Part shown: positions 1 to 64,000 of the stretch, piece by piece | Position numbering within the stretch: position 1 is the first letter of the stretch | Layout: each line of letters begins with the position of its first letter | From: an uncultured Mycoplasmatota bacterium | GTDB taxonomy: Bacteria > Bacillota_I > Bacilli_A > RF39 > UBA660 | Assembly (NCBI GenBank): GCA_946414095.1 | Contig: CAMKNB010000003.1 | Coordinates: 2,161-66,160 of the forward strand | Reading direction: 5' to 3' | DNA length: 64,000 bases | The notes under the pieces: generated by a model | Told to the model about the DNA's origin: nothing | The model's input: the letters and a program-made list of their open reading frames with translations, nothing else | The model's database searches: none | Made by a program: the position numbers and the translations under genes

Positions 1-152
1 CAGATAATAACTTAGAAATTGTTATAAATGATCAATCATTTGTTATAGACGATTATTATAATAATAATTCTGACAATTATTAAGTAAAAAAGATAAAAGT
101 AATTTATTTTTTTGTAAGTTATGTTATAATAAAAATAGAAAGTAGGTGTCGT

Positions 153-890
153 ATGGGAGATAAGAATAAAATTTTTGGTTATGTTTGTATGGGATGTGGA
201 CTATTAATATTATTAAGTGTCTTTTTACCTTATGTTTCAGCGTATGATATATCAAAAAGTATTTGGTCTTTAAAAAGTGCTACTAGAATAATATTTATAC
301 TTTGTGGGTTAGGAGTATTTGCATTGTACTTTTTTAACAAGAAAACTGAATTATCATATTTATTTGCTGGTCATATTTTATTATCAGTTTTAGAAAGTAT
401 TATAAATAATGAAGGGTTTGATTATTTTGCTATTGCGTTTTATTTATTATTTTTAGCTTCATGTGCAATTGTTGTTTGTACATTCCTTTATGATGAATCA
501 AAAGGAACATCACTATTAGATTTACTAACTAGTAAGTCAAATAATAATTACAATCAAAATATGGGATATAATTCAAACAACAATTACAATCAAAATATGA
601 ATTATAATTCAAATAATAACTTTAATCAAAATAATAATTTCAATCAAAATAATGGTTTTAACTCAAATAATAATTTTAACCAAAATAATGGTTATAATAC
701 AAACAACAACTTTAATCAAAATAATGGATTTAATACAAACAATAACTTTAATCCAAATAATAATTTTAACCAAGATAATAATTTTAATTCAAATAATAAT
801 TTTAATCAAATGAATCAATCAATGATGAATAATCAAAACTCTAATATGTTTATTCCAAATGATAATTCATCAAACAACAATTTTAACTAA
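153..890 (+). CDS. Membrane protein with Asn-rich low-complexity C-terminal tail
   Basis: 245-aa ORF. The N-terminal ~115 aa carry about four hydrophobic helices (FGYVCMGCGLLILLSVFLPYV, IIFILCGLGVFALYFF, LFAGHILLSVL, AFYLLFLASCAIVVCTFL). Residues ~130-245 are almost pure N/F/Q/Y/G repeats. Upstream are an extended -10 (TGtTATAAT, 122-130) and an AGGTG SD. Confidence 0.6.
   Translation: MGDKNKIFGYVCMGCGLLILLSVFLPYVSAYDISKSIWSLKSATRIIFILCGLGVFALYFFNKKTELSYLFAGHILLSVLESIINNEGFDYFAIAFYLLFLASCAIVVCTFLYDESKGTSLLDLLTSKSNNNYNQNMGYNSNNNYNQNMNYNSNNNFNQNNNFNQNNGFNSNNNFNQNNGYNTNNNFNQNNGFNTNNNFNPNNNFNQDNNFNSNNNFNQMNQSMMNNQNSNMFIPNDNSSNNNFN
540..887 (+). repeat. In-frame degenerate tandem repeat (18-nt / 6-aa unit NNNFNQ / NNGFNS) encoding an Asn-rich tail
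   Basis: Reading the translation directly gives NNNYNQNMGYNS NNNYNQNMNYNS NNNFNQNNNFNQNNGFNS NNNFNQNNGYNT and so on. The nucleotide units are aat-aat-aay-ttt-aay-caa variants. Confidence 0.8.
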
Positions 891-900
891 TAATTTAAAA

Positions 901-925
901 ATATCTACTATTGTAGATGTTTTTT
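901..925 (+). terminator. Putative intrinsic terminator
   Basis: Stem atatctac / gtagatgt with a 4-nt loop, followed by TTTTT. The stem is short and AT-rich. Confidence 0.4.
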
Positions 926-1032
926 AATGTTATTAAATTTATCTAAAGTGATGAAAATTTATATAATATTTTAAATCATTATATATACAATTATTTATAT
1001 TCATGTTATTATAAAGAGCATATGGAGGTAAT

Positions 1033-1665
1033 ATGAAAAATGTTGATAAAGATTTAATAAATTATATTGAAACGAATATATTTCCTAGTTATGAAAAAAA
1101 TGACTCTGGACATAATTTGGAGCATATTAAATATGTGATTGAAAGAAGTATGAAGTTTGCAAGTACAATAAAGGATATCAATTATAATATGGTTTATGTA
1201 ATAGCATCATATCATGATATAGGTCATTATATTGATAGGAAAAATCATGAAAAGATATCTGCTGAAATGTTACTAGAAGATAAGAATCTTGATGAATTTT
1301 TTAGTAAAGAAGAAATTAAAATTATGTCTGAGGCTGTATATGATCATAGAGCTAGTATGGAAGGTGAACCTAGAAGTATTTATGGTAAAATAGTATCTAC
1401 AGCTGATAGAAATACTTCTATTGATAGTATAATTAAAAGGACTTATGCATATAGAATTAAACATAATCCTGATGATAATATTGATCATATTATTGAAGAC
1501 TCTAAAAAACATATTATCGATAAATTTGGTAGTAATGGATATGCTAATGAAAAAGTATATTTTGAAGATTTAGATTATAAGAGATTTTTAAAAGACATAT
1601 CTTTGTTAGTAAGTGATGATAAAAAGTTTAGAGAAAGATATTTGTGTGTTAATGGTTTAAAGTAG
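1033..1665 (+). CDS. HD-domain phosphohydrolase (YedJ-like)
   Basis: 210-aa ORF with the H...HD...D pattern (GHNLEHIKYV ... VIASYHDIGHYIDRKNHE ... VYDHRAS ... STADR). GGAGG SD upstream. Confidence 0.65.
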   Translation: MKNVDKDLINYIETNIFPSYEKNDSGHNLEHIKYVIERSMKFASTIKDINYNMVYVIASYHDIGHYIDRKNHEKISAEMLLEDKNLDEFFSKEEIKIMSEAVYDHRASMEGEPRSIYGKIVSTADRNTSIDSIIKRTYAYRIKHNPDDNIDHIIEDSKKHIIDKFGSNGYANEKVYFEDLDYKRFLKDISLLVSDDKKFRERYLCVNGLK

Positions 1666-1673
1666 GTGATTAT

Positions 1674-2276
1674 ATGTCTAAAATATCTAATGTATTAACT
1701 ATGTTAGAGTTACTTCAAACTGGTAGAAAATATAGTATTAGTGAGCTTTCTAATATACTTGAAGTAAGTGAGAGAATGGTAAGGTTATATAAAGAAGAAG
1801 CTGAAAAAGCTGGTATTTATATTGACACAATTATGGGACCTTATGGTGGATATGTATTAAATCAATCTATAAGAATGCCAATAAGGAAATTTAATAAAGA
1901 AGAATCCAAATTATTAGATGAATATATAAAGAAAGAAAGTAATAATGATAAAAAAGAAAAATTAAAGTTACTTCAGGAAAAGATTAATGGATCATATATA
2001 AGAAGTACTAATGAAGTAGTAAATACTAATCTTAAAGATGAGGTATTAAAAAAATATAATGTTCTTACAAGAGCTATAAAAGAAAAAAGAAAAGTTAAAA
2101 TATTGTATTATTCTTATGGAAAAGGTGAAAATGAAAGAATAATTGATCCTGCTGAAATGTTTTTATTTCAAGATGGATGGTATTGTGCTGCATTTTGTGA
2201 AAAGAAACAAGATATTAGACATTTTGAATTAAAAAGAATAATAAAATATGAATTATTAGATGAAAAATATGAGTAG
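1674..2276 (+). CDS. HTH + WYL domain transcriptional regulator
   Basis: 200-aa ORF starting 9 nt after the HD gene. The N-terminus is a winged-HTH-like segment (VLTMLELLQTGRKYSISELSNILEVSERMVRLYKEE). The C-terminus looks like a WYL domain (KVKILYYSYGKGENERIIDPAEMFLFQDGWYCAAFCEKKQDIRHFELKRI). Confidence 0.65.
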   Translation: MSKISNVLTMLELLQTGRKYSISELSNILEVSERMVRLYKEEAEKAGIYIDTIMGPYGGYVLNQSIRMPIRKFNKEESKLLDEYIKKESNNDKKEKLKLLQEKINGSYIRSTNEVVNTNLKDEVLKKYNVLTRAIKEKRKVKILYYSYGKGENERIIDPAEMFLFQDGWYCAAFCEKKQDIRHFELKRIIKYELLDEKYE

Positions 2277-2288
2277 ACGAAATATTTC

Positions 2289-2327
2289 CTCCTTTTAAGT
2301 TATATTTAACTTGAAAGGAGATTTTTT
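2289..2327 (+). terminator. Hairpin plus U-tract whose 3' arm contains the SD of the next gene (terminator/attenuator candidate)
   Basis: The 5' arm ctccttttaagtt (2289-2301) pairs with aacttgaaaggag (2308-2320), giving 13 bp with one G-U. TTTTTT (2322-2327) follows, then the ATG at 2328. The AAAGGAGA SD lies inside the 3' arm. Confidence 0.6.
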
Positions 2328-3239
2328 ATGGAAAAGAATATGAATGAAAATTTTAAAAAATTAGAAAGGAGGGTAATTGATTGTTTATATAATACAGATT
2401 TAAAAAGAATTAATTATGAATTATCTAATATAGATGGACCTACATTAGTATCTGGTGTAGGTGGATCTAGTGTAGTATCTGAATATGCATCTAAAATATT
2501 GTCTATTAAAAATAAAATAATAACAAGAAATACAGAACCTAGGGATTTTAAGTATCTAAATACTAATTTATATAATAATGTTTTAGCATGTAGTTATAGT
2601 GGAAATAATTATGGAGTTGAGTTAGCATTTTTAAATAATTTGCATCATTATTTACTAGCTAGTCAACCAAATATAAGAGAGGGTATCATTAACTTAAATT
2701 ATAATTGTTCTGATAAAGAAAAGAGTTTTATATCACTTTCTTCTACTCTTATACCTTGTAGTATTTTACTAAATTATTTTTATGGTAATGATATCGGTAG
2801 GGTAATTGATTTACTAGATCAATATGATTTTGATTTTGATACTGATTGTGATGCTTATGAAATATTTAGTGGATATGATACATCTACTTTATCTAAATAT
2901 TTAGAATCAACTATGATTGAATCTGGTATTGCTATTCCAATTGTACATGATAAATATTCATATTGTCATGGTAGAAGTACTTTATCTACAGTTAGTAATA
3001 ATAATGCTATATTTTTTGATTCTGGTAGTGAGTTAGATAAGTTATTAATTGATGAAATACGCAAATATTATAAAGAAGTAATTATAATTAAAAACTATAA
3101 TTTAACTAGTGAATTTTCCAATTTAATGAAATGTATGTATTTAACTAAATATATAGCAGAATCTAAAAATAAAGATTTGTCAGGAGTTGATTATAATCCA
3201 ATTGTAAAGAAACTTTATAAATATAATGGACAAGTGTAA
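2328..3239 (+). CDS. Double SIS-domain protein (GlmS-isomerase / AgaS / FrlB-like sugar-phosphate isomerase fold)
   Basis: 303-aa ORF. The first half carries VSGVGGSSVVSEYASKIL ... VLACSYSGNNYGVELAF, which resembles SIS GxGxS and SxSGxT motifs. The second half carries LSKYLESTMIESGIAIPIVHDKYSYCHGRSTL, which resembles the ALKxKE...E.KHGP segment of a second SIS domain. Confidence 0.4.
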   Translation: MEKNMNENFKKLERRVIDCLYNTDLKRINYELSNIDGPTLVSGVGGSSVVSEYASKILSIKNKIITRNTEPRDFKYLNTNLYNNVLACSYSGNNYGVELAFLNNLHHYLLASQPNIREGIINLNYNCSDKEKSFISLSSTLIPCSILLNYFYGNDIGRVIDLLDQYDFDFDTDCDAYEIFSGYDTSTLSKYLESTMIESGIAIPIVHDKYSYCHGRSTLSTVSNNNAIFFDSGSELDKLLIDEIRKYYKEVIIIKNYNLTSEFSNLMKCMYLTKYIAESKNKDLSGVDYNPIVKKLYKYNGQV

Positions 3240-3274
3240 TAAATATAATTTATAATAAATTTGGTGGTAATAGT

Positions 3275-4132
3275 ATGATAGATTTAGATTACATAACAAA
3301 TATAAGATCGCATCTTGTAAATCAAAAGAAAGGATATTCTTTAAATGATAAAAAAGAGTTTTCTATAGTTAGAAGTACATTAATTAGAAATGGTTTACCT
3401 ACTGTTTGTTTTGATAAAAACTTGAGAACATTAGTTATAGATGAAGGAAAAGATAAGTCTAAGTCAATTGGATATGATAATACTAGAAATATGATAACTG
3501 GTATAAGTTATGGATTTGATTTAGTTCATGAATTATTTCATATGGCTAGTAAGGGAGAAAATTCTTTTGGATTTATATTACCAACTCGTAATGGTAAAAA
3601 AATTGGTTATTCAATAAATGAGGGAATAACAGATTATTTAACTTTTATAAGCTCTAATAATAAATATGAAAAAAAATATCCTGTTGAGTCTTTTGTAGCA
3701 TATTATTTAATTCAAAGGTATGGACGTAAAATATTGGATTATCATTTATCTGCTCGTACGAGTGATATTTACAAATTGTTTGGTGAAGATAGAGATGAAG
3801 TTATTTCTATGATACAATCACTTGATAGATTTACTATTCATAGAACACAAATAATTGATAGTATGAATAAAGGTGAAAATAATAAATTAGCTACTATGTT
3901 AACTATTATGTATAATGACCTGGTTTCAAGTATTAGTTCACTTTTAAAAATAGTATCTAAATCTAGTGAAGAAGATAAGAATAATTGTTTAGAGGATTTT
4001 AAAAAATTATTTACAGGTAAAAGTATATCAAATGAGTTTTTTGATTTGATTTCTATTAGTTCATATAAAAATTATGATTCTTTATTTAATGAAATAGAAA
4101 AAAATATTGAAAATGAATTTGGTAGGAAATAA
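3275..4132 (+). CDS. Hypothetical protein with HExxH zinc-metallopeptidase-like motif
   Basis: 285-aa ORF. It contains DLVHELFHMASKG (HExxH) and a downstream NEGITDY, a possible third-ligand Glu 27 residues after the motif. I recognised no signal peptide. Confidence 0.35.
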   Translation: MIDLDYITNIRSHLVNQKKGYSLNDKKEFSIVRSTLIRNGLPTVCFDKNLRTLVIDEGKDKSKSIGYDNTRNMITGISYGFDLVHELFHMASKGENSFGFILPTRNGKKIGYSINEGITDYLTFISSNNKYEKKYPVESFVAYYLIQRYGRKILDYHLSARTSDIYKLFGEDRDEVISMIQSLDRFTIHRTQIIDSMNKGENNKLATMLTIMYNDLVSSISSLLKIVSKSSEEDKNNCLEDFKKLFTGKSISNEFFDLISISSYKNYDSLFNEIEKNIENEFGRK

Positions 4133-4166
4133 TATATAATAAAGCTATACTAATGGGGAGGTTCAT

Positions 4167-4631
4167 ATGTTTGGATATGAAGATAAAATTACTTTAAGTG
4201 CGATTAATGCAATAAATAAAGATGGTGAAATAATTGATTTTCATTTATCTTTTCCTATAGAATGTGATTTTGATGTACCTGAAAATATTCTTCAAATGAG
4301 TATATTTGAGATGAGACAAGATATCGGCATTAATGGGTTTAATTCTTTTAAAATTTTTATAGGAACTGCTAGTTCTATTGATAATATGTTAGAAGATGGA
4401 AGACTTAAAAATACTATAATTAGAGAAAATTTACATATTGAAAGTCTTGATAGAAGTATATGTTATTTTGATAATGAAAAAGGTGAACATGTTATTTATA
4501 GTACTGTTAATCCTGGTGATATTGTTGTTAAAGATATCGAAGAAATGAAGAAAGTACTTTTGGATATTTCTAATGAGTTTGGTAGCATTAAATCTTCTAT
4601 TCAAAGAATTAAAAAAATGAGTGTAAATTAA
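4167..4631 (+). CDS. Hypothetical protein
   Basis: 154-aa ORF with a GGGGAGG SD and no recognisable motif. Confidence 0.4.
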   Translation: MFGYEDKITLSAINAINKDGEIIDFHLSFPIECDFDVPENILQMSIFEMRQDIGINGFNSFKIFIGTASSIDNMLEDGRLKNTIIRENLHIESLDRSICYFDNEKGEHVIYSTVNPGDIVVKDIEEMKKVLLDISNEFGSIKSSIQRIKKMSVN

Positions 4632-4652
4632 AAATATAGAGTTAGTTATTAT

Positions 4653-5231
4653 ATGGACAAGAATACTATTATTGAAACTGAGAGATTAATACTTAGAAGA
4701 TATGAACTTAGTGATGCTGATGATGTTGTTGAAGGACTTAATAATATTAATGTAACTAAATATATGGCATTTGCACCATATCCTTATAAGAAAAGTGATG
4801 CTTTAGAATTTATTAATAATTCTATTGAAAAGAATTTATATAATTTTGCTATTGTATTAAAAAGTGAAAATAAAGTAATAGGTGGAGTACAACTTAGAAA
4901 TATTGATTATGTTCAAGGTACTGCTCATGGTGGAATATGGATAAATGAAAAATATCAAGGAAAGGGTTATGGTACAGAAGCATGGGGAGCAAGAATTAAA
5001 TATGCTTTTGAAGTGTTAGGGCTTAGAAGACTTGAAAATGGTTATTTTAAGGGAAATATAAAATCCTGGAAAATGCAAGAAAAATTTGGTTACAAAAAAG
5101 AAGGAATTAAAAGAAAAAGATATATTAGTCTTGCTACTGGTGAGACAGTTGATGAATGTATAACTGGATTATTAAAAGAGGAATGGATTGATTATAATGC
5201 AAGTCATAGTAAGAAAGAAACAAAAGATTGA
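4653..5231 (+). CDS. GNAT family N-acetyltransferase (RimJ/RimL-like)
   Basis: 192-aa ORF. It starts TERLILRRYELSDADDV and carries INEKYQGKGYGTEA (the Q/RxxGxG/A acetyl-CoA motif) and LENGYFKGNIKSWKMQEKFGYKKEG. Confidence 0.75.
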   Translation: MDKNTIIETERLILRRYELSDADDVVEGLNNINVTKYMAFAPYPYKKSDALEFINNSIEKNLYNFAIVLKSENKVIGGVQLRNIDYVQGTAHGGIWINEKYQGKGYGTEAWGARIKYAFEVLGLRRLENGYFKGNIKSWKMQEKFGYKKEGIKRKRYISLATGETVDECITGLLKEEWIDYNASHSKKETKD

Positions 5232-5697
5232 TTGTAGTGGTATTACTCATGTTATAACTATATGTTGGAATGAAACATATAGAGGAATTGTAAATGATAA
5301 AATACTTAATAATATGTATAATAATGAAGATGAAAGAACACTAAAGGCAATTAATAAGTTTGATGAAAACAATAATCATGAGTTTGTACTTTTAGTTGAT
5401 AATGAAATTGTTGGATATATGAATGTAGGTAAGAGTGATGATAAAGAATTAGAAAATAGTGGGGAAATACATGCATTATATATCATTAATAAATATCATG
5501 GAAATGGATTTGGTAAAAAATTATTTAATGAAGGAATTAATGAACTAAAAAACATGGGATTTGACAAAATGATAATTGGTTGTTTAGAAGAAAATAAGAG
5601 TAATGATTTTTATAAGCATTTAGGAGGAAAATTTATTAAAAAAAGAGTTTTTAAGAAACTTAATTTAATTGAAAATGTATACTATTTTGATTTATAA
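5197..5697 (+). CDS. GNAT family N-acetyltransferase
   Basis: It contains IHALYIINKYHGNGFGKKLFNEGINELKNMGFDKMIIGCLEENKSNDFYKHLGG. I chose the ATG at 5197. A TTG at 5188 is an alternative start. The gene overlaps the preceding GNAT gene. Confidence 0.7.
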   Translation: MQVIVRKKQKIDCSGITHVITICWNETYRGIVNDKILNNMYNNEDERTLKAINKFDENNNHEFVLLVDNEIVGYMNVGKSDDKELENSGEIHALYIINKYHGNGFGKKLFNEGINELKNMGFDKMIIGCLEENKSNDFYKHLGGKFIKKRVFKKLNLIENVYYFDL

Positions 5698-5716
5698 TTA
5701 TTATGGAGGTAATATT

Positions 5717-6184
5717 ATGGAAAGGGAAAAATTTTTAGCAGCCATTTATCTTATTGTTAGAGATAAAAATGGAGATATTTTGTTGCAAAGAAGACAAGGA
5801 ACGAAACTTTGGCCTGGGTATTTAGCTTTACCAGCTGGTCATATTGATGAAGGAGAACTTGCATACGAAGCAGCTATTAGAGAAGCTAGAGAAGAATTAG
5901 GTATTGAAGTAGGTGTTGATGATTTAGTAGAACCATTTGTAGTAAATAGAAAAAATAAATCTATATCATCATATTTTGATGTATATTTTATAGTTAAAAA
6001 GTATAAAGGTGAAATTAAGATAAATGAACCTGAAAAGTGTTCAGAACTTGTGTGGGCAGATCCATATGATTTACCAGAAGATATGATTGATTTTGAAAAG
6101 GAAGCTCTTGAATATAATGAAATGGGAGTAAAATTTAGTACAACTTATGCTGATAATGAAGTTAAATTAGTTAAAAAAATGTAA
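5717..6184 (+). CDS. NUDIX hydrolase
   Basis: Nudix box GHIDEGELAYEAAIREAREELGI (GX5EX7REUXEEXGU). The ATG at 5717 follows a GGAGG SD, so the longer track ORF starting at 5669 is unlikely. Confidence 0.8.
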   Translation: MEREKFLAAIYLIVRDKNGDILLQRRQGTKLWPGYLALPAGHIDEGELAYEAAIREAREELGIEVGVDDLVEPFVVNRKNKSISSYFDVYFIVKKYKGEIKINEPEKCSELVWADPYDLPEDMIDFEKEALEYNEMGVKFSTTYADNEVKLVKKM

Positions 6185-6245
6185 GAATAGTTCATTGTTT
6201 AATGAACTATTTTTTGTTATTATATATGTATATTGAGGTGTTCAA

Positions 6246-6947
6246 ATGAAAATAGCAGTATTTTCCGATATACATGGAAATTATGAAGCATTAAAAGTTA
6301 TTATTGATGATATCAATTCAAATAAATATGATGAAGTTATTTGTTTGGGAGATTTGATTGGGCTTGGACCTAATTCTAAAGAATGTCTAGATTTACTTAG
6401 AAAAAATAATATTCCTTTAATACTTGGAAATCATGAATTATATTGTGTTTTAGGACCTAAAATAAATGATATGAGTGAAGATGAAGAAGAGCATCATTAT
6501 TGGATAGAAAGTTTATTAAGTAAAGATGATATTGATTATTTATCTAAGTGTAAACTATCTTATGAAAAAAGTATTAACAATTATAAATTGTTATTTGAAC
6601 ATTTTTTATTAAAAGATGATAAATATCCATATCTTAGTTTAGATATAGTTAGAAATGGTGTTGTGAAGGATTGTTATAATGAAGTTGATTCTGACTATAT
6701 ATTTGTCGGTCATGAGCATGAAGCATTTAAGTGCGTAAATAAAAATAATAAAACTCTTGTATGCCTTGGTAGTAGTGGATGTAGGAAAGATGATGATACT
6801 TTTTATACTATTATTGAAGTTAATAATAAAATTAATGTCATTAAAAAGCATTTAAAATATGATAGAAAAAGTTTTGAAAATAGGTTTAGAAGAATTGATT
6901 ATCCTAATAAAGAAAAGATAAATGAAATATTCTTTGGTGTCAATTAG
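6246..6947 (+). CDS. Metallophosphoesterase (calcineurin-like, YfcE/MJ0936-type)
   Basis: Motifs IAVFSDIHGN, CLGDLIGLGP, GNHE and VGHEH. Confidence 0.75.
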   Translation: MKIAVFSDIHGNYEALKVIIDDINSNKYDEVICLGDLIGLGPNSKECLDLLRKNNIPLILGNHELYCVLGPKINDMSEDEEEHHYWIESLLSKDDIDYLSKCKLSYEKSINNYKLLFEHFLLKDDKYPYLSLDIVRNGVVKDCYNEVDSDYIFVGHEHEAFKCVNKNNKTLVCLGSSGCRKDDDTFYTIIEVNNKINVIKKHLKYDRKSFENRFRRIDYPNKEKINEIFFGVN

Positions 6948-6956
6948 GAGGATATA

Positions 6957-7457
6957 ATGAATGATTTTTTAATTAAATATACTGTATTATCTAGTGGTTC
7001 TAATGGGTTATCAATTGTTAATAATAAAAGTGAAGATATTAATGGATATATAGTTAGTCCTTGTTATTATATAAATAATAATGAAATTGTTTTGCCATTT
7101 AATATTGATAGTTTAGAATTATGTAAGCCTATCTTTGATGAAGAAGGCAAATGCATAAATAGTTTAAAAACTGATATTATTTTTGATAATTTTGAAGAAG
7201 CCAAAAGATGTGCTAGTAGTTTAAATAGTTTATTAAAAGCAAAATATATGATTTATGCATATAGAGAATATTATAAAGATTCTTGTGATTTATATCATAA
7301 AAAATTAAATGAATTAACAATAAAATATAATTCTAATATGCGTGAATGTAATGATATTGAAAGAAATATATTTAGAATATGTAAGGATATTATTCCTATA
7401 GAAGAAAAAGAAGAGATTGTTACTAGAAAGAAAAGGTTCTCTTTTAAAAGACGTTAG
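6957..7457 (+). CDS. Hypothetical protein
   Basis: 166-aa ORF with an AGGAGG SD, several Cys residues and a basic C-terminus. I recognised no family. Confidence 0.4.
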   Translation: MNDFLIKYTVLSSGSNGLSIVNNKSEDINGYIVSPCYYINNNEIVLPFNIDSLELCKPIFDEEGKCINSLKTDIIFDNFEEAKRCASSLNSLLKAKYMIYAYREYYKDSCDLYHKKLNELTIKYNSNMRECNDIERNIFRICKDIIPIEEKEEIVTRKKRFSFKRR

Positions 7458-7465
7458 GAGGAAGT

Positions 7466-8572
7466 ATGAGTAAAATAGGGAAAATATTATTAATAATTTT
7501 GTGTGTTATAGTTGCTTTAGCATTAATAGCATTATTGTTTGTATTACTATATAAACCATTTGGAGGAAGACCTAATAAAGAAGATAAAGAAAATTATGCT
7601 TCTAGAAGTACTAACTATAAAGATGGAAAATTTTATAATGATGGAGAATTTAGTGTTATGAGTTCTTACATTGATCCATATAAAGATAGAGTTGGTAATA
7701 GTGATGTTGAACCATCAGATGCAGTTAGTATTGAGAATTTTGAATATGTTGATAATAGAGATACTTCTGATGCTCTTATAACTTGGTTTGGACATTCTAG
7801 TGTTTTAGTTCAACTTCATAATATGAATATATTAATTGATCCAATATTTTCTAATGTTTCATCTCCTGTGTCTTTCATTGGGTCTAAAAGATTTAGTGAT
7901 TTACCTTGCGATGTTAGTGATTTACCATACATTGATGTCGTTTTAATAACTCATGATCATTATGATCATTTGGATTATAAAACTATAAAAAAACTTGATG
8001 AAAAAGTTGGTATGTTTTTAGTACCTCTTGGAATTGATAAGGATTTAATTAAGTTTGGAATTGATAAGAATAAGATTAACAATATGGCTTGGTGGGAAGA
8101 AATTGATTTAAATGGATTATCATTTATTTGTACTCCTGCTAGACATTTTTCAGGACGATATTTAATAGATAGCAATGATACTTTATGGTCATCATGGTTA
8201 ATTAAAGATGAGAATTATTCAATATTCACTAGTGGTGATGGTGGTTATGGAGATCATTTTAAAGAGATTAATTCTAGATATGGTGATGTGGATTTAGCAT
8301 TATTAGATTCAGGGCAATATAGTGAATCTTGGCATGATGTTCATATGTTCCCAGAAGAAGCAGTTCAAGCGTCTATTGATTTAAATGCTACTGTAGCAAT
8401 GCCCATTCATTGGGGATCATTTGTACTTTCTGATCATCCATGGGATGACCCTGCTAAAAGATTTGTAAGGCAAGCACAAGAAATGGGTGTAAATTATATG
8501 ATTAGTAGAATTGGAAAAACAGTTAGCATTAGCGATTATTTAGATAATCAAGAGCCTTGGTGGGAAGAGTAA
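7466..8572 (+). CDS. Membrane-anchored MBL-fold metallo-hydrolase
   Basis: N-terminal TM segment (ILLIILCVIVALALIALLFVLL). MBL motifs ITWFGHSSVLV and VLITHDHYDHLD, with later H/D ligands (SGDGGYG, PIHWG). Confidence 0.7.
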   Translation: MSKIGKILLIILCVIVALALIALLFVLLYKPFGGRPNKEDKENYASRSTNYKDGKFYNDGEFSVMSSYIDPYKDRVGNSDVEPSDAVSIENFEYVDNRDTSDALITWFGHSSVLVQLHNMNILIDPIFSNVSSPVSFIGSKRFSDLPCDVSDLPYIDVVLITHDHYDHLDYKTIKKLDEKVGMFLVPLGIDKDLIKFGIDKNKINNMAWWEEIDLNGLSFICTPARHFSGRYLIDSNDTLWSSWLIKDENYSIFTSGDGGYGDHFKEINSRYGDVDLALLDSGQYSESWHDVHMFPEEAVQASIDLNATVAMPIHWGSFVLSDHPWDDPAKRFVRQAQEMGVNYMISRIGKTVSISDYLDNQEPWWEE

Positions 8573-8573
8573 A

Positions 8574-8600
8574 AATGGAATGTAAAATATTCCATTTTTT
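8574..8600 (+). terminator. Intrinsic terminator
   Basis: Stem aatggaat / attccatt (8 bp) with a 7-nt loop, then a T-run. Confidence 0.65.
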
Positions 8601-8646
8601 ATATTAATATTTTAGATAATTATTTATAATTATGGTGGTGAATAGT

Positions 8647-9504
8647 ATGAATGATTTTATTAAAAGTTATATACAAAGTTTAGATGTTGAAGATTTGAAT
8701 AAAAATGAAATTGAGGATAAAATTAAACTCTATTATTTAACTAAAGATTCTATTTTGAGAGAACAAATTATTATTTCATCTTTAAAGTATGTTTCTGAAT
8801 TAATTAAAAATGTTCCACTTAGTGATTATGGTGAAAAAGAAGATGTTGAATCATTAGGATATGAAGTATTAATTAGATGTGTAGATAAATATAATCCAAA
8901 TAAGGGTGAAAGTTTCTTTAATTATCTATATAGTGCTATGTATCGTTCCATTTACTTAAAAGTATTACCAAATGATACTAAGTATAAATTATATTTAGAA
9001 ATTAAAAGAGAAATAGAAAAAAGAGAGGGATTGCTTCCTAATGATAATTTAGAATTATTAGATGAAGTAATTAATGAAATGGTTAAAAGAAATATTCTAC
9101 GTTTGGAAGAAATAGAATCATTTAAAAATAGAATAAATATTATTAATGCGACTTCTTATGAAAATTTAGAAGATGTTTATGTTTCAAATGATAATGTTGA
9201 AAATATTGTTATAAATGAAGATATTAAAAGAATAATTATGGATATTGTTTCATCTCTACTTCCAGAATTGCAAAAATATGCAATTTTAAAATATGGATTG
9301 GATGGTAGAGAAAGAACTCTTGATGAAATAAGTATGGAACTTGGAGTTGAAAAGAAAAAACTTAGATCATATCAAGAAAAATTAGTTAAGTGTTTTAGGC
9401 ATCCAGCAAGATTAAAAGGAAATCATAGAGAATTAATTGAATATAGAAGTATTAATGAAGATAGTTTAATTGAATCTCCACACGATGTTATTCAGATAAA
9501 ATAA
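8647..9504 (+). CDS. Sigma-70 family RNA polymerase sigma factor (divergent)
   Basis: Region-2-like segment DVESLGYEVLIRCVDKYNPNKGESFFNYLYSAMYRSI and region-4 HTH ILKYGLDGRERTLDEISMELGVEKKKLRSYQEKLVKCFRH. The ATG at 8647 follows a GGTGGTG SD. Confidence 0.6.
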   Translation: MNDFIKSYIQSLDVEDLNKNEIEDKIKLYYLTKDSILREQIIISSLKYVSELIKNVPLSDYGEKEDVESLGYEVLIRCVDKYNPNKGESFFNYLYSAMYRSIYLKVLPNDTKYKLYLEIKREIEKREGLLPNDNLELLDEVINEMVKRNILRLEEIESFKNRINIINATSYENLEDVYVSNDNVENIVINEDIKRIIMDIVSSLLPELQKYAILKYGLDGRERTLDEISMELGVEKKKLRSYQEKLVKCFRHPARLKGNHRELIEYRSINEDSLIESPHDVIQIK

Positions 9505-9543
9505 ACTCTATTTTTTAATAAGTCTGTATGATATAATTATTGC

Positions 9544-10623
9544 ATGGAAACGAAAGATATTATAAAAAAATTAGAAGATTTTAGAAGTGATATTGTTGAT
9601 CTTGCAAATAAACTTGATATTAGTAATAAAAGTTCTAAGTTAAATGAATTAGATAACATTGTATCTAATCCATCTTTTTGGTCTAGTGAAGATACTAAAA
9701 GTATTTTAGAAGAACAGAAGAATTTAAGAGGTATTATTTCTAAATTTAATAATCTAAATGATAGTGTCAAAACTTTAAGTGAAATGATTGAACTAGAATT
9801 AAGTGATTCTGATTTAGATGATATTATTAATGAAGTAAATAGTTTAGAAAAAAGTTTTGATGAACTAAAATTAAATACTTTTTTAAATGGTGAATTTGAT
9901 TCATCTAATGCTTTTGTTGAGATACATTCTGGAGCAGGTGGTACTGAAAGCAATGATTGGGCAAATATGTTACTTAGAATGTATACAAGATTTTTTGAAA
10001 AAAATGATTATAAGTATGAGATAATTAGTAAAAATGATGGTGAAGAAGTTGGTATTAAGGGTGTAGTGCTTCGTGTGTTTGGTTATTATCCATTTGGATA
10101 TTTAAAAGGTGAAACTGGAGTACATAGACTTGTTAGAATTAGTCCGTTTGATAGCAATTCTAGAAGACATACTTCTTTTGCTTCAGTACTTGTTACACCT
10201 GAAATTGATAAGAATTTAGATGTTGAAATCAAAGAGAGTGATTTAAAGATAGATGTATATCGTTCTAGTGGAGCAGGTGGTCAAGGAGTAAATACAACTG
10301 ATTCTGCAGTTAGAATTACTCATTTACCTACTGGAATAGTTACATCTTGTCAGATTGAAAGAAGTCAAATTAAAAATAAAGAACGTGCATTAAATATGTT
10401 AAAGAATAAACTATTCATTATGAATCAAAATGCTTTTAATAATAAAGTTAAAGAACTAAAAGGTGATGTAATGGATGTTAATTTTGGAAGTGCAATTCGT
10501 AGTTATGTTATGTGTCCATATACTTTAGTTAAAGATTCAAGAAGTAATTACGAAACTAGTAATGTTGAAAAAGTTCTCGATGGTGATATAAAAGAATTCT
10601 TAGAAAGTTATTTAAGAATGTAG
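9544..10623 (+). CDS. prfB: Peptide chain release factor 2
   Basis: SPF tripeptide (RISPFDSNSRRHTSF) and GGQ motif (SSGAGGQGVNTTDSAVRITHLPTG). It is a single uninterrupted 359-codon frame. Confidence 0.9.
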   Translation: METKDIIKKLEDFRSDIVDLANKLDISNKSSKLNELDNIVSNPSFWSSEDTKSILEEQKNLRGIISKFNNLNDSVKTLSEMIELELSDSDLDDIINEVNSLEKSFDELKLNTFLNGEFDSSNAFVEIHSGAGGTESNDWANMLLRMYTRFFEKNDYKYEIISKNDGEEVGIKGVVLRVFGYYPFGYLKGETGVHRLVRISPFDSNSRRHTSFASVLVTPEIDKNLDVEIKESDLKIDVYRSSGAGGQGVNTTDSAVRITHLPTGIVTSCQIERSQIKNKERALNMLKNKLFIMNQNAFNNKVKELKGDVMDVNFGSAIRSYVMCPYTLVKDSRSNYETSNVEKVLDGDIKEFLESYLRM

Positions 10624-10639
10624 TTTACATTATAAAAAT

Positions 10640-10666
10640 ATATGGTGGTAAAAACCATATTTTTTT
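10640..10666 (+). terminator. Intrinsic terminator
   Basis: Stem atatggt / accatat with a 7-nt loop, then TTTTTT. Confidence 0.6.
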
Positions 10667-10694
10667 GTTATAATTTATAATGGAGAAGAATATT

Positions 10695-11615
10695 ATGAGG
10701 TTGTTTAAAAAATTAAAAAAGTTTAATAGTGAAAAGTTAGAAAAAGTAGTTATTAAAAAAGAAGCTATGAAAAAATCAGCTTTATTTGTAGTTGGTTGTT
10801 TAATATCATCTATTTCATATAATTTGTTTTCAGTACCTAATAATTTTGTAGGTGGAGGTCTTGGAGGATTTGGTATAGTATTAAATCACTTTTTTAGTAT
10901 AGAACCAAGTACAGTCATTCTAATTGGAAACTTTATATTAATTATAGCTAGTTTATTTACTTTGGGCTTTAAAAAGTCATTGATGAGTATAATTGGAGCA
11001 ACAACTTCTACAATATTTATATATTTAACAGAAGATTTTGCAGCAACAATTAATTTCTATTTTGATGATATATTATTGTATGTTCTTGCAGCTGGTGTTG
11101 TTGGAGGCTTTGGTGAAGCATTAGTATATAAAGCTGGATTTAATACTGGTGGAACTAGTATAATAGCTTTAATAATTCAGCATTATAAAAAGATGCCTCT
11201 TGGTAATTTACTTAGAAATATATCATTTATAATTATATTATCAGGTGGTATTGCTTTTGGATATACTTCAGTAATGTATTCATTAATAATCACATTTATT
11301 TCTACTTATCTAGTGGATAAAATATTAATTGGTATTAGTGATTCTAAGATGTTCTTTATACATACTGATAAGGAAGAAGAAGTTAAAGAGTTTATATTAA
11401 CTATAATTGAAAGTGGTGTTACTGAGTTTGATACTCATGGAGCATATAGTCATAAAAAGAAAAAAATGCTTATGTGTGTAGTACCAACTGAAAGATATTC
11501 ATTACTTAAGAGTGCAATTAAAGAAATTGACAATGATGCTTTTATAGTCGTTAGTGATTGTTATGAGGTTCTTGGAGGTACTGAAAGGAAAAAATTAGCA
11601 TTTGAAGATGAATAA
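10695..11615 (+). CDS. YitT family membrane protein (DUF2179 C-terminal domain)
   Basis: A polytopic membrane region is followed by a soluble C-terminal domain (EEEVKEFILTIIESGVTEFDTHGAYSHKKKKMLMCVVPTERYSLLKSAIKEIDNDAFIVVSDCYEVLG). The ATG at 10695 has a GGAGA SD. The ATG at 10680 is an alternative start. Confidence 0.7.
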   Translation: MRLFKKLKKFNSEKLEKVVIKKEAMKKSALFVVGCLISSISYNLFSVPNNFVGGGLGGFGIVLNHFFSIEPSTVILIGNFILIIASLFTLGFKKSLMSIIGATTSTIFIYLTEDFAATINFYFDDILLYVLAAGVVGGFGEALVYKAGFNTGGTSIIALIIQHYKKMPLGNLLRNISFIIILSGGIAFGYTSVMYSLIITFISTYLVDKILIGISDSKMFFIHTDKEEEVKEFILTIIESGVTEFDTHGAYSHKKKKMLMCVVPTERYSLLKSAIKEIDNDAFIVVSDCYEVLGGTERKKLAFEDE

Positions 11616-11647
11616 TTATAGTGTATAATAGATTATTAGGAGGAATT

Positions 11648-12346
11648 ATGCAGTTAATAGAACTTAAAAATGTATACAAAAGATATAATAATGGTGTTAC
11701 TGCTTTATGTGATGTTAACTTATCTATTTCTAAGGGTGAATTTGTATTTGTAATTGGAGATAGTGGAAGCGGTAAATCTACATTAATTAAATTATTATAT
11801 AGACAAGAAAAACCAACAAGAGGAGATGTATTTGTTGGTGGTATAAATATGTCTAAATTAAGAAATGGAAGAGTTTATAAATTAAGACGTAAGCTTGGAA
11901 TTGTTTTTCAAGATTATAAATTGCTTCCTAAAATGACTGTATATGAAAACGTTGCTTTTGCTCTTGAAGTATATGGTCTAAGAAGAGATGAAGTTAGAAA
12001 AAGAACTCTTAAAGCAATTGAGCAAGTTGGTCTTAAAGATAAACTTAGAAGTTATCCAAGTGAGTTATCTGGCGGAGAGCAACAAAGAGTTTCTATTGCT
12101 AGAGCAATAGTTAATAATCCTAAAGTACTTATTTGTGATGAACCAACTGGTAACTTAGATCCTAAAACATCTATGGAAATTATGGAAGTTATTGATAAAA
12201 TTAATAAAGAACTAGGAACTACTATTATAATGGCTACTCATGATGAAAAAATAGTTAATAGAATGAAGAAAAGAGTAGTTCAAATAGAAAAAGGTTTAGT
12301 TACAAGAGATGTGATGAAAGGAAAGTATAGAGATGAAGGCATTTAG
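11648..12346 (+). CDS. ftsE: Cell division ATP-binding protein FtsE
   Basis: Walker A GDSGSGKST, signature LSGGEQQR, Walker B LICDEPTGNLD. An FtsX-type permease gene follows directly. The ATG at 11648 follows an AGGAGG SD. Confidence 0.85.
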   Translation: MQLIELKNVYKRYNNGVTALCDVNLSISKGEFVFVIGDSGSGKSTLIKLLYRQEKPTRGDVFVGGINMSKLRNGRVYKLRRKLGIVFQDYKLLPKMTVYENVAFALEVYGLRRDEVRKRTLKAIEQVGLKDKLRSYPSELSGGEQQRVSIARAIVNNPKVLICDEPTGNLDPKTSMEIMEVIDKINKELGTTIIMATHDEKIVNRMKKRVVQIEKGLVTRDVMKGKYRDEGI

Positions 12347-13232
12347 AATATTAAGAAGTAGTTTATCTGAATCCTTTAAAGGTGTATTTAGAAATTTTTC
12401 ACTTTCTTTAGCTAGTATTTTTTGTATAGCTATTACTCTTGTATTGGTAGGATTTAGTATTTTACTTTCTTATAATGTTAATAATTTTACTCGTGAGATA
12501 GAACAGGATATGACTATTGTAGTATTCTTAAATAGAAAAATAAGTGATGAAGATATAAAGACAGTTGAAAGTAGAATAAAAGGTCTAGAAAATATTAAAG
12601 AAGTTAAATTTGAATCTAAAAATGATGTTAAAGAATCTATGCAAGAAGAATCAGAAATATTTAATACTATTTTAGAGCAATATACTGATGAAACTAATCC
12701 TTTACAAGATAGTTATTTAGTTAAAGTTGTTGATATTAATGAAATAGGAAAGACTGCTGATGAAATAGAGAAAATAGAGAATGTACAACGTGTTAAATAT
12801 GGGGAAGGTTCTGTTGAAGAACTTATTAAAATATTTGATTTAGTTAAGAAAATCATGTATGGAATTGTTATTGCTTTAGTACTTGTAACTGTATTCTTAA
12901 TTGCTAATACTATTAAAATAACAATTCAATCAAGAAGTAGGGAAATAGAAATCAGAAGATTAGTAGGAGCATCTAATGCATTTATTAGACAACCTTTCTT
13001 CTTTGAAGGAATTATATTAGGATTTTTAGGATCTATTGTACCTATAATTGGATGTTGTTTTGGATATAAATATTTATATGAAAGATTAGGTGGGCAAATT
13101 TTTACTGCAATTATTAAATTAGTACCACCTGCTGAAATAATGTTAGTATTAGCTCTATCATTACTTGCTATTGGTGTAATTGTAGGTGCATTTGGTAGTT
13201 ATAGAGCAGTAAGGAAATATTTGAAAGTATGA
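12333..13232 (+). CDS. ftsX: Cell division permease FtsX
   Basis: 299 aa with one N-terminal TM, a large extracytoplasmic loop, three C-terminal TMs and the conserved EIEIRRLVGASNAFIRQPF segment. It overlaps ftsE. Confidence 0.85.
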   Translation: MKAFRILRSSLSESFKGVFRNFSLSLASIFCIAITLVLVGFSILLSYNVNNFTREIEQDMTIVVFLNRKISDEDIKTVESRIKGLENIKEVKFESKNDVKESMQEESEIFNTILEQYTDETNPLQDSYLVKVVDINEIGKTADEIEKIENVQRVKYGEGSVEELIKIFDLVKKIMYGIVIALVLVTVFLIANTIKITIQSRSREIEIRRLVGASNAFIRQPFFFEGIILGFLGSIVPIIGCCFGYKYLYERLGGQIFTAIIKLVPPAEIMLVLALSLLAIGVIVGAFGSYRAVRKYLKV

Positions 13233-14404
13233 TGAGAAAGTTATGTAAAATTTTTATTGTTGTTTTATGTACTTTCATATTTATTAGTAATGTTTCTGCT
13301 AAATCTTTAAAGCAAGTTAAAGAAGAACTTGCTAGAGATGAAGCTAATAGATCATCATTAATACAAAGACAAAAAAATGTTCAAAGTAACATAAAGAATG
13401 CTAAAGGGGATATAAGTGATTTAGAAAGTCAAATTGAAAAATATGAAAATGAAATAGATGAAACATTAAAAAAGATAGATGAATTAAATGATGATATTGA
13501 TGCAAAGCAAAAAGAAATAGATAATTTACTTGCTTTTATGCAAAAAGCTAAAGCAGATAATGTTTATTTAGAATATATTTTTCAAGCTAAATCATATACA
13601 GATTTTATATATAGAAGTGCAGTTGTTGAAGAATTAACTAAATATAATGATGAAGTAATTGATGAAATGTACAATATGATTGAAGAAAACAAAAAGCTTA
13701 AAGTTGAACTTCAAAATAAGATTTCTAAGAATGAAAAATCTATAAGTGATTTAGAAAAGAAACTTACTACTTATAATGTTAGTTTAAAGGATTTAGAAAC
13801 TGCTCATACAAATATAGATGATACTATTGCTGATAGAAAGAAAACATTAGCATATTATGAAAAAGTATATAAGCAAAATGGATGTAAAGAAACAGTAGAT
13901 ATTGATGAGTGTTTAACAGTAGCAAGTTCAAATGGATTTGTAAGACCAATGGCTAAAGGAACTATTTCAAGTGAGTGGGGATATAGAACTTGTCCAATCC
14001 ATGGTAAGGAACTACATTCTGGAATAGATATTGCTGTTGCTCTTGGAACACCTGTTTATGCTGCTGCTTCTGGTACAGTTGTTGGAATTACTAAAAAGAG
14101 TTCTTGTGGTGGTAATATTGTAACAATAAGGCACAATATTAAAGGTAAGATATATAGAACTAGATATATGCATCTTGCAACTATAAATGTTAAGATGGGA
14201 CAAGATGTACTTGTTACTACTAAGATTGGAACTAGTGGAGGTGGAGGCTATACTTTAAGAAGAAATGGTGGATGGGATACTTGTTCAACAGGAGCTCACT
14301 TACACTTTATGATTCTTCCAGGCTCTACTGGTAGTTCAACAATTAATCCAAGAGGTATGATAACATTTCCATCTAGAGGAAGAAGTTTTTCAAGTAGATG
14401 GTAG
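13229..14404 (+). CDS. Coiled-coil M23 (LytM) peptidoglycan endopeptidase, paralogue 1
   Basis: Signal peptide, a long heptad-rich region, then an M23 domain with an intact HxxxD (HSGIDIA) and HxH (GAHLHF). The start overlaps the ftsX stop (ATGATG/TGA). Confidence 0.8.
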   Translation: MMRKLCKIFIVVLCTFIFISNVSAKSLKQVKEELARDEANRSSLIQRQKNVQSNIKNAKGDISDLESQIEKYENEIDETLKKIDELNDDIDAKQKEIDNLLAFMQKAKADNVYLEYIFQAKSYTDFIYRSAVVEELTKYNDEVIDEMYNMIEENKKLKVELQNKISKNEKSISDLEKKLTTYNVSLKDLETAHTNIDDTIADRKKTLAYYEKVYKQNGCKETVDIDECLTVASSNGFVRPMAKGTISSEWGYRTCPIHGKELHSGIDIAVALGTPVYAAASGTVVGITKKSSCGGNIVTIRHNIKGKIYRTRYMHLATINVKMGQDVLVTTKIGTSGGGGYTLRRNGGWDTCSTGAHLHFMILPGSTGSSTINPRGMITFPSRGRSFSSRW

Positions 14405-14417
14405 TTGGGGGTATTAT

Positions 14418-15602
14418 ATGACGAAAAAATGGTTAAAGATATTATTTACGATATTTATTGCTTTTATATTTATGAGTAATATTTTTGCTGTGTCAAATAA
14501 TACGTCACTAAAAGATTTAAAAGATAAATTAGAAAAAGATAAATCAACATTAAATTCTGTTGTATCTAAACAAAATAAAGTTAAGAATAATATAAAAAAA
14601 ATTGAAGGTAATTTATCCTCAATTGCTGATAAAATAGATGCAGCCGAATTAAATATTAAAAACTCTAAAGAAAAAGTAGAAGAATTAGAAAGTGAAATAA
14701 TAAGCAAACAAAAAGAGATAGATGGATTATTAAGTTTTTTACAAATATCTAAAGGTGAAAACATTTATTTAGAGTACGTATTTAAAGCTAAATCATTTAC
14801 TGATTTTATTTATAGAAATGCAGTTGTTGAAGAATTAACTAGATATAATGATGAACTTATTGATGAAATGTATAATTTAATTGAAGAAAATAAAGAAGAG
14901 CAAGAAAGACTAAATAAAGAAATAGATGATTCTGAAAATACTATTGTTGAATTAAATGAAACATTAAAAAAATATAATCTTTCAATGGAAGATTTAGTTG
15001 ATGATCATAAGGATGCTAAAGCTGATTATGAAGCTAGTAAAAAAGAATATGAAGCTTATAAAAAAATATATAAGCAAAAAGGTTGTAAAGAAACAACCCC
15101 AATAGTTGATTGCGTTGACGTTCCTTATGCAGATGGTTTTTCAAGGCCAGTAGTTAGTGGTTTTATATCAAGTGAGTATGGTCTTAGATATCATCCAACT
15201 CTTCATTATTATAGAATGCATAATGGTGTAGATATTGCTGTTTCTATGAATACTCCGGTATACGCTTCTGCAGCTGGAATAGTTAGTAAAATTGTCAAGG
15301 TAAAAAATCCTAGAAAAGCAAATTCTAGTTGTGGTGGAAATATGGTCTATGTTAAGCATAGAATAAAAGGTAAAGAGTATACATCAGTTTATATGCATTT
15401 ACATTCTATTAATGTTAAAGTACAAGATTATGTAACATTATCTACTATAATAGGAAAATCTGGAGGAGGAGAAAGCTATGATTATTGTACTACAGGTCCT
15501 CACTTACACTTTGGAATAATGAAGGGTAGTGATTATGTTAATCCAAGAAATTATGTAAATTTTCCTTCAAAAGGTCATAAATTTACTAATAGATTTGAAT
15601 AA
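14418..15602 (+). CDS. Coiled-coil M23 (LytM) peptidoglycan endopeptidase, paralogue 2
   Basis: Same architecture as paralogue 1, with HNGVDIA and GPHLHF. It shares long blocks with paralogue 1, for example YLEY(V/I)F.AKS(F/Y)TDFIYR.AVVEELT.YNDE.IDEMYN.IEENK. Confidence 0.8.
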   Translation: MTKKWLKILFTIFIAFIFMSNIFAVSNNTSLKDLKDKLEKDKSTLNSVVSKQNKVKNNIKKIEGNLSSIADKIDAAELNIKNSKEKVEELESEIISKQKEIDGLLSFLQISKGENIYLEYVFKAKSFTDFIYRNAVVEELTRYNDELIDEMYNLIEENKEEQERLNKEIDDSENTIVELNETLKKYNLSMEDLVDDHKDAKADYEASKKEYEAYKKIYKQKGCKETTPIVDCVDVPYADGFSRPVVSGFISSEYGLRYHPTLHYYRMHNGVDIAVSMNTPVYASAAGIVSKIVKVKNPRKANSSCGGNMVYVKHRIKGKEYTSVYMHLHSINVKVQDYVTLSTIIGKSGGGESYDYCTTGPHLHFGIMKGSDYVNPRNYVNFPSKGHKFTNRFE

Positions 15603-15604
15603 AT

Positions 15605-15625
15605 ACCATATTAAATATGGTTTTT
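15605..15625 (+). terminator. Intrinsic terminator
   Basis: Stem accatat / atatggt with a 3-nt loop, then TTTTT. Confidence 0.5.
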
Positions 15626-15652
15626 ATTTGGTATAATTATTATGGTGATTTT

Positions 15653-16576
15653 ATGTCATTTACATCAAATATTAAAAATGAAATTAGTAATATTGAATAT
15701 GGTGATTCTGAAAAGATGTCAGAATTATCTGCTATACTTAACATTGGTGTTAAAATTTATAATGATAAGTTTGAAATATATACAGAAAATGTAAGTGTAG
15801 CAAGAAGAATATATAAGTTAATAAAAGAAATATATCATGTTGATATTGAAATGGATACAAGTGGAATAAATACTTTAAGAAAAAATAAACTAGTATTGAT
15901 GAGTGTTCATGAAAAAGTTGATTTAATTCTTGAAGACTTATCTATAACTAAAGATGGTGTAAGAATATATAAACCATCTAGTTATCTAGTTGATGAGCAA
16001 AAAGATAAACAGGCATATTTGCGTGGTGTTTTTATGATGTGTGGTAGTATAAATGATCCTAAGACTAGTAGATATCATGCTGAGTTTGTTATTTCTAATT
16101 TAGAAAGTGCTAATTATGTTAATGATTTATTAAATGAAATGTATTTTAACAGTAAAGTAATTAAACGTGATAAAAATTATATGGTTTATATAAAAGAAGC
16201 AGAGAAGATTAGTGATTTTATAAAACTATTAAATGCTAATACATCTTTATTTTATTATGAAGATATTAGAATATATAGAGACCATAAAAATATGACAAAT
16301 AGACTTAATAATTGTGAGCAAGCTAATGTTGACAAAATGATGGCTTCATCTCGTGAACAGTTAGAATTAATCAGTGAACTTAAGAAAATTAGAGACTTTG
16401 ATTTGCTTGATGAAAAAATTAAAGATATTTGTATTTATAAAGAAAAATATCCAGAGAGTTCTATAAGAGAACTTGCTGAAATTATAAGTAGTGAAACTGA
16501 AAGGCCAATTACGAAAAGTGGAATAAATCATAGATTTAGAAAAATTAAAGAAATTGTTGAAAATTCTAAAAAGTAA
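15653..16576 (+). CDS. whiA: DNA-binding protein WhiA
   Basis: N-terminus MSFTSNIKNEIS. It has LAGLIDADG-like repeats (AYLRGVFMMCGSINDP) and a C-terminal HTH (SIRELAEIISSETERPITKSGINHRFRKIKEI). Confidence 0.85.
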   Translation: MSFTSNIKNEISNIEYGDSEKMSELSAILNIGVKIYNDKFEIYTENVSVARRIYKLIKEIYHVDIEMDTSGINTLRKNKLVLMSVHEKVDLILEDLSITKDGVRIYKPSSYLVDEQKDKQAYLRGVFMMCGSINDPKTSRYHAEFVISNLESANYVNDLLNEMYFNSKVIKRDKNYMVYIKEAEKISDFIKLLNANTSLFYYEDIRIYRDHKNMTNRLNNCEQANVDKMMASSREQLELISELKKIRDFDLLDEKIKDICIYKEKYPESSIRELAEIISSETERPITKSGINHRFRKIKEIVENSKK

Positions 16577-16646
16577 GTGAAATATAAAAATATTTTGTTG
16601 ATAATTTGTTTATAAAAAATAGTAATAAATTAAATGGTATAGAAAT

Positions 16647-16670
16647 AAAAGAGAAGAAATTCTCTTTTTT
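16647..16670 (+). terminator. Intrinsic terminator
   Basis: Stem aagagaa / ttctctt with a 4-nt loop, then a T-run. Confidence 0.6.
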
Positions 16671-16728
16671 AATTCTTTGATATTCACAAAATTTAATATT
16701 TTTGATATGATATTAATACAATAAGAAG

Positions 16729-18381
16729 GTGACGCAAGTGAAAAAAGATATTAAGTTAATATTTGAAGATGGTAGCGAAATGAATGTTTATTATGGAACT
16801 ACTGTTAGAGAGGTATTAAAAGAACTAAATGATGATAATTTAATGGCACTTAGAATTAATGGCCAAGCAGTATCAAGTGATTATGAAATTACTGAGGATG
16901 GTTTTGTAAATTTTATTGCTGTTGGAGATAGAATTGGTCAAAAAATATACATAAATGGTTTAAAATATATGTATATTTTGGCGGTTAAAGAAGTATTTGG
17001 GGATAAAGTAGTTGTAAACATTAAGCACTCATTAGATAAAGGTTTATATACTGAAATTGTAACTAGAAAAAAATTTGATGATAGTGTAGTACCAATAATT
17101 AAAAAGAAGATGAAGGAAATATGTTCTAGAAATTTAGATTTTAAGAGCGTTAATGTTTCTAGGGATGATGCGTATGATTATGTTACTGAATTAGGTGAAA
17201 CTGAAAAAGCATTAAACTATGCATATATGACTAATGATTCTGTCACTATGTATGAACTAGGAGATGAATATAATTATTTCTATTATATAATGCCTCCGTC
17301 AACTAAAGTATTAAATAGATTTGATTTAACTTTCATAGCACCAAATGGAATTGTACTTAGCTATCCAATAAATAATGTTGTGCCTAAATATAATCCTGCT
17401 CCTCAAGTTTTAGAAGCATTTAAGAGTTATGAGAAAAGATTATCTGCGATGGGTATTAAATATGCAGGTGAGTTAAACAAAATAATTGTTGATGGTAAAA
17501 TATCTGATTTTATTCAAACTAATGAAATTATATATGATCAAAACTTAGAAAGTGTAGCAGCTAAAGTTGCTAATGATAGACGTATACGTTCAATATTTAT
17601 ATCAGGGCCTTCTTCTAGTGGTAAAACTACTACTTCTAAGAAGTTAGCTTTGTATTTAAAATCAATGGGTCTTGATACTCTTGTATTATCTACAGATGAT
17701 TATTTCTTGAATAGAGTAGATAGTCCTAAGAAGCCAGATGGAACTTATGAATTTGAAATAGTTGATGCAATAGATATTAAATTATTTAATTCTCATCTAA
17801 AGAAATTATTAGATGGTGAAGAAGTGATTATTCCGACTTTTAATTTTATTACTGGTGAAAAAGAGTTTAAAAGAAAGCCTACATCACTAGGTAAAAATCA
17901 AATATTAGTTGTTGAAGGATTACATGCAATTAATGAAAAACTAAATGGAGTTATTGATAAAAAAAATAAACTTAGAATATATATAAGTCCATTTACTCCT
18001 CTTGCTCTTGATAGACATAATCATATATCAACAACTGATTTAAGACTTTTACGTCGTATGGTTAGAGATTATATGCATAGAGGATATTCAGCTGATCAAA
18101 CTCTTACAAATTGGATGGGTATGAGAAATAGTGAAAAAAATTATGTTTATCCATATCAAAGGGAAGCAGATGTAATATTAAATACAGCACTTAGTTATGA
18201 GATTGGAGTTTTAAGAACTTATGCTGAACCTTTACTTTATTCAGTAAGTAGAGAAAGTGAAAATTATGAAGAAGCAATTAGAATATTAAAATTCTTAAGA
18301 GGATTTTTAAATATACCAAGTGAAAATGTTCCAACAAAGAGTGTGTTAAGGGAATTTATTGGTAATAGTTACTTTGAATAG
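16729..18381 (+). CDS. Uridine kinase-family nucleoside kinase with N-terminal TGS/ThrRS-like region
   Basis: 550 aa. P-loop FISGPSSSGKTTTSKKL in the C-terminal half, followed by VVEGLHAIN. The start is a GTG at either 16729 or 16738. Confidence 0.65.
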   Translation: MTQVKKDIKLIFEDGSEMNVYYGTTVREVLKELNDDNLMALRINGQAVSSDYEITEDGFVNFIAVGDRIGQKIYINGLKYMYILAVKEVFGDKVVVNIKHSLDKGLYTEIVTRKKFDDSVVPIIKKKMKEICSRNLDFKSVNVSRDDAYDYVTELGETEKALNYAYMTNDSVTMYELGDEYNYFYYIMPPSTKVLNRFDLTFIAPNGIVLSYPINNVVPKYNPAPQVLEAFKSYEKRLSAMGIKYAGELNKIIVDGKISDFIQTNEIIYDQNLESVAAKVANDRRIRSIFISGPSSSGKTTTSKKLALYLKSMGLDTLVLSTDDYFLNRVDSPKKPDGTYEFEIVDAIDIKLFNSHLKKLLDGEEVIIPTFNFITGEKEFKRKPTSLGKNQILVVEGLHAINEKLNGVIDKKNKLRIYISPFTPLALDRHNHISTTDLRLLRRMVRDYMHRGYSADQTLTNWMGMRNSEKNYVYPYQREADVILNTALSYEIGVLRTYAEPLLYSVSRESENYEEAIRILKFLRGFLNIPSENVPTKSVLREFIGNSYFE

Positions 18382-18392
18382 GAGGAGATAAT

Positions 18393-19388
18393 ATGTTAAA
18401 AGTAGCAATTAATGGTTTTGGAAGAATAGGTAGAACAGCACTTAGATTATTACAAGATGATAAAGATATTGAAGTTGTAGCAATCAACGATTTAACTGAT
18501 GCAGAACAACTTGCATATCTTTATAAATATGATTCAGTTCATAGAACAGTTAATTATAGAGTAAATTATGATGAAGAAGGATTAATTGTTAAGGATAAGA
18601 AAATAAAAGTATTTAAGGAAATGGATCCAACTAATTTGCCATGGAAGGAACTAGGGGTAGATGTTGTACTTGAATGTACTGGAGTGTTTACTTCTGCTGA
18701 AAAATGTCAGGCACATTTAGATGCTGGGGCAAAACATGTAATAATTAGTGCTCCTGCTAAAGATGAAGTTAAGACTATTGTATATGGAGTAAATCATGAA
18801 GAATTAAATAAAAATGATAAAGTTATTAGTGCAGCAAGTTGTACTACTAATTGTCTTGCTCCAGTTGTTAAATTAATAGATGATAAATACAAAGTAGTTA
18901 AGGGATTTATGACTACAGTTCACGCTATGACTAATGATCAAGAAACATTAGATATTCCACATAAAAAAGGAATTTCATCAAGACGTGGTAGAGCTGCTTC
19001 ATTAAATATTGTTCCAACTTCTACAGGAGCTGCTTCTCAAATTGGAAAAGTAATACCACATTTAAAAGGCAAAATGGATGGAGTTGCATTTAGAGTACCA
19101 GTTGGAGATGGAAGTGTAGTTGATATTACTTTAGAACTTGAAAAACCAGTTACTAAAGAAAATATTAATAATATGTTTAAATCATCTCAAAGTAAAACAT
19201 TAAAATATACAGAAGATCCAATTGTAAGTAGTGATATTATTGGAGAAGAGTGTGGAGCAACAGTAGATGGACTTCTAACTAATGTTGTTGAAAGTGATGG
19301 AAAACAACTTCTTAAAGTAGTAGCTTGGTATGATAATGAAGTTGGTTATACTGCTCAAATGATAAGAACAATGAAATTATTTATGTAA
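18393..19388 (+). CDS. gap: Type I glyceraldehyde-3-phosphate dehydrogenase
   Basis: INGFGRIGR Rossmann motif, catalytic SCTTNCLAP, TTVHAMTNDQ and WYDNE. Confidence 0.95.
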   Translation: MLKVAINGFGRIGRTALRLLQDDKDIEVVAINDLTDAEQLAYLYKYDSVHRTVNYRVNYDEEGLIVKDKKIKVFKEMDPTNLPWKELGVDVVLECTGVFTSAEKCQAHLDAGAKHVIISAPAKDEVKTIVYGVNHEELNKNDKVISAASCTTNCLAPVVKLIDDKYKVVKGFMTTVHAMTNDQETLDIPHKKGISSRRGRAASLNIVPTSTGAASQIGKVIPHLKGKMDGVAFRVPVGDGSVVDITLELEKPVTKENINNMFKSSQSKTLKYTEDPIVSSDIIGEECGATVDGLLTNVVESDGKQLLKVVAWYDNEVGYTAQMIRTMKLFM

Positions 19389-19411
19389 AAGAGATTGTAA
19401 TCTCTTTTTTT
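19387..19411 (+). terminator. Intrinsic terminator after gap
   Basis: Stem aaaagaga / tctctttt around the loop ttgtaa, then a T-run. Confidence 0.55.
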
Positions 19412-19439
19412 ATATATTAAAATTATAATAGGTGATAGT

Positions 19440-21386
19440 ATGAAAAATAAAAAGGGATTTACTCTTGTTGAATTACTAGCAGTAATAGCAATACTAGCAA
19501 TACTTGTAATTTTAGCGCTACCAAATATAATGGGAATGTTTAATAATGCTAAGAAGAGTTCATTTTTAACTGAAATTAAAAGAATATATCGAGGAGCAGA
19601 ACAAGAATATGTTAAAGATTCTTTTAATACTTCAGGATCAAAAGTTTATTCTAAATGTAAAAGTGGATGTACATCTATGTTAGATATGGATGTTAGGGAT
19701 GATTTAGAATATTATATTGAAATTAATAATAGTGGAAAAGTTGTTAAGTATTATGCAAAAGATAATTCATATCAATTTAAATATGAAGGTGAAATGACTA
19801 TAAACGATATTAAAGACGCAGTTTCAATAGCCGATTTACAAGGCCCACAACTATTAATAATCAATGATGGTGTTGAAACTATTTATCCGGAACCAGCAAG
19901 CAGTGATTATTATTTAATGGCTAGCTCTTCATCAAGTTCAGGTAATTTCTTAGGAACTAATATACAAAAGAATAAAATTGAAAAAATTACTTTTGTCACA
20001 TCAATTAGTGGCCATACTGCTAATGGAGTAGATTGCTTTGACCTTAGTAAAGGATCTAATGGTTCTGTTCTTGGATGGGCAACTGATATTGATAGCAATG
20101 GGCTATATGAACTTACTATTGGATCTAATGGACAAGTATATATTTCTAGTGGTCAATATTTATTTTATGGTTTAACTAACTTGACAAATATTGAAGGAAT
20201 GGAAAATTTAAATATCTCCAAAACTAATACACTATATATGATGTTTTATGATTGTTCTAAACTTACTAGTATTGATGTAAGTCATTTTGATACAAGGCAT
20301 ATAACTAACATGGGATATTTGTTTTCAGGATGTTCTAGCTTAACAAGTTTAGATTTAAGTAATTTTGATACATCAAATGTAACTAATATGACATATATGT
20401 TTCGAAACTTTACACTAGCAAATCTAAATATAAGCAGTTTTAATACATCTAAGGTAACTAACTTTATGGGTATGTTTTATAACTGTAAAGGATTAACAAG
20501 TTTAAACTTAAGTCATTTCGACACAAGTGCTGCAACAAATATGAAACAAATGTTTAGTGGTTGTAGTAATCTAACAAGTTTAAATATAAGTAGTTTTAAT
20601 ACATCAAATGTAACTGATATGTCTGCTATGTTTTATAATTGCTCTAGTTTAACAAGTTTAGATGTAAGTCATTTTAATACAAGCAAAGTAATTAATATGA
20701 GTGATATGTTTAGAAGTTGTTCAAAATTAACAAGTATAAATGTAAGTGGATTTGATACTAATAGAGTTACAGACATGCATAGAATGTTTGCTGACTGCTA
20801 TAGGGTTACAAGTTTAGATGTAAGTCATTTTAGCACAAGTAGAGTTACTGATATGAATTATATGTTTTATGATTGTGCTAATTTAACAAGTTTAGATTTA
20901 AGTAGTTTTGATACATCTAAAGTAACTGACATGTCTTTCATGTTTAGTAAATGTATTAAATTAACATCATTAAATCTAAATAGTTTCACTAATCCATTAG
21001 TAACAAATATAAACGATATGTTTAGTGATTGTACTCAATTAGCAAGTATAAGTTTTGGAAATTTTAATACATCAAATGTTATATACATGAATAATGTATT
21101 TGAAAATTGCAAAGCATTAACTTCTCTTAACTTAAGTAGTTTTAATACATCTAAAGTTCAATATACAAAGAGTATGTTTAATGATTGTAGTAATTTAAAA
21201 ACGATATATGTTAATGATACATTTAATATTTCTAGTTTATCTTCATCTAATTCAACATTAATGTTTTATGGAGATACAAAATTAGTTGGTGGATCTGGAA
21301 CTAGATATAGTAGTTCTAAAACTGATAAAACATATGCTAGGATTGATGAAGGTACTTCTAATCCTGGATATTTTACACAAGATTGA
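19440..21386 (+). CDS. Modular type IV pilin-like protein with C-terminal BspA-type leucine-rich-repeat (26-residue repeat) domain
   Basis: Class III signal MKNKKG|FTLVELLAVIAILAILVI, with Gly at -1, Phe at +1 and Glu at +5. A ~125-aa pilin-like module comes next, then about 14 repeats of the F.xC.xLTSLDLSxFDTSxVTxMxxMF type. The protein ends in the ARIDEGTSNPGYFT motif. Confidence 0.8.
   Translation: MKNKKGFTLVELLAVIAILAILVILALPNIMGMFNNAKKSSFLTEIKRIYRGAEQEYVKDSFNTSGSKVYSKCKSGCTSMLDMDVRDDLEYYIEINNSGKVVKYYAKDNSYQFKYEGEMTINDIKDAVSIADLQGPQLLIINDGVETIYPEPASSDYYLMASSSSSSGNFLGTNIQKNKIEKITFVTSISGHTANGVDCFDLSKGSNGSVLGWATDIDSNGLYELTIGSNGQVYISSGQYLFYGLTNLTNIEGMENLNISKTNTLYMMFYDCSKLTSIDVSHFDTRHITNMGYLFSGCSSLTSLDLSNFDTSNVTNMTYMFRNFTLANLNISSFNTSKVTNFMGMFYNCKGLTSLNLSHFDTSAATNMKQMFSGCSNLTSLNISSFNTSNVTDMSAMFYNCSSLTSLDVSHFNTSKVINMSDMFRSCSKLTSINVSGFDTNRVTDMHRMFADCYRVTSLDVSHFSTSRVTDMNYMFYDCANLTSLDLSSFDTSKVTDMSFMFSKCIKLTSLNLNSFTNPLVTNINDMFSDCTQLASISFGNFNTSNVIYMNNVFENCKALTSLNLSSFNTSKVQYTKSMFNDCSNLKTIYVNDTFNISSLSSSNSTLMFYGDTKLVGGSGTRYSSSKTDKTYARIDEGTSNPGYFTQD
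20157..21215 (+). repeat. About 14 tandem 75-78-nt coding repeats (LRR units) inside the first pilin-like gene
   Basis: The periodicity is read from the translation (CSKLTSIDVSHFDT / CSSLTSLDLSNFDT / CKGLTSLNLSHFDT and so on). Confidence 0.85.
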
Positions 21387-21459
21387 TTGTACTTTATTAA
21401 AAAAAGAAAAATTATTCATTTTTCTTTTTTTATATGCTATTATTATGATAGGTGATAGT

Positions 21460-22521
21460 ATGAAAAATAAAAAAGGTTTTACTCTTGTAGAATTACTAGC
21501 AGTAATAGCAATACTAGCAATACTTGTAATTTTAGCGCTACCAAATATAATGGGAATGTTTAATAATGCTAAGAAGAGTTCATTTATAACTGAAGCAAAA
21601 AGAATATTTAGAGGTGCTAGTGAGAATTATGTTAAGGATTCATTTAATTCATCTGGATCTAAAGTTTATTCAAAATGTAAAGAAGGATGCAATAATGAAC
21701 TTGATATGGATGTAAGGGATGACTTAGATTATTATATTGAAATAAATAGTAGTGGAAAAGTTGAAAAGTATTATTTAAGAGATAATTCATATCAATTTAT
21801 ATACGAAGGTGAAATGACTATAAATGATATTAATGATGCAGAAGTATTGGGAAATTTAGACAAATCTAATATTATAAATATTAGTGATGAAGGATTTTAT
21901 TTTGGAAAAGAGCCATCATGTAAAAACAAATTAGTAACAACTCGAGGTAGTTTTTCTGACGAACTTGATGTTAAGGAAATATGTTTTAATTTAGTTAATG
22001 ATGGTTATGTTTATCAGAATCAAGATACTGGTTGGTTTCAACAGTACAGTGACAGATACAAATATTTAGCAATAATTGTTCCATATGGTAATTTACAAGA
22101 AAATTCTTTTATAAGAGTTTATGAAGATTCAACTAAAAATAAATTATTAACAGAAATAACTTACAATGATAAAAAATTATCTAGAATAAATATAAATGAT
22201 ATGAATGATTACAATAGTGAAACTAGTGTAGTTAAAATAATAGGTGAATACTTAAAAGAAAATGTATATATTGAAAAATCAGAAGGATTAAGTTATAGTC
22301 TATCATATACATATGAAAATGCTGCATCTGCTAATAAGATTTATAGTGGTCCATGGATAACTGATGAATATGTTATTAACCAAATTAATACATTAAAAAG
22401 AAATTTATCAAAAATGAATTATTATGTTACTGGAATAAGCAAATGTAATATAGAGGAAGCTAATTGTTCACGCTACACATATCAAGTAGATTCGGTCTAT
22501 AAAGATTCTATTAAAAAATAA
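21460..22521 (+). CDS. Modular type IV pilin-like protein, unique C-terminal domain
   Basis: Same prepilin signal and ~125-aa N-terminal module as the gene at 19440. The ATG at 21460 follows AGGTGA. The track ORF from 21286 runs through the upstream terminator. I recognised no family for the ~225-aa C-terminal part. Confidence 0.75.
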   Translation: MKNKKGFTLVELLAVIAILAILVILALPNIMGMFNNAKKSSFITEAKRIFRGASENYVKDSFNSSGSKVYSKCKEGCNNELDMDVRDDLDYYIEINSSGKVEKYYLRDNSYQFIYEGEMTINDINDAEVLGNLDKSNIINISDEGFYFGKEPSCKNKLVTTRGSFSDELDVKEICFNLVNDGYVYQNQDTGWFQQYSDRYKYLAIIVPYGNLQENSFIRVYEDSTKNKLLTEITYNDKKLSRININDMNDYNSETSVVKIIGEYLKENVYIEKSEGLSYSLSYTYENAASANKIYSGPWITDEYVINQINTLKRNLSKMNYYVTGISKCNIEEANCSRYTYQVDSVYKDSIKK

Positions 22522-22541
22522 TAATTCAAGAGGAGAAATAT

Positions 22542-23807
22542 ATGAAAAATAAAAAAGGATTTACATTAGTAGAACTACTAGCAGTAATAGCGATACTAGC
22601 AATACTTGTAATAATAGCACTTCCAAATATAATGGGGATGTTTAATAGTGCAAAAGAAAGTACATTTATTACTGAACTTAAAAAAATATATAGAGGAGCA
22701 GAAGAAAAATATGTAAAAGATTCATTTAATAGTTCAGGAGCAAAGATATATTCAAAGTGTAGTGGATGTACAAATGAACTAGATATGCAAGTTAGAGATG
22801 ATCTTGAGTATTATATTGAGGTTAATAGTAGTGGAAAAATTGTCAAATACTATGCTCATGATAATTCATATCAATTTTCATATGATGGTGAAATGACTAT
22901 AAATGATATTGATAATATAAAAAATATATCAAACTTAAATGAGGACGAAAAAATAAAAATATCATCTTCTGGTGCAACCTCAATTGGTAAAGAAAAAATT
23001 GTTTGTAAAAGAGCAAAAACTCTGCATAGTGAAATTTGTACTAGTGGATTTTATTCTAGTGGAAGATATAATGGTTATTGTAAAGCTGCTGGATATACTA
23101 GCAATGGTTCTAAAGCGACAACTACAATTACTTATGGTAGTATAGGAACTAATGGAGTACTTAATCCTGGTGATGCGTTTGATTGTGATGTAAACAGCGA
23201 TGGTATATATAATCCTGAAACAGAGAGATTTTATTATGTTTCTCCAAAGGATGGAGATAATTCTAGTGATACTGTTGTATTGATATATTATGCTAATGTA
23301 GCAAATGGAATAGAGGATAATATAACAAAATATGCGTATGGAGATATTTTTTGTGATGGTCCAAATGTTGGATACTTACAATTACCAACAACTAGTCAAT
23401 GGAATAATAAATATTTAAAAAATAATTTTGAAAGACAAATTAAAACCATATCAGGTGGCACAATAATTGATCACGATAGTGGTATATATAATTTACCAAT
23501 TTTTGTATATAATAATAGGGCTGCAAGATTTTTGACTTACCAAGAATTTAGAAGCGGGTGTAATAATGGCAATATTACTACTAATGGAGATTTAGATAAA
23601 TGCATCTTTTTTATGGAAAACACATCATTTGCTAATAGTGAAAAGGCATCAGGATTTTGGCTTGAAAATTGGTCATCTAGTGTATATTATGTATATGGGA
23701 CAAATGGATTTGTTCGTCGCGTATCTTCTATTGATGTTCCAACTAATAGCAATACTGTAGGTATACGTCCAGCCATTGAACTAAAAAAGAATAATTTAGA
23801 ATACTAA
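22542..23807 (+). CDS. Modular type IV pilin-like protein, Cys-rich C-terminal domain ending in a GIRPAIEL module
   Basis: Same prepilin signal and N-terminal module, though more diverged at the nucleotide level. GAGGAG SD. The C-terminal ~290 aa differ from both neighbouring pilin-like genes. Confidence 0.75.
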   Translation: MKNKKGFTLVELLAVIAILAILVIIALPNIMGMFNSAKESTFITELKKIYRGAEEKYVKDSFNSSGAKIYSKCSGCTNELDMQVRDDLEYYIEVNSSGKIVKYYAHDNSYQFSYDGEMTINDIDNIKNISNLNEDEKIKISSSGATSIGKEKIVCKRAKTLHSEICTSGFYSSGRYNGYCKAAGYTSNGSKATTTITYGSIGTNGVLNPGDAFDCDVNSDGIYNPETERFYYVSPKDGDNSSDTVVLIYYANVANGIEDNITKYAYGDIFCDGPNVGYLQLPTTSQWNNKYLKNNFERQIKTISGGTIIDHDSGIYNLPIFVYNNRAARFLTYQEFRSGCNNGNITTNGDLDKCIFFMENTSFANSEKASGFWLENWSSSVYYVYGTNGFVRRVSSIDVPTNSNTVGIRPAIELKKNNLEY

Positions 23808-23834
23808 AAGATAGATTGCTATCTTTTTATTTTG
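23807..23834 (+). terminator. Intrinsic terminator after pilin cassette
   Basis: Stem aaagatag / ctatcttt with a 4-nt loop, then a T-rich tail. Confidence 0.6.
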
Positions 23835-23900
23835 TAAATTTCCAAATTTTGGTGGAATAAAAATTATATATATAGTATAATAATATAGGAGTTAGTAGAT

Positions 23901-26828
23901 ATGAAGTTTAATATAAAGAAGTTTAAAAATAATAGTATGTTTTTTATAGTATCTGCATTAGTATTAGTAGTGTTATCATTACTAAGTTTTTTGATTGACA
24001 GAAGTAGTAATACTTATGAAAAGAAAGATTTAAATGACAAAGATATAAATATAAATAAACTTGTATTAAATGAAATAATGACATCTAATAAGGGTGTTAT
24101 AGCTGATGAAGATGGTAAACTCTATGATTATTTAGAAATATATAATGGAAATGATAAAGATATTAATTTAAATGGATATGGTCTTAGTGATGAAGACACT
24201 AAAGCTAAATTCGTATTTGGTGATATAACTATTAAAGCTAAATCATATTTAGTTGTGTATTTAAGTGGAACATCTAAAGGTGGTGTTCATGCTAATTTTA
24301 AATTAAAAAGTGGTGGAGGAGAAGTAGTAGCACTACTTAAACCTAATGGTAAAGCAGTTGATGCAATTGAAACTGTTGAACTATCTAGTAATAATGTTAT
24401 GGCTAGAGATGAAAATGGTTCATGGGTAATTATGGAAAAACCTACACCGGGATTCTCAAATAATATAAGTGGTTATAATGCGTTTTTAGATTCATTAAAG
24501 AGTGAAGAAAAGGGAAATTTACAAATAAATGAAATACTTGCAAGCAATAAAGGAAACTTTAAAAATCAATCTGGTGAATATAGTGGTTATATTGAAATTA
24601 AGAATATAAGTGATAAGAGTGTTAATCTTGATGGATATAGTTTATCAAATGATGAAAGTGTTAGTTTTAAATGGCAATTTCCTAATACTACATTAGGTAG
24701 CGGAGACGTTATTGTAGTATATACAAGTGGTGTTAGTAGTAAAGAAGGAGAACTTAGTACTTCGTTTAAACTAAAGAGTAAAAATGGTGATGTAGTTTTA
24801 AGTAATAAAGAAGGAAAAGTAATAGATAGAATCAAATATGAAAATCTTGGTAATGGAATTGCATTAATTAAACAAGGAGACAAATTATTAGAGAATAATT
24901 CTATTTCTCCTGGATATGATAATACTGTGGATGGAATTAAAAGTTTCCAAAAGAAGTATTTATCTAATCCTAAAGATTTAATGATTAATGAAGTTATGAA
25001 TTCTAATTATTCACATTTAGCACAAAATGGTGGTAATTATTATGATTGGATAGAACTATATAATAATAGTGGTAGTACGATAAAACTTAGTGATTATTGT
25101 TTAACTACTAATACAAATACTATATGTATGTATACTCTTCCAGATGTTGAACTTGGAAAGGGAGAATACTATGTGGTAATGGCTTCAGGTGATGAAAAAC
25201 TATCTAATAGTAAGTATAAACATACTAATTTTAAATTATCTGATACTGAAGGCATTTATTTAGTTAAATCTAAAACAATTGTTGATTCAATGTTAATGGC
25301 AAATATACCTACTGGTTACTCAATGGGAAGAGGGGACTCATACGGAATTTATTATTTCAGCAAACCAACTCCTAAAGAGAAAAATGGTAGTGGAACAGAG
25401 GCTGTGTCGTATTTACCAAGTGCTTCAGTTAAAAGTGGAGCATATAATGATAAAAAAAGTATAGAAGTATCCTTGAGCGGATACGGAAATATATACTATA
25501 CTACTGATGGTAGTAAACCAACAACTTCATCTAATATATACAGTAGTCCTCTTACTATTAAGAAGACTACTGTTTTAAGAATAATGAGTAAAGAGAGTGG
25601 AAAACTTAAAAGTGACACTGAGACTTATTCATATATTATGAATGAAAACCATAAATTGCCAATACTAAGCCTTGCTATTAATAGTAGTGATTTATACAAT
25701 GTAAATGTTCATACTGCTTTAAACAGTAGTGTAATAGAGCCAGTAAATGTTACTTTAATTGAAAAAGATGGCAGTGGTTTTAATATAAATGGTGGACTTA
25801 AACTATTTGGTGGATCTACTAGAAGCTATAGAAAGAAAAGCTATGAAATTAAATTTAAAAAGAAATATGGAGATGCGCATTTAAATTATAAATTATTTGA
25901 TACTGTTGATAGTTCAGTATTTGAATCAATTGTACTTAGAACTGGTTCTCAAGATGAATTTCAATATTCTAAGAGAGTTATAATAAGAGATATAGTTGCA
26001 ACGTCTTTAATGCATGATTTTACTAAGGTAGATGTTCAAGCATATAAACCAGTTGTTGTTTATATTAATGGTAAATATTGGGGATTATATTTTATCCGTG
26101 AAAAAGTTGATGAAAATTTTGTTGCTAATCATTATAATGTTAAAACAACAGAAAAAGATACTGATATTTTAAGAATTGATGGAGAAGTTAAAAGTGGTAG
26201 TAGTAAAGCATATAATTCTATGATGAGTTTTATCAATAATAATTCACTTGCTAATAAGAATAATTATGCTAAGATTAAGGAACAAATAGATATTGAAAAT
26301 TTATGTGATTTTTGGATAGCTGAGATATGGACGAACAATTATGATATTGTAAATACTAGATATTTTAGAAATCCTAATGTTGACAATGGTAAATGGAAGT
26401 TTGTTTTCTATGATTTGGATAGTGGATTTTATGTAGATTATGGAAGAGAAGGAAATTCGTTTAATTATTACACAAAAACATCTGGTATTGGATATGGTAA
26501 TTTTAGTACAGCATTGCTTAGAAATTTAATGAAGAGTAGTGAATTTAAGAAAACTTTTTTAGAAAGATTATCTTATAATCTTAATAATACATGGTCTACT
26601 AAAAATATTAGTAAAAAAATAGATGATGTAATAGCTGAAATAGGAAAAGATGAAATAAAGAGAAATTTAAGTAGATGGAATGTTTGTTCTTATAGTGAAT
26701 GGGAAAATCATGTTAAGGATTTGAAATCATTTTCTAAATCAAGAACTACATCTATCATTAAGGAAGCTAAGTCATATTTTAATTTATCTAGTAGTGATGT
26801 TAAGAAGTATTTTGGTGATGTGAAATGA
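23901..26828 (+). CDS. Membrane-anchored CotH kinase family protein with three lamin-tail-like domains
   Basis: N-terminal TM (MFFIVSALVLVVLSLLSFLI). Three LTD-like repeats (LNEIMTSNKG..YLEIYN, INEILASNKG..YIEIKN, INEVMNSNYS..WIELYN). A YYTTDGSKPTTSS chitobiase-C-like module. C-terminal CotH-like region (VLRTGSQDE..., VVYINGKYWGLYFIREKVDENF, FVFYDLDSGF). Confidence 0.75.
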   Translation: MKFNIKKFKNNSMFFIVSALVLVVLSLLSFLIDRSSNTYEKKDLNDKDININKLVLNEIMTSNKGVIADEDGKLYDYLEIYNGNDKDINLNGYGLSDEDTKAKFVFGDITIKAKSYLVVYLSGTSKGGVHANFKLKSGGGEVVALLKPNGKAVDAIETVELSSNNVMARDENGSWVIMEKPTPGFSNNISGYNAFLDSLKSEEKGNLQINEILASNKGNFKNQSGEYSGYIEIKNISDKSVNLDGYSLSNDESVSFKWQFPNTTLGSGDVIVVYTSGVSSKEGELSTSFKLKSKNGDVVLSNKEGKVIDRIKYENLGNGIALIKQGDKLLENNSISPGYDNTVDGIKSFQKKYLSNPKDLMINEVMNSNYSHLAQNGGNYYDWIELYNNSGSTIKLSDYCLTTNTNTICMYTLPDVELGKGEYYVVMASGDEKLSNSKYKHTNFKLSDTEGIYLVKSKTIVDSMLMANIPTGYSMGRGDSYGIYYFSKPTPKEKNGSGTEAVSYLPSASVKSGAYNDKKSIEVSLSGYGNIYYTTDGSKPTTSSNIYSSPLTIKKTTVLRIMSKESGKLKSDTETYSYIMNENHKLPILSLAINSSDLYNVNVHTALNSSVIEPVNVTLIEKDGSGFNINGGLKLFGGSTRSYRKKSYEIKFKKKYGDAHLNYKLFDTVDSSVFESIVLRTGSQDEFQYSKRVIIRDIVATSLMHDFTKVDVQAYKPVVVYINGKYWGLYFIREKVDENFVANHYNVKTTEKDTDILRIDGEVKSGSSKAYNSMMSFINNNSLANKNNYAKIKEQIDIENLCDFWIAEIWTNNYDIVNTRYFRNPNVDNGKWKFVFYDLDSGFYVDYGREGNSFNYYTKTSGIGYGNFSTALLRNLMKSSEFKKTFLERLSYNLNNTWSTKNISKKIDDVIAEIGKDEIKRNLSRWNVCSYSEWENHVKDLKSFSKSRTTSIIKEAKSYFNLSSSDVKKYFGDVK

Positions 26829-27511
26829 AAAAGTATAAATATAGACATGAATTAAAGTTTAAAATATCTAATTCTGCGGCTGAGGTATTAAAACAAAAAC
26901 TATCATTAATATTAGATAAAGATAATAATGCTTATTATGAAGATGGATCATATTTAATTAAAAGCTTATATTTTGATGATTTGAATTCTAATTCATATTA
27001 TGAAAAAATGGATGGAATATTATATAGGAAAAAATATAGAATTAGAATATATAATAATGATGATAGTTTCATAAGACTTGAGAAAAAAATGAAACATAAT
27101 AATATGACTGCTAAGGAACAAATGTTGATTTCAAAAGATATATATAGTAAAATATTAAATGGTAAAATAAATGATATTGATGATGCTGAAGGTTTGTTAC
27201 TTGAATTTTTAACAGATACTAAAGTACTTGGACTAATACCTTCAATAATAGTAGGTTATCATAGAACTGCATTTATTTATCCGATAAGTGATGTTAGAAT
27301 TACATTTGATTCTAATATTGAAAGTGGGCTTTATAATTATGATTTGTTTGATAATAAGATGCCTACATATAGAGTTGATGAACCTGGTAAACAGGTGTTA
27401 GAAGTAAAATTTAATGAAGTATTACCTTTACATATTGCATCAATATTAGCTGATATTCCTTCGTGTAGGGAAGCAGTTAGTAAATTTGCAATATGCAGAA
27501 GTATTAAATAA
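26825..27511 (+). CDS. VTC-domain (triphosphate tunnel, polyphosphate polymerase-like) protein
   Basis: 228 aa beginning KYRHELKFKIS (ExK tunnel signature), with further E/K/R strands (YRIRIYN, IRLEKKMK, VLEVKF). The start overlaps the CotH stop (ATGA). Confidence 0.6.
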   Translation: MKKYKYRHELKFKISNSAAEVLKQKLSLILDKDNNAYYEDGSYLIKSLYFDDLNSNSYYEKMDGILYRKKYRIRIYNNDDSFIRLEKKMKHNNMTAKEQMLISKDIYSKILNGKINDIDDAEGLLLEFLTDTKVLGLIPSIIVGYHRTAFIYPISDVRITFDSNIESGLYNYDLFDNKMPTYRVDEPGKQVLEVKFNEVLPLHIASILADIPSCREAVSKFAICRSIK

Positions 27512-27521
27512 GGAGTGAATT

Positions 27522-28208
27522 ATGAGTATAGTTGATACAATTAAAAAATCAGTTTTGGATAATTTTACAGGAACTGTTTCTGTAGGAAGTATGTTACTTT
27601 CATTATTAGTAGCATTCTTAGTTGGAATATTTATTATTTATGTTTATAGAAAGACATATACTGGAGTTGTTTACTCTAAAGCATTTGCATTATGTATATT
27701 AATGCTTTCTATGGTTACTGCGATGATAATTAGAACAATTAGTTCTAATATCAGTCTTTCTTTAGGTATGGTTGGTGCTTTATCTATCGTAAGATTTAGA
27801 ACAGCAGTTAAAGAACCTGTTGATACAGGATTTATGTTTTGGGGTATATCTGCAGGTATCATGGCAGGAGCTGGATTATATTTAATAGCTTTAATTGCTT
27901 CTTTGGGAATTGGTATTTTATATTTTGTAACATATTTAATGGGATTTAAAGTAGCTAATAGATATTTGCTTGTATTAAAGTATGATGCTTCTGCACATAA
28001 TGATGTTGTTAGAAAATTAAAAACTCTTAAGAAATTTAAAATTAGAAGTAAATCAATATTTGGTAGTCAAATTGAACTTTCTTTAGAAGTTGACTTAAGG
28101 GAAAATAGCAGAGGAAGTATTGATACAAGTATTGTTGATGGATTTAGTTCAATGGATGGAGTAGTTAATGCTAGTTTAATAGCATATCAAAATGATTTTG
28201 GAGATTAG
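27522..28208 (+). CDS. DUF4956-like polytopic membrane protein
   Basis: 228 aa with 4-5 TM helices, the conserved-looking GALSIVRFRTAVKEPVDTGF segment and a ~90-aa soluble C-terminal domain. It starts 10 nt after the VTC gene. Confidence 0.55.
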   Translation: MSIVDTIKKSVLDNFTGTVSVGSMLLSLLVAFLVGIFIIYVYRKTYTGVVYSKAFALCILMLSMVTAMIIRTISSNISLSLGMVGALSIVRFRTAVKEPVDTGFMFWGISAGIMAGAGLYLIALIASLGIGILYFVTYLMGFKVANRYLLVLKYDASAHNDVVRKLKTLKKFKIRSKSIFGSQIELSLEVDLRENSRGSIDTSIVDGFSSMDGVVNASLIAYQNDFGD

Positions 28209-28219
28209 GAGTATAATAT

Positions 28220-29602
28220 ATGGCCACAAGAAAAGTTCTTAAAATAACACCTGTTTTAGTAGCACTAAATATTTTAGTGTTACTTATTATTGTGGTTTTT
28301 TATACTGCAAGATTAATAAAGTATTATAAATTAGAAAATGGACATAAGAAAGAAGATACAACTATATTAGTAGATGAAATTAAAAAGCATCAGAGTATGC
28401 TTGATGAAACTAAAGGACTTGTGTTTGATGAAGAAACAAAAGTATATACATATAAGGGAAATGTAAGTGATAATTACTTAATGTACTCTGGTATGATGTT
28501 TAGAATAGTTTCTATTGATAAAAATGAAAATATTAAGTTAGTTAGTGAAGACAATGTTACTTTAATATATCCAGGATTTACTAATGGATATGAAAAATCA
28601 TATGTTAATAAATGGTTAAATAGTAGTGAAGAAAAATATAGCGGTATTTATGAGAATACTCTTGTAAATGCTGGAGGTGTCTTAGATAAAACTGAATATT
28701 GTGAAGATGTAATTGATGATTTATCTAAAATTGAATGTAATAATTCTACAGATAAATATAAAATAACATTATTATCATTATATGATTATAAAATTGCTGG
28801 TGGTAAAGCTAGTTATTTAAATAATGATACTTCTTTCAACTTAGGTTCATTAAATAGTATGAATGCTAATTATTATGTAACTGAAGATGGAGAAATAAGT
28901 TTAAATCAAAAATCTAGTAGAGCAATTAGTATTAGACCAGTTATTACTATAAATTCTGGTACTGAACTTGTAAGTGGTACTGGTAAAAAGAATGATCCAT
29001 ATATTATTGAAAAACATGATGTTGATACTTTAGGAGATACATATATAAATAGTATCGTTAAAATTGATGGTAATACATATAAAGTAATTGAAATAGGTGA
29101 AGATAAAGTTAAATTAGCAGGTACTAGTGTATTAAAAGATGGCGAAGATAATTTATTAATTGCTTTTTCTAATAAAATTAGTGCATATCAAGATAATACA
29201 ATTGTAGGGAAGTATTTAAATACTACTTTCTTAAATTCTTTAAGCGTTAAAGATAGTGTAGTATCAAGTGATTGGTATAATGGTACTTTAACTCTTGCTG
29301 ATTTAGATTATTCAAGTATTAGAAATTCTAAATCAACTGCTAAAGTGGGTATGCTTACTATTGGAGACATGTATATTAATGATGTTAGCAATGTGTTTAC
29401 TACTCTTAGGGGTGTTGAAGCAAGTAATATAATTAATGTTATTAATGAGAGTGGAAATTTATTTGCAGATCAAATTTCTTCTAAATATAATGTTAGAGCT
29501 GCATTTTATTTAAAATCTGACTTAGAAATAAAGAGTGGTTCTGGAACTATGGATAGTCCATATGAGTTAGGAGTAAATGATGAAAAAGAAAAAGAAGAGT
29601 AA
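28220..29602 (+). CDS. Membrane-anchored extracytoplasmic protein with two repeated modules
   Basis: 460 aa with an N-terminal TM (ITPVLVALNILVLLIIVVFY). Two modules each end in a ...(I/V)R(P/A)(V/A)... G(T/S)G...(D/S)PY(I/E)(I/L) pattern (SIRPVITINSGTELVSGTGKKNDPYIIE and VRAAFYLKSDLEIKSGSGTMDSPYEL). Confidence 0.5.
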   Translation: MATRKVLKITPVLVALNILVLLIIVVFYTARLIKYYKLENGHKKEDTTILVDEIKKHQSMLDETKGLVFDEETKVYTYKGNVSDNYLMYSGMMFRIVSIDKNENIKLVSEDNVTLIYPGFTNGYEKSYVNKWLNSSEEKYSGIYENTLVNAGGVLDKTEYCEDVIDDLSKIECNNSTDKYKITLLSLYDYKIAGGKASYLNNDTSFNLGSLNSMNANYYVTEDGEISLNQKSSRAISIRPVITINSGTELVSGTGKKNDPYIIEKHDVDTLGDTYINSIVKIDGNTYKVIEIGEDKVKLAGTSVLKDGEDNLLIAFSNKISAYQDNTIVGKYLNTTFLNSLSVKDSVVSSDWYNGTLTLADLDYSSIRNSKSTAKVGMLTIGDMYINDVSNVFTTLRGVEASNIINVINESGNLFADQISSKYNVRAAFYLKSDLEIKSGSGTMDSPYELGVNDEKEKEE

Positions 29603-30656
29603 GTTAAGTATATTTTTAATAACTATTGATGTTATTGCATTGATATGTTTCTTTTTAGCATATGGGCCAATATCTTATTTTAGAGATTTGCTTGTTACAA
29701 CTGCGATGACAACTATGAATCATAGATATTTTGCATATGTATTATATAGTGAAGATCAAGTTAAGGAAATACTTGATAATAATAAATTAATTGAACCAGA
29801 AGAAGATACAAATTCTTCTGAGATAACTTTTAATCCTAATTTTAATGCTGATAGTTATGAATCTGTTTATGAAGAACAAATTCTCAAAAAAGATGAGGGT
29901 AATGATGTTTATAAGATTGTGAATATTAAAGGTGATAAATGGAAAGGATATATGGTTGTTATATATGATCCTTCTGATATACAATTAGTATTTGCATCTA
30001 ATTATGGTAAGGGTGGAAAGTATTTGTCAGATATGGCAAAAGAAAATAAAGCTTTAGTAGCAATGAATGCATCTGGTGTTAAAACATCTGTAGGTAAGAA
30101 TCCAGTAACTGGAACAGCAATATTAAACGGTAAAATATATGATACTGGTAAAAAAATTAATAAAGGTGGAGGCCTTATTGGATTTACTAAAAATAATGTA
30201 CTAATGCTTACTAAGAAGAGTGGAAAAGAAGCAATTAAAGATGGTATGGATAGAGCTGTTGAGTTTGGACCATTTCTAATAGTTAATGGTAAACCTGCTA
30301 CATTTAAAGGTAATGGTGGTTGGGGAATTGCTAATAGAACAGCTATAGCACAAAGACAAGATGGAATTGTATTATTTGTTGTTATTGATGGTAGACAAGC
30401 TGGATCTATTGGTATATCAATGCCTGATTTAGTAAAATTATTTCAAAAGTATGGAGCCTACAATGCTGCTAACTTAGATGGTGGTGGTTCTAGCGCATTA
30501 TATGCAAGAAAAACACTTACAGCTAAAAGTGGATCTTTACTTAATAATCCAGTAGGTTATGGATATTCTGGTGAAAGAAGACTTCCAAATGCATGGATGG
30601 TTCTTCCAAGTGCAATTGAAAAGCATAATAAAACAAGTGAGGGTGAAGGTGAATAA
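29577..30656 (+). CDS. Membrane-anchored phosphodiester glycosidase family protein (NAGPA-like, DUF2233)
   Basis: N-terminal TM followed by NRTAIAQRQDGIVLFVVIDGRQAGSIGISMPDLVKLFQKYGAYNAANLDGGGSSALY, a hallmark DGR...NLDGGGS block. The start is at 29577 or 29580. It overlaps the upstream gene. Confidence 0.7.
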   Translation: MMKKKKKSKLSIFLITIDVIALICFFLAYGPISYFRDLLVTTAMTTMNHRYFAYVLYSEDQVKEILDNNKLIEPEEDTNSSEITFNPNFNADSYESVYEEQILKKDEGNDVYKIVNIKGDKWKGYMVVIYDPSDIQLVFASNYGKGGKYLSDMAKENKALVAMNASGVKTSVGKNPVTGTAILNGKIYDTGKKINKGGGLIGFTKNNVLMLTKKSGKEAIKDGMDRAVEFGPFLIVNGKPATFKGNGGWGIANRTAIAQRQDGIVLFVVIDGRQAGSIGISMPDLVKLFQKYGAYNAANLDGGGSSALYARKTLTAKSGSLLNNPVGYGYSGERRLPNAWMVLPSAIEKHNKTSEGEGE

Positions 30657-30657
30657 T

Positions 30658-31215
30658 ATGGAAACAAAAGATACAAAAGCAAGAGTATATTTAGTCTGTG
30701 GAAAAGCTAGACATGGTAAAGATACATTTTCTGCATATTTAAAAAATGCTTATGAAGAAAATGGTAAGAAATTAATAATAACTCAATTATCAAAATACAT
30801 TAAATATTATGCTCGTGAAATGACTGGTTGGAATTTGACCGAAGAAGATAAACCAAGAGAATTATTGCAACAACTTGGTACTAGTGTAATTCGTGAGAAG
30901 TTAGGAAAAGAAGACTTATTTATTAATAGAGTTATTGATGATATAGATGTTTTCTCATGCTTTTATGACGCAGTTATTATTAGTGATGCTAGACTTAAAA
31001 AAGAAGTTGAAGATTTAAGAAAAGCTATACCTAATATTGTAGTAGTTCATATTAATAGACCTGATTTTGATAATGGTCTTACTCCCGAACAAAAGATGCA
31101 TAAAACTGAAATTGATTTAGATGATTATGATAAATTTGACGAAGAGATTGTAAATACTACATTAGAGAAACTAGAAGAAGATGCTAAAAAAATATACACA
31201 AAATATGAAGGTTAG
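30658..31215 (+). CDS. P-loop protein resembling deoxynucleotide monophosphate kinase
   Basis: 185 aa. It has VCGKARHGKDT (a GxxxxGKD P-loop as in the T4 gp1-type dNMP kinase family) and ISDARLKKEVEDLRK (compare DxRFxNE). The ATG at 30658 follows GAAGGTGA. The track ORF from 30559 overlaps the previous gene. Confidence 0.45.
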   Translation: METKDTKARVYLVCGKARHGKDTFSAYLKNAYEENGKKLIITQLSKYIKYYAREMTGWNLTEEDKPRELLQQLGTSVIREKLGKEDLFINRVIDDIDVFSCFYDAVIISDARLKKEVEDLRKAIPNIVVVHINRPDFDNGLTPEQKMHKTEIDLDDYDKFDEEIVNTTLEKLEEDAKKIYTKYEG

Positions 31216-31224
31216 GTGTAATAA

Positions 31225-32364
31225 ATGAAAATAATTACTGATGCTGATGTAAAAGGGAAGAAAGTACTAGTTAGGGTTGACTATAATGTTCCAAGAAAAG
31301 ATGGACATATTATTGATGATACAAGAATAGTTGGTAGCCTTAGAACTGTTAATTATTTAGTTGAAAATGGAGCTAAAGTAATTTTAATGTCTCACTTAGG
31401 TAGAGTTAAGAGTGAGGAAGATAAGAAAGAAAATTCACTTAAAATAGTAGCTGAGCATTTGAGTTCTTTAGTTAAATGCCCTGTATATTTTTCAAGTGAA
31501 ACAAGAGGAGAATTACTTGAAACAACCATAAACAATTTATTAGATGGTGAAATTTTATTAATGGAAAATACTAGATTTGAAGATTTTCCTACTACACTTG
31601 AGAGTTCTTGTGATGAGGCTTTATCAAAATATTGGGCTAGTCTTGCTGATATTTATGTTCTTGATGCTTTTGGTAGTGCTCATAGATGTCATGCATCAAC
31701 TTATGGAATATCTAAATATATTCCTTCTTATGCTGGCTTCCTTGTTGAAGATGAAACAAAGATGTTAGATAAGTCTATGAAAGAAAATAAAACACTAGTT
31801 TTAGGAGGAGCTAAAGTAGATGATAAGATTGGTGTAATTAATAATCTTCTTCCAACCTCTAATAAAGTTTTAATTGGAGGAGCTATGTGTTTTACTTTCT
31901 TAAAAGTAAAAGGGTTTAATGTAGGGAAAAGCCTAGTTAGTGAAGAGAATATTGAATACGTTAAAGATTTATTAGAAAAAAATAGTGATAAGATAATTTT
32001 ACCAGTTGATTTTATAACTCAAAATGGCGTTAAAGATATTGATAAATTTAGTAATGATGATATAGGATTTGATATTGGTCCTAAAACAATAAAACTATTT
32101 AAAAGTGAACTTAAAAATAGTAATTTAGTGTTATGGAATGGACCACTTGGTAAATATGAAGAAAAAGAGTATGAAAATGGTACTTTAGAAATAATGAAAT
32201 ATTTAGAAAAAGAGAAATTTCCTACTATTTTAGCAGGAGGAGATGTGACTGGAGCTGCAGGACATTTTGGAATAAAAATGTATTATGTATCTACTGGTGG
32301 AGGATCTACTCTTGAATATCTTGAAGGTAAAAAGTTTAAAACATTAGAAAGATTAAATGGTTAA
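31225..32364 (+). CDS. pgk: Phosphoglycerate kinase
   Basis: RVDYNVP, SHLGR, ENTRF, FGSAHRCHAS, GGAKVDDKI, WNGPLG and STGGGSTLEYLEGK are all present. Confidence 0.95.
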   Translation: MKIITDADVKGKKVLVRVDYNVPRKDGHIIDDTRIVGSLRTVNYLVENGAKVILMSHLGRVKSEEDKKENSLKIVAEHLSSLVKCPVYFSSETRGELLETTINNLLDGEILLMENTRFEDFPTTLESSCDEALSKYWASLADIYVLDAFGSAHRCHASTYGISKYIPSYAGFLVEDETKMLDKSMKENKTLVLGGAKVDDKIGVINNLLPTSNKVLIGGAMCFTFLKVKGFNVGKSLVSEENIEYVKDLLEKNSDKIILPVDFITQNGVKDIDKFSNDDIGFDIGPKTIKLFKSELKNSNLVLWNGPLGKYEEKEYENGTLEIMKYLEKEKFPTILAGGDVTGAAGHFGIKMYYVSTGGGSTLEYLEGKKFKTLERLNG

Positions 32365-32365
32365 T

Positions 32366-33064
32366 ATGAAAAAAATAATTTTAAATCAAAAAAGTTATTT
32401 AATGTATGATGAAATGGTAAGTTTTAAAAAAGAATTTGAGAAGATTAAGCATCCATCATATGAATTTATTTTATTTCCTCCAGTGCATTATTTATCGTTA
32501 TTTAAAGATAGTGATTATAAAGTTGGAACTCAAAACTTTTATACATATAAGGCAGGCTCTTTTACTGGTGAAATAAACCTTGAATCTTTAAAAGATATGG
32601 GGATTAATTATACTTTAGTAGGTCATTATGAAAGAAGAAAATTCATGGAAGAAACATATGAAAGTGCTAAAGAAAAGTTATTTAAGTCTTTGAGTAGTAA
32701 ATGTAATACAATATTATGCGTTGGTGAAGAAAGAAAAACAATAAGACCATTTAGTCATATTAAAAAAGAAATTAATTATTATTTAAAGAGTATTGAGTCA
32801 TCGACATATAAATATCTTAGCATTGCATATATTCCTAGTTGGGCAGTAGGTACTGGAGACAAAGACATAAATAAAGTATCTGAAATAATTACTAATATTA
32901 AGAATTATATGTTATCTAAATATAAAATTGATGTAGAGGTATATTATGGTGGAAATATAGAGAATAGCAATATTAAAGAATTATTTGATATATGTGATGG
33001 GTTAGTACTTGATAAAGATAGTACAAATATTAAAATACTAAAAGAATTATTAAAGGAAATATAA
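32366..33064 (+). CDS. Triosephosphate isomerase homologue lacking the canonical catalytic Glu and GG phosphate loop
   Basis: It sits in the tpiA position 1 nt after pgk. It keeps N..K (ILNQKSY), FTGE, VGHYERR, PSWAVGTG and YYGGN. It reads IAYIPSW where TIMs have AYEPxW, and GLVLDKDST where TIMs have G(A/V)LVGGASL. Confidence 0.7.
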   Translation: MKKIILNQKSYLMYDEMVSFKKEFEKIKHPSYEFILFPPVHYLSLFKDSDYKVGTQNFYTYKAGSFTGEINLESLKDMGINYTLVGHYERRKFMEETYESAKEKLFKSLSSKCNTILCVGEERKTIRPFSHIKKEINYYLKSIESSTYKYLSIAYIPSWAVGTGDKDINKVSEIITNIKNYMLSKYKIDVEVYYGGNIENSNIKELFDICDGLVLDKDSTNIKILKELLKEI

Positions 33065-33122
33065 TTCTTTTTTAATTAGCTAATAAATGATATAATATAG
33101 TTAATAATTGGAGGTTTTTTGT

Positions 33123-36100
33123 ATGAACGAAAAATTTAGAGTGTTTAAATATCTTTTAATATTAGTATTATTTTTATTCAATGTAAATTATGTTTTTTCA
33201 TTAGAGAAAGAAACAATTATTGAAGATAAGACTAAAGAAAAAACAATTAAAAATGATTTAGAAGGTGAATCTATTAATAGTGTTGAATCAACTAATGAAA
33301 CAAATTCAAGCGAAACAATACTTGTTTCTAGTATAGAAGTGGCAAGTGAAGTTGATGAAATATTTGATACTGAAACATTACAAATGAGTGCCACTGTTTA
33401 TCCTGATGATGCTACAAATAAAGATATTCTATGGTCTGTAGTAGATGGTACTGGAAGTGCAACTATTTCAGATAGTGGATTATTAACTCCAACTAAACCA
33501 GGTACTGTAACAGTAAGGGCAATAGCAACTGATGATAGTGGCTGTTATGGAAGTAAAATAATAACAATAAAACAAACATATGTTGAGAGTATTATTATTG
33601 CTGGAAACAACAGTGTACAAAGAACTAAGACAATACAATTTTCCACATCAATTAGTCCAACAAACGCATATAATAAAGGAATATCTTGGACAGTTACTAA
33701 TGGAACAGGAGAAGCTACAATTTCATCAAGTGGTGAACTAACAGCAATAAAAAATGGAACAGTAACAGTAAGGGCAACTGCAAAAGATAGAATGGAAGTT
33801 TATGATGAAAAAGAAATAACTATTACACCATTATTAGTCACTAATGTAAGTATAAGTGGAAGTGATAGATTAAATGTTGGTGATAAAGAATACTATGTTT
33901 CAACAATTACTCCAAGTGATGCAGATGATAAAACAATTACATGGAGTATTACAAGTGGAAGTGAATATGCCAGTGTAAATGAAAATGGATTATTAACAGC
34001 AATATCCGAAGGAACAATTACTTTAAAAGCAACAAGTAGCAATGGAAAAAGTGCACAAAAAACGATTACTATTGTTGGAGAAAATAAACCTACAAAAGTT
34101 ATTTTAACATCAGACAGTTACTTTCTTTCATACTCTTATAATAATACTCCAACTACTAAAATAAGAGCGAAATTGTATCCATCTAACGCAACGATAAAAT
34201 CTATTACATGGAGTACTAGTAACAGCAAGAGTCATATATATCCTGAAGATAATTTCGTAGCGTCTTTGAATTATACAACTTATGATGTATCAACAACAAC
34301 AGTAACTGCTACAGTTACAACAGAAACTGGTGAAACATTAACAGGAACTATAAAAATTAATCTTGGAAGTAGTTTATATGGCTATACTTATGAAGCACAT
34401 GTTAATTCATTGCAACCAACTGATTCTGAAAAAATATTAGAAATTGGTGATATAGGTAAGTTTAATGTTACTTATTCTCCTACTGATGCACCATCAAGTG
34501 ATATTATTTATAACATTTCAGATAGTAGTGTTGCACATATAGATGAAAATGGAAAAATATATGCTAAGGGGATTGGATATGCAACATTATATGCATATTC
34601 AAAATATAATAATAAAACTATAAGTATACCAATTAGTGTCGTTGAAGATAAAACTGAGCCACTTAAAGTTGTAAAAGTTGAAATAAATGGAAAAGATAAA
34701 GTTGAAAGAGGTACTACAGCACAATATAGTGTAAATATCTATCCTGTAAATGCAGCAAATAAAAATGTAACTTGGGAAGTAAAAAAACTTCAAGGTGATG
34801 CATCAGGAGAAGCAACAATAGATGAAAATGGATTATTAACTGCAATATCTGATGGACAAGTTATAGTAAAAGCAACTACTCAAGATGGAAGTAATATAAC
34901 AGTTTCAAAAGTTGTTACTATATCAAGAACTTATGTAGAGGGTATTACAATAAATGGCGAAGATACTGTTGAAAGAACAAAACAGTTACAACTAAGTACT
35001 ACTATTACTCCAAATAATGCATTTATTAAAAAAGTAAATTGGTCAGTTATTAATGGAACAGGAGAAGCAACAATAGATGAAAATGGAATTTTAACAGGAG
35101 TTAAAGAAGGAACTGTTACTGTTAGAGTAGAAAGTACTGATGAAAGTGGAGTATTTGCTGAAAAAGAAATAACAGTAACGCCTATATATGTAAAAGGAAT
35201 AAATATAGAAGGTGAATCATTTGTTGTTAAAGGTAAAAAGTATTATTTTGAATATAATATTATAAATGATGATGCTGATAACAATTCAATAGAGTGGATA
35301 GTTGAAAATGGAACAGGAGAAGCAACAATAGATGAAAACGGAGTATTTATACCTGTCTCTGTAGGTGAAGTTACTGTAAAAATTAAAGCTTTGGATAGTG
35401 GAAAAATATTTGACAGTATGAAAGTTACAATAAATAAGAGTGGAAGCTTAGAAAAAATAGCTATTATAGCTCCTAAGTATAATATATCAACAAATAGTAG
35501 TGTGAAACTAACTGCTATATTAATTCCATCAAATGTTGAAGAAAATTCTGTTGTATGGAGTGTGAATGATACAAATTATGCTACTATATCAACTGATGGG
35601 ACTTTAACTTCTAAAGGTATTACTGGAGTTGTTACAGTAAGAGCTACTGCTAAAGATGGAAGTGGAGTTTATGGAGAAATAAAACTATATATTTCTTCAG
35701 TTAATATAAATGTTGGAAAAAAATATACAGATGAAGTTTATGTTAATTATTTATCATCTGCTTATTTGACATCAACTAATTCAAATGTTGTATCTACTTC
35801 GTTAGGATGGTCATGGACGTCAAGTTCATATGGCACTCTTTATAGTTATAATGTAGAAATAACTGGTATTAGTGCTGGTAACGCAACAGTTTATTTAAGA
35901 AGTGGAAATGGAACTATACTAAAAGAATATTATGTAAGTGTTAGTGGTACTAATGGTGTTATGTTTAGTGATAAGTACTCATTAAATCTTGGATTAAATG
36001 AAACAGATAAAATTAATATATCATTTACTGGATCTAGTTATAAATATTATTTTGTTAGTTCTGATGAAAATGTTGTCAGTGTTGACTCAAGAGGTAATGT

Positions 36101-39038
36101 TGAAGCAAAAGGAGTAGGGAGTGCTACAATTGATGTTTATTCTGAATACTATGGAATGCATATTGAAATACCTGTTACTGTTGTAAAATATACATCTGAA
36201 ATTAGCATTTCACAAGATGAGGTTAATTTAGATAATGAAACTAACTCATATAAAATAAACTATAATGTTTTACCAAATGATGCTAGTAATAAAAATGTTA
36301 TTTTTACTTCTGAAAATGAAAACATAGCAAGTGTATCAAAAGATGGAACTATTTATGCAATTAATAATGGTGAAACATATATAGTTCTTACTAGTGAAGA
36401 TGGTAAATCTACTAATAGAATAAAAGTAATTGTTAATAACTTAATAGCATGTGAAGAAGTAGTAGCAGAGAATACTATTAAAATAAATGTTGATGATAGT
36501 AATCATACTAAAGTTAATTATGAAATAAAACCATCAACTAGTAATCCACATGTAACATTTATTATTGATGATACTAGTGTTGCAACAATTAGTGAAGATG
36601 GATATTTAACAGGTATTAAACCTGGCGAAACAACATTAAAAATATATGCTAATAATAAACTAATGAAAGAAGTAACTATTAATGTTAACAATTATGTTAA
36701 AGTTAAATCATTTAATATTACTGAAGAAGAAGTTACATTAACTACTGAAGGTAAGGTTAAAGAATATAAATTAAATTATAAATTTAATTCTGAAAATGTT
36801 ACAAATAATAAAATTATTTGGACATCATCAGATGAAAATATAGCAACCGTTGATTCAAATGGAAAATTAGTTGCAGTAAACAACGGAAATTGTATAATTA
36901 CTGGTACTACAGATGAAGGTAGTTTTGTTGATACAGTTAATGTTAGTGTTATAGTTGGATATAATACAGTTAATTTTTATGCTACAAATCCTCATTCATC
37001 TTATAATGATTTAATAGAAACTAAAAAAGCGTATTATGGTGAAGAATTCAAATTAGCTAGTGCTCAGCCAATAAGAGGATGGAAAAATGAAGACTGGTAT
37101 TCTTATTATTGGCATTATGATAGTATTGATTATAATTCTGAATACGGAGGCTTTTCAAATAAATATGACGAAAGTATGTTGAATTATGATGGAACAAATT
37201 TAGATTTGTATATAAAAAGAAATAAAAAAGCATTAAAATCTTTTGAAGTCACTAATGCTTATCTTGAAGGTAATTACTTCTATTTGCATTTTAAAATTGA
37301 TCCTGAAGTTGATCATTCTAATGATAGTCTTTCTAATTCAACATATAATGGATTAAAACTAATATATTCTGATTATGACTATGGTAATAATGATAGTGGC
37401 GAATATATCGCATATTTTGAAATAGATAATATGAATGATAATAATTTTAATAATTATATCAGTATTTATCATTATTATGATGAAGCTACTTTGTCATTTT
37501 ATTCAGAATTAGAACAACTTAGTGATGGTCAATATTTGTTAAAAAAATATGGTTCAATTAATACTGATAATACAAAGTATTATTCTTCAAATGGAAAATA
37601 CTCATTGAATAGTAATAATTATTTGTATATTACACCAAACATCACATTATCTAAATATAATTATGATAAAGATGGTAGTATTTTATCTTCTGAAATTCTG
37701 GAAAGTAATATTAAATATAAGTATTTATTAGCAAAAGTCGAAATAGAAGATAAGAATTATAACACTATAGATAGGTTCTCTACGCCACTTTATTTTGATG
37801 AAAGCATGACATCTTATATTGATTTCAACAATTATGGTGGATTTGATACTAATAAAAGATATTTTATATCTTATTATATAATTGATGATAATTTTAATTA
37901 TGTTTATTCTGATTGCCTTGCTAATAGTGAGGTTGCATTACCAATTCCAGAAATAAATGCTGAAGCAAATTCTTATAATTCAAACAAAGTAACTATATTA
38001 AATAGGGATAGTTATGAAAAGATTAAAATATTTAGAAGTTTAAGTTCAAATGGAGAGTATTCATATATTGGGGAAATAAGTGATAATAAAGATTATTATA
38101 TTGATAAAGTAGATGATTATAAAACATATTATTATAAAGTTAAAGGAGTTAATGGTTTATTAGAATCTGATTATAGTATAGATTACTATTATAATGATAG
38201 AAAATATTTTGCTTCTCCTCAAATGGATAAGCCAGTAGTAAGTAAGAAAGTTAGTAAAGGAAAAACTGTAAAGCTTTCTTGGAAGAAAGTTGATGGTGCT
38301 AAGTCTTATTGGGTATGGAAATGTAATAAAACAGGTTCTTCTTGTACGGGAATAAAAGAATTAAAGAGCAAAACAACATCTTATACAATTAAAAATTTAA
38401 AACAAGGAAAAATATATTATTACAAAATTGAAGCTGAAAGTGTTCTAAAGAAAAAGAGTTCTATTACTTCATCTAGTGATGTAATAATTGTTAGAGCAAA
38501 ACCAAAAACGCCTTCTTTAAAACTTAGTAAAAAAAGCTATAATTCTATTAATATAAAAGTTGGAAATGCTGGTTCTGCTACATATTACGAAATATATAGA
38601 AGTAATAGTAAAAAGAAAGGATATAAAAAAGTTCAAACTATATCTAATTATGGTGATTATATAGATAGTACTGTATTACCTTCAAAAACATATTATTATA
38701 AAGTTAGAGCTTGTAATGAAAATGCTTGTAGTTCATATTCAAAAGTTAAATCAATTAAACCAATACTTGGAAAACCAAGTATGAGCATAGCAAAGAATGA
38801 AAGTAAGCAAGCAGTTATTAAATATAATAGTGTTGTTGGAGCTACAAGATATGAAATATATAGAAGTACTAAAGAAAAGAAAGGTTATAAATTAATTAGT
38901 GATATTAAAGATACTAATTATATTGATGAAACAGTTGTTAATAAAAAATATTATTACAAAGTAAGAGCATATATTATTATTAATGGTAAGAAATATTATA
39001 GTAGTTATTCTAAAATCAAAAGTATTAAGATTTCTTAA
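33123..39038 (+). CDS. Giant secreted surface protein with many Big_2 (bacterial Ig-like group 2) domains and C-terminal FN3-like repeats
   Basis: 1971 aa from the ATG at 33123 (GGAGG SD). Signal peptide MNEKFRVFKYLLILVLFLFNVNYVFS. More than 12 repeats of the ...L.A.V.P..A.NK.V.WS..NGTGEATIDENGLLTA...G.VTV.A type, then an unassigned Tyr/Asn-rich region. About four C-terminal repeats have the Y(E/W)I(Y/W)RS...YYYKV(R/K)A pattern. Confidence 0.8.
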   Translation: MNEKFRVFKYLLILVLFLFNVNYVFSLEKETIIEDKTKEKTIKNDLEGESINSVESTNETNSSETILVSSIEVASEVDEIFDTETLQMSATVYPDDATNKDILWSVVDGTGSATISDSGLLTPTKPGTVTVRAIATDDSGCYGSKIITIKQTYVESIIIAGNNSVQRTKTIQFSTSISPTNAYNKGISWTVTNGTGEATISSSGELTAIKNGTVTVRATAKDRMEVYDEKEITITPLLVTNVSISGSDRLNVGDKEYYVSTITPSDADDKTITWSITSGSEYASVNENGLLTAISEGTITLKATSSNGKSAQKTITIVGENKPTKVILTSDSYFLSYSYNNTPTTKIRAKLYPSNATIKSITWSTSNSKSHIYPEDNFVASLNYTTYDVSTTTVTATVTTETGETLTGTIKINLGSSLYGYTYEAHVNSLQPTDSEKILEIGDIGKFNVTYSPTDAPSSDIIYNISDSSVAHIDENGKIYAKGIGYATLYAYSKYNNKTISIPISVVEDKTEPLKVVKVEINGKDKVERGTTAQYSVNIYPVNAANKNVTWEVKKLQGDASGEATIDENGLLTAISDGQVIVKATTQDGSNITVSKVVTISRTYVEGITINGEDTVERTKQLQLSTTITPNNAFIKKVNWSVINGTGEATIDENGILTGVKEGTVTVRVESTDESGVFAEKEITVTPIYVKGINIEGESFVVKGKKYYFEYNIINDDADNNSIEWIVENGTGEATIDENGVFIPVSVGEVTVKIKALDSGKIFDSMKVTINKSGSLEKIAIIAPKYNISTNSSVKLTAILIPSNVEENSVVWSVNDTNYATISTDGTLTSKGITGVVTVRATAKDGSGVYGEIKLYISSVNINVGKKYTDEVYVNYLSSAYLTSTNSNVVSTSLGWSWTSSSYGTLYSYNVEITGISAGNATVYLRSGNGTILKEYYVSVSGTNGVMFSDKYSLNLGLNETDKINISFTGSSYKYYFVSSDENVVSVDSRGNVEAKGVGSATIDVYSEYYGMHIEIPVTVVKYTSEISISQDEVNLDNETNSYKINYNVLPNDASNKNVIFTSENENIASVSKDGTIYAINNGETYIVLTSEDGKSTNRIKVIVNNLIACEEVVAENTIKINVDDSNHTKVNYEIKPSTSNPHVTFIIDDTSVATISEDGYLTGIKPGETTLKIYANNKLMKEVTINVNNYVKVKSFNITEEEVTLTTEGKVKEYKLNYKFNSENVTNNKIIWTSSDENIATVDSNGKLVAVNNGNCIITGTTDEGSFVDTVNVSVIVGYNTVNFYATNPHSSYNDLIETKKAYYGEEFKLASAQPIRGWKNEDWYSYYWHYDSIDYNSEYGGFSNKYDESMLNYDGTNLDLYIKRNKKALKSFEVTNAYLEGNYFYLHFKIDPEVDHSNDSLSNSTYNGLKLIYSDYDYGNNDSGEYIAYFEIDNMNDNNFNNYISIYHYYDEATLSFYSELEQLSDGQYLLKKYGSINTDNTKYYSSNGKYSLNSNNYLYITPNITLSKYNYDKDGSILSSEILESNIKYKYLLAKVEIEDKNYNTIDRFSTPLYFDESMTSYIDFNNYGGFDTNKRYFISYYIIDDNFNYVYSDCLANSEVALPIPEINAEANSYNSNKVTILNRDSYEKIKIFRSLSSNGEYSYIGEISDNKDYYIDKVDDYKTYYYKVKGVNGLLESDYSIDYYYNDRKYFASPQMDKPVVSKKVSKGKTVKLSWKKVDGAKSYWVWKCNKTGSSCTGIKELKSKTTSYTIKNLKQGKIYYYKIEAESVLKKKSSITSSSDVIIVRAKPKTPSLKLSKKSYNSINIKVGNAGSATYYEIYRSNSKKKGYKKVQTISNYGDYIDSTVLPSKTYYYKVRACNENACSSYSKVKSIKPILGKPSMSIAKNESKQAVIKYNSVVGATRYEIYRSTKEKKGYKLISDIKDTNYIDETVVNKKYYYKVRAYIIINGKKYYSSYSKIKSIKIS

Positions 39039-39151
39039 TACTTTTTTTGTAACATTAAGTGTCAATATTCTACAAAACACTACAATTTTCTTCGTAGAAA
39101 AAGATATAATATTAGTATTATAATAGAAGAAAAGGAGAATAATTAAAATTA

Positions 39152-39907
39152 ATGAAAATTAAAGTATTGGCAGTAGATGATAATGCAGCACAAGTTAGTA
39201 TGATAAAGAAGTACTTTAATGGAAGTGAAAATATAGAGGTCATAGATACTGCTTCTAATGGTGAAGAAGCTATATCAAAAATAGAAAGTATAGATTTTGA
39301 TATTATGCTTCTAGATTTGATTATGCCTAAAAAAGATGGTATAAGTGTTCTTGAATATATGAAGGAAAATAATATTAGTAAAAATGTTATTGTTCTAACA
39401 TCTTTTAATGAAGAAGAAACAATTAGTAGTATTAGTGAGTATGGTGTTAAATATTATGCTTTAAAACCTTTTGAATTAAAAGGCCTTGAAAATATTATAA
39501 TTAAAATAATGAAATCTAAAAGAAGTAATAATGAATTAGTTGAAATACAAGATAAAGGAATACAAATACAAATTACAAGATTATTACATGAGCTTGGTAT
39601 TCCATCACATATAAAGGGTTATCAATATATTAGATCTGCTATATTAATGGTTTATGATAATCCTGGCTTTATTGGGGGTATAACTAAAGAATTATATCCA
39701 GATTTATCTATTAAATTTAATACTTCTATTCAAAGAGTTGAAAGAGCAATTAGACATGCGATTGAAGTATCTTGGTTAAGAGGAGATATTGACTTAATGG
39801 AAGAAATATTTGGACATAGTGTTGATATAGATAGAGCAAAACCAACTAATTCAGAATTTATTGTTACAATTGCAGATAAATTAAGACTTGATATGATTAA
39901 TGTATAA
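39152..39907 (+). CDS. spo0A: Sporulation-type response regulator Spo0A
   Basis: Receiver domain with VDDN, LLDLIMPKKDG, LTS and KPF. The C-terminal Spo0A effector domain is near-canonical: HELGIPSHIKGYQYIRSAI, QRVERAIRHAIEVSWLRG, KPTNSEFIVTIADKLRL. Confidence 0.9.
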   Translation: MKIKVLAVDDNAAQVSMIKKYFNGSENIEVIDTASNGEEAISKIESIDFDIMLLDLIMPKKDGISVLEYMKENNISKNVIVLTSFNEEETISSISEYGVKYYALKPFELKGLENIIIKIMKSKRSNNELVEIQDKGIQIQITRLLHELGIPSHIKGYQYIRSAILMVYDNPGFIGGITKELYPDLSIKFNTSIQRVERAIRHAIEVSWLRGDIDLMEEIFGHSVDIDRAKPTNSEFIVTIADKLRLDMINV

Positions 39908-39959
39908 AAATCATTCAAGTTTTTTTATTTTTGTGATAGAATATTCACAGGAGAAAAAT

Positions 39960-41459
39960 ATGAAAAAAATTATTTTATTAATTTTAGATGGATTTGGTAT
40001 TAGACAAAATGAAAATGGCAATGCTATAAAGATGTCTAATTTACCTAATATAAATAAAATACTTAAAGATTATTCTGTAAGTGAACTTTCTACTAGTGGT
40101 GAAGTAGTTGGTTTGCCAAAAGGTGTTATTGGAAATAGCGAAGTTGGTCATATGACAATAGGTAGTGGAAGAACAGTTGTTCAACCACTTACTATGATTA
40201 ATAATAGTATTAAAGATAAAAGCTTTTTCTCTAATGATACATTACTTGACTTGATGGATCATGTTAATGAGAATAAATCAACATTACATTTAATTGGGAT
40301 GTTATCTAATAGTTCAAGTCATTCTAGTATTGATCATTTTTATGCTGTTTTGGCTCTAGCTAAAATTAGGAAAGTTGAAAATGTTGTTTTTCATTTTATA
40401 ACTGATGGTAGAGATACTTTACCTAATTCTGCTAAAAACTATATAGATGCTATTATTGAAAAAACTAGGAAATTAAATCTTGGAGTAATAGGAACTTTAT
40501 GTGGTAGATATTATGCAATGGATAATGATGGTAATTATGATAGGATAGAAAAAGCATATAATGTTCTTGTACATAATGTTGGTAATTATTTTGCAGATTA
40601 TAATAAATGTATTGATTTACATTATAAAAGTGGAATAACTGATGAGTTTATAAATCCAAGTATTATTACTAAAGGAAGTAATATTAAAGATAATGATGGT
40701 GTATTGTTTGTTGATTTTAGACCTGAAAGGATGGATGAATTAATATCTTCTTTAGTAGATCCATCATTTAATATGTTTAATGTTAAAAAACTAAAAAACG
40801 TTAAGTATAATGTTTTATATAGTACAAGCAATAAAATTGAAGGGTGTTATACAAATGAGCCTATATCAAATACATTTGGTAAATATTTAGCAGATTTAGA
40901 ATTTAAACAAGCTAGAATATCTGAAGCTACTAAGTATCCTCATGTTACTTATTTCTTTGATGGGGCTGAAGATTTTAGTGATAAAAATATGTTTAAAATA
41001 TTAGTTCCTTCACCTAATGTTGCTAGATTTGATATGAAACCTGAAATGAATATTCTTGAAGTAACAAAGGCTGTTCTTGATGCGATTGAAGATGATTTTG
41101 ACTTTATTTTAGTGAATTTTTCTAATCCAGATATGGTTGGTCATACAGGCAATATTCCAGCAACCGTTAGGGCTTTAGAAGCATGTGATGTTTGTGTTGA
41201 AAAAATATTTGAAAAAGCTAATGAAAATTTTTATGATTTAGTAATAACTTCAGATCATGGAAACGTTGAATTTATGAAAGATAATGATGGTTCATTAAAT
41301 ACTTCTCATACTGATAATCCAGTTCCATTTGTAATATGTAGTGACAAATACAAACTTAAAGAAAATGGTTCACTTAGGGATGTAATTCCAACAATTATTG
41401 ATATGTACGAAATTAGTAAACCAAAAGAAATGACTGGTGAAAGTTTAATAATAAAATAA
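39960..41459 (+). CDS. gpmI: 2,3-bisphosphoglycerate-independent phosphoglycerate mutase
   Basis: LDGFG, GNSEVGHMTIGSGR (catalytic Ser), ITDGRD, GRYYAMDNDGNYDR, NPDMVGHTG and TSDHGN. The ATG at 39960 follows a CAGGAGA SD. Confidence 0.9.
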   Translation: MKKIILLILDGFGIRQNENGNAIKMSNLPNINKILKDYSVSELSTSGEVVGLPKGVIGNSEVGHMTIGSGRTVVQPLTMINNSIKDKSFFSNDTLLDLMDHVNENKSTLHLIGMLSNSSSHSSIDHFYAVLALAKIRKVENVVFHFITDGRDTLPNSAKNYIDAIIEKTRKLNLGVIGTLCGRYYAMDNDGNYDRIEKAYNVLVHNVGNYFADYNKCIDLHYKSGITDEFINPSIITKGSNIKDNDGVLFVDFRPERMDELISSLVDPSFNMFNVKKLKNVKYNVLYSTSNKIEGCYTNEPISNTFGKYLADLEFKQARISEATKYPHVTYFFDGAEDFSDKNMFKILVPSPNVARFDMKPEMNILEVTKAVLDAIEDDFDFILVNFSNPDMVGHTGNIPATVRALEACDVCVEKIFEKANENFYDLVITSDHGNVEFMKDNDGSLNTSHTDNPVPFVICSDKYKLKENGSLRDVIPTIIDMYEISKPKEMTGESLIIK

Positions 41460-41541
41460 GGATAGATTTCTATTCTTTTTTATTTACTTTAAATTAAATC
41501 TATGTTATATTATAATATATAATAGAAAGTAGGGGAAAAGA

Positions 41542-43857
41542 ATGAATGATACTAGTAATGTAGGGGTTAATAGTGTTCCAGAGACAAGTACTACTCCAGC
41601 ACCACAAACTGTTACACAACCAGTTACTCCAGTGGTAACTCCAGTTGTAAGTGCTACTCCAGTAGTTACCCCAGTTGCAAGTGCTACACCGGTAGTAACT
41701 CCTAGTCCTGTTACAACTAGTGAGCCTGTTTTGACAAATCCTATAGCACAAACTACTGTATCAGCTAATACAGTACCAGCTTCTGTTACTCCAGTGGTAA
41801 CCCCAATTGCTCCAACACCACAGGCTGTGGTGACAACAACACCGGTTACTCCAACAGTTGAGCCTGTAGTAACACCAGTAGCTCCTGCAGTGCAACCAAC
41901 AACACAAACTGTAACTCAAGCTGCTACTCAAACACCAGTAACTGTTCAACCAACTGTATCATCTGTTGCTGCTACTTCAGTAGTAACTCCAGTTGCTCCT
42001 GCTGTTACGACTCAAGAAGTAGCTGTTAAAGCACCAGAAGCACCAATAGAGAATTCTAAGGTTGAAGTACAATTAGCTGATAATATTAAAATAGATTCTG
42101 AAAAGAAAAAAGAGAAAAAGAAAAAAGAGAAAAAAGAAAAGAAAGCTTCTGATTATGAAGATGAAGAAGAAATCACAGTAAAAGCAAATAGATATCCAAT
42201 TGCACTTGCTGTAGTTTTCGTTTCAATTTTATTATTAATGTTTGTATACTATTATTTAGTTATGACACCATATAATGTTTTTGATAGTGCGTTATCATCT
42301 ATGGTTGATGCTATAAAAGATGTAGCAGATAATTTTGGAAATGAAGATTCAGATAGAAACACTTTCGATTTACAATTTGATTTAAAAACTGATAATGAAC
42401 AAGTTAAAAATAATTCGGAGCAGACTCCAGTTGATTATGTAAACGGTGATCATATTCAAGGAATTGTTAATTTTGATACAAAGAGCAAAGGTTTTTCTTT
42501 AAATTTATTAGGAGATAAATTGGTTAAAAATTTACCTGATGGAGTTGAACCTATAGATAAAAGTAAGAATAGAGCAAGGATGTTAGATTTAAAATTTTAT
42601 AGTTTTAAAGATAACATGTATATAGGACCTATTTATTATATTAACTATAATGATCCTAATGCTGCTAATATGACCCCTATAGATATTGATAAAATAATTC
42701 AAGTAAGTTTTGGAACTGAATCATTTGGTAGAGATATAAATATAGAATCATTTACAATAGATTCTTTAAGCTATGCAGCAGACTTGATAGATTTAATTAT
42801 AGAAAAAGGTAAAACTACAGTATTTGATAGTGATTTAGAAAGAGGAATAGTATTCAAAAAAGTTGGTGATTCAACTGCAATAGCACTAAAAGCAAACTGT
42901 GATACAGATTCAAAAATGATTGATAGGGTGTTTCATGGGACTTTTGATGAAGAGTTTATAAATAGAAAAGAAGTTATTGATTTAACTAGAAAAGTATTTG
43001 GTTTTTCAGAAGAAGAAGCTAGAGAATTATTAGAAGAAATACATAATAGACCACAAGACATACAACACCTAGATATAAACTTATATATGAACTTAGCAAA
43101 TACTGAACTTATTTCATTTGATATGACATTTGATAATAAATTTTATATCGAATTAGATTATTTAAAAGGATTTTATTCTTTAACTATAAGAGTTATGACT
43201 GATGGTAAAGAAGAAAATGATAAATTTAATTTGAAAGCTGACTATAATAGAGACAATGGCGATATTGATGGTTTAGGAATTATTAATAATGAAAATACTT
43301 TCTTAGCAGTTAAATTTGATTATGATAGAAAGGTTACAACAACAGGTGAAAAGATTGGTAATACATTAGATTTTAAATTCTATAATAATGATACATATAA
43401 ACAAAAAGAAGAAAATCAAAAACCATTCTGTATATTAAATTGTACTCTTGACATATATGAGAGTAATGATGATCCGAGTGGAAAAACAAATTTTGATTTA
43501 GAGAGTGAAGTAAAAGATGCATATATCTTGCCGGTAAGTCAATATAAAACAAATAGTGGAATTATAATTAAATCAACACTGACCGATGCTCCTAAGATAT
43601 CCGTCCAAGAGGGATTGCAAGTTATTAATTTTGAAAAAGGATTTGTTTCGCATGTAATGTATGTAGTTGACCATTTGTTGTATAACAAAGAGGGTGCTAT
43701 TGCAAGAAGAGAAGCACAAAATGAAGCTGAAGAAGATCTTACAGAGAATAACGAAGAAATAAATACATCGGATGAAAAAACAAAATCAATAGAGTCTTCT
43801 GAAGAAAATATCACACAGGAAGTAAATACTGAGGAAACTGTTCAAGAAGAATCATAG
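41542..43857 (+). CDS. Single-pass membrane protein with Pro/Thr/Val-rich N-terminal domain and large C-terminal domain
   Basis: 771 aa. Residues ~11-168 are a low-complexity VTPVV/ATPVVTP region. A Lys/Glu run (KKKEKKKKEKKEKK) and one TM (YPIALAVVFVSILLLMFVYYYLVM) follow. The ~500-aa globular region is unassigned and the tail is acidic. Confidence 0.6.
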   Translation: MNDTSNVGVNSVPETSTTPAPQTVTQPVTPVVTPVVSATPVVTPVASATPVVTPSPVTTSEPVLTNPIAQTTVSANTVPASVTPVVTPIAPTPQAVVTTTPVTPTVEPVVTPVAPAVQPTTQTVTQAATQTPVTVQPTVSSVAATSVVTPVAPAVTTQEVAVKAPEAPIENSKVEVQLADNIKIDSEKKKEKKKKEKKEKKASDYEDEEEITVKANRYPIALAVVFVSILLLMFVYYYLVMTPYNVFDSALSSMVDAIKDVADNFGNEDSDRNTFDLQFDLKTDNEQVKNNSEQTPVDYVNGDHIQGIVNFDTKSKGFSLNLLGDKLVKNLPDGVEPIDKSKNRARMLDLKFYSFKDNMYIGPIYYINYNDPNAANMTPIDIDKIIQVSFGTESFGRDINIESFTIDSLSYAADLIDLIIEKGKTTVFDSDLERGIVFKKVGDSTAIALKANCDTDSKMIDRVFHGTFDEEFINRKEVIDLTRKVFGFSEEEARELLEEIHNRPQDIQHLDINLYMNLANTELISFDMTFDNKFYIELDYLKGFYSLTIRVMTDGKEENDKFNLKADYNRDNGDIDGLGIINNENTFLAVKFDYDRKVTTTGEKIGNTLDFKFYNNDTYKQKEENQKPFCILNCTLDIYESNDDPSGKTNFDLESEVKDAYILPVSQYKTNSGIIIKSTLTDAPKISVQEGLQVINFEKGFVSHVMYVVDHLLYNKEGAIARREAQNEAEEDLTENNEEINTSDEKTKSIESSEENITQEVNTEETVQEES
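41572..42045 (+). repeat. Low-complexity coding repeat (VTP/ATP/QP units), locally much more GC-rich than its surroundings
   Basis: Direct reading shows repeated gtaactccagt / gttactccagt / gctactccagt units. Confidence 0.75.
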
Positions 43858-43867
43858 AAAACTCAGG

Positions 43868-43903
43868 AAAAATCAAGAAAATGCTTGATTTTTCTTTTTT
43901 TTT
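43868..43903 (+). terminator. Intrinsic terminator
   Basis: Stem aaaaatcaag / cttgattttt (10 bp) with a 6-nt loop, then a long T-run. Confidence 0.7.
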
Positions 43904-43913
43904 GCCATATAAT
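43885..43913 (+). promoter_or_regulatory. Candidate sigma-A promoter of the S10 operon
   Basis: -35 TTGATT (43885-43890), a 17-nt spacer, and -10 TATAAT (43908-43913). Confidence 0.5.
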
Positions 43914-43919
43914 TAATTG

Positions 43920-44049
43920 TAAACGACTGGCGATGATGTGCAAGGTTGCTGATACACCAGGTTAAGTTGAATTGTAACTTAATTACAAATCAGGTAATTT
44001 GCACTTAGCAAGTCTATAAAAAATATTATAGGCGAAGGAGGATATTAAT
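43920..44049 (+). promoter_or_regulatory. Structured 5' leader of the S10 ribosomal-protein operon
   Basis: Nested complementary segments: gtgcaa (43938-43943) with ttgcac (43999-44004); ctgat (43949-43953) with atcag (43989-43993); ttgtaa (43972-43977) with ttacaa (43983-43988). An alternative 11-bp extension of the inner hairpin is possible. The region is locally more GC-rich than other intergenic DNA here. Confidence 0.4.
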
Positions 44050-44358
44050 ATGTCTAAAGACAAAGTTAGAATCAGACTTAAATCATTTGATCACAGAAGT
44101 GTTGATCAAGCTTGCTCAAAAATTGTTGAGACTGTTAAGAGAACTGGTGGAGTTGTTAGCGGACCTGTTCCACTACCAACAGAGATCGAAAAGATCACTA
44201 TTTTAAGAGCTGTTCATAAGTATAAGGATTCTCGTGAACAATTCGAAATTAGAACTCATAAGAGACTAATTGATATTGAATCACCAAGTAAAGAAACTAT
44301 AGATGCTCTTGCACATATGGATTTACCTAGTGGTGTAGATATTCAAATCAAAAAATAA
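44050..44358 (+). CDS. rpsJ: 30S ribosomal protein S10
   Basis: [16 protein letters not shown]...HKRLIDI. First gene in the conserved operon order. Confidence 0.95.
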
Positions 44359-44378
44359 TTTAAGAAAGGACAGAAAAA

Positions 44379-45161
44379 ATGAAAGGAATCTTAGGACGTA
44401 AAGTTGGAATGACTGAAGTGTTCACAACTGACGGAAAATTAATACCTGTTACTGTTATTGAAGTAGAACCTAATGTTGTTACTCAAATTAAGACAGTTGA
44501 AAAAGATGGGTATGAAGCTATTCAATTAGGTGCTTTTGATAAAAAAGAAAAGTCATCTAATAAACCTGAAAAAGGACATGCTAAAAAAGCAAATACATCA
44601 CCTAAGCGCTTCTTAAAAGAAATAAGAGGAGTTGATACTACATCTTATACTCTTGGACAAGTTATTGAAGCTGATGTATTTAAAAGTGGAGACACAGTAG
44701 ATGTAACTGGTACATCTAAGGGTAAAGGTTTCCAAGGTGTAATTAAGAGATGGAATCAATCTCGTGGACCTGAAACTCATGGTTCAACATATCATAGACG
44801 TGTTGGATCATTAGGTACAATGAGACCAATGAGAGTTTTAAAGGGTAAAAAATTACCAGGACATATGGGTAATGAACAAATCACTATTCAAAATTTAATG
44901 ATAGTTGATGTTGATACTGAAAACAAATATATATTAGTTAGTGGAAATGTTCCAGGAGCTAAAAATTCATTTGTATTCATTAAAGAAGCTATTAAAGGTA
45001 GCAAATATTCAGAAGGTGTTGAATTAATTTCATATGATGATGTTGAAGTAGTAGAGGAAACTCCAGCAAATGAAGTCGTTAACAATGAAGCTGTTGTAGA
45101 AGAAACTACTAATGAAACAGAAAAGCCTGAAGAAACTACTAGCGAGGAGGTATCTGAATAA
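44379..45161 (+). CDS. rplC: 50S ribosomal protein L3 (with ~50-aa acidic C-terminal tail)
   Basis: [12 protein letters not shown]..., [18 protein letters not shown]. The tail is [17 protein letters not shown]...[10 protein letters not shown]. Confidence 0.95.
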
Positions 45162-45784
45162 TGGCAAAAACTCAAGTTTTAAACCAAAAAGGTGAAAAAG
45201 TTAAAGATTTAACTCTTAAAGACAGCGTTTGGAATGTTGAAGTAAATGAAGCTGTTATGCATGATGCAATTGTACTTGCTCAAGCATCTTTAAGACAAGG
45301 AACTGCTAGCACTAAAACTAGAAGTGAAGTTAGTGGTGGTGGACGTAAACCATATAAACAAAAAGGTACAGGTAATGCAAGACAAGGATCTACTAGAAGC
45401 CCACAATGGCCAGGTGGTGGAATTGTTTTTGGACCAAAGCCAAGAAATTATGATAAAAAACAAAATAAGAAAGAAAGAAGATTAGCATTAAAGAGTGCTT
45501 TAACTTCTAAATTTAAAGATAAAGAATTAGTTGTAGTTGAAAGTTTAAATATGGAAACTAACAAAACTAAGAATTTTAATGAAATGTTAAAAAATCTTAA
45601 AATTGAAGGTAAAGCTTTAGTTGTTTATTCTGAAGATAATGAAAATTTATTCTTAGCTTCAAGAAATAATCAAAATGTTGCTGTATTAAGCTTTGACGAA
45701 ATTAATGTTTTAGATTTAGTAGCAACTAATTACTTATTAATAGATGAATCTTCTGTTAAGAAAATTGAGGAGGTGCTTAACTAA
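45161..45784 (+). CDS. rplD: 50S ribosomal protein L4
   Basis: SGGGRKPYKQKGTGNARQGSTRSPQWPGGG. Confidence 0.95.
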   Translation: MAKTQVLNQKGEKVKDLTLKDSVWNVEVNEAVMHDAIVLAQASLRQGTASTKTRSEVSGGGRKPYKQKGTGNARQGSTRSPQWPGGGIVFGPKPRNYDKKQNKKERRLALKSALTSKFKDKELVVVESLNMETNKTKNFNEMLKNLKIEGKALVVYSEDNENLFLASRNNQNVAVLSFDEINVLDLVATNYLLIDESSVKKIEEVLN

Positions 45785-46047
45785 TGAATATAATTTTAGC
45801 ACCAGTTATTACTGAAAAAAGTGAAACTTTAAAAGCACAAAACGTATATGTATTTAAAGTTAATAAGAAAGCTAATAAGACTCAAATCAAAAATGAAATT
45901 GAAAAGAGATTTGGAGTTAAAGTTTTAAATGTTAATACATTAAATGCTATACAAAAGAAGAGAAGAGTAGGAAGATATACAGGACTTAGCACTGCTTATA
46001 AGAAAGCATATGTTAAACTTGCTGAAGGCTCTTCTATAGAATACTAG
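45784..46047 (+). CDS. rplW: 50S ribosomal protein L23
   Basis: APVITEKS...[26 protein letters not shown]...KKAYV. Confidence 0.9.
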
Positions 46048-46057
46048 GAGGGAAAAT

Positions 46058-46888
46058 ATGCCAATTAAGAATTTTAAGCCTAATACTCCTGGAACAAGAG
46101 GAATGAGTACTTTAATTAATGAAGAAATTACTTCTAGTACTCCTGAAAAAAGTCTTCTTGTTAAAAAAAGTAAAACAGGCGGAAGAAACAATCAAGGAAA
46201 AATAACTGTTCGTCATATTGGTGGTGGCGTTAGACGTAAATATCGTTTAATAGATTTCAAAAGAAATAAAGACGGTGTTGAAGGAAGAGTTGCTACTATT
46301 GAATATGATCCAAACAGAAGTGCTAATATAGCATTAGTAAATTATGCTGATGGAGAAAAAAGATATATAATTGCTCCATTAAACTTAAAAGTTGGAGATA
46401 AAATTGAAAGTGGAGTAAATGCTGACATTAAAGTTGGTAATTCATTACCACTTGAAAATATTCCTGTTGGTACAACTGTTCATAATGTTGAACTAGCACC
46501 AGGTGCTGGAGCAAAGCTTGCTAGAAGTGCTGGAAGCAGTGTTCAAATTTTAGGTAAAGAAGAAAAATATGTAATCATCAGATTAAAGAGTGGTGAAACA
46601 AGAAAAGTTCTTGGAACTTGCCGTGCAACTGTTGGTGAAGTTGGAAATACTGATTATGAACTAGTTAACTTAGGTAAAGCAGGAAGAAAAAGACATATGG
46701 GAATTAGACCTACAGTTCGTGGATCTGTTATGAACCCTAATGATCACCCACATGGTGGTGGTGAAGGTAGAGCTCCAGTTGGACGTGCTCAACCAATGAC
46801 TCCTTGGGGTAAACCAGCTCTAGGACTTAAGACTAGAAAAACTAAAAAAGCATCTGAGAAATTAATCATGACTAGACGTAAGAAATAA
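46058..46888 (+). CDS. rplB: 50S ribosomal protein L2
   Basis: [31 protein letters not shown]. Confidence 0.95.
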
Positions 46889-46907
46889 TTAAGAAAGGAA
46901 CCGTAAA

Positions 46908-47177
46908 ATGTCAAGAAGTTTAAAAAAAGGACCTTATACATTTCCTAGACTTTTAAAAAGAGTTAGAGAATTAAATGAAAAAGGTAAAAAAGAAGTTATA
47001 AAAACTTGGTCAAGACGTTCTACTATTTTCCCAGAATTTGTTGGGCATACATTTGCTGTTCATAATGGACGTGAATTTATTCCTGTATATGTTACTGAGG
47101 ATATGGTTGGACACAAACTTGGAGAGTTTGCTTTAACTCGTAAGTTTAATGGCCATGCTGGAAGCGGTAAGAAATAG
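46908..47177 (+). CDS. rpsS: 30S ribosomal protein S19
   Basis: SRSLKKGPY..., [23 protein letters not shown]. Confidence 0.95.
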
Positions 47178-47188
47178 GAGGATAAGAC

Positions 47189-47539
47189 ATGGAAACATAT
47201 AGTATACATAAAGGTGCACAAATAGCACCATTAAAAGCAAGAATGACTCTTGATCTTATCAGAGGTAAAAAAGTATCTCAAGCTGAAGCAATTCTACTTA
47301 CTACTAATACTAAAGCAAGTAGATTAATCATTAAAGTTTTAAATTCTGCAGTTAGTAATGCAGTTAACAATTTTGGAGCTAATAAAGAAGATTTAGTTAT
47401 TAAAGAAACTTACATTAGTGAAGGAAGAACTTTAAAGAGAAGAAAAGCTGCATCTCACTCAAGAGTTGCTAAAAATTATCATAGAACAAGCCATATTTAT
47501 GTATGTGTTACAGATAATATGGAAAAGAAGGAGGACTAA
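47189..47539 (+). CDS. rplV: 50S ribosomal protein L22
   Basis: [25 protein letters not shown]..., plus its position in the operon. Confidence 0.9.
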
Positions 47540-47541
47540 AC

Positions 47542-48219
47542 ATGGGACAAAAGGTAAGTCCAGTCGGACTTAGAGTTGGTATTAACAGAGACTGGGAAAG
47601 TAAATGGTATGCACCAACTAAAGATTTTGCTAAATATTTAAATACTGATTTAAAGATTAGAAAATATTTAGATAAAGAATTAAAGGGATGTTCAGTTGCT
47701 TCTATCTTAATTGAAAGAAATAACAAGAGAACTAATGTTACAATCAATACATCTAAACCTGGTATCATTATTGGTAAAGGTGGAGCTGATATTGAAAAAC
47801 ATAAAAAAGCTCTTCAAAAATTAACAGGAGAAGAAATCTATTTATCAATAGTTGAAGTTAAGAATCCAGATTTAAATGCTGTATTAGTAGCTGAGAATAT
47901 AGCACTTCAAATTCAAAATAGAGCATCTTTTAGAGCTGTACAAAAAAGAGCTATTAGAAATACAATGAAAGCAGGAGCTGTTGGTATTAAAGTTGCTGTA
48001 TCTGGACGTTTAGCAGGAGCTGAAATGGCTCGTACTGAAGGATATACTGAAGGAACTGTACCACTTCATACTTTAAGAGCTGATATTGATTATGCTCATA
48101 AAGAAGCTGATACAATCTATGGTAAGATTGGTGTTAAGGTATGGATTTATAAAGGTGAAATACTTCCTGCTAAGAATACAAAGGGAGGTAATGAAGATGT
48201 TAATTCCAAAAAGAACTAA
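47542..48219 (+). CDS. rpsC: 30S ribosomal protein S3
   Basis: [24 protein letters not shown]..., with a KH domain (GIIIGKGG). Confidence 0.95.
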
Positions 48220-48619
48220 ATATAGAAAACCTCATAGAGTAAGTTACGAAGGTAAGGCTAAAGGTAATACTGTATTAACTCAAGGTGAATACGGACTTAT
48301 GGCTAAAGAAGGAGCATACATTACAGCAAGACAAATCGAAGCAGCTAGAATTGCTATGACTCGTTATATGAAAACTTTCAAAAGAGGAAAAGTATTCATT
48401 AATATTTTCCCACATTTAGCAAGAACTAAAAAACCTGCTGAAGTACGTATGGGTAGTGGAAAAGGTAATGTTGAAGAATGGGCAGCTGTAGTTAAAGAAG
48501 GTAAAATCATGTTTGAAATGACTGATGTTACTGAAGATATTGCTAGAGAAGCATTTCGTTTAGCAGGACACAAACTACCAATTAAAACAAAATTTGTTGC
48601 AAAGGAAGTGGCTAAATAA
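48197..48619 (+). CDS. rplP: 50S ribosomal protein L16
   Basis: The canonical start [14 protein letters not shown] at the ATG at 48197 follows an AAGGGAGG SD. The track ORF from 48086 is an upstream extension that overlaps rpsC. Confidence 0.95.
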
Positions 48620-48828
48620 TGAAAATGGCAGATATAAGAAAATTAACCACTGAAGATTTAAATAAAAGACTTGAAGAAAATAAAAAAGAATTATTTAATT
48701 TAAAATTCTCAGCTTCAACTGGAAATTTAGAAAAACCTCATAGAATTAAAGAATTAAGACATGAAGTTGCTAAAATAAAAACAGTTATTAGAGAAAGAGA
48801 ATTAAGTGAAGTTAAGGAGGCTAACTAA
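48619..48828 (+). CDS. rpmC: 50S ribosomal protein L29
   Basis: [25 protein letters not shown], plus its position. Confidence 0.9.
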
Positions 48829-49085
48829 TGGAAAAAGCAAAACAAGAATTAGTTGGAAAAGTTGTTAGTACAGCTTGTAATAAAACAATTACTATTGAAG
48901 TTGTAACTTATAAAAAGCATCCACTTTACAAGAAAAATGTAAAAACTACTAAAAAGTATGCAGTACATGATGAAGAGAATAAAGCTAAAGTAGGAGATAT
49001 AGTAAAAGTAGTATCTTCTCGTCCTCTATCAAAAACTAAAAGATATGTTTTAGATAGTATTGTTGAGGAAGCTGTTATTCTTTAA
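48828..49085 (+). CDS. rpsQ: 30S ribosomal protein S17
   Basis: [16 protein letters not shown]...HPLYKK...[13 protein letters not shown]. Confidence 0.9.
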
Positions 49086-49103
49086 TTAAGAAAGGAGAGA
49101 GTT

Positions 49104-49472
49104 ATGATACAACCAGAAAGCCGTTTAAAGGTAGCTGACAATTCAGGCGCTCGTGAAATCTTAGTAATCAGAGTACTTGGTGGAAGCAAAGTTAAAAGCG
49201 GAAATATAGGAGATGTTGTTGTTGGTACAGTTAAAAAAGCTATTCCAAATTCAAACACTCCAAAAGGAAAAGTAGTTAAAGCTGTTATTGTAAGAACAGT
49301 TCAAGGAGTATCAAGAGCAGATGGAAGTCATATTAAATTTGATGACAATGCTTGCGTACTTATAAAAGATGATAATAGTCCTGTTGGAACTCGTGTTCTA
49401 GGACCTGTAGCTAGAGAACTTCGTGATAAGAACTATATGAAAATTGTTTCACTAGCTCCAGAAGTATTATAG
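49104..49472 (+). CDS. rplN: 50S ribosomal protein L14
   Basis: [19 protein letters not shown]... Confidence 0.95.
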
Positions 49473-49481
49473 GAGGATAAC

Positions 49482-49814
49482 ATGAAGATAAAAGTTGGAG
49501 ATAATGTACGTGTTATTACTGGAAGCAATAAAGGAAAAGAAGGAAAAGTTCTTAAGGTTTTAAGAAGTGAAAACAAAGTTGTAGTAGATGGCGTTAATAT
49601 TGTTAAAAAACATTTAAAACCAAATCGTACTAATGAAACTGGTGGAATTCTTGAAATTGAAGCACCTATCCACATTTCTAATGTAAAAGTTGCTACTAAG
49701 GAAGCAAAAAAAGAAGAAAAGAAAGCTGAAAAAGCTGCTAAAAAAGAGACTAAAAAGGAAGTAAAAGAAACTAAAAAAACTTCTAAGAAAAAAGAAGAAA
49801 AAGAAAGTAAGTAG
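49482..49814 (+). CDS. rplX: 50S ribosomal protein L24 (Lys/Glu-rich C-terminal region)
   Basis: [23 protein letters not shown]...EAPIHISNV, followed by a K/E low-complexity tail. Confidence 0.9.
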
Positions 49815-49821
49815 GTGAATT

Positions 49822-50361
49822 ATGGAAACATTAAAGAAATTATATGAAGAAGAAATAGTTCCAAATTTAACTAAAAAGTTTAACTACACTACTAAAATGC
49901 AAGTACCTAGATTAGAAAAAATAGTTCTAAACATGGGTGTAGGTGATGCTACTATAGATCAAAAGTATTTAGATGCTGCTGTTAAAGATTTAGAAGCATT
50001 ATCTGGACAAAAGCCAGTTATTACAACTGCTAAAAAGTCAATTGCAGGTTTCAAACTTAGAGAAGGAAATAAAATTGGTTGTAAGGTTACTTTAAGAGGA
50101 GATAATATGTATAACTTCTTAAATAAATTAATTACAATCGCACTTCCAAGAGTTAGAGATTTTAGAGGAATATCTAAAAATAGTTTTGATGGAAGAGGTA
50201 ATTATACTCTTGGTATCAAAGAGCAATTAGTATTTCCTGAAGTAGAATATGATCAAGTTGTTAAAGTAAGAGGATTAGATATCGTTATGGTTACAACTGC
50301 TAACACTAATGAAGAAGCACTTGCTTTATTAACTGAATTTGGGTTACCTTTTAGAAAGTAG
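49822..50361 (+). CDS. rplE: 50S ribosomal protein L5
   Basis: [13 protein letters not shown]..., [27 protein letters not shown]. Confidence 0.95.
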
Positions 50362-50375
50362 GAAAGGAAATATTT

Positions 50376-50561
50376 ATGGCAAAGAAAAGTAAATTAATAT
50401 CACAACAAAGAGGAAGTAAATTCTCTACTAGAAATTATACTAGATGTACTAGATGTGGTCGTCCACATGGTGTACTTAGCAAATTCGGTTTATGCCGTAT
50501 ATGTTTTAGAGAACTTGCTTATAAAGGACAAATACCAGGCGTTAAAAAATCAAGCTGGTAA
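50376..50561 (+). CDS. rpsN: 30S ribosomal protein S14, type Z (zinc-binding)
   Basis: 61 aa with CTRCGRPHG...CRICFRE (two CxxC motifs). Confidence 0.95.
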
Positions 50562-50632
50562 TAAATTAAAAAATAATAAATTTTATAAACCAATAATTAA
50601 CCAATGAGTGTTAATAAGAAGGGAGGCCTATA

Positions 50633-51028
50633 ATGGTTAATGACACTATAGCAGATATGCTTACAAGAATTCGTAATGCTAATGCTATGAAGTATAAAAC
50701 TGTTGAAATACCAGGTACTAAAATGACTAGAGGTATTGCTGATATTTTAACTAAAGAAGGATTTATAGATGGTTATGACACTAACAAATTAGCTGTTGGT
50801 GAAATGATAGTTTTAAATCTTAAATATTCAAAATCTAAAGAAAGAGTAATCACTGGCTTAAAAAGAATCAGTAAACCAGGATTACGTGTGTATGCTAAAG
50901 CTGATGAAATGCCAAGAGTTCTAAATGGACTAGGAATTGCTATTATATCAACTTCAGAAGGTCTTATGACTGATAAGGAAGCTAGAGCAAAGAAAATTGG
51001 TGGAGAAGTTTTAGCTTATATATGGTAG
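50633..51028 (+). CDS. rpsH: 30S ribosomal protein S8
   Basis: [13 protein letters not shown]..., GGEVLAYIW. Confidence 0.95.
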
Positions 51029-51035
51029 GTGTGTT

Positions 51036-51581
51036 ATGAGTAGAATCGGAAATAGAGTATTAACTATTCCAGCTGGAGTAGAAGTAAATGTTGAAGGAAA
51101 CAAAATAACAACTAAAGGACCAAAAGGAACACTAGAATTTAATTTTAGAAATGAAAGTGTTGATGTTAAGGTTGAAGGAAATGAAGTACATGTAACTCGT
51201 AAGAATGATCTTAAAACTTCTAAACAATTACATGGAACTACTAATTCAACTATTAACAATATGTTAATTGGTGTAAGTGAAGGATTTAAAAGAGAATTAG
51301 AAATCAATGGTGTAGGATATAGATTCCAAGTTCAAGGAAATAAATTAATTATTTCTGCTGGATATTCTCACAATGTTGAACTAGTTGCTCCAGAGGGTAT
51401 TAAATTAGAAATGCCTGACAAATCACAAACTGAATTAATAGTTAGCGGATATGATAAACAAGCTGTTAGTGAATTTGCTGCTAATATTAGAAAAGTAAGA
51501 AAACCTGAACCATATAAAGGAAAAGGTATTAAGTTTAAAGAAGAACATATCCGTCGTAAAGAAGGAAAGAAAGCTGCATAG
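51036..51581 (+). CDS. rplF: 50S ribosomal protein L6
   Basis: MSRIGNRVLTIPAGVEV..., EPYKGKGIKF. Confidence 0.95.
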   Translation: MSRIGNRVLTIPAGVEVNVEGNKITTKGPKGTLEFNFRNESVDVKVEGNEVHVTRKNDLKTSKQLHGTTNSTINNMLIGVSEGFKRELEINGVGYRFQVQGNKLIISAGYSHNVELVAPEGIKLEMPDKSQTELIVSGYDKQAVSEFAANIRKVRKPEPYKGKGIKFKEEHIRRKEGKKAA

Positions 51582-51591
51582 GAGGTAAATT

Positions 51592-51945
51592 ATGATAAGA
51601 AAAGAATCAAAAAATGATATGAGATTAAGAAGACATAAGAAAATCAGAAGAACTTTATCTGGTACTGAAACAACTCCTAGACTAAGCGTATTTAGAAGTA
51701 ATGCTGCAATTTCAGCACAATTAATTGATGATGTTAAAGGTGTTACATTAGCAAGTTCATCTTCTAAAGAACTAAAATTAAAAAATAATAATCTTGAAGC
51801 TGCTAGTGCAGTAGGAAAAGATATAGCTGAAAAAGCTAAAAAAGCTAAAATCAAAACAGTTGTTTTTGATCGTAGTGGTTATCTATATCATGGACGTGTT
51901 AAAGCATTAGCTGAAGCTGCTCGTGAAAATGGACTAGAATTCTAG
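51592..51945 (+). CDS. rplR: 50S ribosomal protein L18
   Basis: [27 protein letters not shown]..., [26 protein letters not shown]. Confidence 0.95.
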
Positions 51946-51955
51946 GGAGGAAATT

Positions 51956-52471
51956 ATGAACGAAAATAGAAAAAATACTCGTGAACCTAAGAAACTATAC
52001 GAAGATAAAATTATATCTATCGGAAAAGTTACTAAGGTTACACAAGGTGGACGTAATTTTAGATTTTCAGCTACTGTTGCTGTAGGAGATAGAAAAGGTA
52101 ATGTAGGAATTGGTACAGGTAAGAGTAAAGAAATTCCAGTTGCTGTAAGTAAGGCAATAAAGGAAGCTGAGAAAAATATTATTCACGTAAATTTAGTTGA
52201 TGATAGAACAATCTCACATCAAGTTACTGGTGTGTGTGGAGCTGCTAAAGTATTAATTAGACCTGCTAAAGCTGGTCGTGGAATTATTGCTGGTGGTGCT
52301 TCAAGAATCGTTCTAGAACTTGCCGGTGTTAAAGATGTTGTTGCTAAATCTTTAGGAAGCAATACTCAAATTAATACTGCTAAAGCAACAATCGAAGCTC
52401 TTTGCAATCAAAGAACTATTGAACACGTTGCACAGTTACGTGGAAAAACAGTTGAGGAGGTTCTAAACTAA
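51956..52471 (+). CDS. rpsE: 30S ribosomal protein S5
   Basis: [35 protein letters not shown]. Confidence 0.95.
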
Positions 52472-52914
52472 TGAAATTACATGAATTAAACGCAGTTGAT
52501 GGATCAACTCATAGAAGAAAAGTTGTTGGACGTGGACCAGGTAGTGGACATGGAAAAACATCTGGACGTGGTGAAAAAGGACAAAAAGCTAGAAGTGGTG
52601 GAGGAGTACATATTTGGTTTGAAGGTGGACAAACTCCATTATATAAGAGACTTCCAAGAAGAGGTTTCTCAAATGCTAGATTTACTACAAAATATGCTAT
52701 TATTAATGTTTCAGATTTAAATAGATTTAAAGATGGAGATACTGTTACTCCAGAAACATTAAAAGAAGTAGGTCTTGTTAAAAAAGAATTAAATGGAATT
52801 AAAGTTTTAGGAAATGGTAAATTAGAAAAGAAATTAACTGTTAAAGCTAATGTATTTACTAATAGTGCTATTACTAAGATTGAGGAATTGGGTGGAACTA
52901 CGGAGGTGATTTAA
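52471..52914 (+). CDS. rplO: 50S ribosomal protein L15
   Basis: MKLHEL...[24 protein letters not shown]. The start overlaps the rpsE stop (TAATG). Confidence 0.95.
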
Positions 52915-52915
52915 G

Positions 52916-54172
52916 ATGTTTGCTACATTTAAGCAAATATTTAGATCTTCTAACAAAGATTTAAGAATAAGAATTTTATTTACATTAGGAGTATTATTCA
53001 TCTTTGCTTTAGGTAATGCCATTACTATTCCTGGTATGAATGTTATAAATGGTGATATTGGATTTTTAGAATTATTTAATGCAATGAGTGGTGGAGGACT
53101 TAAACAATTTTCTATTTTTGCATTAGGTGTTATGCCATATATCACAGCATCTATAATTGTTCAAATATTACAAATGGATATCATTCCATACTTTACAGAA
53201 CTTAAAGAAATGGGTGAAGAAGGCAGACGTAAGATTGCAAAAATTAACAGATATGCTGGTTTAGCAATTGCATTTGTTCAAGGTTTCTTTTATCCAATGA
53301 TGTTCTTAGGAAAAGATGCACTTACTACTGCAGGATATTTTAGAGTAGCTCTAATATTAACAGCAGGTACAGCATTCTTGCTTTGGTTAGGTGATCAAAT
53401 TACTGAAAAAGGAATTGGAAATGGTGTTTCATTATTAATTATGGCAGGTATTGTTAACACTTTACCTAATATGTTTGTTAGTGCATTTACTTCATTAGTA
53501 CCTGATGCTAGTAATGCATTAATAGGATGGTTAAGTTTCGCAGCATTTGTACTTTTATACTTGGCAATTATTGTTGGAGTTATATTTGTACAAGAGGCTG
53601 AAAGAAGAATACCAATTCAATATTCAAATAGAAGTGCTGGAAGTTATGGTGGACAACAAACTTTCTTACCACTTCGTTTAAACTCAGCTGGAGTTATGCC
53701 AGTAATCATAGCAAGTGTTATAATGGGTATTCCATCAATACTTACTTACTTTATTAAGAATGCTAAAGCTCTTGCATTTATTAATGGATATTTAAGTACT
53801 AATAGTACAGTTGGATTTATAATCTATATATTATTAATAATTGCATTTACTTATATTTATACATTCTTAACAATTAACCCAGAAGAGTTAAGTAAAAATT
53901 TAAATAAGAATGGTGGTTACATTCCTGGTATTAGACCTGGAAGTGAAACTAAAAAATATATTTCACAAGTTTTAGGAAGAATAACATTTTTAGGAGCTAT
54001 ATTCATTGCAATAATAGCTGCATTACCAACTTTATTTACAAGTTTGACAGGACTTTCTAATACTATTAAATTAGGAGGTACTTCAATATTAATTGCTGTT
54101 GGAGTTGTTCTTGAAACCTATAAACAACTTGAAAGTTCAGTAGCATCAAGAAATTATAATAATAGGAGATAA
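52916..54172 (+). CDS. secY: Preprotein translocase subunit SecY
   Basis: 418 aa with ten TM segments. FALGVMPYITASIIVQIL, GDQITEKGIGNGVSLLI, plus its position. Confidence 0.95.
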   Translation: MFATFKQIFRSSNKDLRIRILFTLGVLFIFALGNAITIPGMNVINGDIGFLELFNAMSGGGLKQFSIFALGVMPYITASIIVQILQMDIIPYFTELKEMGEEGRRKIAKINRYAGLAIAFVQGFFYPMMFLGKDALTTAGYFRVALILTAGTAFLLWLGDQITEKGIGNGVSLLIMAGIVNTLPNMFVSAFTSLVPDASNALIGWLSFAAFVLLYLAIIVGVIFVQEAERRIPIQYSNRSAGSYGGQQTFLPLRLNSAGVMPVIIASVIMGIPSILTYFIKNAKALAFINGYLSTNSTVGFIIYILLIIAFTYIYTFLTINPEELSKNLNKNGGYIPGIRPGSETKKYISQVLGRITFLGAIFIAIIAALPTLFTSLTGLSNTIKLGGTSILIAVGVVLETYKQLESSVASRNYNNRR

Positions 54173-54174
54173 TT

Positions 54175-54831
54175 ATGAATTTAATTTTAATTGCACCACC
54201 AGCTGCTGGAAAAGGTACAATGGCTAGTCGTCTTCGTGATGAATTTGGTCTAGTATGTATAAGCGCAGGTGAACTTTTAAGGGGAGTTGATCCAAATACA
54301 GATTTGGGTAAACAAATAAGAGATATACAATCTAGAAGAGAACTTGTTAGTGATGATATAACTAATGCATTAATGAAAGAAAGACTTATGAAGGATGACA
54401 TTAAAAACGGATTTGTTCTTGATGGATATCCAAGACATATGCCACAAGTAGATGCTGTTAATAAAATGTGTGAAGAATTAAATCTTCATATTGATTATGC
54501 AGTATTACTAAATGTTAGTTATGACTTAGCACTTAAAAGAACTCTTGGAAGACAAATATGTTCAGTATGTAAGGAAACTCACAATGTCTTAACTGGTGTT
54601 AATGCACCTAAAGTAGAAGGCAAATGTAATAAATGTGGGGGAGACTTAACTACTAGAAATGATGATAATGAGGAAACATTTAAAGCTGGGTTTGCTGCAT
54701 ATGAAAAGAATTGTGCTCCAGTAATTGAGTACTATCGTAATAAAGGTATGTTAGTTGAATTAGATGCTTCTAAAGATCCTGATTATACATTTAATCAATT
54801 TAAAGAATTAATAGGAAGTAAAAATGATTAG
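54175..54831 (+). CDS. adk: Adenylate kinase (zinc-lid type)
   Basis: P-loop APPAAGKGT, GFVLDGYPR, and lid CSVCKETHN...CNKCGGDLTTRNDD. Confidence 0.9.
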   Translation: MNLILIAPPAAGKGTMASRLRDEFGLVCISAGELLRGVDPNTDLGKQIRDIQSRRELVSDDITNALMKERLMKDDIKNGFVLDGYPRHMPQVDAVNKMCEELNLHIDYAVLLNVSYDLALKRTLGRQICSVCKETHNVLTGVNAPKVEGKCNKCGGDLTTRNDDNEETFKAGFAAYEKNCAPVIEYYRNKGMLVELDASKDPDYTFNQFKELIGSKND

Positions 54832-55573
54832 TATTAAGAGTGAGCAAGAAATTAAGTATATGAGGGTTGCAGGTAAAATAGCTTATGATTTATTAATGAG
54901 TCTTAAGGATATTATTAAGCCTGGAATTACTACAAAGGAAATAGATAAATATGCATATGACTTTATTACAAGTCGTGATGCTACACCAGCATTTCTTGAT
55001 TATGAAGGATACCCTGCTTCAACTTGTATCAGTATTAATGATATGGTTGTTCATGGTATCCCGGATGATACTAAAATTAAAGAAGGAGATATAGTTTCAG
55101 TTGATACTGGCGCTATATACAAGGGATATTACTCAGATACAGCTTATACTTACATAGTGGGTAAAGTTGATATGAAAACTGAGAAGTTAGTTAGAGATAC
55201 TAGAAAAGCTTTATATGATGGTATTTCTAAAGTTAAAGCAGGTGCTAAACTAAATGATGTTTGTAAAGCAATTGGAGAGGTTGCTAGAAGAAACGGTTAT
55301 GGAGTTTTTGAAGTGTTAACTGGTCATGGAGTTGGTAAAACTCTTCATGAAGATCCATACATCCCTAACTATAATAATCATGAGAGTGAGGGAATTATAT
55401 TGCGTGAAGGAATGACTTTAGCGATAGAACCAATGTTTAGTTTAGGAACTAAAGAAGTGTGGCTTCTTCCAGATGACTGGGGAATTATAACTAGAGACGG
55501 AAGTAATGCAGCACACTTCGAACATACAGTACTTGTAACCCACGATGGTTATGAGATATTAACAGGAGAGTGA
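54824..55573 (+). CDS. map: Type I methionine aminopeptidase
   Basis: VVHGIP, VDTGAIYKGYYSD, GHGVGKTLHE, LAIEPM and FEHTVLVT metal-ligand blocks. Confidence 0.95.
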   Translation: MISIKSEQEIKYMRVAGKIAYDLLMSLKDIIKPGITTKEIDKYAYDFITSRDATPAFLDYEGYPASTCISINDMVVHGIPDDTKIKEGDIVSVDTGAIYKGYYSDTAYTYIVGKVDMKTEKLVRDTRKALYDGISKVKAGAKLNDVCKAIGEVARRNGYGVFEVLTGHGVGKTLHEDPYIPNYNNHESEGIILREGMTLAIEPMFSLGTKEVWLLPDDWGIITRDGSNAAHFEHTVLVTHDGYEILTGE

Positions 55574-55576
55574 AAA

Positions 55577-55798
55577 ATGGCCAAGGAAAAAGACGGTTAT
55601 ATTGAGCTTGAAGGAAAGGTACTTGAAGTAATACCTGGAGGAGACTTTAAGGTACAACTTGATAATGGGCACATAGTAATAGCTCGTGTTTCTGGAAAAA
55701 TGCGCTTGAACATGATTCGTATTTATCCAGGTGATACAGTGCTTATGGAAGTACCAATATGTGATTTAACACACGGGCGTATAATTTATAGAAAGTAA
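55577..55798 (+). CDS. infA: Translation initiation factor IF-1
   Basis: [42 protein letters not shown]...RIIYR. Confidence 0.95.
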
Positions 55799-55811
55799 TG
55801 GAGGGATTAAA

Positions 55812-55925
55812 GTGAAAGTAAGACCATCAGTAAAAAAGATTTGCGATAAATGCAAAATTATTAAAAGAAACGGAAAAGTTTGGGTAATTTGTGAAAATCC
55901 TAAACATAAACAAAGACAAGGTTAA
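55812..55925 (+). CDS. rpmJ: 50S ribosomal protein L36
   Basis: This gene is not in the ORF track. It has a GTG start after a GGAGGG SD and translates to [37 protein letters not shown], with canonical L36 Cys/His positions. Confidence 0.9.
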
Positions 55926-55938
55926 GTAGGAGGAAAAT

Positions 55939-56304
55939 ATGGCACGTATTAAAAATATTGACTTACCAAAAAATAAAAGAATCGTAGTAGCACTTACTTA
56001 CATTTATGGAATTGGTCCTGCTAGAGCTCACGATATATGTGTTGCTGCTAAAGTATCAGAAGATACTAGAACTGATAATTTAACAGTTGAAGAAATTAAT
56101 CGTTTAAGAGCAGAAGCTGATAAGTACGTTTTAGTTGGAGACTTAAAAAGAGAAGTTGAAATGAATATTAAAACTAAAATGGAAATTAATTCATATCAAG
56201 GAACAAGACATAAAAAAGGCTTACCAGTAAGAGGTCAACATACTAGTAGAAATGCTAGAACTCGTAAAGGTAAAGGTAAGACTATTGCTAATAAGAAGAA
56301 ATAG
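55939..56304 (+). CDS. rpsM: 30S ribosomal protein S13
   Basis: [26 protein letters not shown]..., [17 protein letters not shown]. Confidence 0.95.
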
Positions 56305-56316
56305 GAGGGATAACTT

Positions 56317-56700
56317 ATGGCTTATAATAGAAGAAAAAGAAAAGCAAAGAGAGATATCACTGAAGGTCAAGCACATATTCACTCTACATTTAATAACACT
56401 ATCGTAACTATTACTGATAATGAAGGTGGAGTTATTAGCTGGGCATCTTCAGGAACAGTAGGATTTAAAGGTAGTAAAAAGAAAACTCCTTTTGCTGCTG
56501 GAATGAGTGCAGAAGCTGCTGGAAAAGCTGCTTATGACACTGGAATTAGAAAAGTAGAAGTTTTTGTTAAGGGAATTGGTCAAGGACGTGAAACAGCTGT
56601 TAGAAGTTTACAAACTGCTGGATTAGAAATAACAGCTATTAATGACGTTACACCAGTACCACATAATGGATGCAGACCACCTAAGAGAAGACGTGTATAG
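56317..56700 (+). CDS. rpsK: 30S ribosomal protein S11
   Basis: [16 protein letters not shown]..., [25 protein letters not shown]. Confidence 0.95.
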
Positions 56701-56724
56701 TAATAAGGAAGGGGAATAATTATA

Positions 56725-57672
56725 ATGTTAAAATTTATTAAACCAGACTATAAAGTTAATGAATATGTAGAAAGTAATTATTATGGAAAATTTGTTTTAG
56801 AACCACTTGAAAGAGGTTTTGGAACTACTATAGGTAATGCTCTTAGAAGAGTTATGCTATCAAGCTTAGAGGGAAGTGCAATCACTGATATTAAAATTGA
56901 AGGTGTAATGCACGAATTTCAAAAAGTAGATGGAATTGTTGAAGATGTTACAGAAATAATTCTAAATCTTAAAAAATTAGTATTAAAAAATCATAGTGAA
57001 AGTGATCAAGTATTACATTTAAAAGCAAATAAAGAAGGAGAAGTTTATGCATCTGCTATTGAAAAAAATGCAGAAGTTGAAATTGTTAATCCAGATTTAT
57101 TAATTGCTACACTTTCTAAAGGTGGAGTACTTGATATGACTATGACTGTATCAAATGGTCGTGGATATGTAGATGGAAAAGAAAATGCTAAAGCTGTTGC
57201 TGATGTAGTAGGAGCTATCGGTATTGACTCATTATATAGTCCAATTGAAAGAGTAAGCTATGAAGTAGAAAGTGCTCGTGTTGGACAAAGCGATAATTAT
57301 GATAAATTAACATTAAATGTATGGACTAATGGAAGCATTAAACCAGAAGAAGCAGTTGCAAGAGCAGCTAAGATTATCATTGATCACTTTGAAGTATTAA
57401 CTGATAAACATAATTTAACTGGTCTTGAAAGTGTATTAGCAGATAAGGAAGAAGATTCTGTTCAAAAGACATTAGAAACTCCTATTGAAGAATTAGATTT
57501 ATCTGTAAGAGCATATAATTGCTTAAAGAGAGATGCTATACATACATTACAAGATTTAACATCTAAGAGTGAATCAGAAATGATGAAAATTAGAAATCTT
57601 GGTAAAAAGTCATTAAAAGAAGTATTAGACAAAGTAAGAGATATGGGACTTAAGTTCCGTGATGAAGATTAG
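56725..57672 (+). CDS. rpoA: DNA-directed RNA polymerase subunit alpha
   Basis: GKFVLEPLERGFGTTIGNALRRVMLSSLEG. C-terminal domain IEELDLSVRAYNCLKRDAIHTLQDL. Confidence 0.95.
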   Translation: MLKFIKPDYKVNEYVESNYYGKFVLEPLERGFGTTIGNALRRVMLSSLEGSAITDIKIEGVMHEFQKVDGIVEDVTEIILNLKKLVLKNHSESDQVLHLKANKEGEVYASAIEKNAEVEIVNPDLLIATLSKGGVLDMTMTVSNGRGYVDGKENAKAVADVVGAIGIDSLYSPIERVSYEVESARVGQSDNYDKLTLNVWTNGSIKPEEAVARAAKIIIDHFEVLTDKHNLTGLESVLADKEEDSVQKTLETPIEELDLSVRAYNCLKRDAIHTLQDLTSKSESEMMKIRNLGKKSLKEVLDKVRDMGLKFRDED

Positions 57673-57681
57673 GAGGCAAGA

Positions 57682-58026
57682 ATGGCACTATATAGAAAAT
57701 TAAATAGAGAGACTCGTGTAAGAAGAAGTATTCTTTCTAGTTTAACTAAAGATGTTCTTGAAAATGGTCATGTAGAAACTACAGAAGAAAGAGCTAAAGA
57801 AGTTCGTAAATTTGTAGATAAAATGATTACATATGCTAAAAAAGGTGATTTAGGTTCTAGAAGAAAAGCACTTGCATTCTTAAATAACGATAAAGATTTA
57901 ACTAAGAAATTATTTGAAGAATATGCTGTTACTTATAAAGATAGAAATGGTGGATATACTAGAATAATTAAGTTAAAAGAAAGAATCGGAGACGATGCTT
58001 TAATCGTACGTCTTGAATTAGTATAA
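57682..58026 (+). CDS. rplQ: 50S ribosomal protein L17
   Basis: YRKLNRETRVRRSIL..., GGYTRIIKL. Confidence 0.95.
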   Translation: MALYRKLNRETRVRRSILSSLTKDVLENGHVETTEERAKEVRKFVDKMITYAKKGDLGSRRKALAFLNNDKDLTKKLFEEYAVTYKDRNGGYTRIIKLKERIGDDALIVRLELV

Positions 58027-58028
58027 TT

Positions 58029-58049
58029 AGGTTGTCTAACAACCTTTTT
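58029..58049 (+). terminator. Intrinsic terminator ending the ribosomal superoperon
   Basis: Stem aggttgt / acaacct with a 3-nt loop, then TTTTT. Confidence 0.6.
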
Positions 58050-58135
58050 ATTTGTGTAAAATTTTTGTATAAAAAATTGTTATAATAATTACTTTTATTT
58101 ATTAAATGATATAATTTCATTATAGGAGGTATATT

Positions 58136-58351
58136 ATGGCATTTAATTTATTTAAAAAACCATTGCCTGATGAAAATAGTAAAAAAAATCCTAAATTTAA
58201 GGATAAAAAGAAAGAATTAGAGAATAATGACGAATTATCGTTAGATGAACTTGAGCATGTTGGTGGGAATTACAATGAGGTTGAATTTAGTAAATTAAGA
58301 CAAGTTGGAAGAGAAATAAAAGAAGAGCAGGCAAACATGTTAAAAAAATAG
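58136..58351 (+). CDS. Small charged hypothetical protein
   Basis: 71-aa ORF with an AGGAGG SD. Two extended -10 elements lie upstream (TGtTATAAT ending at 58086, TGaTATAAT ending at 58115) and a terminator lies downstream. Confidence 0.45.
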   Translation: MAFNLFKKPLPDENSKKNPKFKDKKKELENNDELSLDELEHVGGNYNEVEFSKLRQVGREIKEEQANMLKK

Positions 58352-58353
58352 GA

Positions 58354-58376
58354 AAGATTCTTTGTAATCTTTTTTA
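58354..58376 (+). terminator. Intrinsic terminator
   Basis: Stem aaagatt / aatcttt with a 6-nt loop, then a T-run. Confidence 0.5.
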
Positions 58377-58448
58377 ATTGCTAAAAACTCTTTAAAATAT
58401 ATTTTAAATGTTGTATAATTACTTTTAGAATAGAAAAGTGGTGAACTA

Positions 58449-59711
58449 ATGAAAGATGAAACTAAAAATAAAAAAACAGATAAAGTAGAAAATACTAAAA
58501 ATAAAAGTGTAAGAAAAGTTGAAAGAAAGGTTAAATCAAAAGAAGAAATAGAAATTGTTAATAAATCAGTTGATTTTAACTTATTAGAGGTGGTTATAAT
58601 TATATTAATTACTGGAATAGTAGTTAGTATAGCAAGTGGATTAATTGTTTATAACAACTATGATAAATTAAGTGTTAAGGAAGCTTCTAATAAAGATGAA
58701 TTATCTGAATTTATAGAGAGTTATAATCACATTATTAATAGTTATGTAGAGGATGTAGATAAAAAAGAATTAATAGATGCAGCTATTGAAGGTATGTATA
58801 ACCATCTTGGTGATGACTATAGCATGTATTTAGATGTTGATAATACAAATGATTTAGAAGAGCAATTAACTGGAGAATATACTGGTGTTGGTATAGAAAT
58901 TAGAACAGATGTAAAAGAGAATAACAAATTTGAGACAGTAATTAATAGAGTATTTGAAAATACACCTGCTGAAAGAGCTGGTTTAAAAGCTGGTGATGTA
59001 TTATTAAAAATAGATGGAGAAGAGGTTATTGATGCTTCATTTATTGCAGATACTATTAAAAAAGGTAATAAAGAGTCTTATGAGATTACATATAAAAGAA
59101 ATGGAAAGGAACATACAGTAACATTAATTAGAGAAAGAGTATATATTAATTCTGTTACAAGTAAAACATATGATAATGTAGGATATATAAAAGTTGAAAC
59201 ATTTTCTGCAACAACTGAAGAACAAATTAGAAAGGCTATTAATGCTTTTGATAATAAGGTAACATCTTTAGTAATTGATCTAAGAGATAATACAGGAGGG
59301 TATTTAAGCGCTGCTGAAGACGTTTCAGAACTATTTTTGGAAAAAGGTAGTGTTGTATATCAATTGAAAGATAGAAACGGAAAAATAACAAAATATGAAG
59401 CTAAAAAGGGTGTATTAAGGAATTTTAATAAAATAGCAATTCTTATCAACTCAAGTAGTGCTTCTGCATCAGAAATATTAACTTTAGCATTAAAAGAAAA
59501 TATAGGTGCTACTGTAGTTGGTGTTAAATCTTATGGAAAAGGTACTGTTCAAGAAACTAATACATTAAGTAGTGGAGCAATGGTAAAATATACTACATCT
59601 TATTGGTTAAGTCCAAATGGAAATTCAATAAATAAACAAGGAATTGTCCCAGATATAGAAGAAGCGAATGTAGACAAGCAAATTGATGCAGCAATAAAGG
59701 CGGTTAAATAA
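58449..59711 (+). CDS. S41 family C-terminal processing peptidase, membrane-anchored
   Basis: A Lys-rich N-terminus is followed by a TM, a PDZ domain (GLKAGDVLLKIDGEEV), LVIDLRDNTGG, and SSSASASEILTLALKE...GVKSYGKGTVQ (Ser/Lys dyad context). Confidence 0.8.
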   Translation: MKDETKNKKTDKVENTKNKSVRKVERKVKSKEEIEIVNKSVDFNLLEVVIIILITGIVVSIASGLIVYNNYDKLSVKEASNKDELSEFIESYNHIINSYVEDVDKKELIDAAIEGMYNHLGDDYSMYLDVDNTNDLEEQLTGEYTGVGIEIRTDVKENNKFETVINRVFENTPAERAGLKAGDVLLKIDGEEVIDASFIADTIKKGNKESYEITYKRNGKEHTVTLIRERVYINSVTSKTYDNVGYIKVETFSATTEEQIRKAINAFDNKVTSLVIDLRDNTGGYLSAAEDVSELFLEKGSVVYQLKDRNGKITKYEAKKGVLRNFNKIAILINSSSASASEILTLALKENIGATVVGVKSYGKGTVQETNTLSSGAMVKYTTSYWLSPNGNSINKQGIVPDIEEANVDKQIDAAIKAVK

Positions 59712-59799
59712 TCGCCTTTTACTTTACACTATAAAGTTTAGTTTATTTGCATGAACTATTAATTGTATGATAAAATAATTCTAGAATTGAGGTGTCTTA

Positions 59800-60333
59800 A
59801 TGGACAATTTAAAAGTTGGAGACACACTTGTAATTCATTGCTATAAACATAATGGAGTTATATATGAATCATCTAGAGTTGCATATGTACTTGATATTAA
59901 AGATGATTATATTGTCTTAGGTGATGAAAACGTATTAATTACAAAACAAGATGGAAGAACTTGGCATACTAAGGGTTCAGCAATAATGTTTTTTTACAAA
60001 AGTAGATGGTTTAATGTAATAGCACAATTAAAGGAGGATGGAATATTCTATTATTGTAATATAGCTAGTCCATTTGTTATTGATGATAATGCTCTTAAAT
60101 ACATAGACTATGATTTAGACTTAAGAGTGTTTAATGATGGAGCTTTTAAAATACTTGATAGGAATGAATATAATTATCACAAGAAGCTAATGAATTATCC
60201 TGATGAAATTAATTATATTATAAAAGAAGAACTGTCTGCATTAATTGAAATGAAAAAAGCAGGTGTATTTCCATTTGATAAGGAAATAATTAAACACTAT
60301 TATGATATTTTCCAAGAAATTAAAAAGAAATAG
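59800..60333 (+). CDS. DUF402 family protein (nucleoside tri/diphosphatase-like)
   Basis: 177 aa. LKVGDTLVIHCYKHNGVIYESSRV..., YCNIASPFVIDDNALKYIDYDLDLRVFNDG. Confidence 0.65.
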   Translation: MDNLKVGDTLVIHCYKHNGVIYESSRVAYVLDIKDDYIVLGDENVLITKQDGRTWHTKGSAIMFFYKSRWFNVIAQLKEDGIFYYCNIASPFVIDDNALKYIDYDLDLRVFNDGAFKILDRNEYNYHKKLMNYPDEINYIIKEELSALIEMKKAGVFPFDKEIIKHYYDIFQEIKKK

Positions 60334-60367
60334 AATTTTTTAGAAATATTATCATATAATAGTTAAG

Positions 60368-60393
60368 AAAGTATTAAAAAATACTTTTTTATT
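60368..60393 (+). terminator. Intrinsic terminator
   Basis: Stem aaagtat / atacttt with a 6-nt loop, then a T-run. Confidence 0.5.
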
Positions 60394-60454
60394 TGCTTAA
60401 AATACTGAGAAAATGGGATGTTTACAAAAAAAATTAAAAATTTTAAAAAAAATG

Positions 60455-60483
60455 TTGACATTAAAAATTCAAAGTGTTATATT
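60455..60483 (+). promoter_or_regulatory. rRNA operon promoter P1
   Basis: TTGACA (60455-60460), a 17-nt spacer, and TGtTATATT with the -10 at 60478-60483. An A-rich UP-like tract lies upstream. Confidence 0.65.
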
Positions 60484-60613
60484 ATTGAAGCACTTGAGGA
60501 AAGTGAAAAGTAAAATATAGCATTGAAAACTTAAACAATTTTGAATTTTAAAGAAAATAAAATCATTAAAAATCAAAATATGTAAAAAAAGTAAAAAAAT
60601 TGTAAAAAAGTTG

Positions 60614-60642
60614 TTGACTTTACAATTTGAAAATGTTATATT
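60614..60642 (+). promoter_or_regulatory. rRNA operon promoter P2
   Basis: TTGACT (60614-60619), a 17-nt spacer, and TGtTATATT with the -10 at 60637-60642. The layout matches P1, including the A-rich upstream tract. Confidence 0.65.
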
Positions 60643-60672
60643 ATATGAGCAACCGCAAGAAGTGGTTGAAAT

Positions 60673-60689
60673 GATCTTTGAAAACTAAG
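60673..60689 (+). promoter_or_regulatory. boxA-like antitermination element in the rRNA leader
   Basis: gatctttgaaaactaag matches the Firmicute-type TCTTTGAAAACT motif. The motif recurs in the 16S-23S spacer. Confidence 0.55.
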
Positions 60690-60753
60690 TAAAATAATGA
60701 GTTTTGTAGACAGGATTAAAATGAAATCAATTCTTTAACAATAAAAAGAATTT

Positions 60754-62325
<1,572 letters not shown>

Positions 62326-62481
62326 ATGGAGTTTAATAATCGTAGAAAAATTATCGTTTCGGTGGTTTAGATATAAAAACTCAAACCACTACGTAGAACC
62401 TATCTACAAACGTTAAAGTTATTTTACTTAGCTTTGAGAGATCATTTATGATTTCTCATATTGTATTTATTATACAATAAT

Positions 62482-62499
62482 TGTTCTTTGAAAACTTGG
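62482..62499 (+). promoter_or_regulatory. boxA-like element in the 16S-23S spacer
   Basis: tgttctttgaaaacttgg. Confidence 0.5.
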
Positions 62500-62620
62500 T
62501 AATGTGATTGTATATATACTAAACGAGCGTATATATACATGGAGTAAATTTTTTAAGGTAATTTAATAGCAATATTAAATATTAAGAAATCGAACTCATC
62601 AAATTAGGATAATAGTAAGT

Positions 62621-64000
<1,380 letters not shown>

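What the first reader, a model, noticed from the sequence alone, without database searches (positions are those of the whole stretch)
19440..23807. Cassette of three tandem modular type IV pilin-like genes: one shared pilin module, three different C-terminal modules
What the sequence shows: all three ORFs start MKNKKGFTLVELLAVIAILAILVI, a canonical class III prepilin signal with Gly-1, Phe+1 and Glu+5. They share a ~125-aa module (PNIMGMFN.AK.S.F.TE.K.I.RGA...YVKDSFN.SG.K.YSKC..GC...LDM.VRDDL.YYIE.N.SGK..KYY..DNSYQF.Y.GEMTINDI). After that they diverge completely. The first continues into a ~520-aa BspA-type LRR domain of about 14 repeats of 25-26 aa. The second continues into a ~225-aa unassigned domain. 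The third continues into a ~290-aa Cys-rich domain.

Established knowledge: pilins carrying grafted functional modules (modular pilins) have been described for the Streptococcus sanguinis type IV pilus, and BspA-like LRR proteins act as adhesins.

Inference: this looks like a set of interchangeable adhesin heads displayed on a pilus or pseudopilus, or proteins anchored by the uncleaved pilin helix. The window contains no prepilin peptidase, assembly ATPase or platform gene, so the machinery must be encoded elsewhere. A 650-aa LRR-bearing pilin would be unusually large.
Basis: partly seen in the sequence, partly recalled or inferred. Interest (0 to 1): 0.7.

Follow-up and report, generated by a model that had tools for sequence, protein, structure and literature searches.

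The report
Tandem modular type IV pilin genes
Three neighbouring genes in an uncultured rumen bacterium attach one conserved pilus-subunit module to three unrelated surface "heads", and related strains carry different heads at the same spot; this is a new, variable example of the already described "modular pilin" way of displaying adhesins on type IV pili.

Summary
Three co-oriented genes (19440-21386, 21460-22521, 22542-23807) each start with a canonical class III (prepilin) signal. They share a ~125-aa module (80-84% identity) and then diverge completely.

- A carries 12 clean (about 14 in all) 25-26-aa DUF285/PARCEL leucine-rich repeats.
- B carries a rare beta-rich head, with only 38 cluster representatives among 1.84 billion proteins.
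- C carries a Cys-containing head from a large family of uncharacterised proteins in gut and rumen Bacilli.

AlphaFold2 models of B and C (pLDDT ~89) show a 53-residue alpha1 helix plus a four-stranded sheet, which is a pilin fold, followed by independent heads. Neither head has a PDB match.

The window has no pilus machinery, and its own genome was not retrievable. Its closest relatives encode PilC plus a prepilin peptidase flanked by the same kind of gene, and a GspE/PilB-type ATPase paired with a small pilin.

Near-identical strains carry A-B-C, A-B-B'-D or B-C at this locus, with breakpoints inside the shared module.

Modular pilins, including pilin-DUF285 and pilin-BspA-LRR architectures, were catalogued in 2021 (PMC8179133). 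These are therefore new members of a known kind. The noteworthy parts are the shared-carrier cassette organisation and the strain-level head exchange. Function and pilus display remain inferred.

The parts
19403..19439 (+). Conserved upstream leader of gene A. It includes the AGGTGA ribosome-binding site. The same ~37 nt precede gene B at 21423-21459.
   Evidence: DNA alignment; direct-repeat family D2 starts at 19403 / 21423.
19440..21386 (+). Gene A, 648 aa: class III signal + pilin module + DUF285/PARCEL leucine-rich-repeat head.
   Evidence: An identical protein is present in strain locus L001.
19440..19814 (+). A pilin module (aa 1-125). Leader MKNKKG, then mature Phe+1, Glu+5 and Pro+22.
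   Evidence: PF07963 / TIGR02532. A profile of 26 such modules hits solved pilins at E down to 3e-13.
20262..21194 (+). Twelve clean 25-26-aa DUF285/PARCEL LRR units of A (aa 275-585). Degenerate units flank them on both sides.
21460..22521 (+). Gene B, 353 aa: pilin module + rare beta-rich head.
21460..21834 (+). B pilin module (aa 1-125). Its first 40 codons are 97.5% nt-identical to A, against 80.8% for the rest of the module.
   Evidence: The AF2 model has a helix at 9-61 and strands at 68-119.
21874..22518 (+). B head (aa ~139-353). Beta-rich fold with conserved GSFS and GPWI motifs. No PDB fold match.
   Evidence: Only 38 representatives among 1.84 billion proteins; alignment; AF2 pLDDT 89.6; Foldseek found no hit at E<=1e-3.
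22542..23807 (+). Gene C, 421 aa: pilin module + Cys-containing head.
22542..22913 (+). C pilin module (aa 1-124). It is a mosaic: codons 1-40 are closest to gene B' of strain L001 (92.5% nt), and the rest is closest to gene D of L001 (92.5% nt).
   Evidence: The AF2 model has a helix at 9-61 and strands at 68-115.
23004..23804 (+). C head (aa 155-421). Cys155, His162, Cys166 and Cys215 are invariant and Cys180 is nearly invariant. It has a conserved GDAFDCDVNxDG loop and a C-terminal GxRPAIE motif, and is distantly DUF6273-like.
   Evidence: Full-length homologues fill most of the 120 listed hits in uncultured Bacilli; invariant columns; 16 of 65 homologues hit PF19789 weakly; no Foldseek hit in PDB or BFVD.

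Best explanation
A, B and C are modular type IV pilins of an uncultured, low-GC (about 25%), peptidoglycan-containing, Spo0A-encoding rumen Bacillota (Erysipelotrichaceae-like). Each is built from a carrier and a cargo. The carrier is a class III signal plus a ~125-150-aa pilin module, nearly the same in all three. The cargo is a different C-terminal head.

The proposed mechanism, all inferred:
- The proteins are inserted into the membrane by Sec.
- A PilD-type prepilin peptidase cleaves the six-residue leader after Gly6.
- The alpha1 helix is then fed by a PilC platform and a GspE/PilB-type ATPase, encoded elsewhere in the genome, into a type IV filament built mainly of a small major pilin.
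- The bulky heads are thereby presented beyond the cell wall, most plausibly at the filament tip. The tip position follows the argument made for Streptococcus sanguinis PilB.
- The heads presumably bind ligands such as plant-fibre polysaccharides, other microbes or host glycans. The DUF285 LRR solenoid and the two beta-rich heads point that way.

Because the carrier module is repeated head to tail, it acts as a homology handle. Unequal crossing-over, gene conversion and allelic replacement add, delete and swap heads. Strains of one species therefore differ in which heads they display.

What is shown directly: the architecture, the predicted fold, strain polymorphism with breakpoints in the module, and machinery in relatives.
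For: **Signal.** The class III signal is canonical, with Gly-1, Phe+1, Glu+5 and Pro+22. Glu+5 and Pro+22 are invariant in 65 homologues of C and in 26 modules.

**Fold.** The AF2 models of C (pLDDT 88.9) and B (89.6) both have a helix at 9-61 followed by four beta-strands, then a hairpin linker and an independent head. The module profile hits solved pilins. T. thermophilus PilA4 (6xxd) is aligned over the whole pilin, positions 7-114.

**Machinery near relatives.**
- In the closest genome found (RUG10929, L007; module 73% identical), PilC (528 aa) and a PilD with the CxxC...CxxC and GDGDIK motifs lie between two pilin-DUF285 genes.
- A 42%-identical full-length homologue of C lies 9.7 kb from PilC-PilD on one 200-kb contig.
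- The lepA-pilC-pilD-ykuD synteny is conserved.
- A GspE/PilB-type ATPase, divergently paired with a 121-190-aa pilin, occurs in 73 rumen or gut contigs. It is adjacent to PilC-PilD in 7 of them and within 2-8 kb of pilins with the same module in 4.

**Interchangeable heads.** Strain loci with 95-99.9% identical flanks carry A-B-C (the window), A-B-B'-D (L001-L003) or B-C (L088, L089).

**Mosaic modules.** A and B codons 1-40 are 97.5% nt-identical against 80.8% afterwards. The module of C is B'-like at the 5' end and D-like at the 3' end.

**Family context.** In 78 loci from related MAGs there were 144 class III ORFs, and 64 of them were >=250 aa (up to 931 aa). Their heads include DUF285, LRR_5, Glug, Gly_rich_2, Flg_new and FGE-like domains, or none known.

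**Precedent.** Modular pilins are an established concept (PMC8179133).
Against: - The window's own genome is not in the searchable genome collection, so PilD, PilC and PilB are shown only for relatives.
- No PilM homologue was found near the machinery; PilN and PilO were not searched for. The machinery genes are dispersed, so what kind of filament is made is unknown.
- Foldseek did not match the models to solved pilins. The fold call therefore rests on secondary-structure order and on sequence-profile matches.
- One MAG has at least 16 such genes. That is many for classical tip-located minor pilins.
- No ligand, cleavage, methylation or piliation data exist.
- The B-C allele that lacks A has its junction inside a ~95-nt stretch identical in A and B. 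It could be an assembly collapse.
Confidence: 0.65

Rival explanations
1. Pilin-handle anchoring without polymerisation. The class III signal and pilin module serve only as a PilD-processed (or even uncleaved) membrane anchor or export handle for many surface proteins. This would be comparable to the class III-signal sugar-binding proteins of the archaeal bindosome. No true pilus would carry the heads.
For: - There are very many paralogues per genome: at least 16 class III ORFs in 11 loci of one MAG.
- The heads are very large, with proteins up to 931 aa.
- The genes are scattered among housekeeping loci, far from the machinery.
- No PilM homologue was detected; PilN and PilO were not searched for.
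- PilC-PilD sits in a housekeeping locus without an ATPase.
Against: - The whole ~125-aa pilin globular domain is conserved in every paralogue, not just the helix. Glu+5 and Pro+22 are invariant too.
- The organism has a cell wall. PcsB-like M23 peptidases and FtsEX are in the window, and YkuD is in relatives. A 125-aa stalk on the membrane would hardly expose the heads.
- A GspE/PilB-type assembly ATPase with a paired small pilin exists in the lineage, next to PilC-PilD in some contigs.
Confidence: 0.2
2. The three proteins are minor pilins of a competence (Com) pseudopilus or of a type II-secretion-like pseudopilus, involved in DNA uptake or secretion rather than adhesion.
For: NCBIfam gives weak N-terminal hits to ComGC, ComGD, ComGE and GspG. 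The lineage's machinery looks minimal: ATPase, platform and peptidase.
Against: - Those hits cover only residues 1-60 and fall well below the curated cutoffs, for example ComGE 34 bits against 49 and GspG 26 bits against 89.
- There is no comG-like operon context.
- The lineage's ATPase and platform score higher on GspE/PilB and GspF/PilC models than on ComGA/ComGB.
- LRR and beta-sandwich heads are typical of ligand-binding surface proteins.
Confidence: 0.05
3. The apparent strain-to-strain head exchange is an artefact of short-read metagenome assembly across the repeated module, and the real locus is invariant.
For: - The junction of the allele lacking A lies in a ~95-nt stretch identical in A and B.
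- One of the two contigs (L089) has a 10-N scaffold gap just upstream.
- All the comparison loci are short-read metagenome contigs.
Against: - The A-B-C and A-B-B'-D alleles differ by sequences with no long exact repeat. The module of C is only 88.6-92.6% nt-identical to the module of D, while the downstream flank is 99.8% identical.
- Each arrangement is seen in two or more independent samples: L001, L002 and L003; the window and L089; L088 and L089.
- L088 has no Ns.
Confidence: 0.1

Closest known systems
Modular type IV pilins PilB (vWA head) and PilC (lectin head) of Streptococcus sanguinis, and the catalogue of modular pilins in Raynaud et al. 2021 (PMC8179133)
   Same: - A class III signal and a small pilin module are joined by a short linker to a bulky C-terminal functional module.
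- The host is a monoderm.
- The proposed role is ligand binding at the pilus tip.
- The catalogue already lists IPR012902-IPR005046 (pilin-DUF285; 9 proteins plus multi-copy versions) and IPR012902-IPR026906 (pilin-BspA LRR; 18 proteins).
   Different: - Here three (elsewhere four) genes in tandem share one nearly identical carrier module, whereas S. sanguinis has distinct pilins inside a pil operon.
- The genes lie in a housekeeping locus far from any machinery.
- The heads of B and C have no domain signature and no solved-structure match.
- Heads differ between near-identical strains.
- The family is expanded to a dozen or more copies per genome in relatives.
- Nothing here has been tested experimentally.
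DUF285 / PARCEL-repeat (TIGR02167) and BspA-type LRR surface proteins of Mycoplasma, Listeria and oral or gut anaerobes
   Same: The head of A is a bona fide member by score: PF03382 at 241.6 bits against a cutoff of 25, and TIGR02167 at 378.8 bits against 30. These are surface-exposed repeat solenoids.
   Different: Those proteins are usually anchored as lipoproteins or by other signals. Here the anchor and display device is a type IV pilin module.
Pilin antigenic variation by recombination between pilE and silent pilS cassettes in Neisseria
   Same: Repeated pilin-gene segments act as substrates for homologous recombination that changes what the pilus exposes. (The Neisseria system is cited from general knowledge.)
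   Different: - All copies here are complete, apparently expressible genes.
- Whole unrelated domains are exchanged, not hypervariable loops.
- No evidence exists for a programmed, high-frequency mechanism. No inverted repeats or recombinase lie nearby.
- The variation is seen between strains, not within a clone.
Class III-signal surface proteins of the archaeal bindosome (Sulfolobus sugar-binding proteins; Bas system)
   Same: Many functionally diverse extracellular proteins share a pilin-type signal and depend on a prepilin peptidase and a small dedicated assembly system.
   Different: - The host is bacterial.
- A full pilin globular domain is retained.
- The lineage's ATPase scores only 33-40 bits on the BasE model, against a cutoff of 1000.
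- This is an analogy only.

Membership tests
Type IV pilin (subunit of a type IV filament) | Class III signal peptide: short basic leader ending in Gly-1, then about 21 hydrophobic residues with Glu+5 | tested here: met
   MKNKKG|FTLVELLAVIAILAILVI in all three proteins. PF07963 scores 33-35 bits against a cutoff of 21.2; TIGR02532 scores 28-29.5 bits against 16.3.
Type IV pilin (subunit of a type IV filament) | Lollipop fold: an alpha1 helix of about 53 residues packed on an antiparallel beta-sheet | tested here: met
   Both AF2 models, C (pLDDT 88.9) and B (89.6), have a helix at 9-61 followed by four strands. The module profile aligns to T. thermophilus PilA4 (6xxd) over positions 7-114 at E 3e-9. 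This is prediction only, and Foldseek gave no pilin match.
Type IV pilin (subunit of a type IV filament) | A dedicated A24 prepilin peptidase encoded in the same genome | not testable with these tools
   The window has none, and its genome is absent from the genome collection. The feature is present in relatives, adjacent to such genes (L007) or on the same contig as them (L004/L085).
Type IV pilin (subunit of a type IV filament) | A PilC/GspF platform and a PilB/GspE assembly ATPase encoded in the same genome | not testable with these tools
   The window has none. At lineage level, PilC lies next to PilD. A GspE/PilB-type ATPase lies next to PilC-PilD or near same-module pilins in rumen and gut contigs.
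Type IV pilin (subunit of a type IV filament) | Leader cleavage, N-methylation and incorporation into filaments | not testable with these tools
   Requires experiments.
Modular pilin (sensu Raynaud et al. 2021) | An N-terminal pilin module linked to an additional, structurally independent C-terminal module | tested here: met
   Alignment A1. The AF2 models show a low-pLDDT linker or hairpin and then a separate head. The head of A is DUF285. The head of B also occurs behind non-pilin N-termini.
Modular pilin (sensu Raynaud et al. 2021) | The extra module mediates a filament-dependent function such as adhesion | not testable with these tools
   Only inferred, from the LRR and beta-rich nature of the heads.
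Competence pseudopilus pilins ComGC-ComGG | Score above the equivalog cutoff, plus a comG operon context | tested here: not met
   The best hit is ComGE at 34 bits against a cutoff of 49. All such hits cover only residues 1-60. No comGA or comGB lies nearby.
DUF285 / PARCEL-repeat LRR surface protein (head of A) | Tandem 25-26-aa repeats matching PF03382 / TIGR02167 above cutoff | tested here: met
   PF03382 at 241.6 bits (cutoff 25); TIGR02167 at 378.8 bits (cutoff 30) in 11 stretches; 12 clean units.
DUF6273 (head of C) | A match to PF19789 | tested here: inconclusive
   The window protein does not match at E<=0.01. Sixteen of 65 full-length homologues match weakly, with a best E of 8.8e-5.

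The most novel reading that the evidence does not exclude
In this clade of uncultured rumen and gut Bacilli, the type IV pilin module may have become a general-purpose surface-display handle that is also competent for recombination. A dozen or more paralogous genes per genome would put unrelated adhesive or enzymatic heads on one conserved carrier. A minimal, dispersed PilB/PilC/PilD machinery would assemble them together with a small major pilin. The repeated carrier sequence would drive frequent gain, loss and exchange of whole heads between paralogues and strains. That would amount to a domain-level analogue of pilin antigenic variation, tuning attachment specificity in the gut.
Probability: 0.3. 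Interest if true: 0.7.

Novelty: new member of a known kind. Interest (0 to 1): 0.5.

Why it matters
If these proteins are displayed on type IV filaments, an abundant but uncultured group of rumen and gut Bacilli uses pili as an exchangeable adhesin rack. Strain-specific heads would set what each strain sticks to, whether plant fibre, mucus or other microbes.

The locus provides a natural experiment in modular-pilin evolution: the same carrier with different cargo in near-identical strains. It also offers two well-predicted head folds with no solved relatives as targets for structure and ligand work.

It extends the modular-pilin concept, so far studied experimentally in Streptococcus sanguinis, to multi-gene families. 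It does not reveal a new kind of machine.

Tried and rejected
- **Locating the window's own genome.**
  - The exact-sequence contig look-up of protein C failed.
  - The cluster look-up returned no names or accessions.
  - The genome-contig scan returned a best match of only 73% identity. Machinery could therefore be assessed only in relatives.
- **Fold searches.** Foldseek of the C model against PDB and BFVD and of the B model against PDB gave no hit at E<=1e-3. The heads remain without a fold assignment. The weak beta-sandwich / jelly-roll hits for B (E >= 0.02) were not used.
- **Word-indexed homology search with B's head.** It found only B's own cluster. The exhaustive HMMER search was needed to find 38 distant relatives.
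- **Neighbouring ORF 28220-29602.** I suspected it shared C's head because of an 'IRPVI' motif. BLASTP shows no similarity.
- **Promoter and terminator scan.** It was uninformative in this AT-rich DNA: 52 promoter-like sites against 47.6 expected, and no terminators.
- **Shufflon or invertase-type switching.** No meaningful inverted repeats were found, and no recombinase gene lies nearby.
- **A Tad-type system as the partner.** A CpaF/TadB/TadC-like cluster lies upstream of one modular pilin in L008. The signal here is GFTLVE (T4a/T2SS-like), not Flp-like, and this adjacency was seen only once.
- **PilM next to the lineage's ATPase/PilC/PilD.** A search with Faecalibacillus PilM as the query found none.

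Full report
**1. Observation**

The three ORFs are real and co-oriented: A at 19440-21386 (648 aa), B at 21460-22521 (353 aa) and C at 22542-23807 (421 aa). The mechanical ORF list extends B to a TTG at 21286, but homology and the ribosome-binding site begin at ATG 21460.

All three start MKNKKGFTLVELLAVIAILAILVI. They match PF07963 and TIGR02532 above cutoff. A six-frame scan finds this signal nowhere else in the 64 kb.

Residues 1-125 are 80-84% identical between the three, and beyond about residue 150 they are unrelated. At the DNA level the shared unit is about 410 nt: 19403-19811, 21423-21831 and 22505-22910. For A and B it includes about 37 nt of upstream leader.

The head of A is a DUF285/PARCEL leucine-rich-repeat array. 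PF03382 gives E 1.3e-72 and TIGR02167 gives E 1.6e-116. There are 12 clean 25-26-aa units at aa 275-585 plus degenerate flanking units, and a 78-nt DNA period. The heads of B and C have no Pfam or NCBIfam assignment.

**2. Context**

The window is chromosomal DNA of a low-GC (about 25%) Bacillota. Upstream lie RF2, FtsEX, two PcsB-like M23 peptidases, WhiA and GAPDH. Downstream lie a CotH/LTD protein, VTC, DUF4956, NAGPA, PGK, TPI, a 1976-aa Big_2 surface protein, Spo0A, the ribosomal-protein operon and an rRNA operon.

tblastn with PilD, PilC, PilB and PilM queries finds nothing in the window.

**3. Are they pilins?**

AlphaFold2 models were built with alignments. Both C (pLDDT 88.9) and B (pLDDT 89.6) show a continuous helix at 9-61 followed by four beta-strands. 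Then come a short hairpin or linker and an independent beta-rich head.

Glu+5 and Pro+22 are invariant in 65 full-length homologues of C and in 26 diverse modules. A profile of those modules hits solved pilins at E down to 3e-13. T. thermophilus PilA4 (6xxd) is aligned across the whole pilin, positions 7-114.

Foldseek did not recover pilins, or anything else, for either model. The fold assignment therefore rests on secondary-structure topology and sequence profiles.

**4. Relatives**

C belongs to a large family: the word-indexed search scored 4016 proteins at E<=1e-3. Most of the 120 listed hits are full-length homologues of ~390-450 aa at 35-56% identity. The few that carry a name are called 'type II secretion system protein' from Bacilli MAGs or uncharacterized proteins of Clostridium sp. 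CAG:433. Sixteen of 65 homologues weakly match DUF6273.

B's head is rare. The word-indexed search found only its own cluster. An exhaustive HMMER search of 1.84 billion representatives found 38 relatives. In those proteins the head sits either behind the same pilin module or behind a Sec signal, an extra domain and an NPxTG-like/TM segment. It is therefore a mobile, independent module.

A scan of GTDB representative genomes with the module found 377 relatives. All the best ones are in uncultured rumen and gut MAGs labelled Bacilli, Erysipelotrichaceae, Mollicutes or Tenericutes. The window's own genome is not there; the best match is 73% (RUG10929).

In the 78 fetched loci I counted 144 class III ORFs. 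Sixty-four are >=250 aa, up to 931 aa, and most start with the same MKNKKGFTLVELLAVIAILAIL sequence. One rabbit-gut MAG has 11 loci with at least 16 such genes. Among the 20 longest, the heads include:
- DUF285 in 8
- LRR_5 in 1
- Glug in 2
- Gly_rich_2 in 1
- Flg_new plus a glycine-rich domain in 1
- an FGE-sulfatase-like domain in 1
- nothing known in 6

A 648-aa pilin is therefore ordinary in this clade.

**5. Machinery in the lineage**

In RUG10929 (L007), a 528-aa PilC and a prepilin peptidase lie between two pilin-DUF285 genes whose module is 73% identical to the window's. The peptidase has the CxxC...CxxC and GDGDIK motifs.

A 42%-identical full-length homologue of C lies 9.7 kb from PilC-PilD on a 200-kb contig.

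The synteny SpoIVA, small pilin, UvrA, MscS, LepA, PilC, PilD, YkuD recurs in relatives, without an ATPase within 10 kb.

A 449-aa GspE/PilB-type ATPase sits next to a small pilin and 3 kb from a 723-aa same-module pilin in MAG RUG840. Scanning metagenomes with it gave 73 rumen and human-gut loci. In these:
- the ATPase is almost always divergently paired with a 121-190-aa pilin, a candidate major pilin;
- in seven loci it is adjacent to PilC-PilD of the L007 family;
- in four loci it is within 2-8 kb of same-module modular pilins.

No PilM homologue was found (PilN and PilO were not searched for). By contrast, the cultured Faecalibacillus intestinalis has a full clostridial-type T4P operon.

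The clade thus has a minimal, dispersed ATPase/platform/peptidase set. Whether the window's organism has it could not be tested.

**6. Strain polymorphism**

Contigs from independent rumen metagenomes carry the same locus with 95-99.9% identical flanks but different cassettes.
- L001, L002 and L003 have A (identical protein), B, B' (360 aa, a diverged paralogue of B's head) and D (518 aa: the module closest to C's, but with a DUF285 head).
- L088 and L089 go from GAPDH directly into a hybrid module, A-like at the 5' end and B-like at the 3' end, and then B and C.

The replaced segment in the window-versus-L001 comparison is bounded on the left by the module and on the right by the stop codon, after which identity returns to 99.8%.

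Codon-level comparison shows mosaicism. A and B are 97.5% nt-identical in codons 1-40 and 80.8% afterwards. The module of C resembles B' in codons 1-40 (92.5%) and D in codons 41-126 (92.5%).

The A-B-C versus A-B-B'-D difference cannot be an assembly artefact, because there is no long exact repeat and the modules have diverged. The allele lacking A has its junction in a ~95-nt exact repeat, so it could be one. No inverted repeats or recombinase genes suggest programmed switching.

**7. Interpretation**

The best-supported reading is that A, B and C are modular type IV pilins. A conserved carrier, processed by PilD and assembled by PilB/PilC encoded elsewhere, presents different ligand-binding heads on a type IV filament, probably at its tip. 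The repeated carrier serves as the homology substrate for gain, loss and exchange of heads (confidence 0.65).

The main rival is use of the pilin module as a mere anchor or export handle without polymerisation (0.2). The sheer number of paralogues favours it. Conservation of the entire pilin domain, the presence of a cell wall and the presence of an assembly ATPase disfavour it.

A Com or T2SS pseudopilus role is unlikely (0.05). An all-artefact explanation for the polymorphism is unlikely (0.1).

**8. Comparison with what is known**

Modular pilins were defined and catalogued by Raynaud et al. 2021 (PMC8179133). They found more than 1,200 proteins in 264 architectures and proposed a tip location.

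Their Dataset S1 already lists IPR012902-IPR005046 (pilin-DUF285) and IPR012902-IPR026906 (pilin-BspA LRR). The architecture of A is therefore already catalogued. The architectures of B and C are invisible to domain databases.

What is new here:
- the tandem shared-carrier organisation;
- the strain-level head exchange with breakpoints in the carrier;
- the clade-wide expansion;
- two confidently predicted head folds with no solved relatives.

I rate it a new member of a known kind, with interest 0.5. The more ambitious reading is a clade-wide, recombination-driven pilin-handle display system. I give it a probability of about 0.3, and it would merit about 0.7 if true.

Noticed in passing
window 23901-28208: Directly downstream of the pilin cassette is a conserved cluster. 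It comprises a 975-aa protein with three lamin-tail domains, CHB_HEX_C/Fn3_assoc and a CotH kinase domain, then a VTC-domain protein and a DUF4956 membrane protein. The same order is found in strain locus L001. Its function is unknown, and it is not linked to pilin genes in other genomes.
   Followed up: partly
P0133, P0136, P0149, P0153, P0155-P0157, P0160, P0162 (alignment A4): Homologues of B's head also occur in proteins with an odd architecture. They have a Sec signal, a ~100-aa domain, then an internal NPxTG-like motif followed by a hydrophobic segment and basic residues (sortase-signal-like, but mid-protein), and then the head.
   Followed up: no
L008 2823-9821: In the rabbit-gut MAG Lapin-027__bin88, a Tad-like cluster lies immediately upstream of a 756-aa same-module pilin. 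It has two CpaB-like proteins, a 421-aa CpaF/TadA-like ATPase and TadB/TadC-like membrane proteins. Assignments are by eye plus a weak tblastn hit.
   Followed up: partly
L007 16731-18423: The second pilin-DUF285 gene next to PilD in RUG10929 is split into two overlapping ORFs (113 aa and 455 aa). This is either a frameshift or pseudogene, or an assembly error in the repeated module.
   Followed up: no
L090-L162 (e.g. L091 9884 / 10001): The GspE/PilB-type ATPase of this clade is almost invariably divergently paired with a small (121-190 aa) pilin gene about 115 nt away. This is a conserved two-gene unit, separate from PilC-PilD.
   Followed up: partly
window 33108-39038: A 1976-aa predicted surface protein has at least 10 Big_2 domains and, by eye, fibronectin-type-III-like C-terminal repeats. 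It has no LPXTG motif at its end.
   Followed up: partly
window 153-890 and 41542-43857: Two low-complexity proteins without family hits. One is a 245-aa membrane protein with an Asn-rich NNNFNQ repeat tail. The other is a 771-aa protein with a long Thr/Pro/Val-rich N-terminus and one transmembrane segment.
   Followed up: no
window 39152-39907; L086 1-1108: Spo0A is present in the window (Spo0A_C E 1e-37), and SpoIVA is present in a relative's locus. This uncultured low-GC lineage may therefore be a spore-former.
   Followed up: partly
L086 7163-7807, L085 3885-4526, L007 11448-12104: A conserved ~215-aa protein lies upstream of lepA-pilC-pilD. Its N-terminus resembles a SipW-dependent (TasA/camelysin-type) signal (…SYSYFxVIxxGKxNxIxVGDLxxSF). 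The assignment is by eye only.
   Followed up: no

Follow-up and report, generated by a model that had tools for sequence, protein, structure and literature searches.

Genes encoding a CotH-type kinase, a protein with a VTC (polyphosphate-polymerase) domain and a DUF4956 membrane protein are already known from the literature as a trio, which is not new and is routinely annotated in RefSeq. Whitfield et al. (bioRxiv 10.1101/768473) described the series cotH-PPP-DUF4956(-DUF4832) as an accessory set in the Pel loci of Gram-positive bacteria. In S. intermedius, where the triad is SIR_1594/1593/1592, Pel-dependent aggregation was reduced by deletion of DUF4956 and by deletion of CotH, Pel levels being up in the former and down in the latter, and no aggregation or Pel defect was reported for the VTC deletion (PMC12345266). 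The trio is also carried by NELoc-2 of C. perfringens (PMC2879425), in which a membrane protein of ~225 aa, annotated as tubulin/FtsZ, is probably a DUF4956 protein; a polysaccharide deacetylase is predicted in most NELoc-2-positive strains (PMC11677781).

A first-pass annotation of the locus described here held that the triad has no experimentally defined function. This is partly true, but the synteny has been published (bioRxiv 10.1101/768473; PMC2879425) and the S. intermedius deletions exist (PMC12345266).

Results

The triad and its flanking hairpin were located as follows within the window (the whole 64-kb stretch of DNA that was analysed).

23806..23833, + strand: terminator-like hairpin (9-bp stem, 4-nt loop, then UUAUUUU)
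23901..26828, + strand: CotH gene (975 aa; exact ORF; Pfam, topology)
26825..27511, + strand: VTC gene (228 aa; exact ORF; Pfam)
27522..28208, + strand: DUF4956 gene (228 aa; exact ORF; Pfam)

The ORF coordinates, the ATGA at 26825-26828 in which the stop of CotH overlaps the start of VTC, and the 10-nt spacer between the VTC and DUF4956 genes matched the first-pass annotation exactly, and all four of its family assignments (CotH, three LTD repeats, VTC and DUF4956) were recovered by Pfam. The ATGA overlap likewise upholds the proposed translational coupling of CotH and VTC, and the module genes of relatives and of a Pseudobutyrivibrio plasmid are, as here, tightly spaced or overlapping. The hairpin, directly 3′ of the stop of an upstream pilin-like gene, suggests that CotH opens a new transcription unit (RNA fold −7.4 kcal/mol, z=−2.6; 3/200 shuffles equally stable); it was not reported by a consensus terminator scan, because it has too few G-C pairs.

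In the source lineage the conserved unit comprises six genes, located within the gap–pgk operon: the triad and three downstream partners.

28220..29602, + strand: protein U gene (460 aa; topology, internal repeat)
29577..30656, + strand: NAGPA-family phosphodiester glycosidase gene (359 aa; Pfam NAGPA E=2e-38)
30658..31215, + strand: small cytoplasmic P-loop kinase gene, DNMK-like (185 aa; Pfam DNMK E=9.8e-9)

Protein U, a lineage-specific partner which had no Pfam or NCBIfam match, has an N-terminal anchor and, after it, an uncharacterised extracellular domain present as two copies in tandem (from topology, internal repeat and conservation), and was linked to the triad in 9 loci, the rearranged L012 and L013 included. 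The NAGPA protein, likewise lineage-specific, also with an N-terminal anchor and with its catalytic domain outside according to topology, was linked to the triad only in the nearest Bacilli clade (7/45 loci). The listed ORF of the small kinase starts at 30559; translation probably begins at M34 (30658), which yields the 185 aa found in its orthologues in loci L001-L005. It ends 9 nt upstream of pgk, and its membership of the module is uncertain. In relatives, glmS and GH3 lie beside the module. No pel genes were found in the 64-kb window; a published statement that the synteny of the triad is absent outside Pel loci does not hold.

The CotH protein was divided as follows.

23940..23996, + strand: signal-anchor helix (residues 14-32; Kyte-Doolittle, charge)
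24057..25370, + strand: three LTD repeats (~residues 53-490; outer limits approximate)
25431..25634, + strand: CHB_HEX_C_1/Fn3_assoc Ig-like module (residues 511-578; Pfam)
25800..26750, + strand: CotH kinase domain (residues 634-950; Pfam)

Hydropathy and the positive-inside rule predict a single N-terminal anchor (2.97 in a Kyte-Doolittle 19-residue window) immediately after a Lys-rich cytoplasmic N-terminus, MKFNIKKFKNNSM (4 K/R and 0 D/E in the first 13 residues), with 943 residues outside the membrane, where the kinase part had been placed previously. The LTD match (E=9e-45) fell into three stretches, the best at 202-314, with repeats starting at LNEI, INEI and INEV motifs (~residues 57, 210 and 363), and the CHB_HEX_C_1/Fn3_assoc module (E=3e-14 and 3.1e-11) spans YYTTDGSKPT. 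In the kinase domain (PF08757, E=1.1e-45; profile against B. cereus CotH 5JD9, E=1.1e-39), the sole invariant Asp residues of the family align with the NFD and WDYD motifs; these residues, D815 (26343-26345) and D838 (26412-26414), are the equivalents of D228 and D251, the validated catalytic residues of B. subtilis CotH (PMC7821199). With both catalytic Asp kept, the kinase is catalytically intact as judged from sequence. Family membership and the catalytic Asp, along with a spo0A gene in the window at 39152-39907, would suit a spore-coat kinase as in Bacillus with unrelated neighbours. That explanation is nevertheless extremely improbable, being effectively refuted by topology (an N-terminal anchor, 943 residues outside, and LTD and CHB_HEX_C domains of extracellular type) and by phyletic spread, the same triad being present in non-sporulating Collinsella, Alloprevotella, Muribaculaceae-labelled MAGs and Streptococcus; the near-obligate linkage of CotH to VTC-DUF4956 also speaks against it.

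The VTC protein (PF09359, E=1.2e-30, residues 7-223) is, as judged from sequence and model, a soluble Vtc4-like triphosphate tunnel enzyme. Vtc4 gave the top Foldseek matches (E=7e-13, TM 0.72) to its AF2 model (pLDDT 97, pTM 0.92) and a profile match in the PDB (E=5e-13); indeed all of the best sequence and fold matches were to Vtc4, Vtc3 and Vtc2, 4-5 E-value orders ahead of other TTMs, with ygiF, SaTTM, AtTTM3 and CyaB the next-best by fold. The YRHELKF motif quoted in the first-pass annotation is a family signature, R7-x-E9-x-K11, with E9 and K11 invariant and R7 in at least 90% of 111 diverse VTC homologues. R72, R74 and E193 align with Vtc4 R264, R266 and E426, the residues mutated in a catalytically impaired yeast allele (PMC9911596). 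In bacterial homologues the counterparts of these three, and of K200 and S457/K458, vary little or not at all, and the tunnel that had been anticipated is present in the model with its key residues intact. The first strand carries an invariant Glu (E9) in the bacterial family where Vtc4 has Thr, so the chemistry of this family may differ; in the literature searched, polyphosphate polymerase activity was reported for no bacterial VTC protein.

These data bear on whether the Pfam name misleads for the bacterial branch and the protein is no polymerase but hydrolyses or cyclises its substrate like an ordinary triphosphate tunnel enzyme (as a tripolyphosphatase, an NTPase or the like). Hydrolysis or cyclisation is the activity of most TTM enzymes characterised so far, and such enzymes also supplied the next-best fold matches; E9 corresponds to the Glu that is invariant in the classical ExExK strand. 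We consider this improbable, given the lead of the Vtc proteins in both searches, the conservation of the Vtc4 catalytic counterparts, and an obligate membrane partner that a soluble hydrolase would leave unexplained.

The DUF4956 protein (PF16316, E=1.4e-10, 41.6 bits, cut-off 30.6) has about five TM helices, then a C-terminal ACT-like domain; its AF2 model is of moderate confidence (pLDDT 72). Weak Pfam MgtC matches were found in 25/49 DUF4956 proteins, and in Foldseek the C-terminal domain alone was matched, to ACT and MgtC C-domains, with Vtc1/Vtc4 TM matches absent from the best 50 of 1190 fold matches. The protein thus appears to be MgtC-like and not by descent a counterpart of the VTC membrane domain. 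The earlier notion of a split bacterial analogue of VTC survives as a possible functional analogy but not as homology to that domain. For its MgtC relatives the known role is regulation and not transport. The second motif quoted earlier, SIVRFRTAVKEP, proved to be a family signature too, falling within an invariant core (G82-I89, R91, R93, A95 and K97 in 49 diverse sequences).

27756..27818, + strand: invariant DUF4956 motif LSLGMVGALSIVRFRTAVKEP (residues 79-99; conservation in 49 sequences)

Helix order and the cytoplasmic ACT domain, with helix boundaries taken from the AF2 model, would put LSLGMVGALSIVRFRTAVKEP at the cytoplasmic end of TM3. Invariant residues of the protein are confined to two motifs, both predicted to lie on the cytoplasmic face; a fixed cluster, R-x-R-x-x-x-K, makes up one of the two.

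Such features would fit an MgtC-like membrane regulator of phosphate/ATP homeostasis, its ACT-like domain sensing a cytoplasmic ligand, with VTC making or consuming a cytoplasmic polyphosphate or triphosphate signal, no export, and CotH independent outside (using environmental ATP, or acting only to bind) and tied to surface-polymer production by nothing more than shared regulation. This account, which we think rather unlikely, draws on the MgtC-like sequence and fold signals, on conserved motifs and an ACT domain that all face the cytoplasm, and on the S. intermedius deletions (Pel up without DUF4956, down without CotH, no reported effect without VTC), which suit regulation better than a linear pathway; it does not account for the invariant basic residues clustered within a TM segment rich in glycine.

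Among loci with enough flank, DUF4956 adjoined VTC in 65/66, far beyond chance, and CotH lay near the pair in 43/51 (84%), in the order CotH-VTC-DUF4956 in 35/51, bearing out the expected synteny in related genomes. The three proteins diverge in step (r = 0.76-0.81, Mantel p = 0.001), the nearest VTC neighbour shared the CotH class in 44/44 cases, and the triad travels together in many gut bacteria. Twelve of the 51 sampled loci were Pel-linked, with no overlap (0/51) between these and the LTD type. The module recurs in three types of surface-glycan locus: Pel, the chitin-synthase-like C. perfringens NELoc-2, and a heteropolysaccharide cluster. CotH was lacking from 8/51 VTC-DUF4956 loci, and these pairs, which occur in housekeeping contexts, are in keeping with a regulatory role; such a role does not say why, in 84% of loci, a kinase outside the membrane should show translational coupling to, and co-divergence with, a pair of proteins that act inside it.

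Discussion

We tentatively favour a module of the cell envelope in which a phosphoanhydride product is made at the membrane and relayed to the outside, where a surface polymer is phosphorylated, a reading that is possible though short of probable. Working at the inner side of a DUF4956 oligomer, the VTC enzyme would convert ATP to such a product (polyphosphate or one related to it), which the oligomer would pass or relay outward, aided by an inside-negative membrane potential of the same polarity as in the yeast vacuole. Outside, on its stalk of Ig-like domains, CotH would phosphorylate a surface polymer, for which a glycan or glycan-associated protein is the likeliest candidate, since the module recurs in exopolysaccharide loci; protein U and the NAGPA enzyme of the source lineage may act on the same material. 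The least certain step is the phosphate source of CotH, exported product or ATP. To our knowledge, ATP is the only donor known for CotH. Polyphosphate synthesis, its export and its use as phosphodonor, as proposed in the first-pass annotation, are putative steps, and the reading given there is partly supported as a whole.

Counted for this mechanism were the family identities and intact catalytic residues, the topology split across the membrane, conserved adjacency, overlapping or closely spaced genes, co-divergence, surface-glycan contexts, the S. intermedius CotH and DUF4956 deletions and the basic residues that line the yeast channel. Counted against it were a DUF4956 protein without detectable VTC-channel similarity, with a model pLDDT of 72 and regulators as MgtC relatives; the S. 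intermedius VTC deletion without reported defect and the opposite Pel shifts of the other two; the lack of bacterial VTC polymerase activity in the literature searched, and E9 against the Vtc4 Thr; and the 8/51 loci without CotH, with ATP the sole known CotH donor. That CotH and DUF4956 deletions have a defect where the VTC deletion has none reported argues against CotH strictly depending on VTC-made polyphosphate.

Compared with the yeast VTC complex (Vtc4/Vtc3/Vtc1; 3G3Q, 7YTJ, 8I6V), the bacterial system shares the tunnel-domain fold with its catalytic Arg, Arg, Glu and Lys, the pairing of a cytoplasmic enzyme with a membrane component and, presumably, an electrically positive far side of the membrane. 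However, the bacterial enzyme is without the SPX domain and the fused 3-TM domain, and it is partnered by a distinct polypeptide, MgtC-like, for which no similarity to the VTC channel was detected; basic residues line that channel too. The MgtC/SapB/YhiD family (PF02308; C-domains 2LQJ, 7QA5) is built in the same way, with a cytoplasmic ACT-like domain after some five TM helices; the C-domain fold match is weak (E about 0.01), and one DUF4956 homologue is named YhiD by JGI. Pfam nevertheless treats DUF4956 as a family apart, marked by an invariant GMVGALSIVRFRTAVK motif that is its own and by obligate proximity to VTC. The Bacillus spore-coat kinase (5JD9) keeps both catalytic Asp at the same 23-residue spacing (kinase domain E=1e-39), but is ~360 aa, soluble and in the mother cell with ATP available, whereas CotH of the source lineage is 975 aa, membrane-anchored and outside the cell. 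With the NAGPA 'uncovering enzyme' family (PF09992), the downstream protein shares an outward-facing phosphodiester glycosidase domain (E=2e-38).

NELoc-2 resembles the present locus in having VTC-domain genes each followed by a ~225-aa membrane protein, plus CotH, and there the triad adjoins a chitin-synthase-like glycosyltransferase (PMC2879425); it differs in having two copies of the VTC-membrane pair, placed around a resolvase, and a short CotH of 497 aa, and in lying on a chromosomal island linked to necrotic-enteritis strains. In Gram-positive Pel loci CotH has its kinase followed by FN3, whereas here an anchor, three LTD repeats and a CHB_HEX_C module precede the kinase, and the partners are NAGPA and protein U in place of the DUF4832 glycoside hydrolase. 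Common to both are the same three contiguous families: a secreted or anchored CotH, a soluble polyphosphate-polymerase-domain protein and a membrane protein that resembles MgtC and carries an ACT domain.

Results

A contiguous CotH-VTC-DUF4956 triad

The three triad genes are contiguous and co-oriented, and ORF calling placed them as follows.

23901-26828, + strand, CotH gene
26825-27511, + strand, VTC gene (228 aa)
27522-28208, + strand, DUF4956 gene

CotH ends and VTC begins on one shared ATGA (26825-26828), the gap between VTC and DUF4956 is 10 nt, and Shine-Dalgarno-like GGTGA, GGAG and AGGAG precede the three downstream starts; coordinates, overlap and spacer had been given by the first-pass annotation, and proved exact to the base when the ORFs and sequence were read again. 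The family assignments it had proposed were borne out by Pfam, which placed CotH (PF08757, 157 bits against a cut-off of 23.8, E=1.1e-45, residues 634-950), three LTD stretches in the same protein (E=9e-45), VTC (PF09359, 107.2 bits against 23, E=1.2e-30, profile positions 2-229 of 235) and DUF4956 (PF16316, 41.6 bits against 30.6, E=1.4e-10). None of the three proteins was matched by any NCBIfam model. Hydropathy and the positive-inside rule predict an anchored CotH with its body outside, a polytopic DUF4956 whose soluble tail spans about 90 residues, and a soluble VTC in which a hydrophobic segment is absent.

The CotH kinase

CotH was suggested at first pass to lie outside the membrane, a location that a cytoplasmic kinase domain would have contradicted. 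The predicted topology agrees with the suggestion: a Lys-rich 13-residue N-terminus is followed by a single helix (14-32) and 943 residues outside. Between the LTD stretches and the kinase domain, a CHB_HEX_C_1/Fn3_assoc module (511-578) contains the motif YYTTDGSKPT. A profile of 25 CotH domains matched B. cereus CotH (5JD9) at E=1e-39, and the only invariant Asp residues of the family, D815 and D838, align with the NFD and WDYD motifs of that structure. Their spacing of 23 residues is that of D228 and D251 in B. subtilis CotH, where mutating these residues inactivates the kinase (PMC7821199). Since the catalytic Asp pair is kept, and spaced as in B. subtilis, the CotH kinase looks active, and on its predicted topology it is located outside the membrane. 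A spore-coat role, with coat localisation and a part in coat assembly, is effectively excluded: the window CotH has a predicted signal-anchor and an extracytoplasmic body, and the triad is found in non-sporulating taxa. Our search of the literature found no enzymology of any extracellular CotH.

The VTC protein

The VTC family is large (4,317 clusters at 50% identity, E<=1e-3). Among 111 diverse homologues the invariant residues include E9, K11, R72, R74, E86, K88, Y145, R158, D162, E193, K195 and K220, and S219 is kept in at least 90%. Single-sequence searches of the PDB were weak or empty; profile searches gave matches to yeast Vtc4 (E=5e-13) and Vtc2 (3e-7). The lysine aligned with K11 is presumably Vtc4 K200; K200 and S457/K458 of Vtc4 are reportedly catalytic residues, from work by Hothorn and colleagues in 2009. 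S219 and K220 would be the counterparts of S457/K458. Once a +3 numbering offset of chain 5iiq is allowed for, R72, R74 and E193 align with Vtc4 R264, R266 and E426, the positions altered in the catalytically impaired R264A/R266A/E426N complex that was imaged by cryo-EM (PMC9911596).

The AF2 model (pLDDT 97, pTM 0.92) has the tunnel fold, a closed beta-barrel, that had been read from the sequence, and its tunnel residues K11, R72, R74 and E193 are among the invariant ones. Foldseek returned Vtc4, Vtc3 and Vtc2 as the top 13 matches (E down to 7e-13, TM 0.72), Vtc4 being nearest. VTC might alternatively be a hydrolase or cyclase, which we regard as improbable; other TTMs (ygiF, SaTTM, AtTTM3 and the CyaB cyclases) ranked below the Vtc proteins, at 4e-8 or weaker. 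Unlike Vtc4, which has Thr there, the bacterial family has an invariant Glu (E9) in the first strand. By homology and model, VTC is a cytoplasmic enzyme of the polyphosphate-polymerase type with its predicted catalytic residues intact. The literature search found no bacterial VTC protein with ATP-dependent polyphosphate synthesis or other enzymology.

Some bacterial VTC proteins (P0130, P0135, P0140, P0143, P0148, P0172, P0174, P0177, P0183 and P0222) carry N-terminal extensions of 140-395 residues that are disordered, basic and rich in Pro, Glu and Arg, with internal repeats in some and a Pfam domain in none. We considered DUF4956-VTC fusions as Rosetta-stone evidence and rejected them: VTC homologues of 365-620 aa add only N-terminal tails that are disordered, basic and Pro-rich, with no Pfam domain.

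The DUF4956 protein

All 49 of 49 VTC-neighbour proteins matched DUF4956 in Pfam. Across these diverse sequences the invariant core reads GMVGALSI-V-R-F-R-T-A-V-K (G82-I89, R91, R93, A95, K97), and Y42, G48, F106, G112 and E185 are also invariant. The AF2 model, of moderate confidence (pLDDT 72) and built on a comparatively shallow alignment, has helices at 21-45, 53-72, 75-95, 99-116 and 120-139 and, after them, a beta-alpha-beta-beta-alpha-beta domain. Among the best 50 of 1190, Foldseek matches to this model were confined to the C-domain, and comprised ACT domains and the MgtC C-domains 2LQJ and 7QA5 (E about 0.01-0.02, with 2LQJ and 7QA5 at about 0.014-0.02); MgtC matches in Pfam were sub-threshold only (25/49 proteins, best 2.6e-4). 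Because the ACT domain is taken as cytoplasmic and the helices were counted back from it, the conserved motifs that follow TM1 (YxKTYxGVxYS) and TM3 (VRFRTAVK(D/E)P) would lie on the cytoplasmic face. DUF4956, an obligate neighbour of VTC, carries an invariant cluster of basic residues on what is inferred to be its inner face.

The first-pass annotation had likened the soluble enzyme and its membrane partner to a split VTC complex, and the channel half of that likeness fails on homology: no Vtc1 or Vtc4 membrane chain appears among the best 50 of 1190 fold matches to the DUF4956 model. A homologous relationship between DUF4956 and the VTC membrane channel was rejected, the sole fold matches among those 50 lying in its ACT-like C-domain; coming from a monomer model of pLDDT 72, this is an absence of evidence and falls short of proof.

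Downstream genes and genomic surroundings

Immediately downstream, U (28220-29602) encodes an anchored 460-aa protein of two tandem repeats with no family match, each copy ending VRP(V/A)..L and then G-x-G-T-x-x-x-P-Y; in the related locus L007, U-type domains terminate a 1186-aa protein rich in Ig-like repeats. Pfam DUF6273 matched a single U homologue, at no better than E=1.8, and a domain shared between U and the upstream pilin-like proteins was rejected, the best BLASTP match (E=0.006 over 41 residues) being unconvincing. The NAGPA gene (29577-30656) encodes an anchored phosphodiester glycosidase (Pfam, E=2e-38). The small DNMK-like kinase ORF, listed at 30559-31215, overlaps NAGPA by 98 nt; since its orthologues are of 185 aa, translation probably starts at the ATG at 30658. 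This kinase is linked to the module in the closest relatives only.

The module context is one of housekeeping genes. The window (GC 28.6%, all ORFs with a family assignment on the + strand) runs from a release factor gene through ftsEX, two PcsB-like genes, whiA, gap, the insert, pgk, tpi, a giant Big_2 protein, spo0A and iPGM to ribosomal protein genes. The triad region neighbours gap, pilin-like genes, U, NAGPA and pgk, with 9 nt between the last module gene and pgk. PelF (DUF3492+GT1), DUF2194 and DUF4832 are absent from the window, and so is any other Pel or polysaccharide synthase. A U-tract hairpin lies 3' of the upstream pilin-like gene; the terminator scan of the window found nothing intergenic, and the promoter scan (125 sites vs 116 expected in 29% GC DNA) was uninformative.

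The glycolytic operon (18393-41459) is broken twice: the gap-pgk interval, of about 11.8 kb, holds three pilin-like surface proteins and the CotH module, and the tpi-iPGM interval holds a 1976-aa protein with 11 Big_2 repeats together with spo0A (39152-39907). In relatives, glmS (and GH3) lies between gap and CotH, replacing or accompanying the pilin-like genes. The three large proteins at 19440-23807 start with a prepilin-type N-terminal methylation motif, an unusual leader on surface proteins of 360-650 aa that is also present in relatives; one has DUF285/BspA-type leucine-rich repeats, and the ORF at 21286 probably starts near residue 59, where its methylation motif is located. The Spo0A-bearing genome is very AT-rich and compact, with genes on one strand, and its nearest relatives are uncultured gut MAGs labelled 'Bacilli' or 'Tenericutes'. 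Elsewhere, a PcsB-like paralogue pair (coiled coil plus M23 peptidase) stands in tandem at 13229-15602, directly after ftsE/ftsX, and a 550-aa protein (16729-18381, directly upstream of gap, kept in the related loci L004 and L005) has a phosphoribulokinase/uridine-kinase domain in its C-terminal half alone (289-485), its N-terminal 280 residues being without family match. Between iPGM and the ribosomal protein operon, a 771-aa ORF (41542-43857) has no credible family match.

Conservation and co-inheritance

Metagenomes abound in close relatives, at 83-100% identity. Contigs with an 84%-identical VTC, at least one of them from a human gut metagenome, carry the complete six-gene block (triad, U, NAGPA and DNMK-like kinase) followed by pgk-tpi-spo0A-iPGM, with glmS directly upstream.

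Scanning species-representative genomes with a 16-sequence VTC alignment gave 596 confirmed relatives, of which the best 80 were kept; these are the loci most like the window VTC, and the proportions below hold for that part of the family. Among these 80, the nearest loci belong to uncultured gut 'Bacilli' or 'Tenericutes' MAGs, and others to Erysipelotrichaceae, many Clostridia (C. difficile and F. prausnitzii among them), Collinsella, and Alloprevotella- and Muribaculaceae-labelled MAGs. Where flanks reached at least 800 nt, DUF4956 was present in 66/66 loci and lay beside VTC on the same strand in 65/66; VTC and DUF4956 are thus an obligate pair, quantified here among the loci nearest the window VTC. 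With at least 4 kb on both sides (51 loci), CotH was present in any order in 43/51, the order CotH-VTC-DUF4956 was kept in 35, and 26 had an LTD-type CotH, so that the neighbourhood conservation expected at first pass is found. Pel linkage, scored by neighbouring PelF-like DUF3492+GT1, DUF2194, TPR and DUF4832, was seen in 12/51, and never together with an LTD-type CotH (0/51). U and NAGPA accompany the triad in the nearest clade only; in two loci (L012, L013) they are relocated upstream on the opposite strand, yet linked. Three loci have stand-alone proteins of two to three LTD repeats only, beside VTC-DUF4956 (L035, 8522-9970; L043, 8368-9441; L051, 2948-4192), and the LTD stalk can therefore be a separate gene.

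Pairwise distances of the three triad proteins correlate (r = 0.76-0.81, Mantel p = 0.001), and in 44/44 cases a VTC shares its CotH class with the VTC nearest to it, both figures including whatever organismal kinship contributes. On a Pseudobutyrivibrio plasmid, overlapping genes in the same order, named by RefSeq 'CotH kinase family protein', 'polyphosphate polymerase domain-containing protein' and 'DUF4956 domain-containing protein', lie within a heteropolysaccharide cluster. The triad is inherited as a unit and recurs in surface-glycan loci.

That the module is generally phage- or plasmid-borne was rejected: VTC homologues occurred on four plasmid and three 'Bacteriophage sp.' gut fragments only, at 25-37% identity. 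The three latter records (MT838813.1, MT837266.1, MT836222.1; short, unannotated, from human faeces, homologues at 29-37% identity) may be misassigned bacterial fragments.

Discussion

The gene cluster itself is not new and is routinely annotated. An earlier study (bioRxiv 10.1101/768473) reported the trio, together with DUF4832, as accessory genes directly adjoining Gram-positive pel operons (streptococci, clostridia, bifidobacteria). In the C. perfringens island NELoc-2 every VTC gene has a gene for a membrane protein of some 225 aa behind it, and CotH and a chitin-synthase-like transferase are also present (PMC2879425). What is new lies in the form seen here: CotH is long and of the LTD type, its partners include NAGPA and U, a Pel locus is absent, and the whole is inserted into a gap-pgk operon in a reduced-genome lineage of gut Bacilli. 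In artificial sputum medium, aggregation of S. intermedius fell by more than 50% on deletion of DUF4956 or of CotH, Pel going up in the former and down in the latter, and no difference from wild type was reported for the VTC deletion (PMC12345266). The same authors likened the membrane protein to MgtC and gave it an ACT domain. By their account the three-gene synteny turned up in Pel loci only (PMC12345266), a statement contradicted by the window and by most of the loci sampled here.

We tentatively propose, as a possible reading, a cell-envelope module in which a phosphoanhydride product of VTC is made at the membrane and relayed outward, and a surface polymer is phosphorylated. VTC would produce polyphosphate or a related phosphoanhydride at DUF4956, and a DUF4956 oligomer would pass it outward, powered by the inside-negative potential much as the lumen-positive vacuole does for yeast VTC; CotH would phosphorylate a surface glycan or glycan-bound protein, and NAGPA and U would act on the same material. 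That CotH takes the exported polymer as its phosphate donor strikes us as unlikely. Equally doubtful is the fuller version, in which VTC and DUF4956 form a polyphosphate synthase-exporter of origin independent of the eukaryotic VTC channel, the outward-threaded polymer serving as phosphoryl donor or attached group for an extracytoplasmic CotH phosphorylating surface glycans. Neither the envelope module nor the donor step is placed higher because the VTC deletion was silent and DUF4956 looks MgtC-like. The main rival has VTC and DUF4956 working on the cytoplasmic side only, in a regulatory capacity, and seems to us somewhat unlikely.

Were the envelope module to export such a polymer, the consequences would be considerable. 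There is little ATP outside the cell, and extracellular kinases are therefore short of energy; a cytoplasmic polymerase feeding a high-energy phosphate polymer across the membrane would solve this problem. With the polymer serving CotH as donor, phosphorylation beyond the bacterial membrane would have its first energy supply line, one widespread in gut Bacillota, Bacteroidota and Actinomycetota; bacteria would also gain a second, PPK-independent route to polyphosphate. The module occurs commonly, VTC alone forming about 4,300 clusters at 50% identity. Its carriers include medically relevant organisms (C. difficile, F. prausnitzii, necrotic-enteritis C. perfringens, the S. milleri group), and it goes along with exopolysaccharide loci behind aggregation and biofilm formation. 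Should the export idea prove wrong, it still holds that the module extends beyond Pel loci and that the membrane subunit resembles MgtC (by sub-threshold sequence matches and a model of pLDDT 72), and these two results redirect how the module should be studied; the question of mechanism is interesting and directly testable.

Three known systems bear comparison. The Pel accessory module has, like the window triad, three contiguous and co-oriented genes, but it adjoins pelDEA(DA)FG and the DUF4832 hydrolase, which the window triad lacks. Members of the MgtC superfamily have a polytopic N-terminal and an ACT-like C-terminal domain, and DUF4956 may resemble them, judging by sub-threshold sequence matches and the pLDDT-72 model. 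The eukaryotic VTC complex combines an SPX sensor with a fused 3-TM channel domain and forms a hetero-oligomer with Vtc1, whereas the window VTC is the tunnel domain only.

What the first reader, a model, noticed from the sequence alone, without database searches (positions are those of the whole stretch)
32366..33064. TIM homologue in the canonical pgk-tpiA slot lacks the catalytic glutamate and the phosphate-gripping GG loop
What the sequence shows: the 232-aa ORF starts 1 nt after pgk and keeps several TIM hallmarks. These are N..K near the N-terminus (ILNQKSY), FTGE, VGHYERR (the catalytic His context GHSERR), loop-6 PSWAVGTG and YYGGN. The invariant AYEPxWAIGTG motif reads IAYIPSWAVGTG, with Ile (att, 32831-32833) where the catalytic base Glu165 should be. 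This needs at least two nucleotide changes from a Glu codon. The loop-8 segment that is normally G(A/V)LVGGASL reads GLVLDKDST. The NWK Trp is Gln.

Established knowledge: Glu165 is essential for the proton-shuttling mechanism of all characterised TIMs. The other glycolytic genes in this window (gap, pgk, gpmI) have fully canonical active-site motifs, so this is not general decay.

Inference: the gene may encode a pseudoenzyme or a TIM-barrel with altered chemistry, such as methylglyoxal-synthase-like or a different isomerase activity. Alternatively the true tpiA lies elsewhere in the genome.
Basis: partly seen in the sequence, partly recalled or inferred. Interest (0 to 1): 0.6.

Follow-up and report, generated by a model that had tools for sequence, protein, structure and literature searches.

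The report
Selected, catalytically dead TIM orthologue
The gene in the triosephosphate isomerase slot of this small-genome gut bacterium still folds like that enzyme and is kept by strong selection, but it and about 60 related lineages have lost the catalytic glutamate and the phosphate grip, so it is very unlikely to be a working isomerase.

Summary
ORF 32366-33064 is a Pfam TIM homologue one base after pgk, and profile and PDB alignments put Ile156 in the Glu165 column.

It is not an assembly error or a private mutation. Among the 120 closest protein clusters, 63 lack Glu. Of these, 62 form one clade that also has Gly232→Asp (62 of 63), an unconstrained loop 6 and loop-7 Ser211 lost.

No second TIM was found in this 85.7%-complete genome or in three sister genomes.

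The genus has phosphoketolase (38 of 41 genomes). PFK, FBP aldolase, transketolase and transaldolase were not found in the five genomes searched for each, so lower glycolysis needs no TIM. Five congeners have deleted the gene outright. Others have damaged different catalytic residues.

The Glu-less gene is still under purifying selection as strong as on pgk (pairwise dN/dS 0.08-0.24; ML omega 0.021, the same as Glu-keeping orthologues).

Best reading: a dead TIM orthologue kept for an unknown, non-isomerase role. A rebuilt active site around the new invariant Asp is not excluded.

I found no published description. Earlier notes of this scan report similar degenerate TIMs on other DNA (e1-1177455, e1-2144352).

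The parts
31225..32364 (+). pgk, phosphoglycerate kinase (379 aa), the upstream gene, whose stop lies 1 nt before the TIM-like start
   Evidence: Pfam PGK PF00162, 412.2 bits over the full profile. It is adjacent to the TIM homologue in all 32 genus loci examined.
32366..33064 (+). TIM-fold ORF (232 aa plus stop), an orthologue of tpiA without the catalytic glutamate
   Evidence: Pfam TIM, 144.6 bits. It is below every NCBIfam TIM equivalog cut-off. AF2 model pLDDT 92.3. Foldseek best hits are TIMs at TM 0.88.
32384..32392 (+). Asn7-Gln8-Lys9, equivalent to Asn11-Trp12-Lys13 of canonical TIM
   Evidence: Asn and Lys are invariant in both the Glu-less and the Glu-keeping clades.
32624..32632 (+). 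His87-Tyr88-Glu89, equivalent to His95-Ser96-Glu97
   Evidence: His is kept in the query. It is replaced by Tyr in 7 and by Leu in 1 of the 63 Glu-less clusters. Glu89 is invariant.
32831..32833 (+). Ile156 codon (att) in the column of the catalytic base Glu165
   Evidence: PDB alignments. Column tally over 121 sequences: E 57, I 26, V 16, L 11, T 8, M 1, C 1, D 1.
32834..32860 (+). Loop 6 (lid), Pro157 to Asp165. It still reads PSWAVGTGD in this genome.
   Evidence: Constraint is lost across the Glu-less clade at Trp159, Gly162 and Gly164. Relatives read SRATLNAD, SNALDEAD or SHAMSEAD. Model pLDDT dips to 73 here.
32942..32956 (+). Loop 7, YYGGN, with Asn197 in place of the phosphate-binding Ser211
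   Evidence: Ser in 54 of 57 Glu-keeping clusters. N 37, Y 12, S 9 in the Glu-less clusters.
33011..33016 (+). Asp216-Lys217 in place of the phosphate-binding Gly232-Gly233 of loop 8
   Evidence: Asp in 62 of 63 Glu-less clusters and Gly in 57 of 57 Glu-keeping clusters. This is the only clean residue switch. Lys217 is a genus-wide trait.

Best explanation
The ORF is the orthologue of tpiA, still in the pgk-tpiA slot and still a TIM barrel. It has lost triosephosphate isomerase catalysis and is kept by purifying selection for some other, still unknown, role. That role is most likely non-catalytic, either structural or ligand-binding.

Shown:
- A single ancestral event in one clade of this genus replaced the catalytic base by a hydrophobic residue and put an Asp where the backbone NH of Gly232 grips the substrate phosphate.
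- After that, loop 6 (the lid) and Ser211 drifted freely, and His95 was lost repeatedly.
- The genus has phosphoketolase, and no PFK, FBP aldolase, transketolase, transaldolase, KDPG aldolase or DeoC/LacD-type aldolase was detected. Glyceraldehyde-3-P can therefore enter lower glycolysis with no DHAP formed.
- Several congeners have deleted TIM.

Inferred:
- Isomerase activity became dispensable in this genus.
- The carboxylate at position 216 excludes or replaces the phosphodianion.
- Asn7, Lys9, Glu89 and Thr67 are retained because they also hold the barrel and the dimer interface together.
- The selected function is a pre-existing second job of the TIM fold.
For: 1. Catalytic column. Ile aligns to Glu165 in the Pfam and PDB alignments.
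2. Scale and single origin. 63 of 120 nearest clusters lack Glu. With the trait columns masked, 62 of them form one side of a branch (SH-aLRT 86), and the tree needs only 2 changes in all.
3. Pattern of constraint. It is lost exactly at Glu165, Trp159, Gly162, Gly164, Lys170 and Ser211. There is a clean Gly→Asp switch at position 216. It is kept at Asn7, Lys9, Glu89, YYGG and DG.
4. Selection, pairwise dN/dS for TIM against pgk: 0.083 v 0.083 (window v G013); 0.116 v 0.093 (L061 v L062, loop 6 fully remodelled); 0.198 v 0.192 (L060 v L061); 0.237 v 0.123 (L055 v L056, both Glu and His lost). The ML codon model gives omega 0.021 for Glu-less TIM and 0.021 for Glu-keeping TIM.
5. Fold. pLDDT 92.3, TM 0.88 to solved TIMs.
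6. Dispensability.
- XFP is present in 38 of 41 genus genomes.
- PF01116, PF00365, PF01791, PF00456, PF00923 and PF00596 gave no match in the five genomes searched for each.
- PF01081 gave no match in 41 genomes.
- pgk is followed directly by another gene in five TIM-less congeners. Two of these nest inside the Glu-less clade on the PGK tree.
- Other congeners have independent damage: E→D, H95Q plus E97Q, or a collapsed loop 6.
7. No second TIM in G000 or in G003, G006 and G013.
8. Published kinetics. Even the conservative E165D change costs about 1500-fold in kcat (PMC12874384).
Against: - No assay was done. Loss of activity is inferred from sequence.
- His95, Asn11, Lys13 and Glu97 equivalents are intact in this genome, and its loop 6 still reads PSWAVGTG. 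Some ligand binding or chemistry may therefore persist.
- GpsA, which needs DHAP, is present in G000 and in 35 of 41 congeners. I found no other DHAP source: no Dak1, class II aldolase, FSA or FGGY kinase. That could be read as a need for residual TIM activity. However, GpsA is also kept in four of the five congeners confirmed to have deleted TIM.
- The invariant new Asp may mean a rebuilt active site rather than a dead one.
- The genome is 85.7% complete.
- The non-catalytic role itself is unidentified.
Confidence: 0.55

Rival explanations
1. Neofunctionalised enzyme. The active site has been rebuilt around the new invariant Asp216 together with Lys9, His87 and Glu89. It acts on a substrate that is not a phosphate ester, or is bound differently. 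The carboxylate has in effect migrated from strand 6 to strand 8.
For: - Asp216 is the only clean, fixed residue switch: 62 of 63 against Gly in 57 of 57.
- Asn7, Lys9 and Glu89 are invariant and His87 is kept in 55 of 63.
- Selection is as strong as on pgk.
- Reviews note that some apparent pseudoenzymes have relocated catalytic residues (PMC10211241, abstract).
Against: - His87 is lost at least five separate times inside the clade.
- The other pocket positions (156, 197, 214, 217 and loop 6) vary freely. That is unlike a tuned active site.
- No new neighbouring gene suggests a new pathway. Synteny is unchanged.
- Two lineages inside the clade deleted the gene.
Confidence: 0.2
2. A weak but sufficient TIM. 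It still makes a trickle of DHAP from glyceraldehyde-3-P for GpsA, using water or another residue as the base.
For: - GpsA is present in all four Glu-less genomes.
- No alternative DHAP source was detected.
- The query keeps His, Asn, Lys and a near-canonical loop 6.
Against: - E165D alone costs about 1500-fold in kcat (PMC12874384). Here the carboxylate is absent, Ser211 is lost, and Gly232 is an Asp that should repel the phosphodianion (inference).
- Clade members have no recognisable loop 6.
- Four of the five congeners confirmed to have the TIM gene deleted (G004, G014, G015, G056) still keep GpsA. GpsA retention therefore does not imply TIM activity.
- PlsY, the usual consumer of glycerol-3-P, was not found in any of 41 genomes.
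Confidence: 0.12
3. A decaying relic. It is a gene on its way to loss, intact only because too little time has passed.
For: - TIM is dispensable in the genus.
- Deletions and independent active-site damage are frequent.
- The His-less pair evolves 1.8 times faster than pgk at non-synonymous sites.
Against: - dN/dS is 0.08-0.24, far below 1 and equal to pgk in most pairs.
- ML omega is identical to that of Glu-keeping orthologues.
- There are 62 diverged clusters, down to about 60% identity, all of them full-length ORFs of 232-236 aa. Caveat: broken copies would escape a protein search.
- All 12 Glu-less DNA loci examined have intact frames.
Confidence: 0.06
4. Artefact or incomplete picture. 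Either there is an assembly or sequencing error at codon 156, or a canonical tpiA lies in the unassembled 14% of the genome.
For: G000 is a MAG of 78 contigs, 85.7% complete and 6.5% contaminated.
Against: - The same state occurs in 62 independent clusters and in three other species genomes.
- Moving from Glu to ATT needs three base changes (read directly from the sequence).
- None of four Glu-less genomes has a second TIM.
Confidence: 0.04

Closest known systems
Canonical bacterial triosephosphate isomerase TpiA (EC 5.3.1.1, Pfam PF00121)
   Same: - Homologous over the whole length.
- Same barrel, TM 0.88.
- Same genomic slot after pgk.
- Asn11, Lys13, His95, Glu97 and Thr75 equivalents are kept in the query.
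   Different: - No catalytic Glu165.
- Ser211→Asn, Gly232→Asp, Gly233→Lys, Ser96→Tyr, Trp12→Gln.
- Scores 144.6 bits against about 290-330 bits for TIMs of other families of the same class.
- Fails all NCBIfam equivalog cut-offs.
Glu-keeping TIMs of the same genus and short TIMs just outside it (for example P0136, P0138)
   Same: - Same length class (about 232-240 aa).
- The genus copies share NQK, Tyr/Phe96 and a loop 8 with a single Gly followed by Lys.
- The out-of-genus short TIMs read LNHKS, GHSERK and LIGK/LLGR.
- Same gene order in the genus copies.
   Different: They keep AYEP.WAIG.G, YGGS and the loop-8 Gly. They are presumably working, if unusual, TIMs. Their activity is untested.
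Other degenerate TIMs in the same genus (G018, G021, G010; clusters P0110, P0119, P0120)
   Same: Orthologues in the same slot with catalytic residues damaged.
   Different: - Different residues are hit: H95Q plus E97Q, E165D, or S96P with a collapsed loop 6.
- These are independent events on the PGK tree.
- G018 and G021 evolve 1.3-2.1 times faster than pgk. The Glu-less clade runs about 1.0-1.4 times in most pairs, up to 1.8 for the His-less pair and for comparisons involving L060.
PGK-TIM fusion proteins (Thermotoga maritima type, NCBIfam NF010569; here P0137, 612 aa)
   Same: pgk and tim are translationally coupled. A related lineage encodes them as one chain, with PGK 53% and TIM 46% identical to the window's.
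   Different: The window encodes two separate proteins. The fused TIM keeps Glu. No PGK-TIM contact is shown here.
Pseudoenzymes in general (PMC10211241)
   Same: Descended from an enzyme, lacks the catalytic motif, and is conserved by selection.
   Different: I found no published case for triosephosphate isomerase in the library searched. The role of this one is unknown.

Membership tests
Triosephosphate isomerase (TpiA, EC 5.3.1.1) | Sequence homology to Pfam PF00121 above the gathering score | tested here: met
   144.6 bits against a cut-off of 20.1, covering profile positions 3-241 of 245.
Triosephosphate isomerase (TpiA, EC 5.3.1.1) | Passes an NCBIfam equivalog model, that is, it would be named as the enzyme | tested here: not met
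   Closest to its cut-off: 115.5 bits against 255 (NF000728). TIGR00419: 87.6 against 130.6.
Triosephosphate isomerase (TpiA, EC 5.3.1.1) | Catalytic base Glu165 at the end of strand 6 | tested here: not met
   Ile156 sits in that column. The column is hydrophobic or Thr across the clade.
Triosephosphate isomerase (TpiA, EC 5.3.1.1) | Electrophile His95, with Asn11 and Lys13 | tested here: met
   His87, Asn7 and Lys9 are present in the query. His is replaced by Tyr or Leu in 8 of the 63 Glu-less clusters.
Triosephosphate isomerase (TpiA, EC 5.3.1.1) | Conserved lid loop 6 (P.WAIGTG) | tested here: inconclusive
   The query reads PSWAVGTG. Constraint on Trp159, Gly162 and Gly164 is lost in its clade.
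Triosephosphate isomerase (TpiA, EC 5.3.1.1) | Phosphate grip: Ser211 of YGGS and Gly232-Gly233 of loop 8 | tested here: not met
   The query has YYGGN and L-D-K. Asp is found in 62 of 63 Glu-less clusters.
Triosephosphate isomerase (TpiA, EC 5.3.1.1) | (beta/alpha)8 TIM fold | tested here: met
   AF2 pLDDT 92.3 and pTM 0.91. Foldseek top hits are all TIMs at TM 0.85-0.89 and rmsd about 2.6 Å.
Triosephosphate isomerase (TpiA, EC 5.3.1.1) | Interconverts GAP and DHAP | not testable with these tools
   Needs an enzyme assay or complementation.
Pseudoenzyme (catalytically inactive descendant of an enzyme, kept by selection) | Orthologous descent from an active enzyme | tested here: met
   Same pgk-adjacent slot in 32 genus loci. 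Nested among Glu-keeping orthologues on the trees.
Pseudoenzyme (catalytically inactive descendant of an enzyme, kept by selection) | Purifying selection after loss of the catalytic motif | tested here: met
   Pairwise dN/dS 0.08-0.24, about equal to pgk. ML omega 0.021, equal to Glu-keeping TIM, with absolute values unreliable because of saturation.
Pseudoenzyme (catalytically inactive descendant of an enzyme, kept by selection) | Demonstrated lack of activity and a defined non-catalytic role | not testable with these tools
The role is unknown.

The most novel reading that the evidence does not exclude
The Glu-less clade is a new enzyme family born from TIM. The catalytic carboxylate has moved from strand 6 (Glu165) to strand 8 (Asp216, at the old phosphate site). 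With Lys9, His87 and Glu89 it acts on a small non-phosphorylated or cationic substrate. This would give these phosphoketolase-dependent gut bacteria a reaction that has no assigned gene so far. One candidate is the missing step that feeds GpsA in genomes with no detectable DHAP source.
Probability: 0.15. Interest if true: 0.85.

Novelty: new variant of a known kind. Interest (0 to 1): 0.6.

Why it matters
TIM is the textbook 'perfect' enzyme and a near-universal housekeeping gene. Annotation pipelines name anything that hits PF00121 as triosephosphate isomerase.

Here a whole clade of animal-gut bacteria carries an orthologue that cannot use the textbook mechanism, yet it is conserved as tightly as pgk.

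This matters in three ways:
- Metabolic reconstructions of these uncultured small-genome Bacilli (NCBI labels a congener's protein as 'Tenericutes/Mycoplasmatota bacterium') that count a TIM step are probably wrong.
- It is a natural experiment on what else the TIM fold does once catalysis is no longer needed. The series is graded: working-looking, Glu-less, Glu- and His-less, and deleted.
- The fixed Gly232→Asp change offers a concrete, testable hypothesis. It is either a self-plugged phosphate site or a relocated base.

It also exposes an unexplained gap. GpsA is kept with no recognisable source of DHAP and no PlsY.

Tried and rejected
- **PGK-TIM complex.** Complex prediction with the two alignments (A2, A1) returned 'no answer', score 0.00. 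This is no evidence for or against binding.
- **Second TIM in the genome.** None was found by the Pfam search or by an unfiltered hmmsearch of 9,232 six-frame ORFs.
- **Alternative routes to GAP or DHAP.**
  - Class II FBA, PFK and DeoC/LacD: none found.
  - Class I FBA: none found, but the control rang nowhere, so this one is uninformative.
  - Transketolase and FGGY kinases: none found.
  - KDPG aldolase: none found.
  - Dak1, class II aldolase and transaldolase/FSA: none found.
  - MGS domain: only marginal hits in ORFs of 227-280 aa, not MgsA, and none in the Glu-less genomes.
- **G007's stop-ridden TIM.** I rejected it as evidence of pseudogenisation. Its phosphoketolase is broken too, and this single-contig genome scores 45% complete, so it looks like an error-rich assembly.
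- **'TIM-less' genomes as an artefact of incompleteness.** Rejected for five genomes, where pgk is followed directly by another gene.
- **YN00 dN/dS in Biopython.** It failed and returned nan, so NG86 and an IQ-TREE GY model were used instead.
- **Model coordinates.** They are not available to scripts, so distances between Asp216, Lys9 and His87 could not be measured.
- **Literature.** Five searches found no description of a bacterial TIM pseudoenzyme or of this lineage's TIM.
- **Taxon name.** It could not be recovered beyond 'Tenericutes/Mycoplasmatota bacterium' for a congener's protein.

Full report
**1. The observation**

The window carries gap (18393-19388), pgk (31225-32364), a TIM-like ORF (32366-33064), spo0A (39152-39907) and gpmI (39900-41459) on the plus strand. 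The TIM-like ORF starts one base after the pgk stop.

Pfam TIM matches at 144.6 bits over nearly the whole profile. The protein fails every NCBIfam TIM equivalog cut-off. phmmer alignments to solved TIMs place AYIPSWAVGTG against AYEPVWAIGTG without a gap, so Ile156 (att, 32831-32833) is in the Glu165 column.

**2. It is not private, and it is not an error**

The window comes from a 1.56-Mb MAG (78 contigs, 85.7% complete, about 25% G+C). The whole genus has divergent TIMs: about 100-172 bits for full-length copies, against about 290-330 bits in other families of the class.

A search of 5.8 billion proteins returned 120 close clusters. At the Glu165 column, counting the query, the tally is E 57, I 26, V 16, L 11, T 8, M 1, C 1, D 1. 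With the trait columns masked, 62 Glu-less sequences form one side of a branch (SH-aLRT 86). The only other change is a singleton E→D. This points to one ancestral loss followed by wide diversification, down to about 60% identity to the query.

**3. What changed and what did not**

I compared 63 Glu-less with 57 Glu-keeping clusters column by column.
- Constraint disappears at Glu165, at loop 6 (Trp159, Gly162, Gly164, Lys170), at Ser211 of YGGS, and at a loop-5 patch (128-131).
- There is one clean switch. The residue equivalent to Gly232 is Asp in 62 of 63 Glu-less clusters and Gly in 57 of 57 Glu-keeping clusters.
- Asn7, Lys9, Glu89, Arg90, the GSFTGE loop 3, YYGG and DG stay invariant.
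- His87 (His95) is replaced by Tyr in seven clusters and by Leu in one, on at least five separate branches.

NWK→NQK, Ser96→Tyr/Phe and Gly233→Lys are genus-wide. Asn-His/Gln-Lys and a loop 8 with a single Gly also occur in Glu-keeping short TIMs outside the genus. These are lineage traits and not part of the inactivation. Phe96 also occurs naturally in active Plasmodium TIM (my own knowledge).

The residues that survive are those with a structural as well as a catalytic role. Asn11 lies in a hydrogen-bond chain that includes Thr75 of the partner subunit (PMC10249627, abstract). Their retention therefore fits a kept dimeric barrel and does not by itself argue for catalysis (inference).

**4. 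The fold is intact**

AlphaFold2 with an 88-sequence alignment gives pLDDT 92.3 and pTM 0.91. Confidence dips only at loop 3 (77) and loop 6 (73). Foldseek finds only TIMs at the top, at TM 0.85-0.89.

**5. Selection**

| Pair | TIM dN/dS | pgk dN/dS | Note |
|---|---|---|---|
| window v G013 | 0.083 | 0.083 | closest Glu-less pair |
| L057 v L058 | 0.125 | not available | loop 6 remodelled |
| L061 v L062 | 0.116 | 0.093 | loop 6 fully remodelled |
| L060 v L061 | 0.198 | 0.192 | loop 6 remodelled |
| L055 v L056 | 0.237 | 0.123 | Glu and His both lost |

- Glu-keeping pairs at similar dS give 0.07-0.09.
- A maximum-likelihood GY codon model gives omega 0.021 for 12 Glu-less TIM genes and 0.021 for 13 Glu-keeping ones. 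The matching pgk sets give 0.013 and 0.020.
- Tree lengths of 20-26 substitutions per codon show saturation. Only the equality of the values should be trusted, not the absolute numbers.
- Two independently degenerate congeners, G018 and G021, evolve 1.3-2.1 times faster than pgk.

The Glu-less protein is therefore not drifting.

**6. Why the isomerase could be lost**

| Family | Result |
|---|---|
| Phosphoketolase (XFP_N) | present in 38 of 41 genus genomes, and in 17 of 17 good-quality ones |
| Class II FBA, PFK, DeoC/LacD aldolases, transketolase, FGGY kinases, Dak1, class II aldolases, transaldolase/FSA | no match in the five genomes searched for each |
| KDPG aldolase | no match in 41 genomes |
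| Class I FBA | no match, but the control was uninformative |

With phosphoketolase, glyceraldehyde-3-P enters lower glycolysis directly and no DHAP is produced. TIM then carries no catabolic flux (inference from the pathway).

In line with this, six of 41 species genomes have no TIM. In the five I checked, pgk is followed directly by another gene, so these are real deletions. On a PGK tree, two of them (G014, G015) nest inside the Glu-less clade (support 98) and two others (G004, G056) sit among Glu-keeping species. Further species have different damage:
- G021: E→D with a broken loop 6.
- G018: H95Q and E97Q with no loop 6.
- G010: S96P with no loop 6.

TIM catalysis has therefore been given up repeatedly in this genus.

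**7. No back-up gene**

The Pfam search finds one TIM in G000. An unfiltered hmmsearch over all six-frame ORFs of 40 aa or more also finds only the one (the next hit has E 0.06). G003, G006 and G013 also have a single hit.

**8. What it does now**

This is unresolved. My best reading, at 0.55, is a catalytically dead orthologue kept for a second job of the TIM fold.
- Even E165D costs about 1500-fold in kcat (PMC12874384).
- Here the carboxylate is gone, and the lid and Ser211 are unconstrained.
- A carboxylate sits where the phosphodianion should bind.

A rebuilt active site around Asp216 remains possible (0.2). Repeated loss of His87 and free variation of other pocket positions argue against it.

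A trickle of TIM activity for GpsA is the third reading (0.12). GpsA is present in 35 of 41 genomes, including all four Glu-less ones. It is also present in four of the five genomes confirmed to have deleted TIM, so it does not require TIM. PlsY was found in none of 41 genomes. The glycerol-3-P economy of this genus is therefore itself unexplained.

A related lineage encodes a PGK-TIM fusion (P0137, 612 aa), and pgk-TIM coupling is universal here. That makes PGK a natural candidate partner, but nothing shows a contact.

**9. Comparison with what is known**

The protein is a TIM homologue by sequence, fold and locus. It fails the features that define the enzyme: Glu165, Ser211 and Gly232/233. 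It should not be filed as EC 5.3.1.1. It meets the sequence-level criteria of a pseudoenzyme.

Five full-text searches found no description of such a bacterial TIM.

Earlier notes of this scan describe similar cases on other DNA:
- e1-1177455: a gut lineage lacking His and loops 6 and 7, sharing short words with this protein.
- e1-2144352: small-genome gut Clostridia.
- e1-5331209: a paralogue in a sediment bacterium.
- e1-5117385: the same gene order.

These are leads, not independent evidence. Here I verified only the gene order and the existence of a His-less variant in this genus.

**10. Verdict**

This is a new variant of a known kind: a selected, Glu-less TIM orthologue spread through one clade of phosphoketolase-dependent gut bacteria. 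Interest is 0.6.

Noticed in passing
P0137 (protein from the representative search): A 612-aa PGK-TIM fusion in a related lineage. The PGK part is 53% and the TIM part 46% identical to the window's proteins, and the TIM part keeps Glu. This could be a Rosetta-stone hint of PGK-TIM association, or a mis-called frame.
   Followed up: partly
Genus-wide (41 genomes): GpsA (PF01210) is present in 35 of 41 genomes, but PlsY (PF02660) in none. No DHAP source other than TIM was detected. What GpsA is for, and how glycerol-3-P is made or used, is unexplained.
   Followed up: partly
window 33108-39038 compared with L055, L056, L059, L061, L062 and L057, L058, L060: In most relatives spo0A follows the TIM gene directly. 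The window has a 1976-aa Big_2-type surface protein inserted there. Other relatives carry unrelated ORFs of 171-429 aa at the same junction. In G014 and G015 a 433-441-aa ORF follows pgk in place of TIM. The TIM-spo0A junction looks like an insertion hot spot.
   Followed up: no
L031 (G010:C7), TIM ORF: This congener's TIM has Pro at the Ser96 position (SHPERKK) together with a collapsed loop 6. S96P is the classic laboratory second-site suppressor of E165D and H95N (PMC12874384).
   Followed up: no
G007:C1:1159055-1159762 and 1245037-1246098: A single-contig 1.5-Mb congener scored only 45% complete. Its TIM and its phosphoketolase are both riddled with stops. It looks like an error-rich long-read assembly rather than gene decay.
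   Followed up: partly
window 32357-32365: An in-frame ATG nine bases upstream overlaps the end of pgk (MVNMKK...). Many database homologues are called from it, giving 235 aa. MKK is the conserved start across the genus, and two relatives (L061, L062) have no upstream ATG in the called gene.
   Followed up: partly
Genus-wide: Marginal MGS-domain hits (19-28 bits) in ORFs of 227-280 aa occur in 22 of 41 genomes. None occurs in the four Glu-less genomes, and of the six TIM-less genomes only G053 has one. The scores are too close to threshold to trust the pattern.
   Followed up: no
G043:C43:9330-11613: One of only two GDPD (glycerophosphodiester phosphodiesterase) genes found in the genus lies about 1.3 kb from a truncated TIM gene on the same contig.
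   Followed up: no
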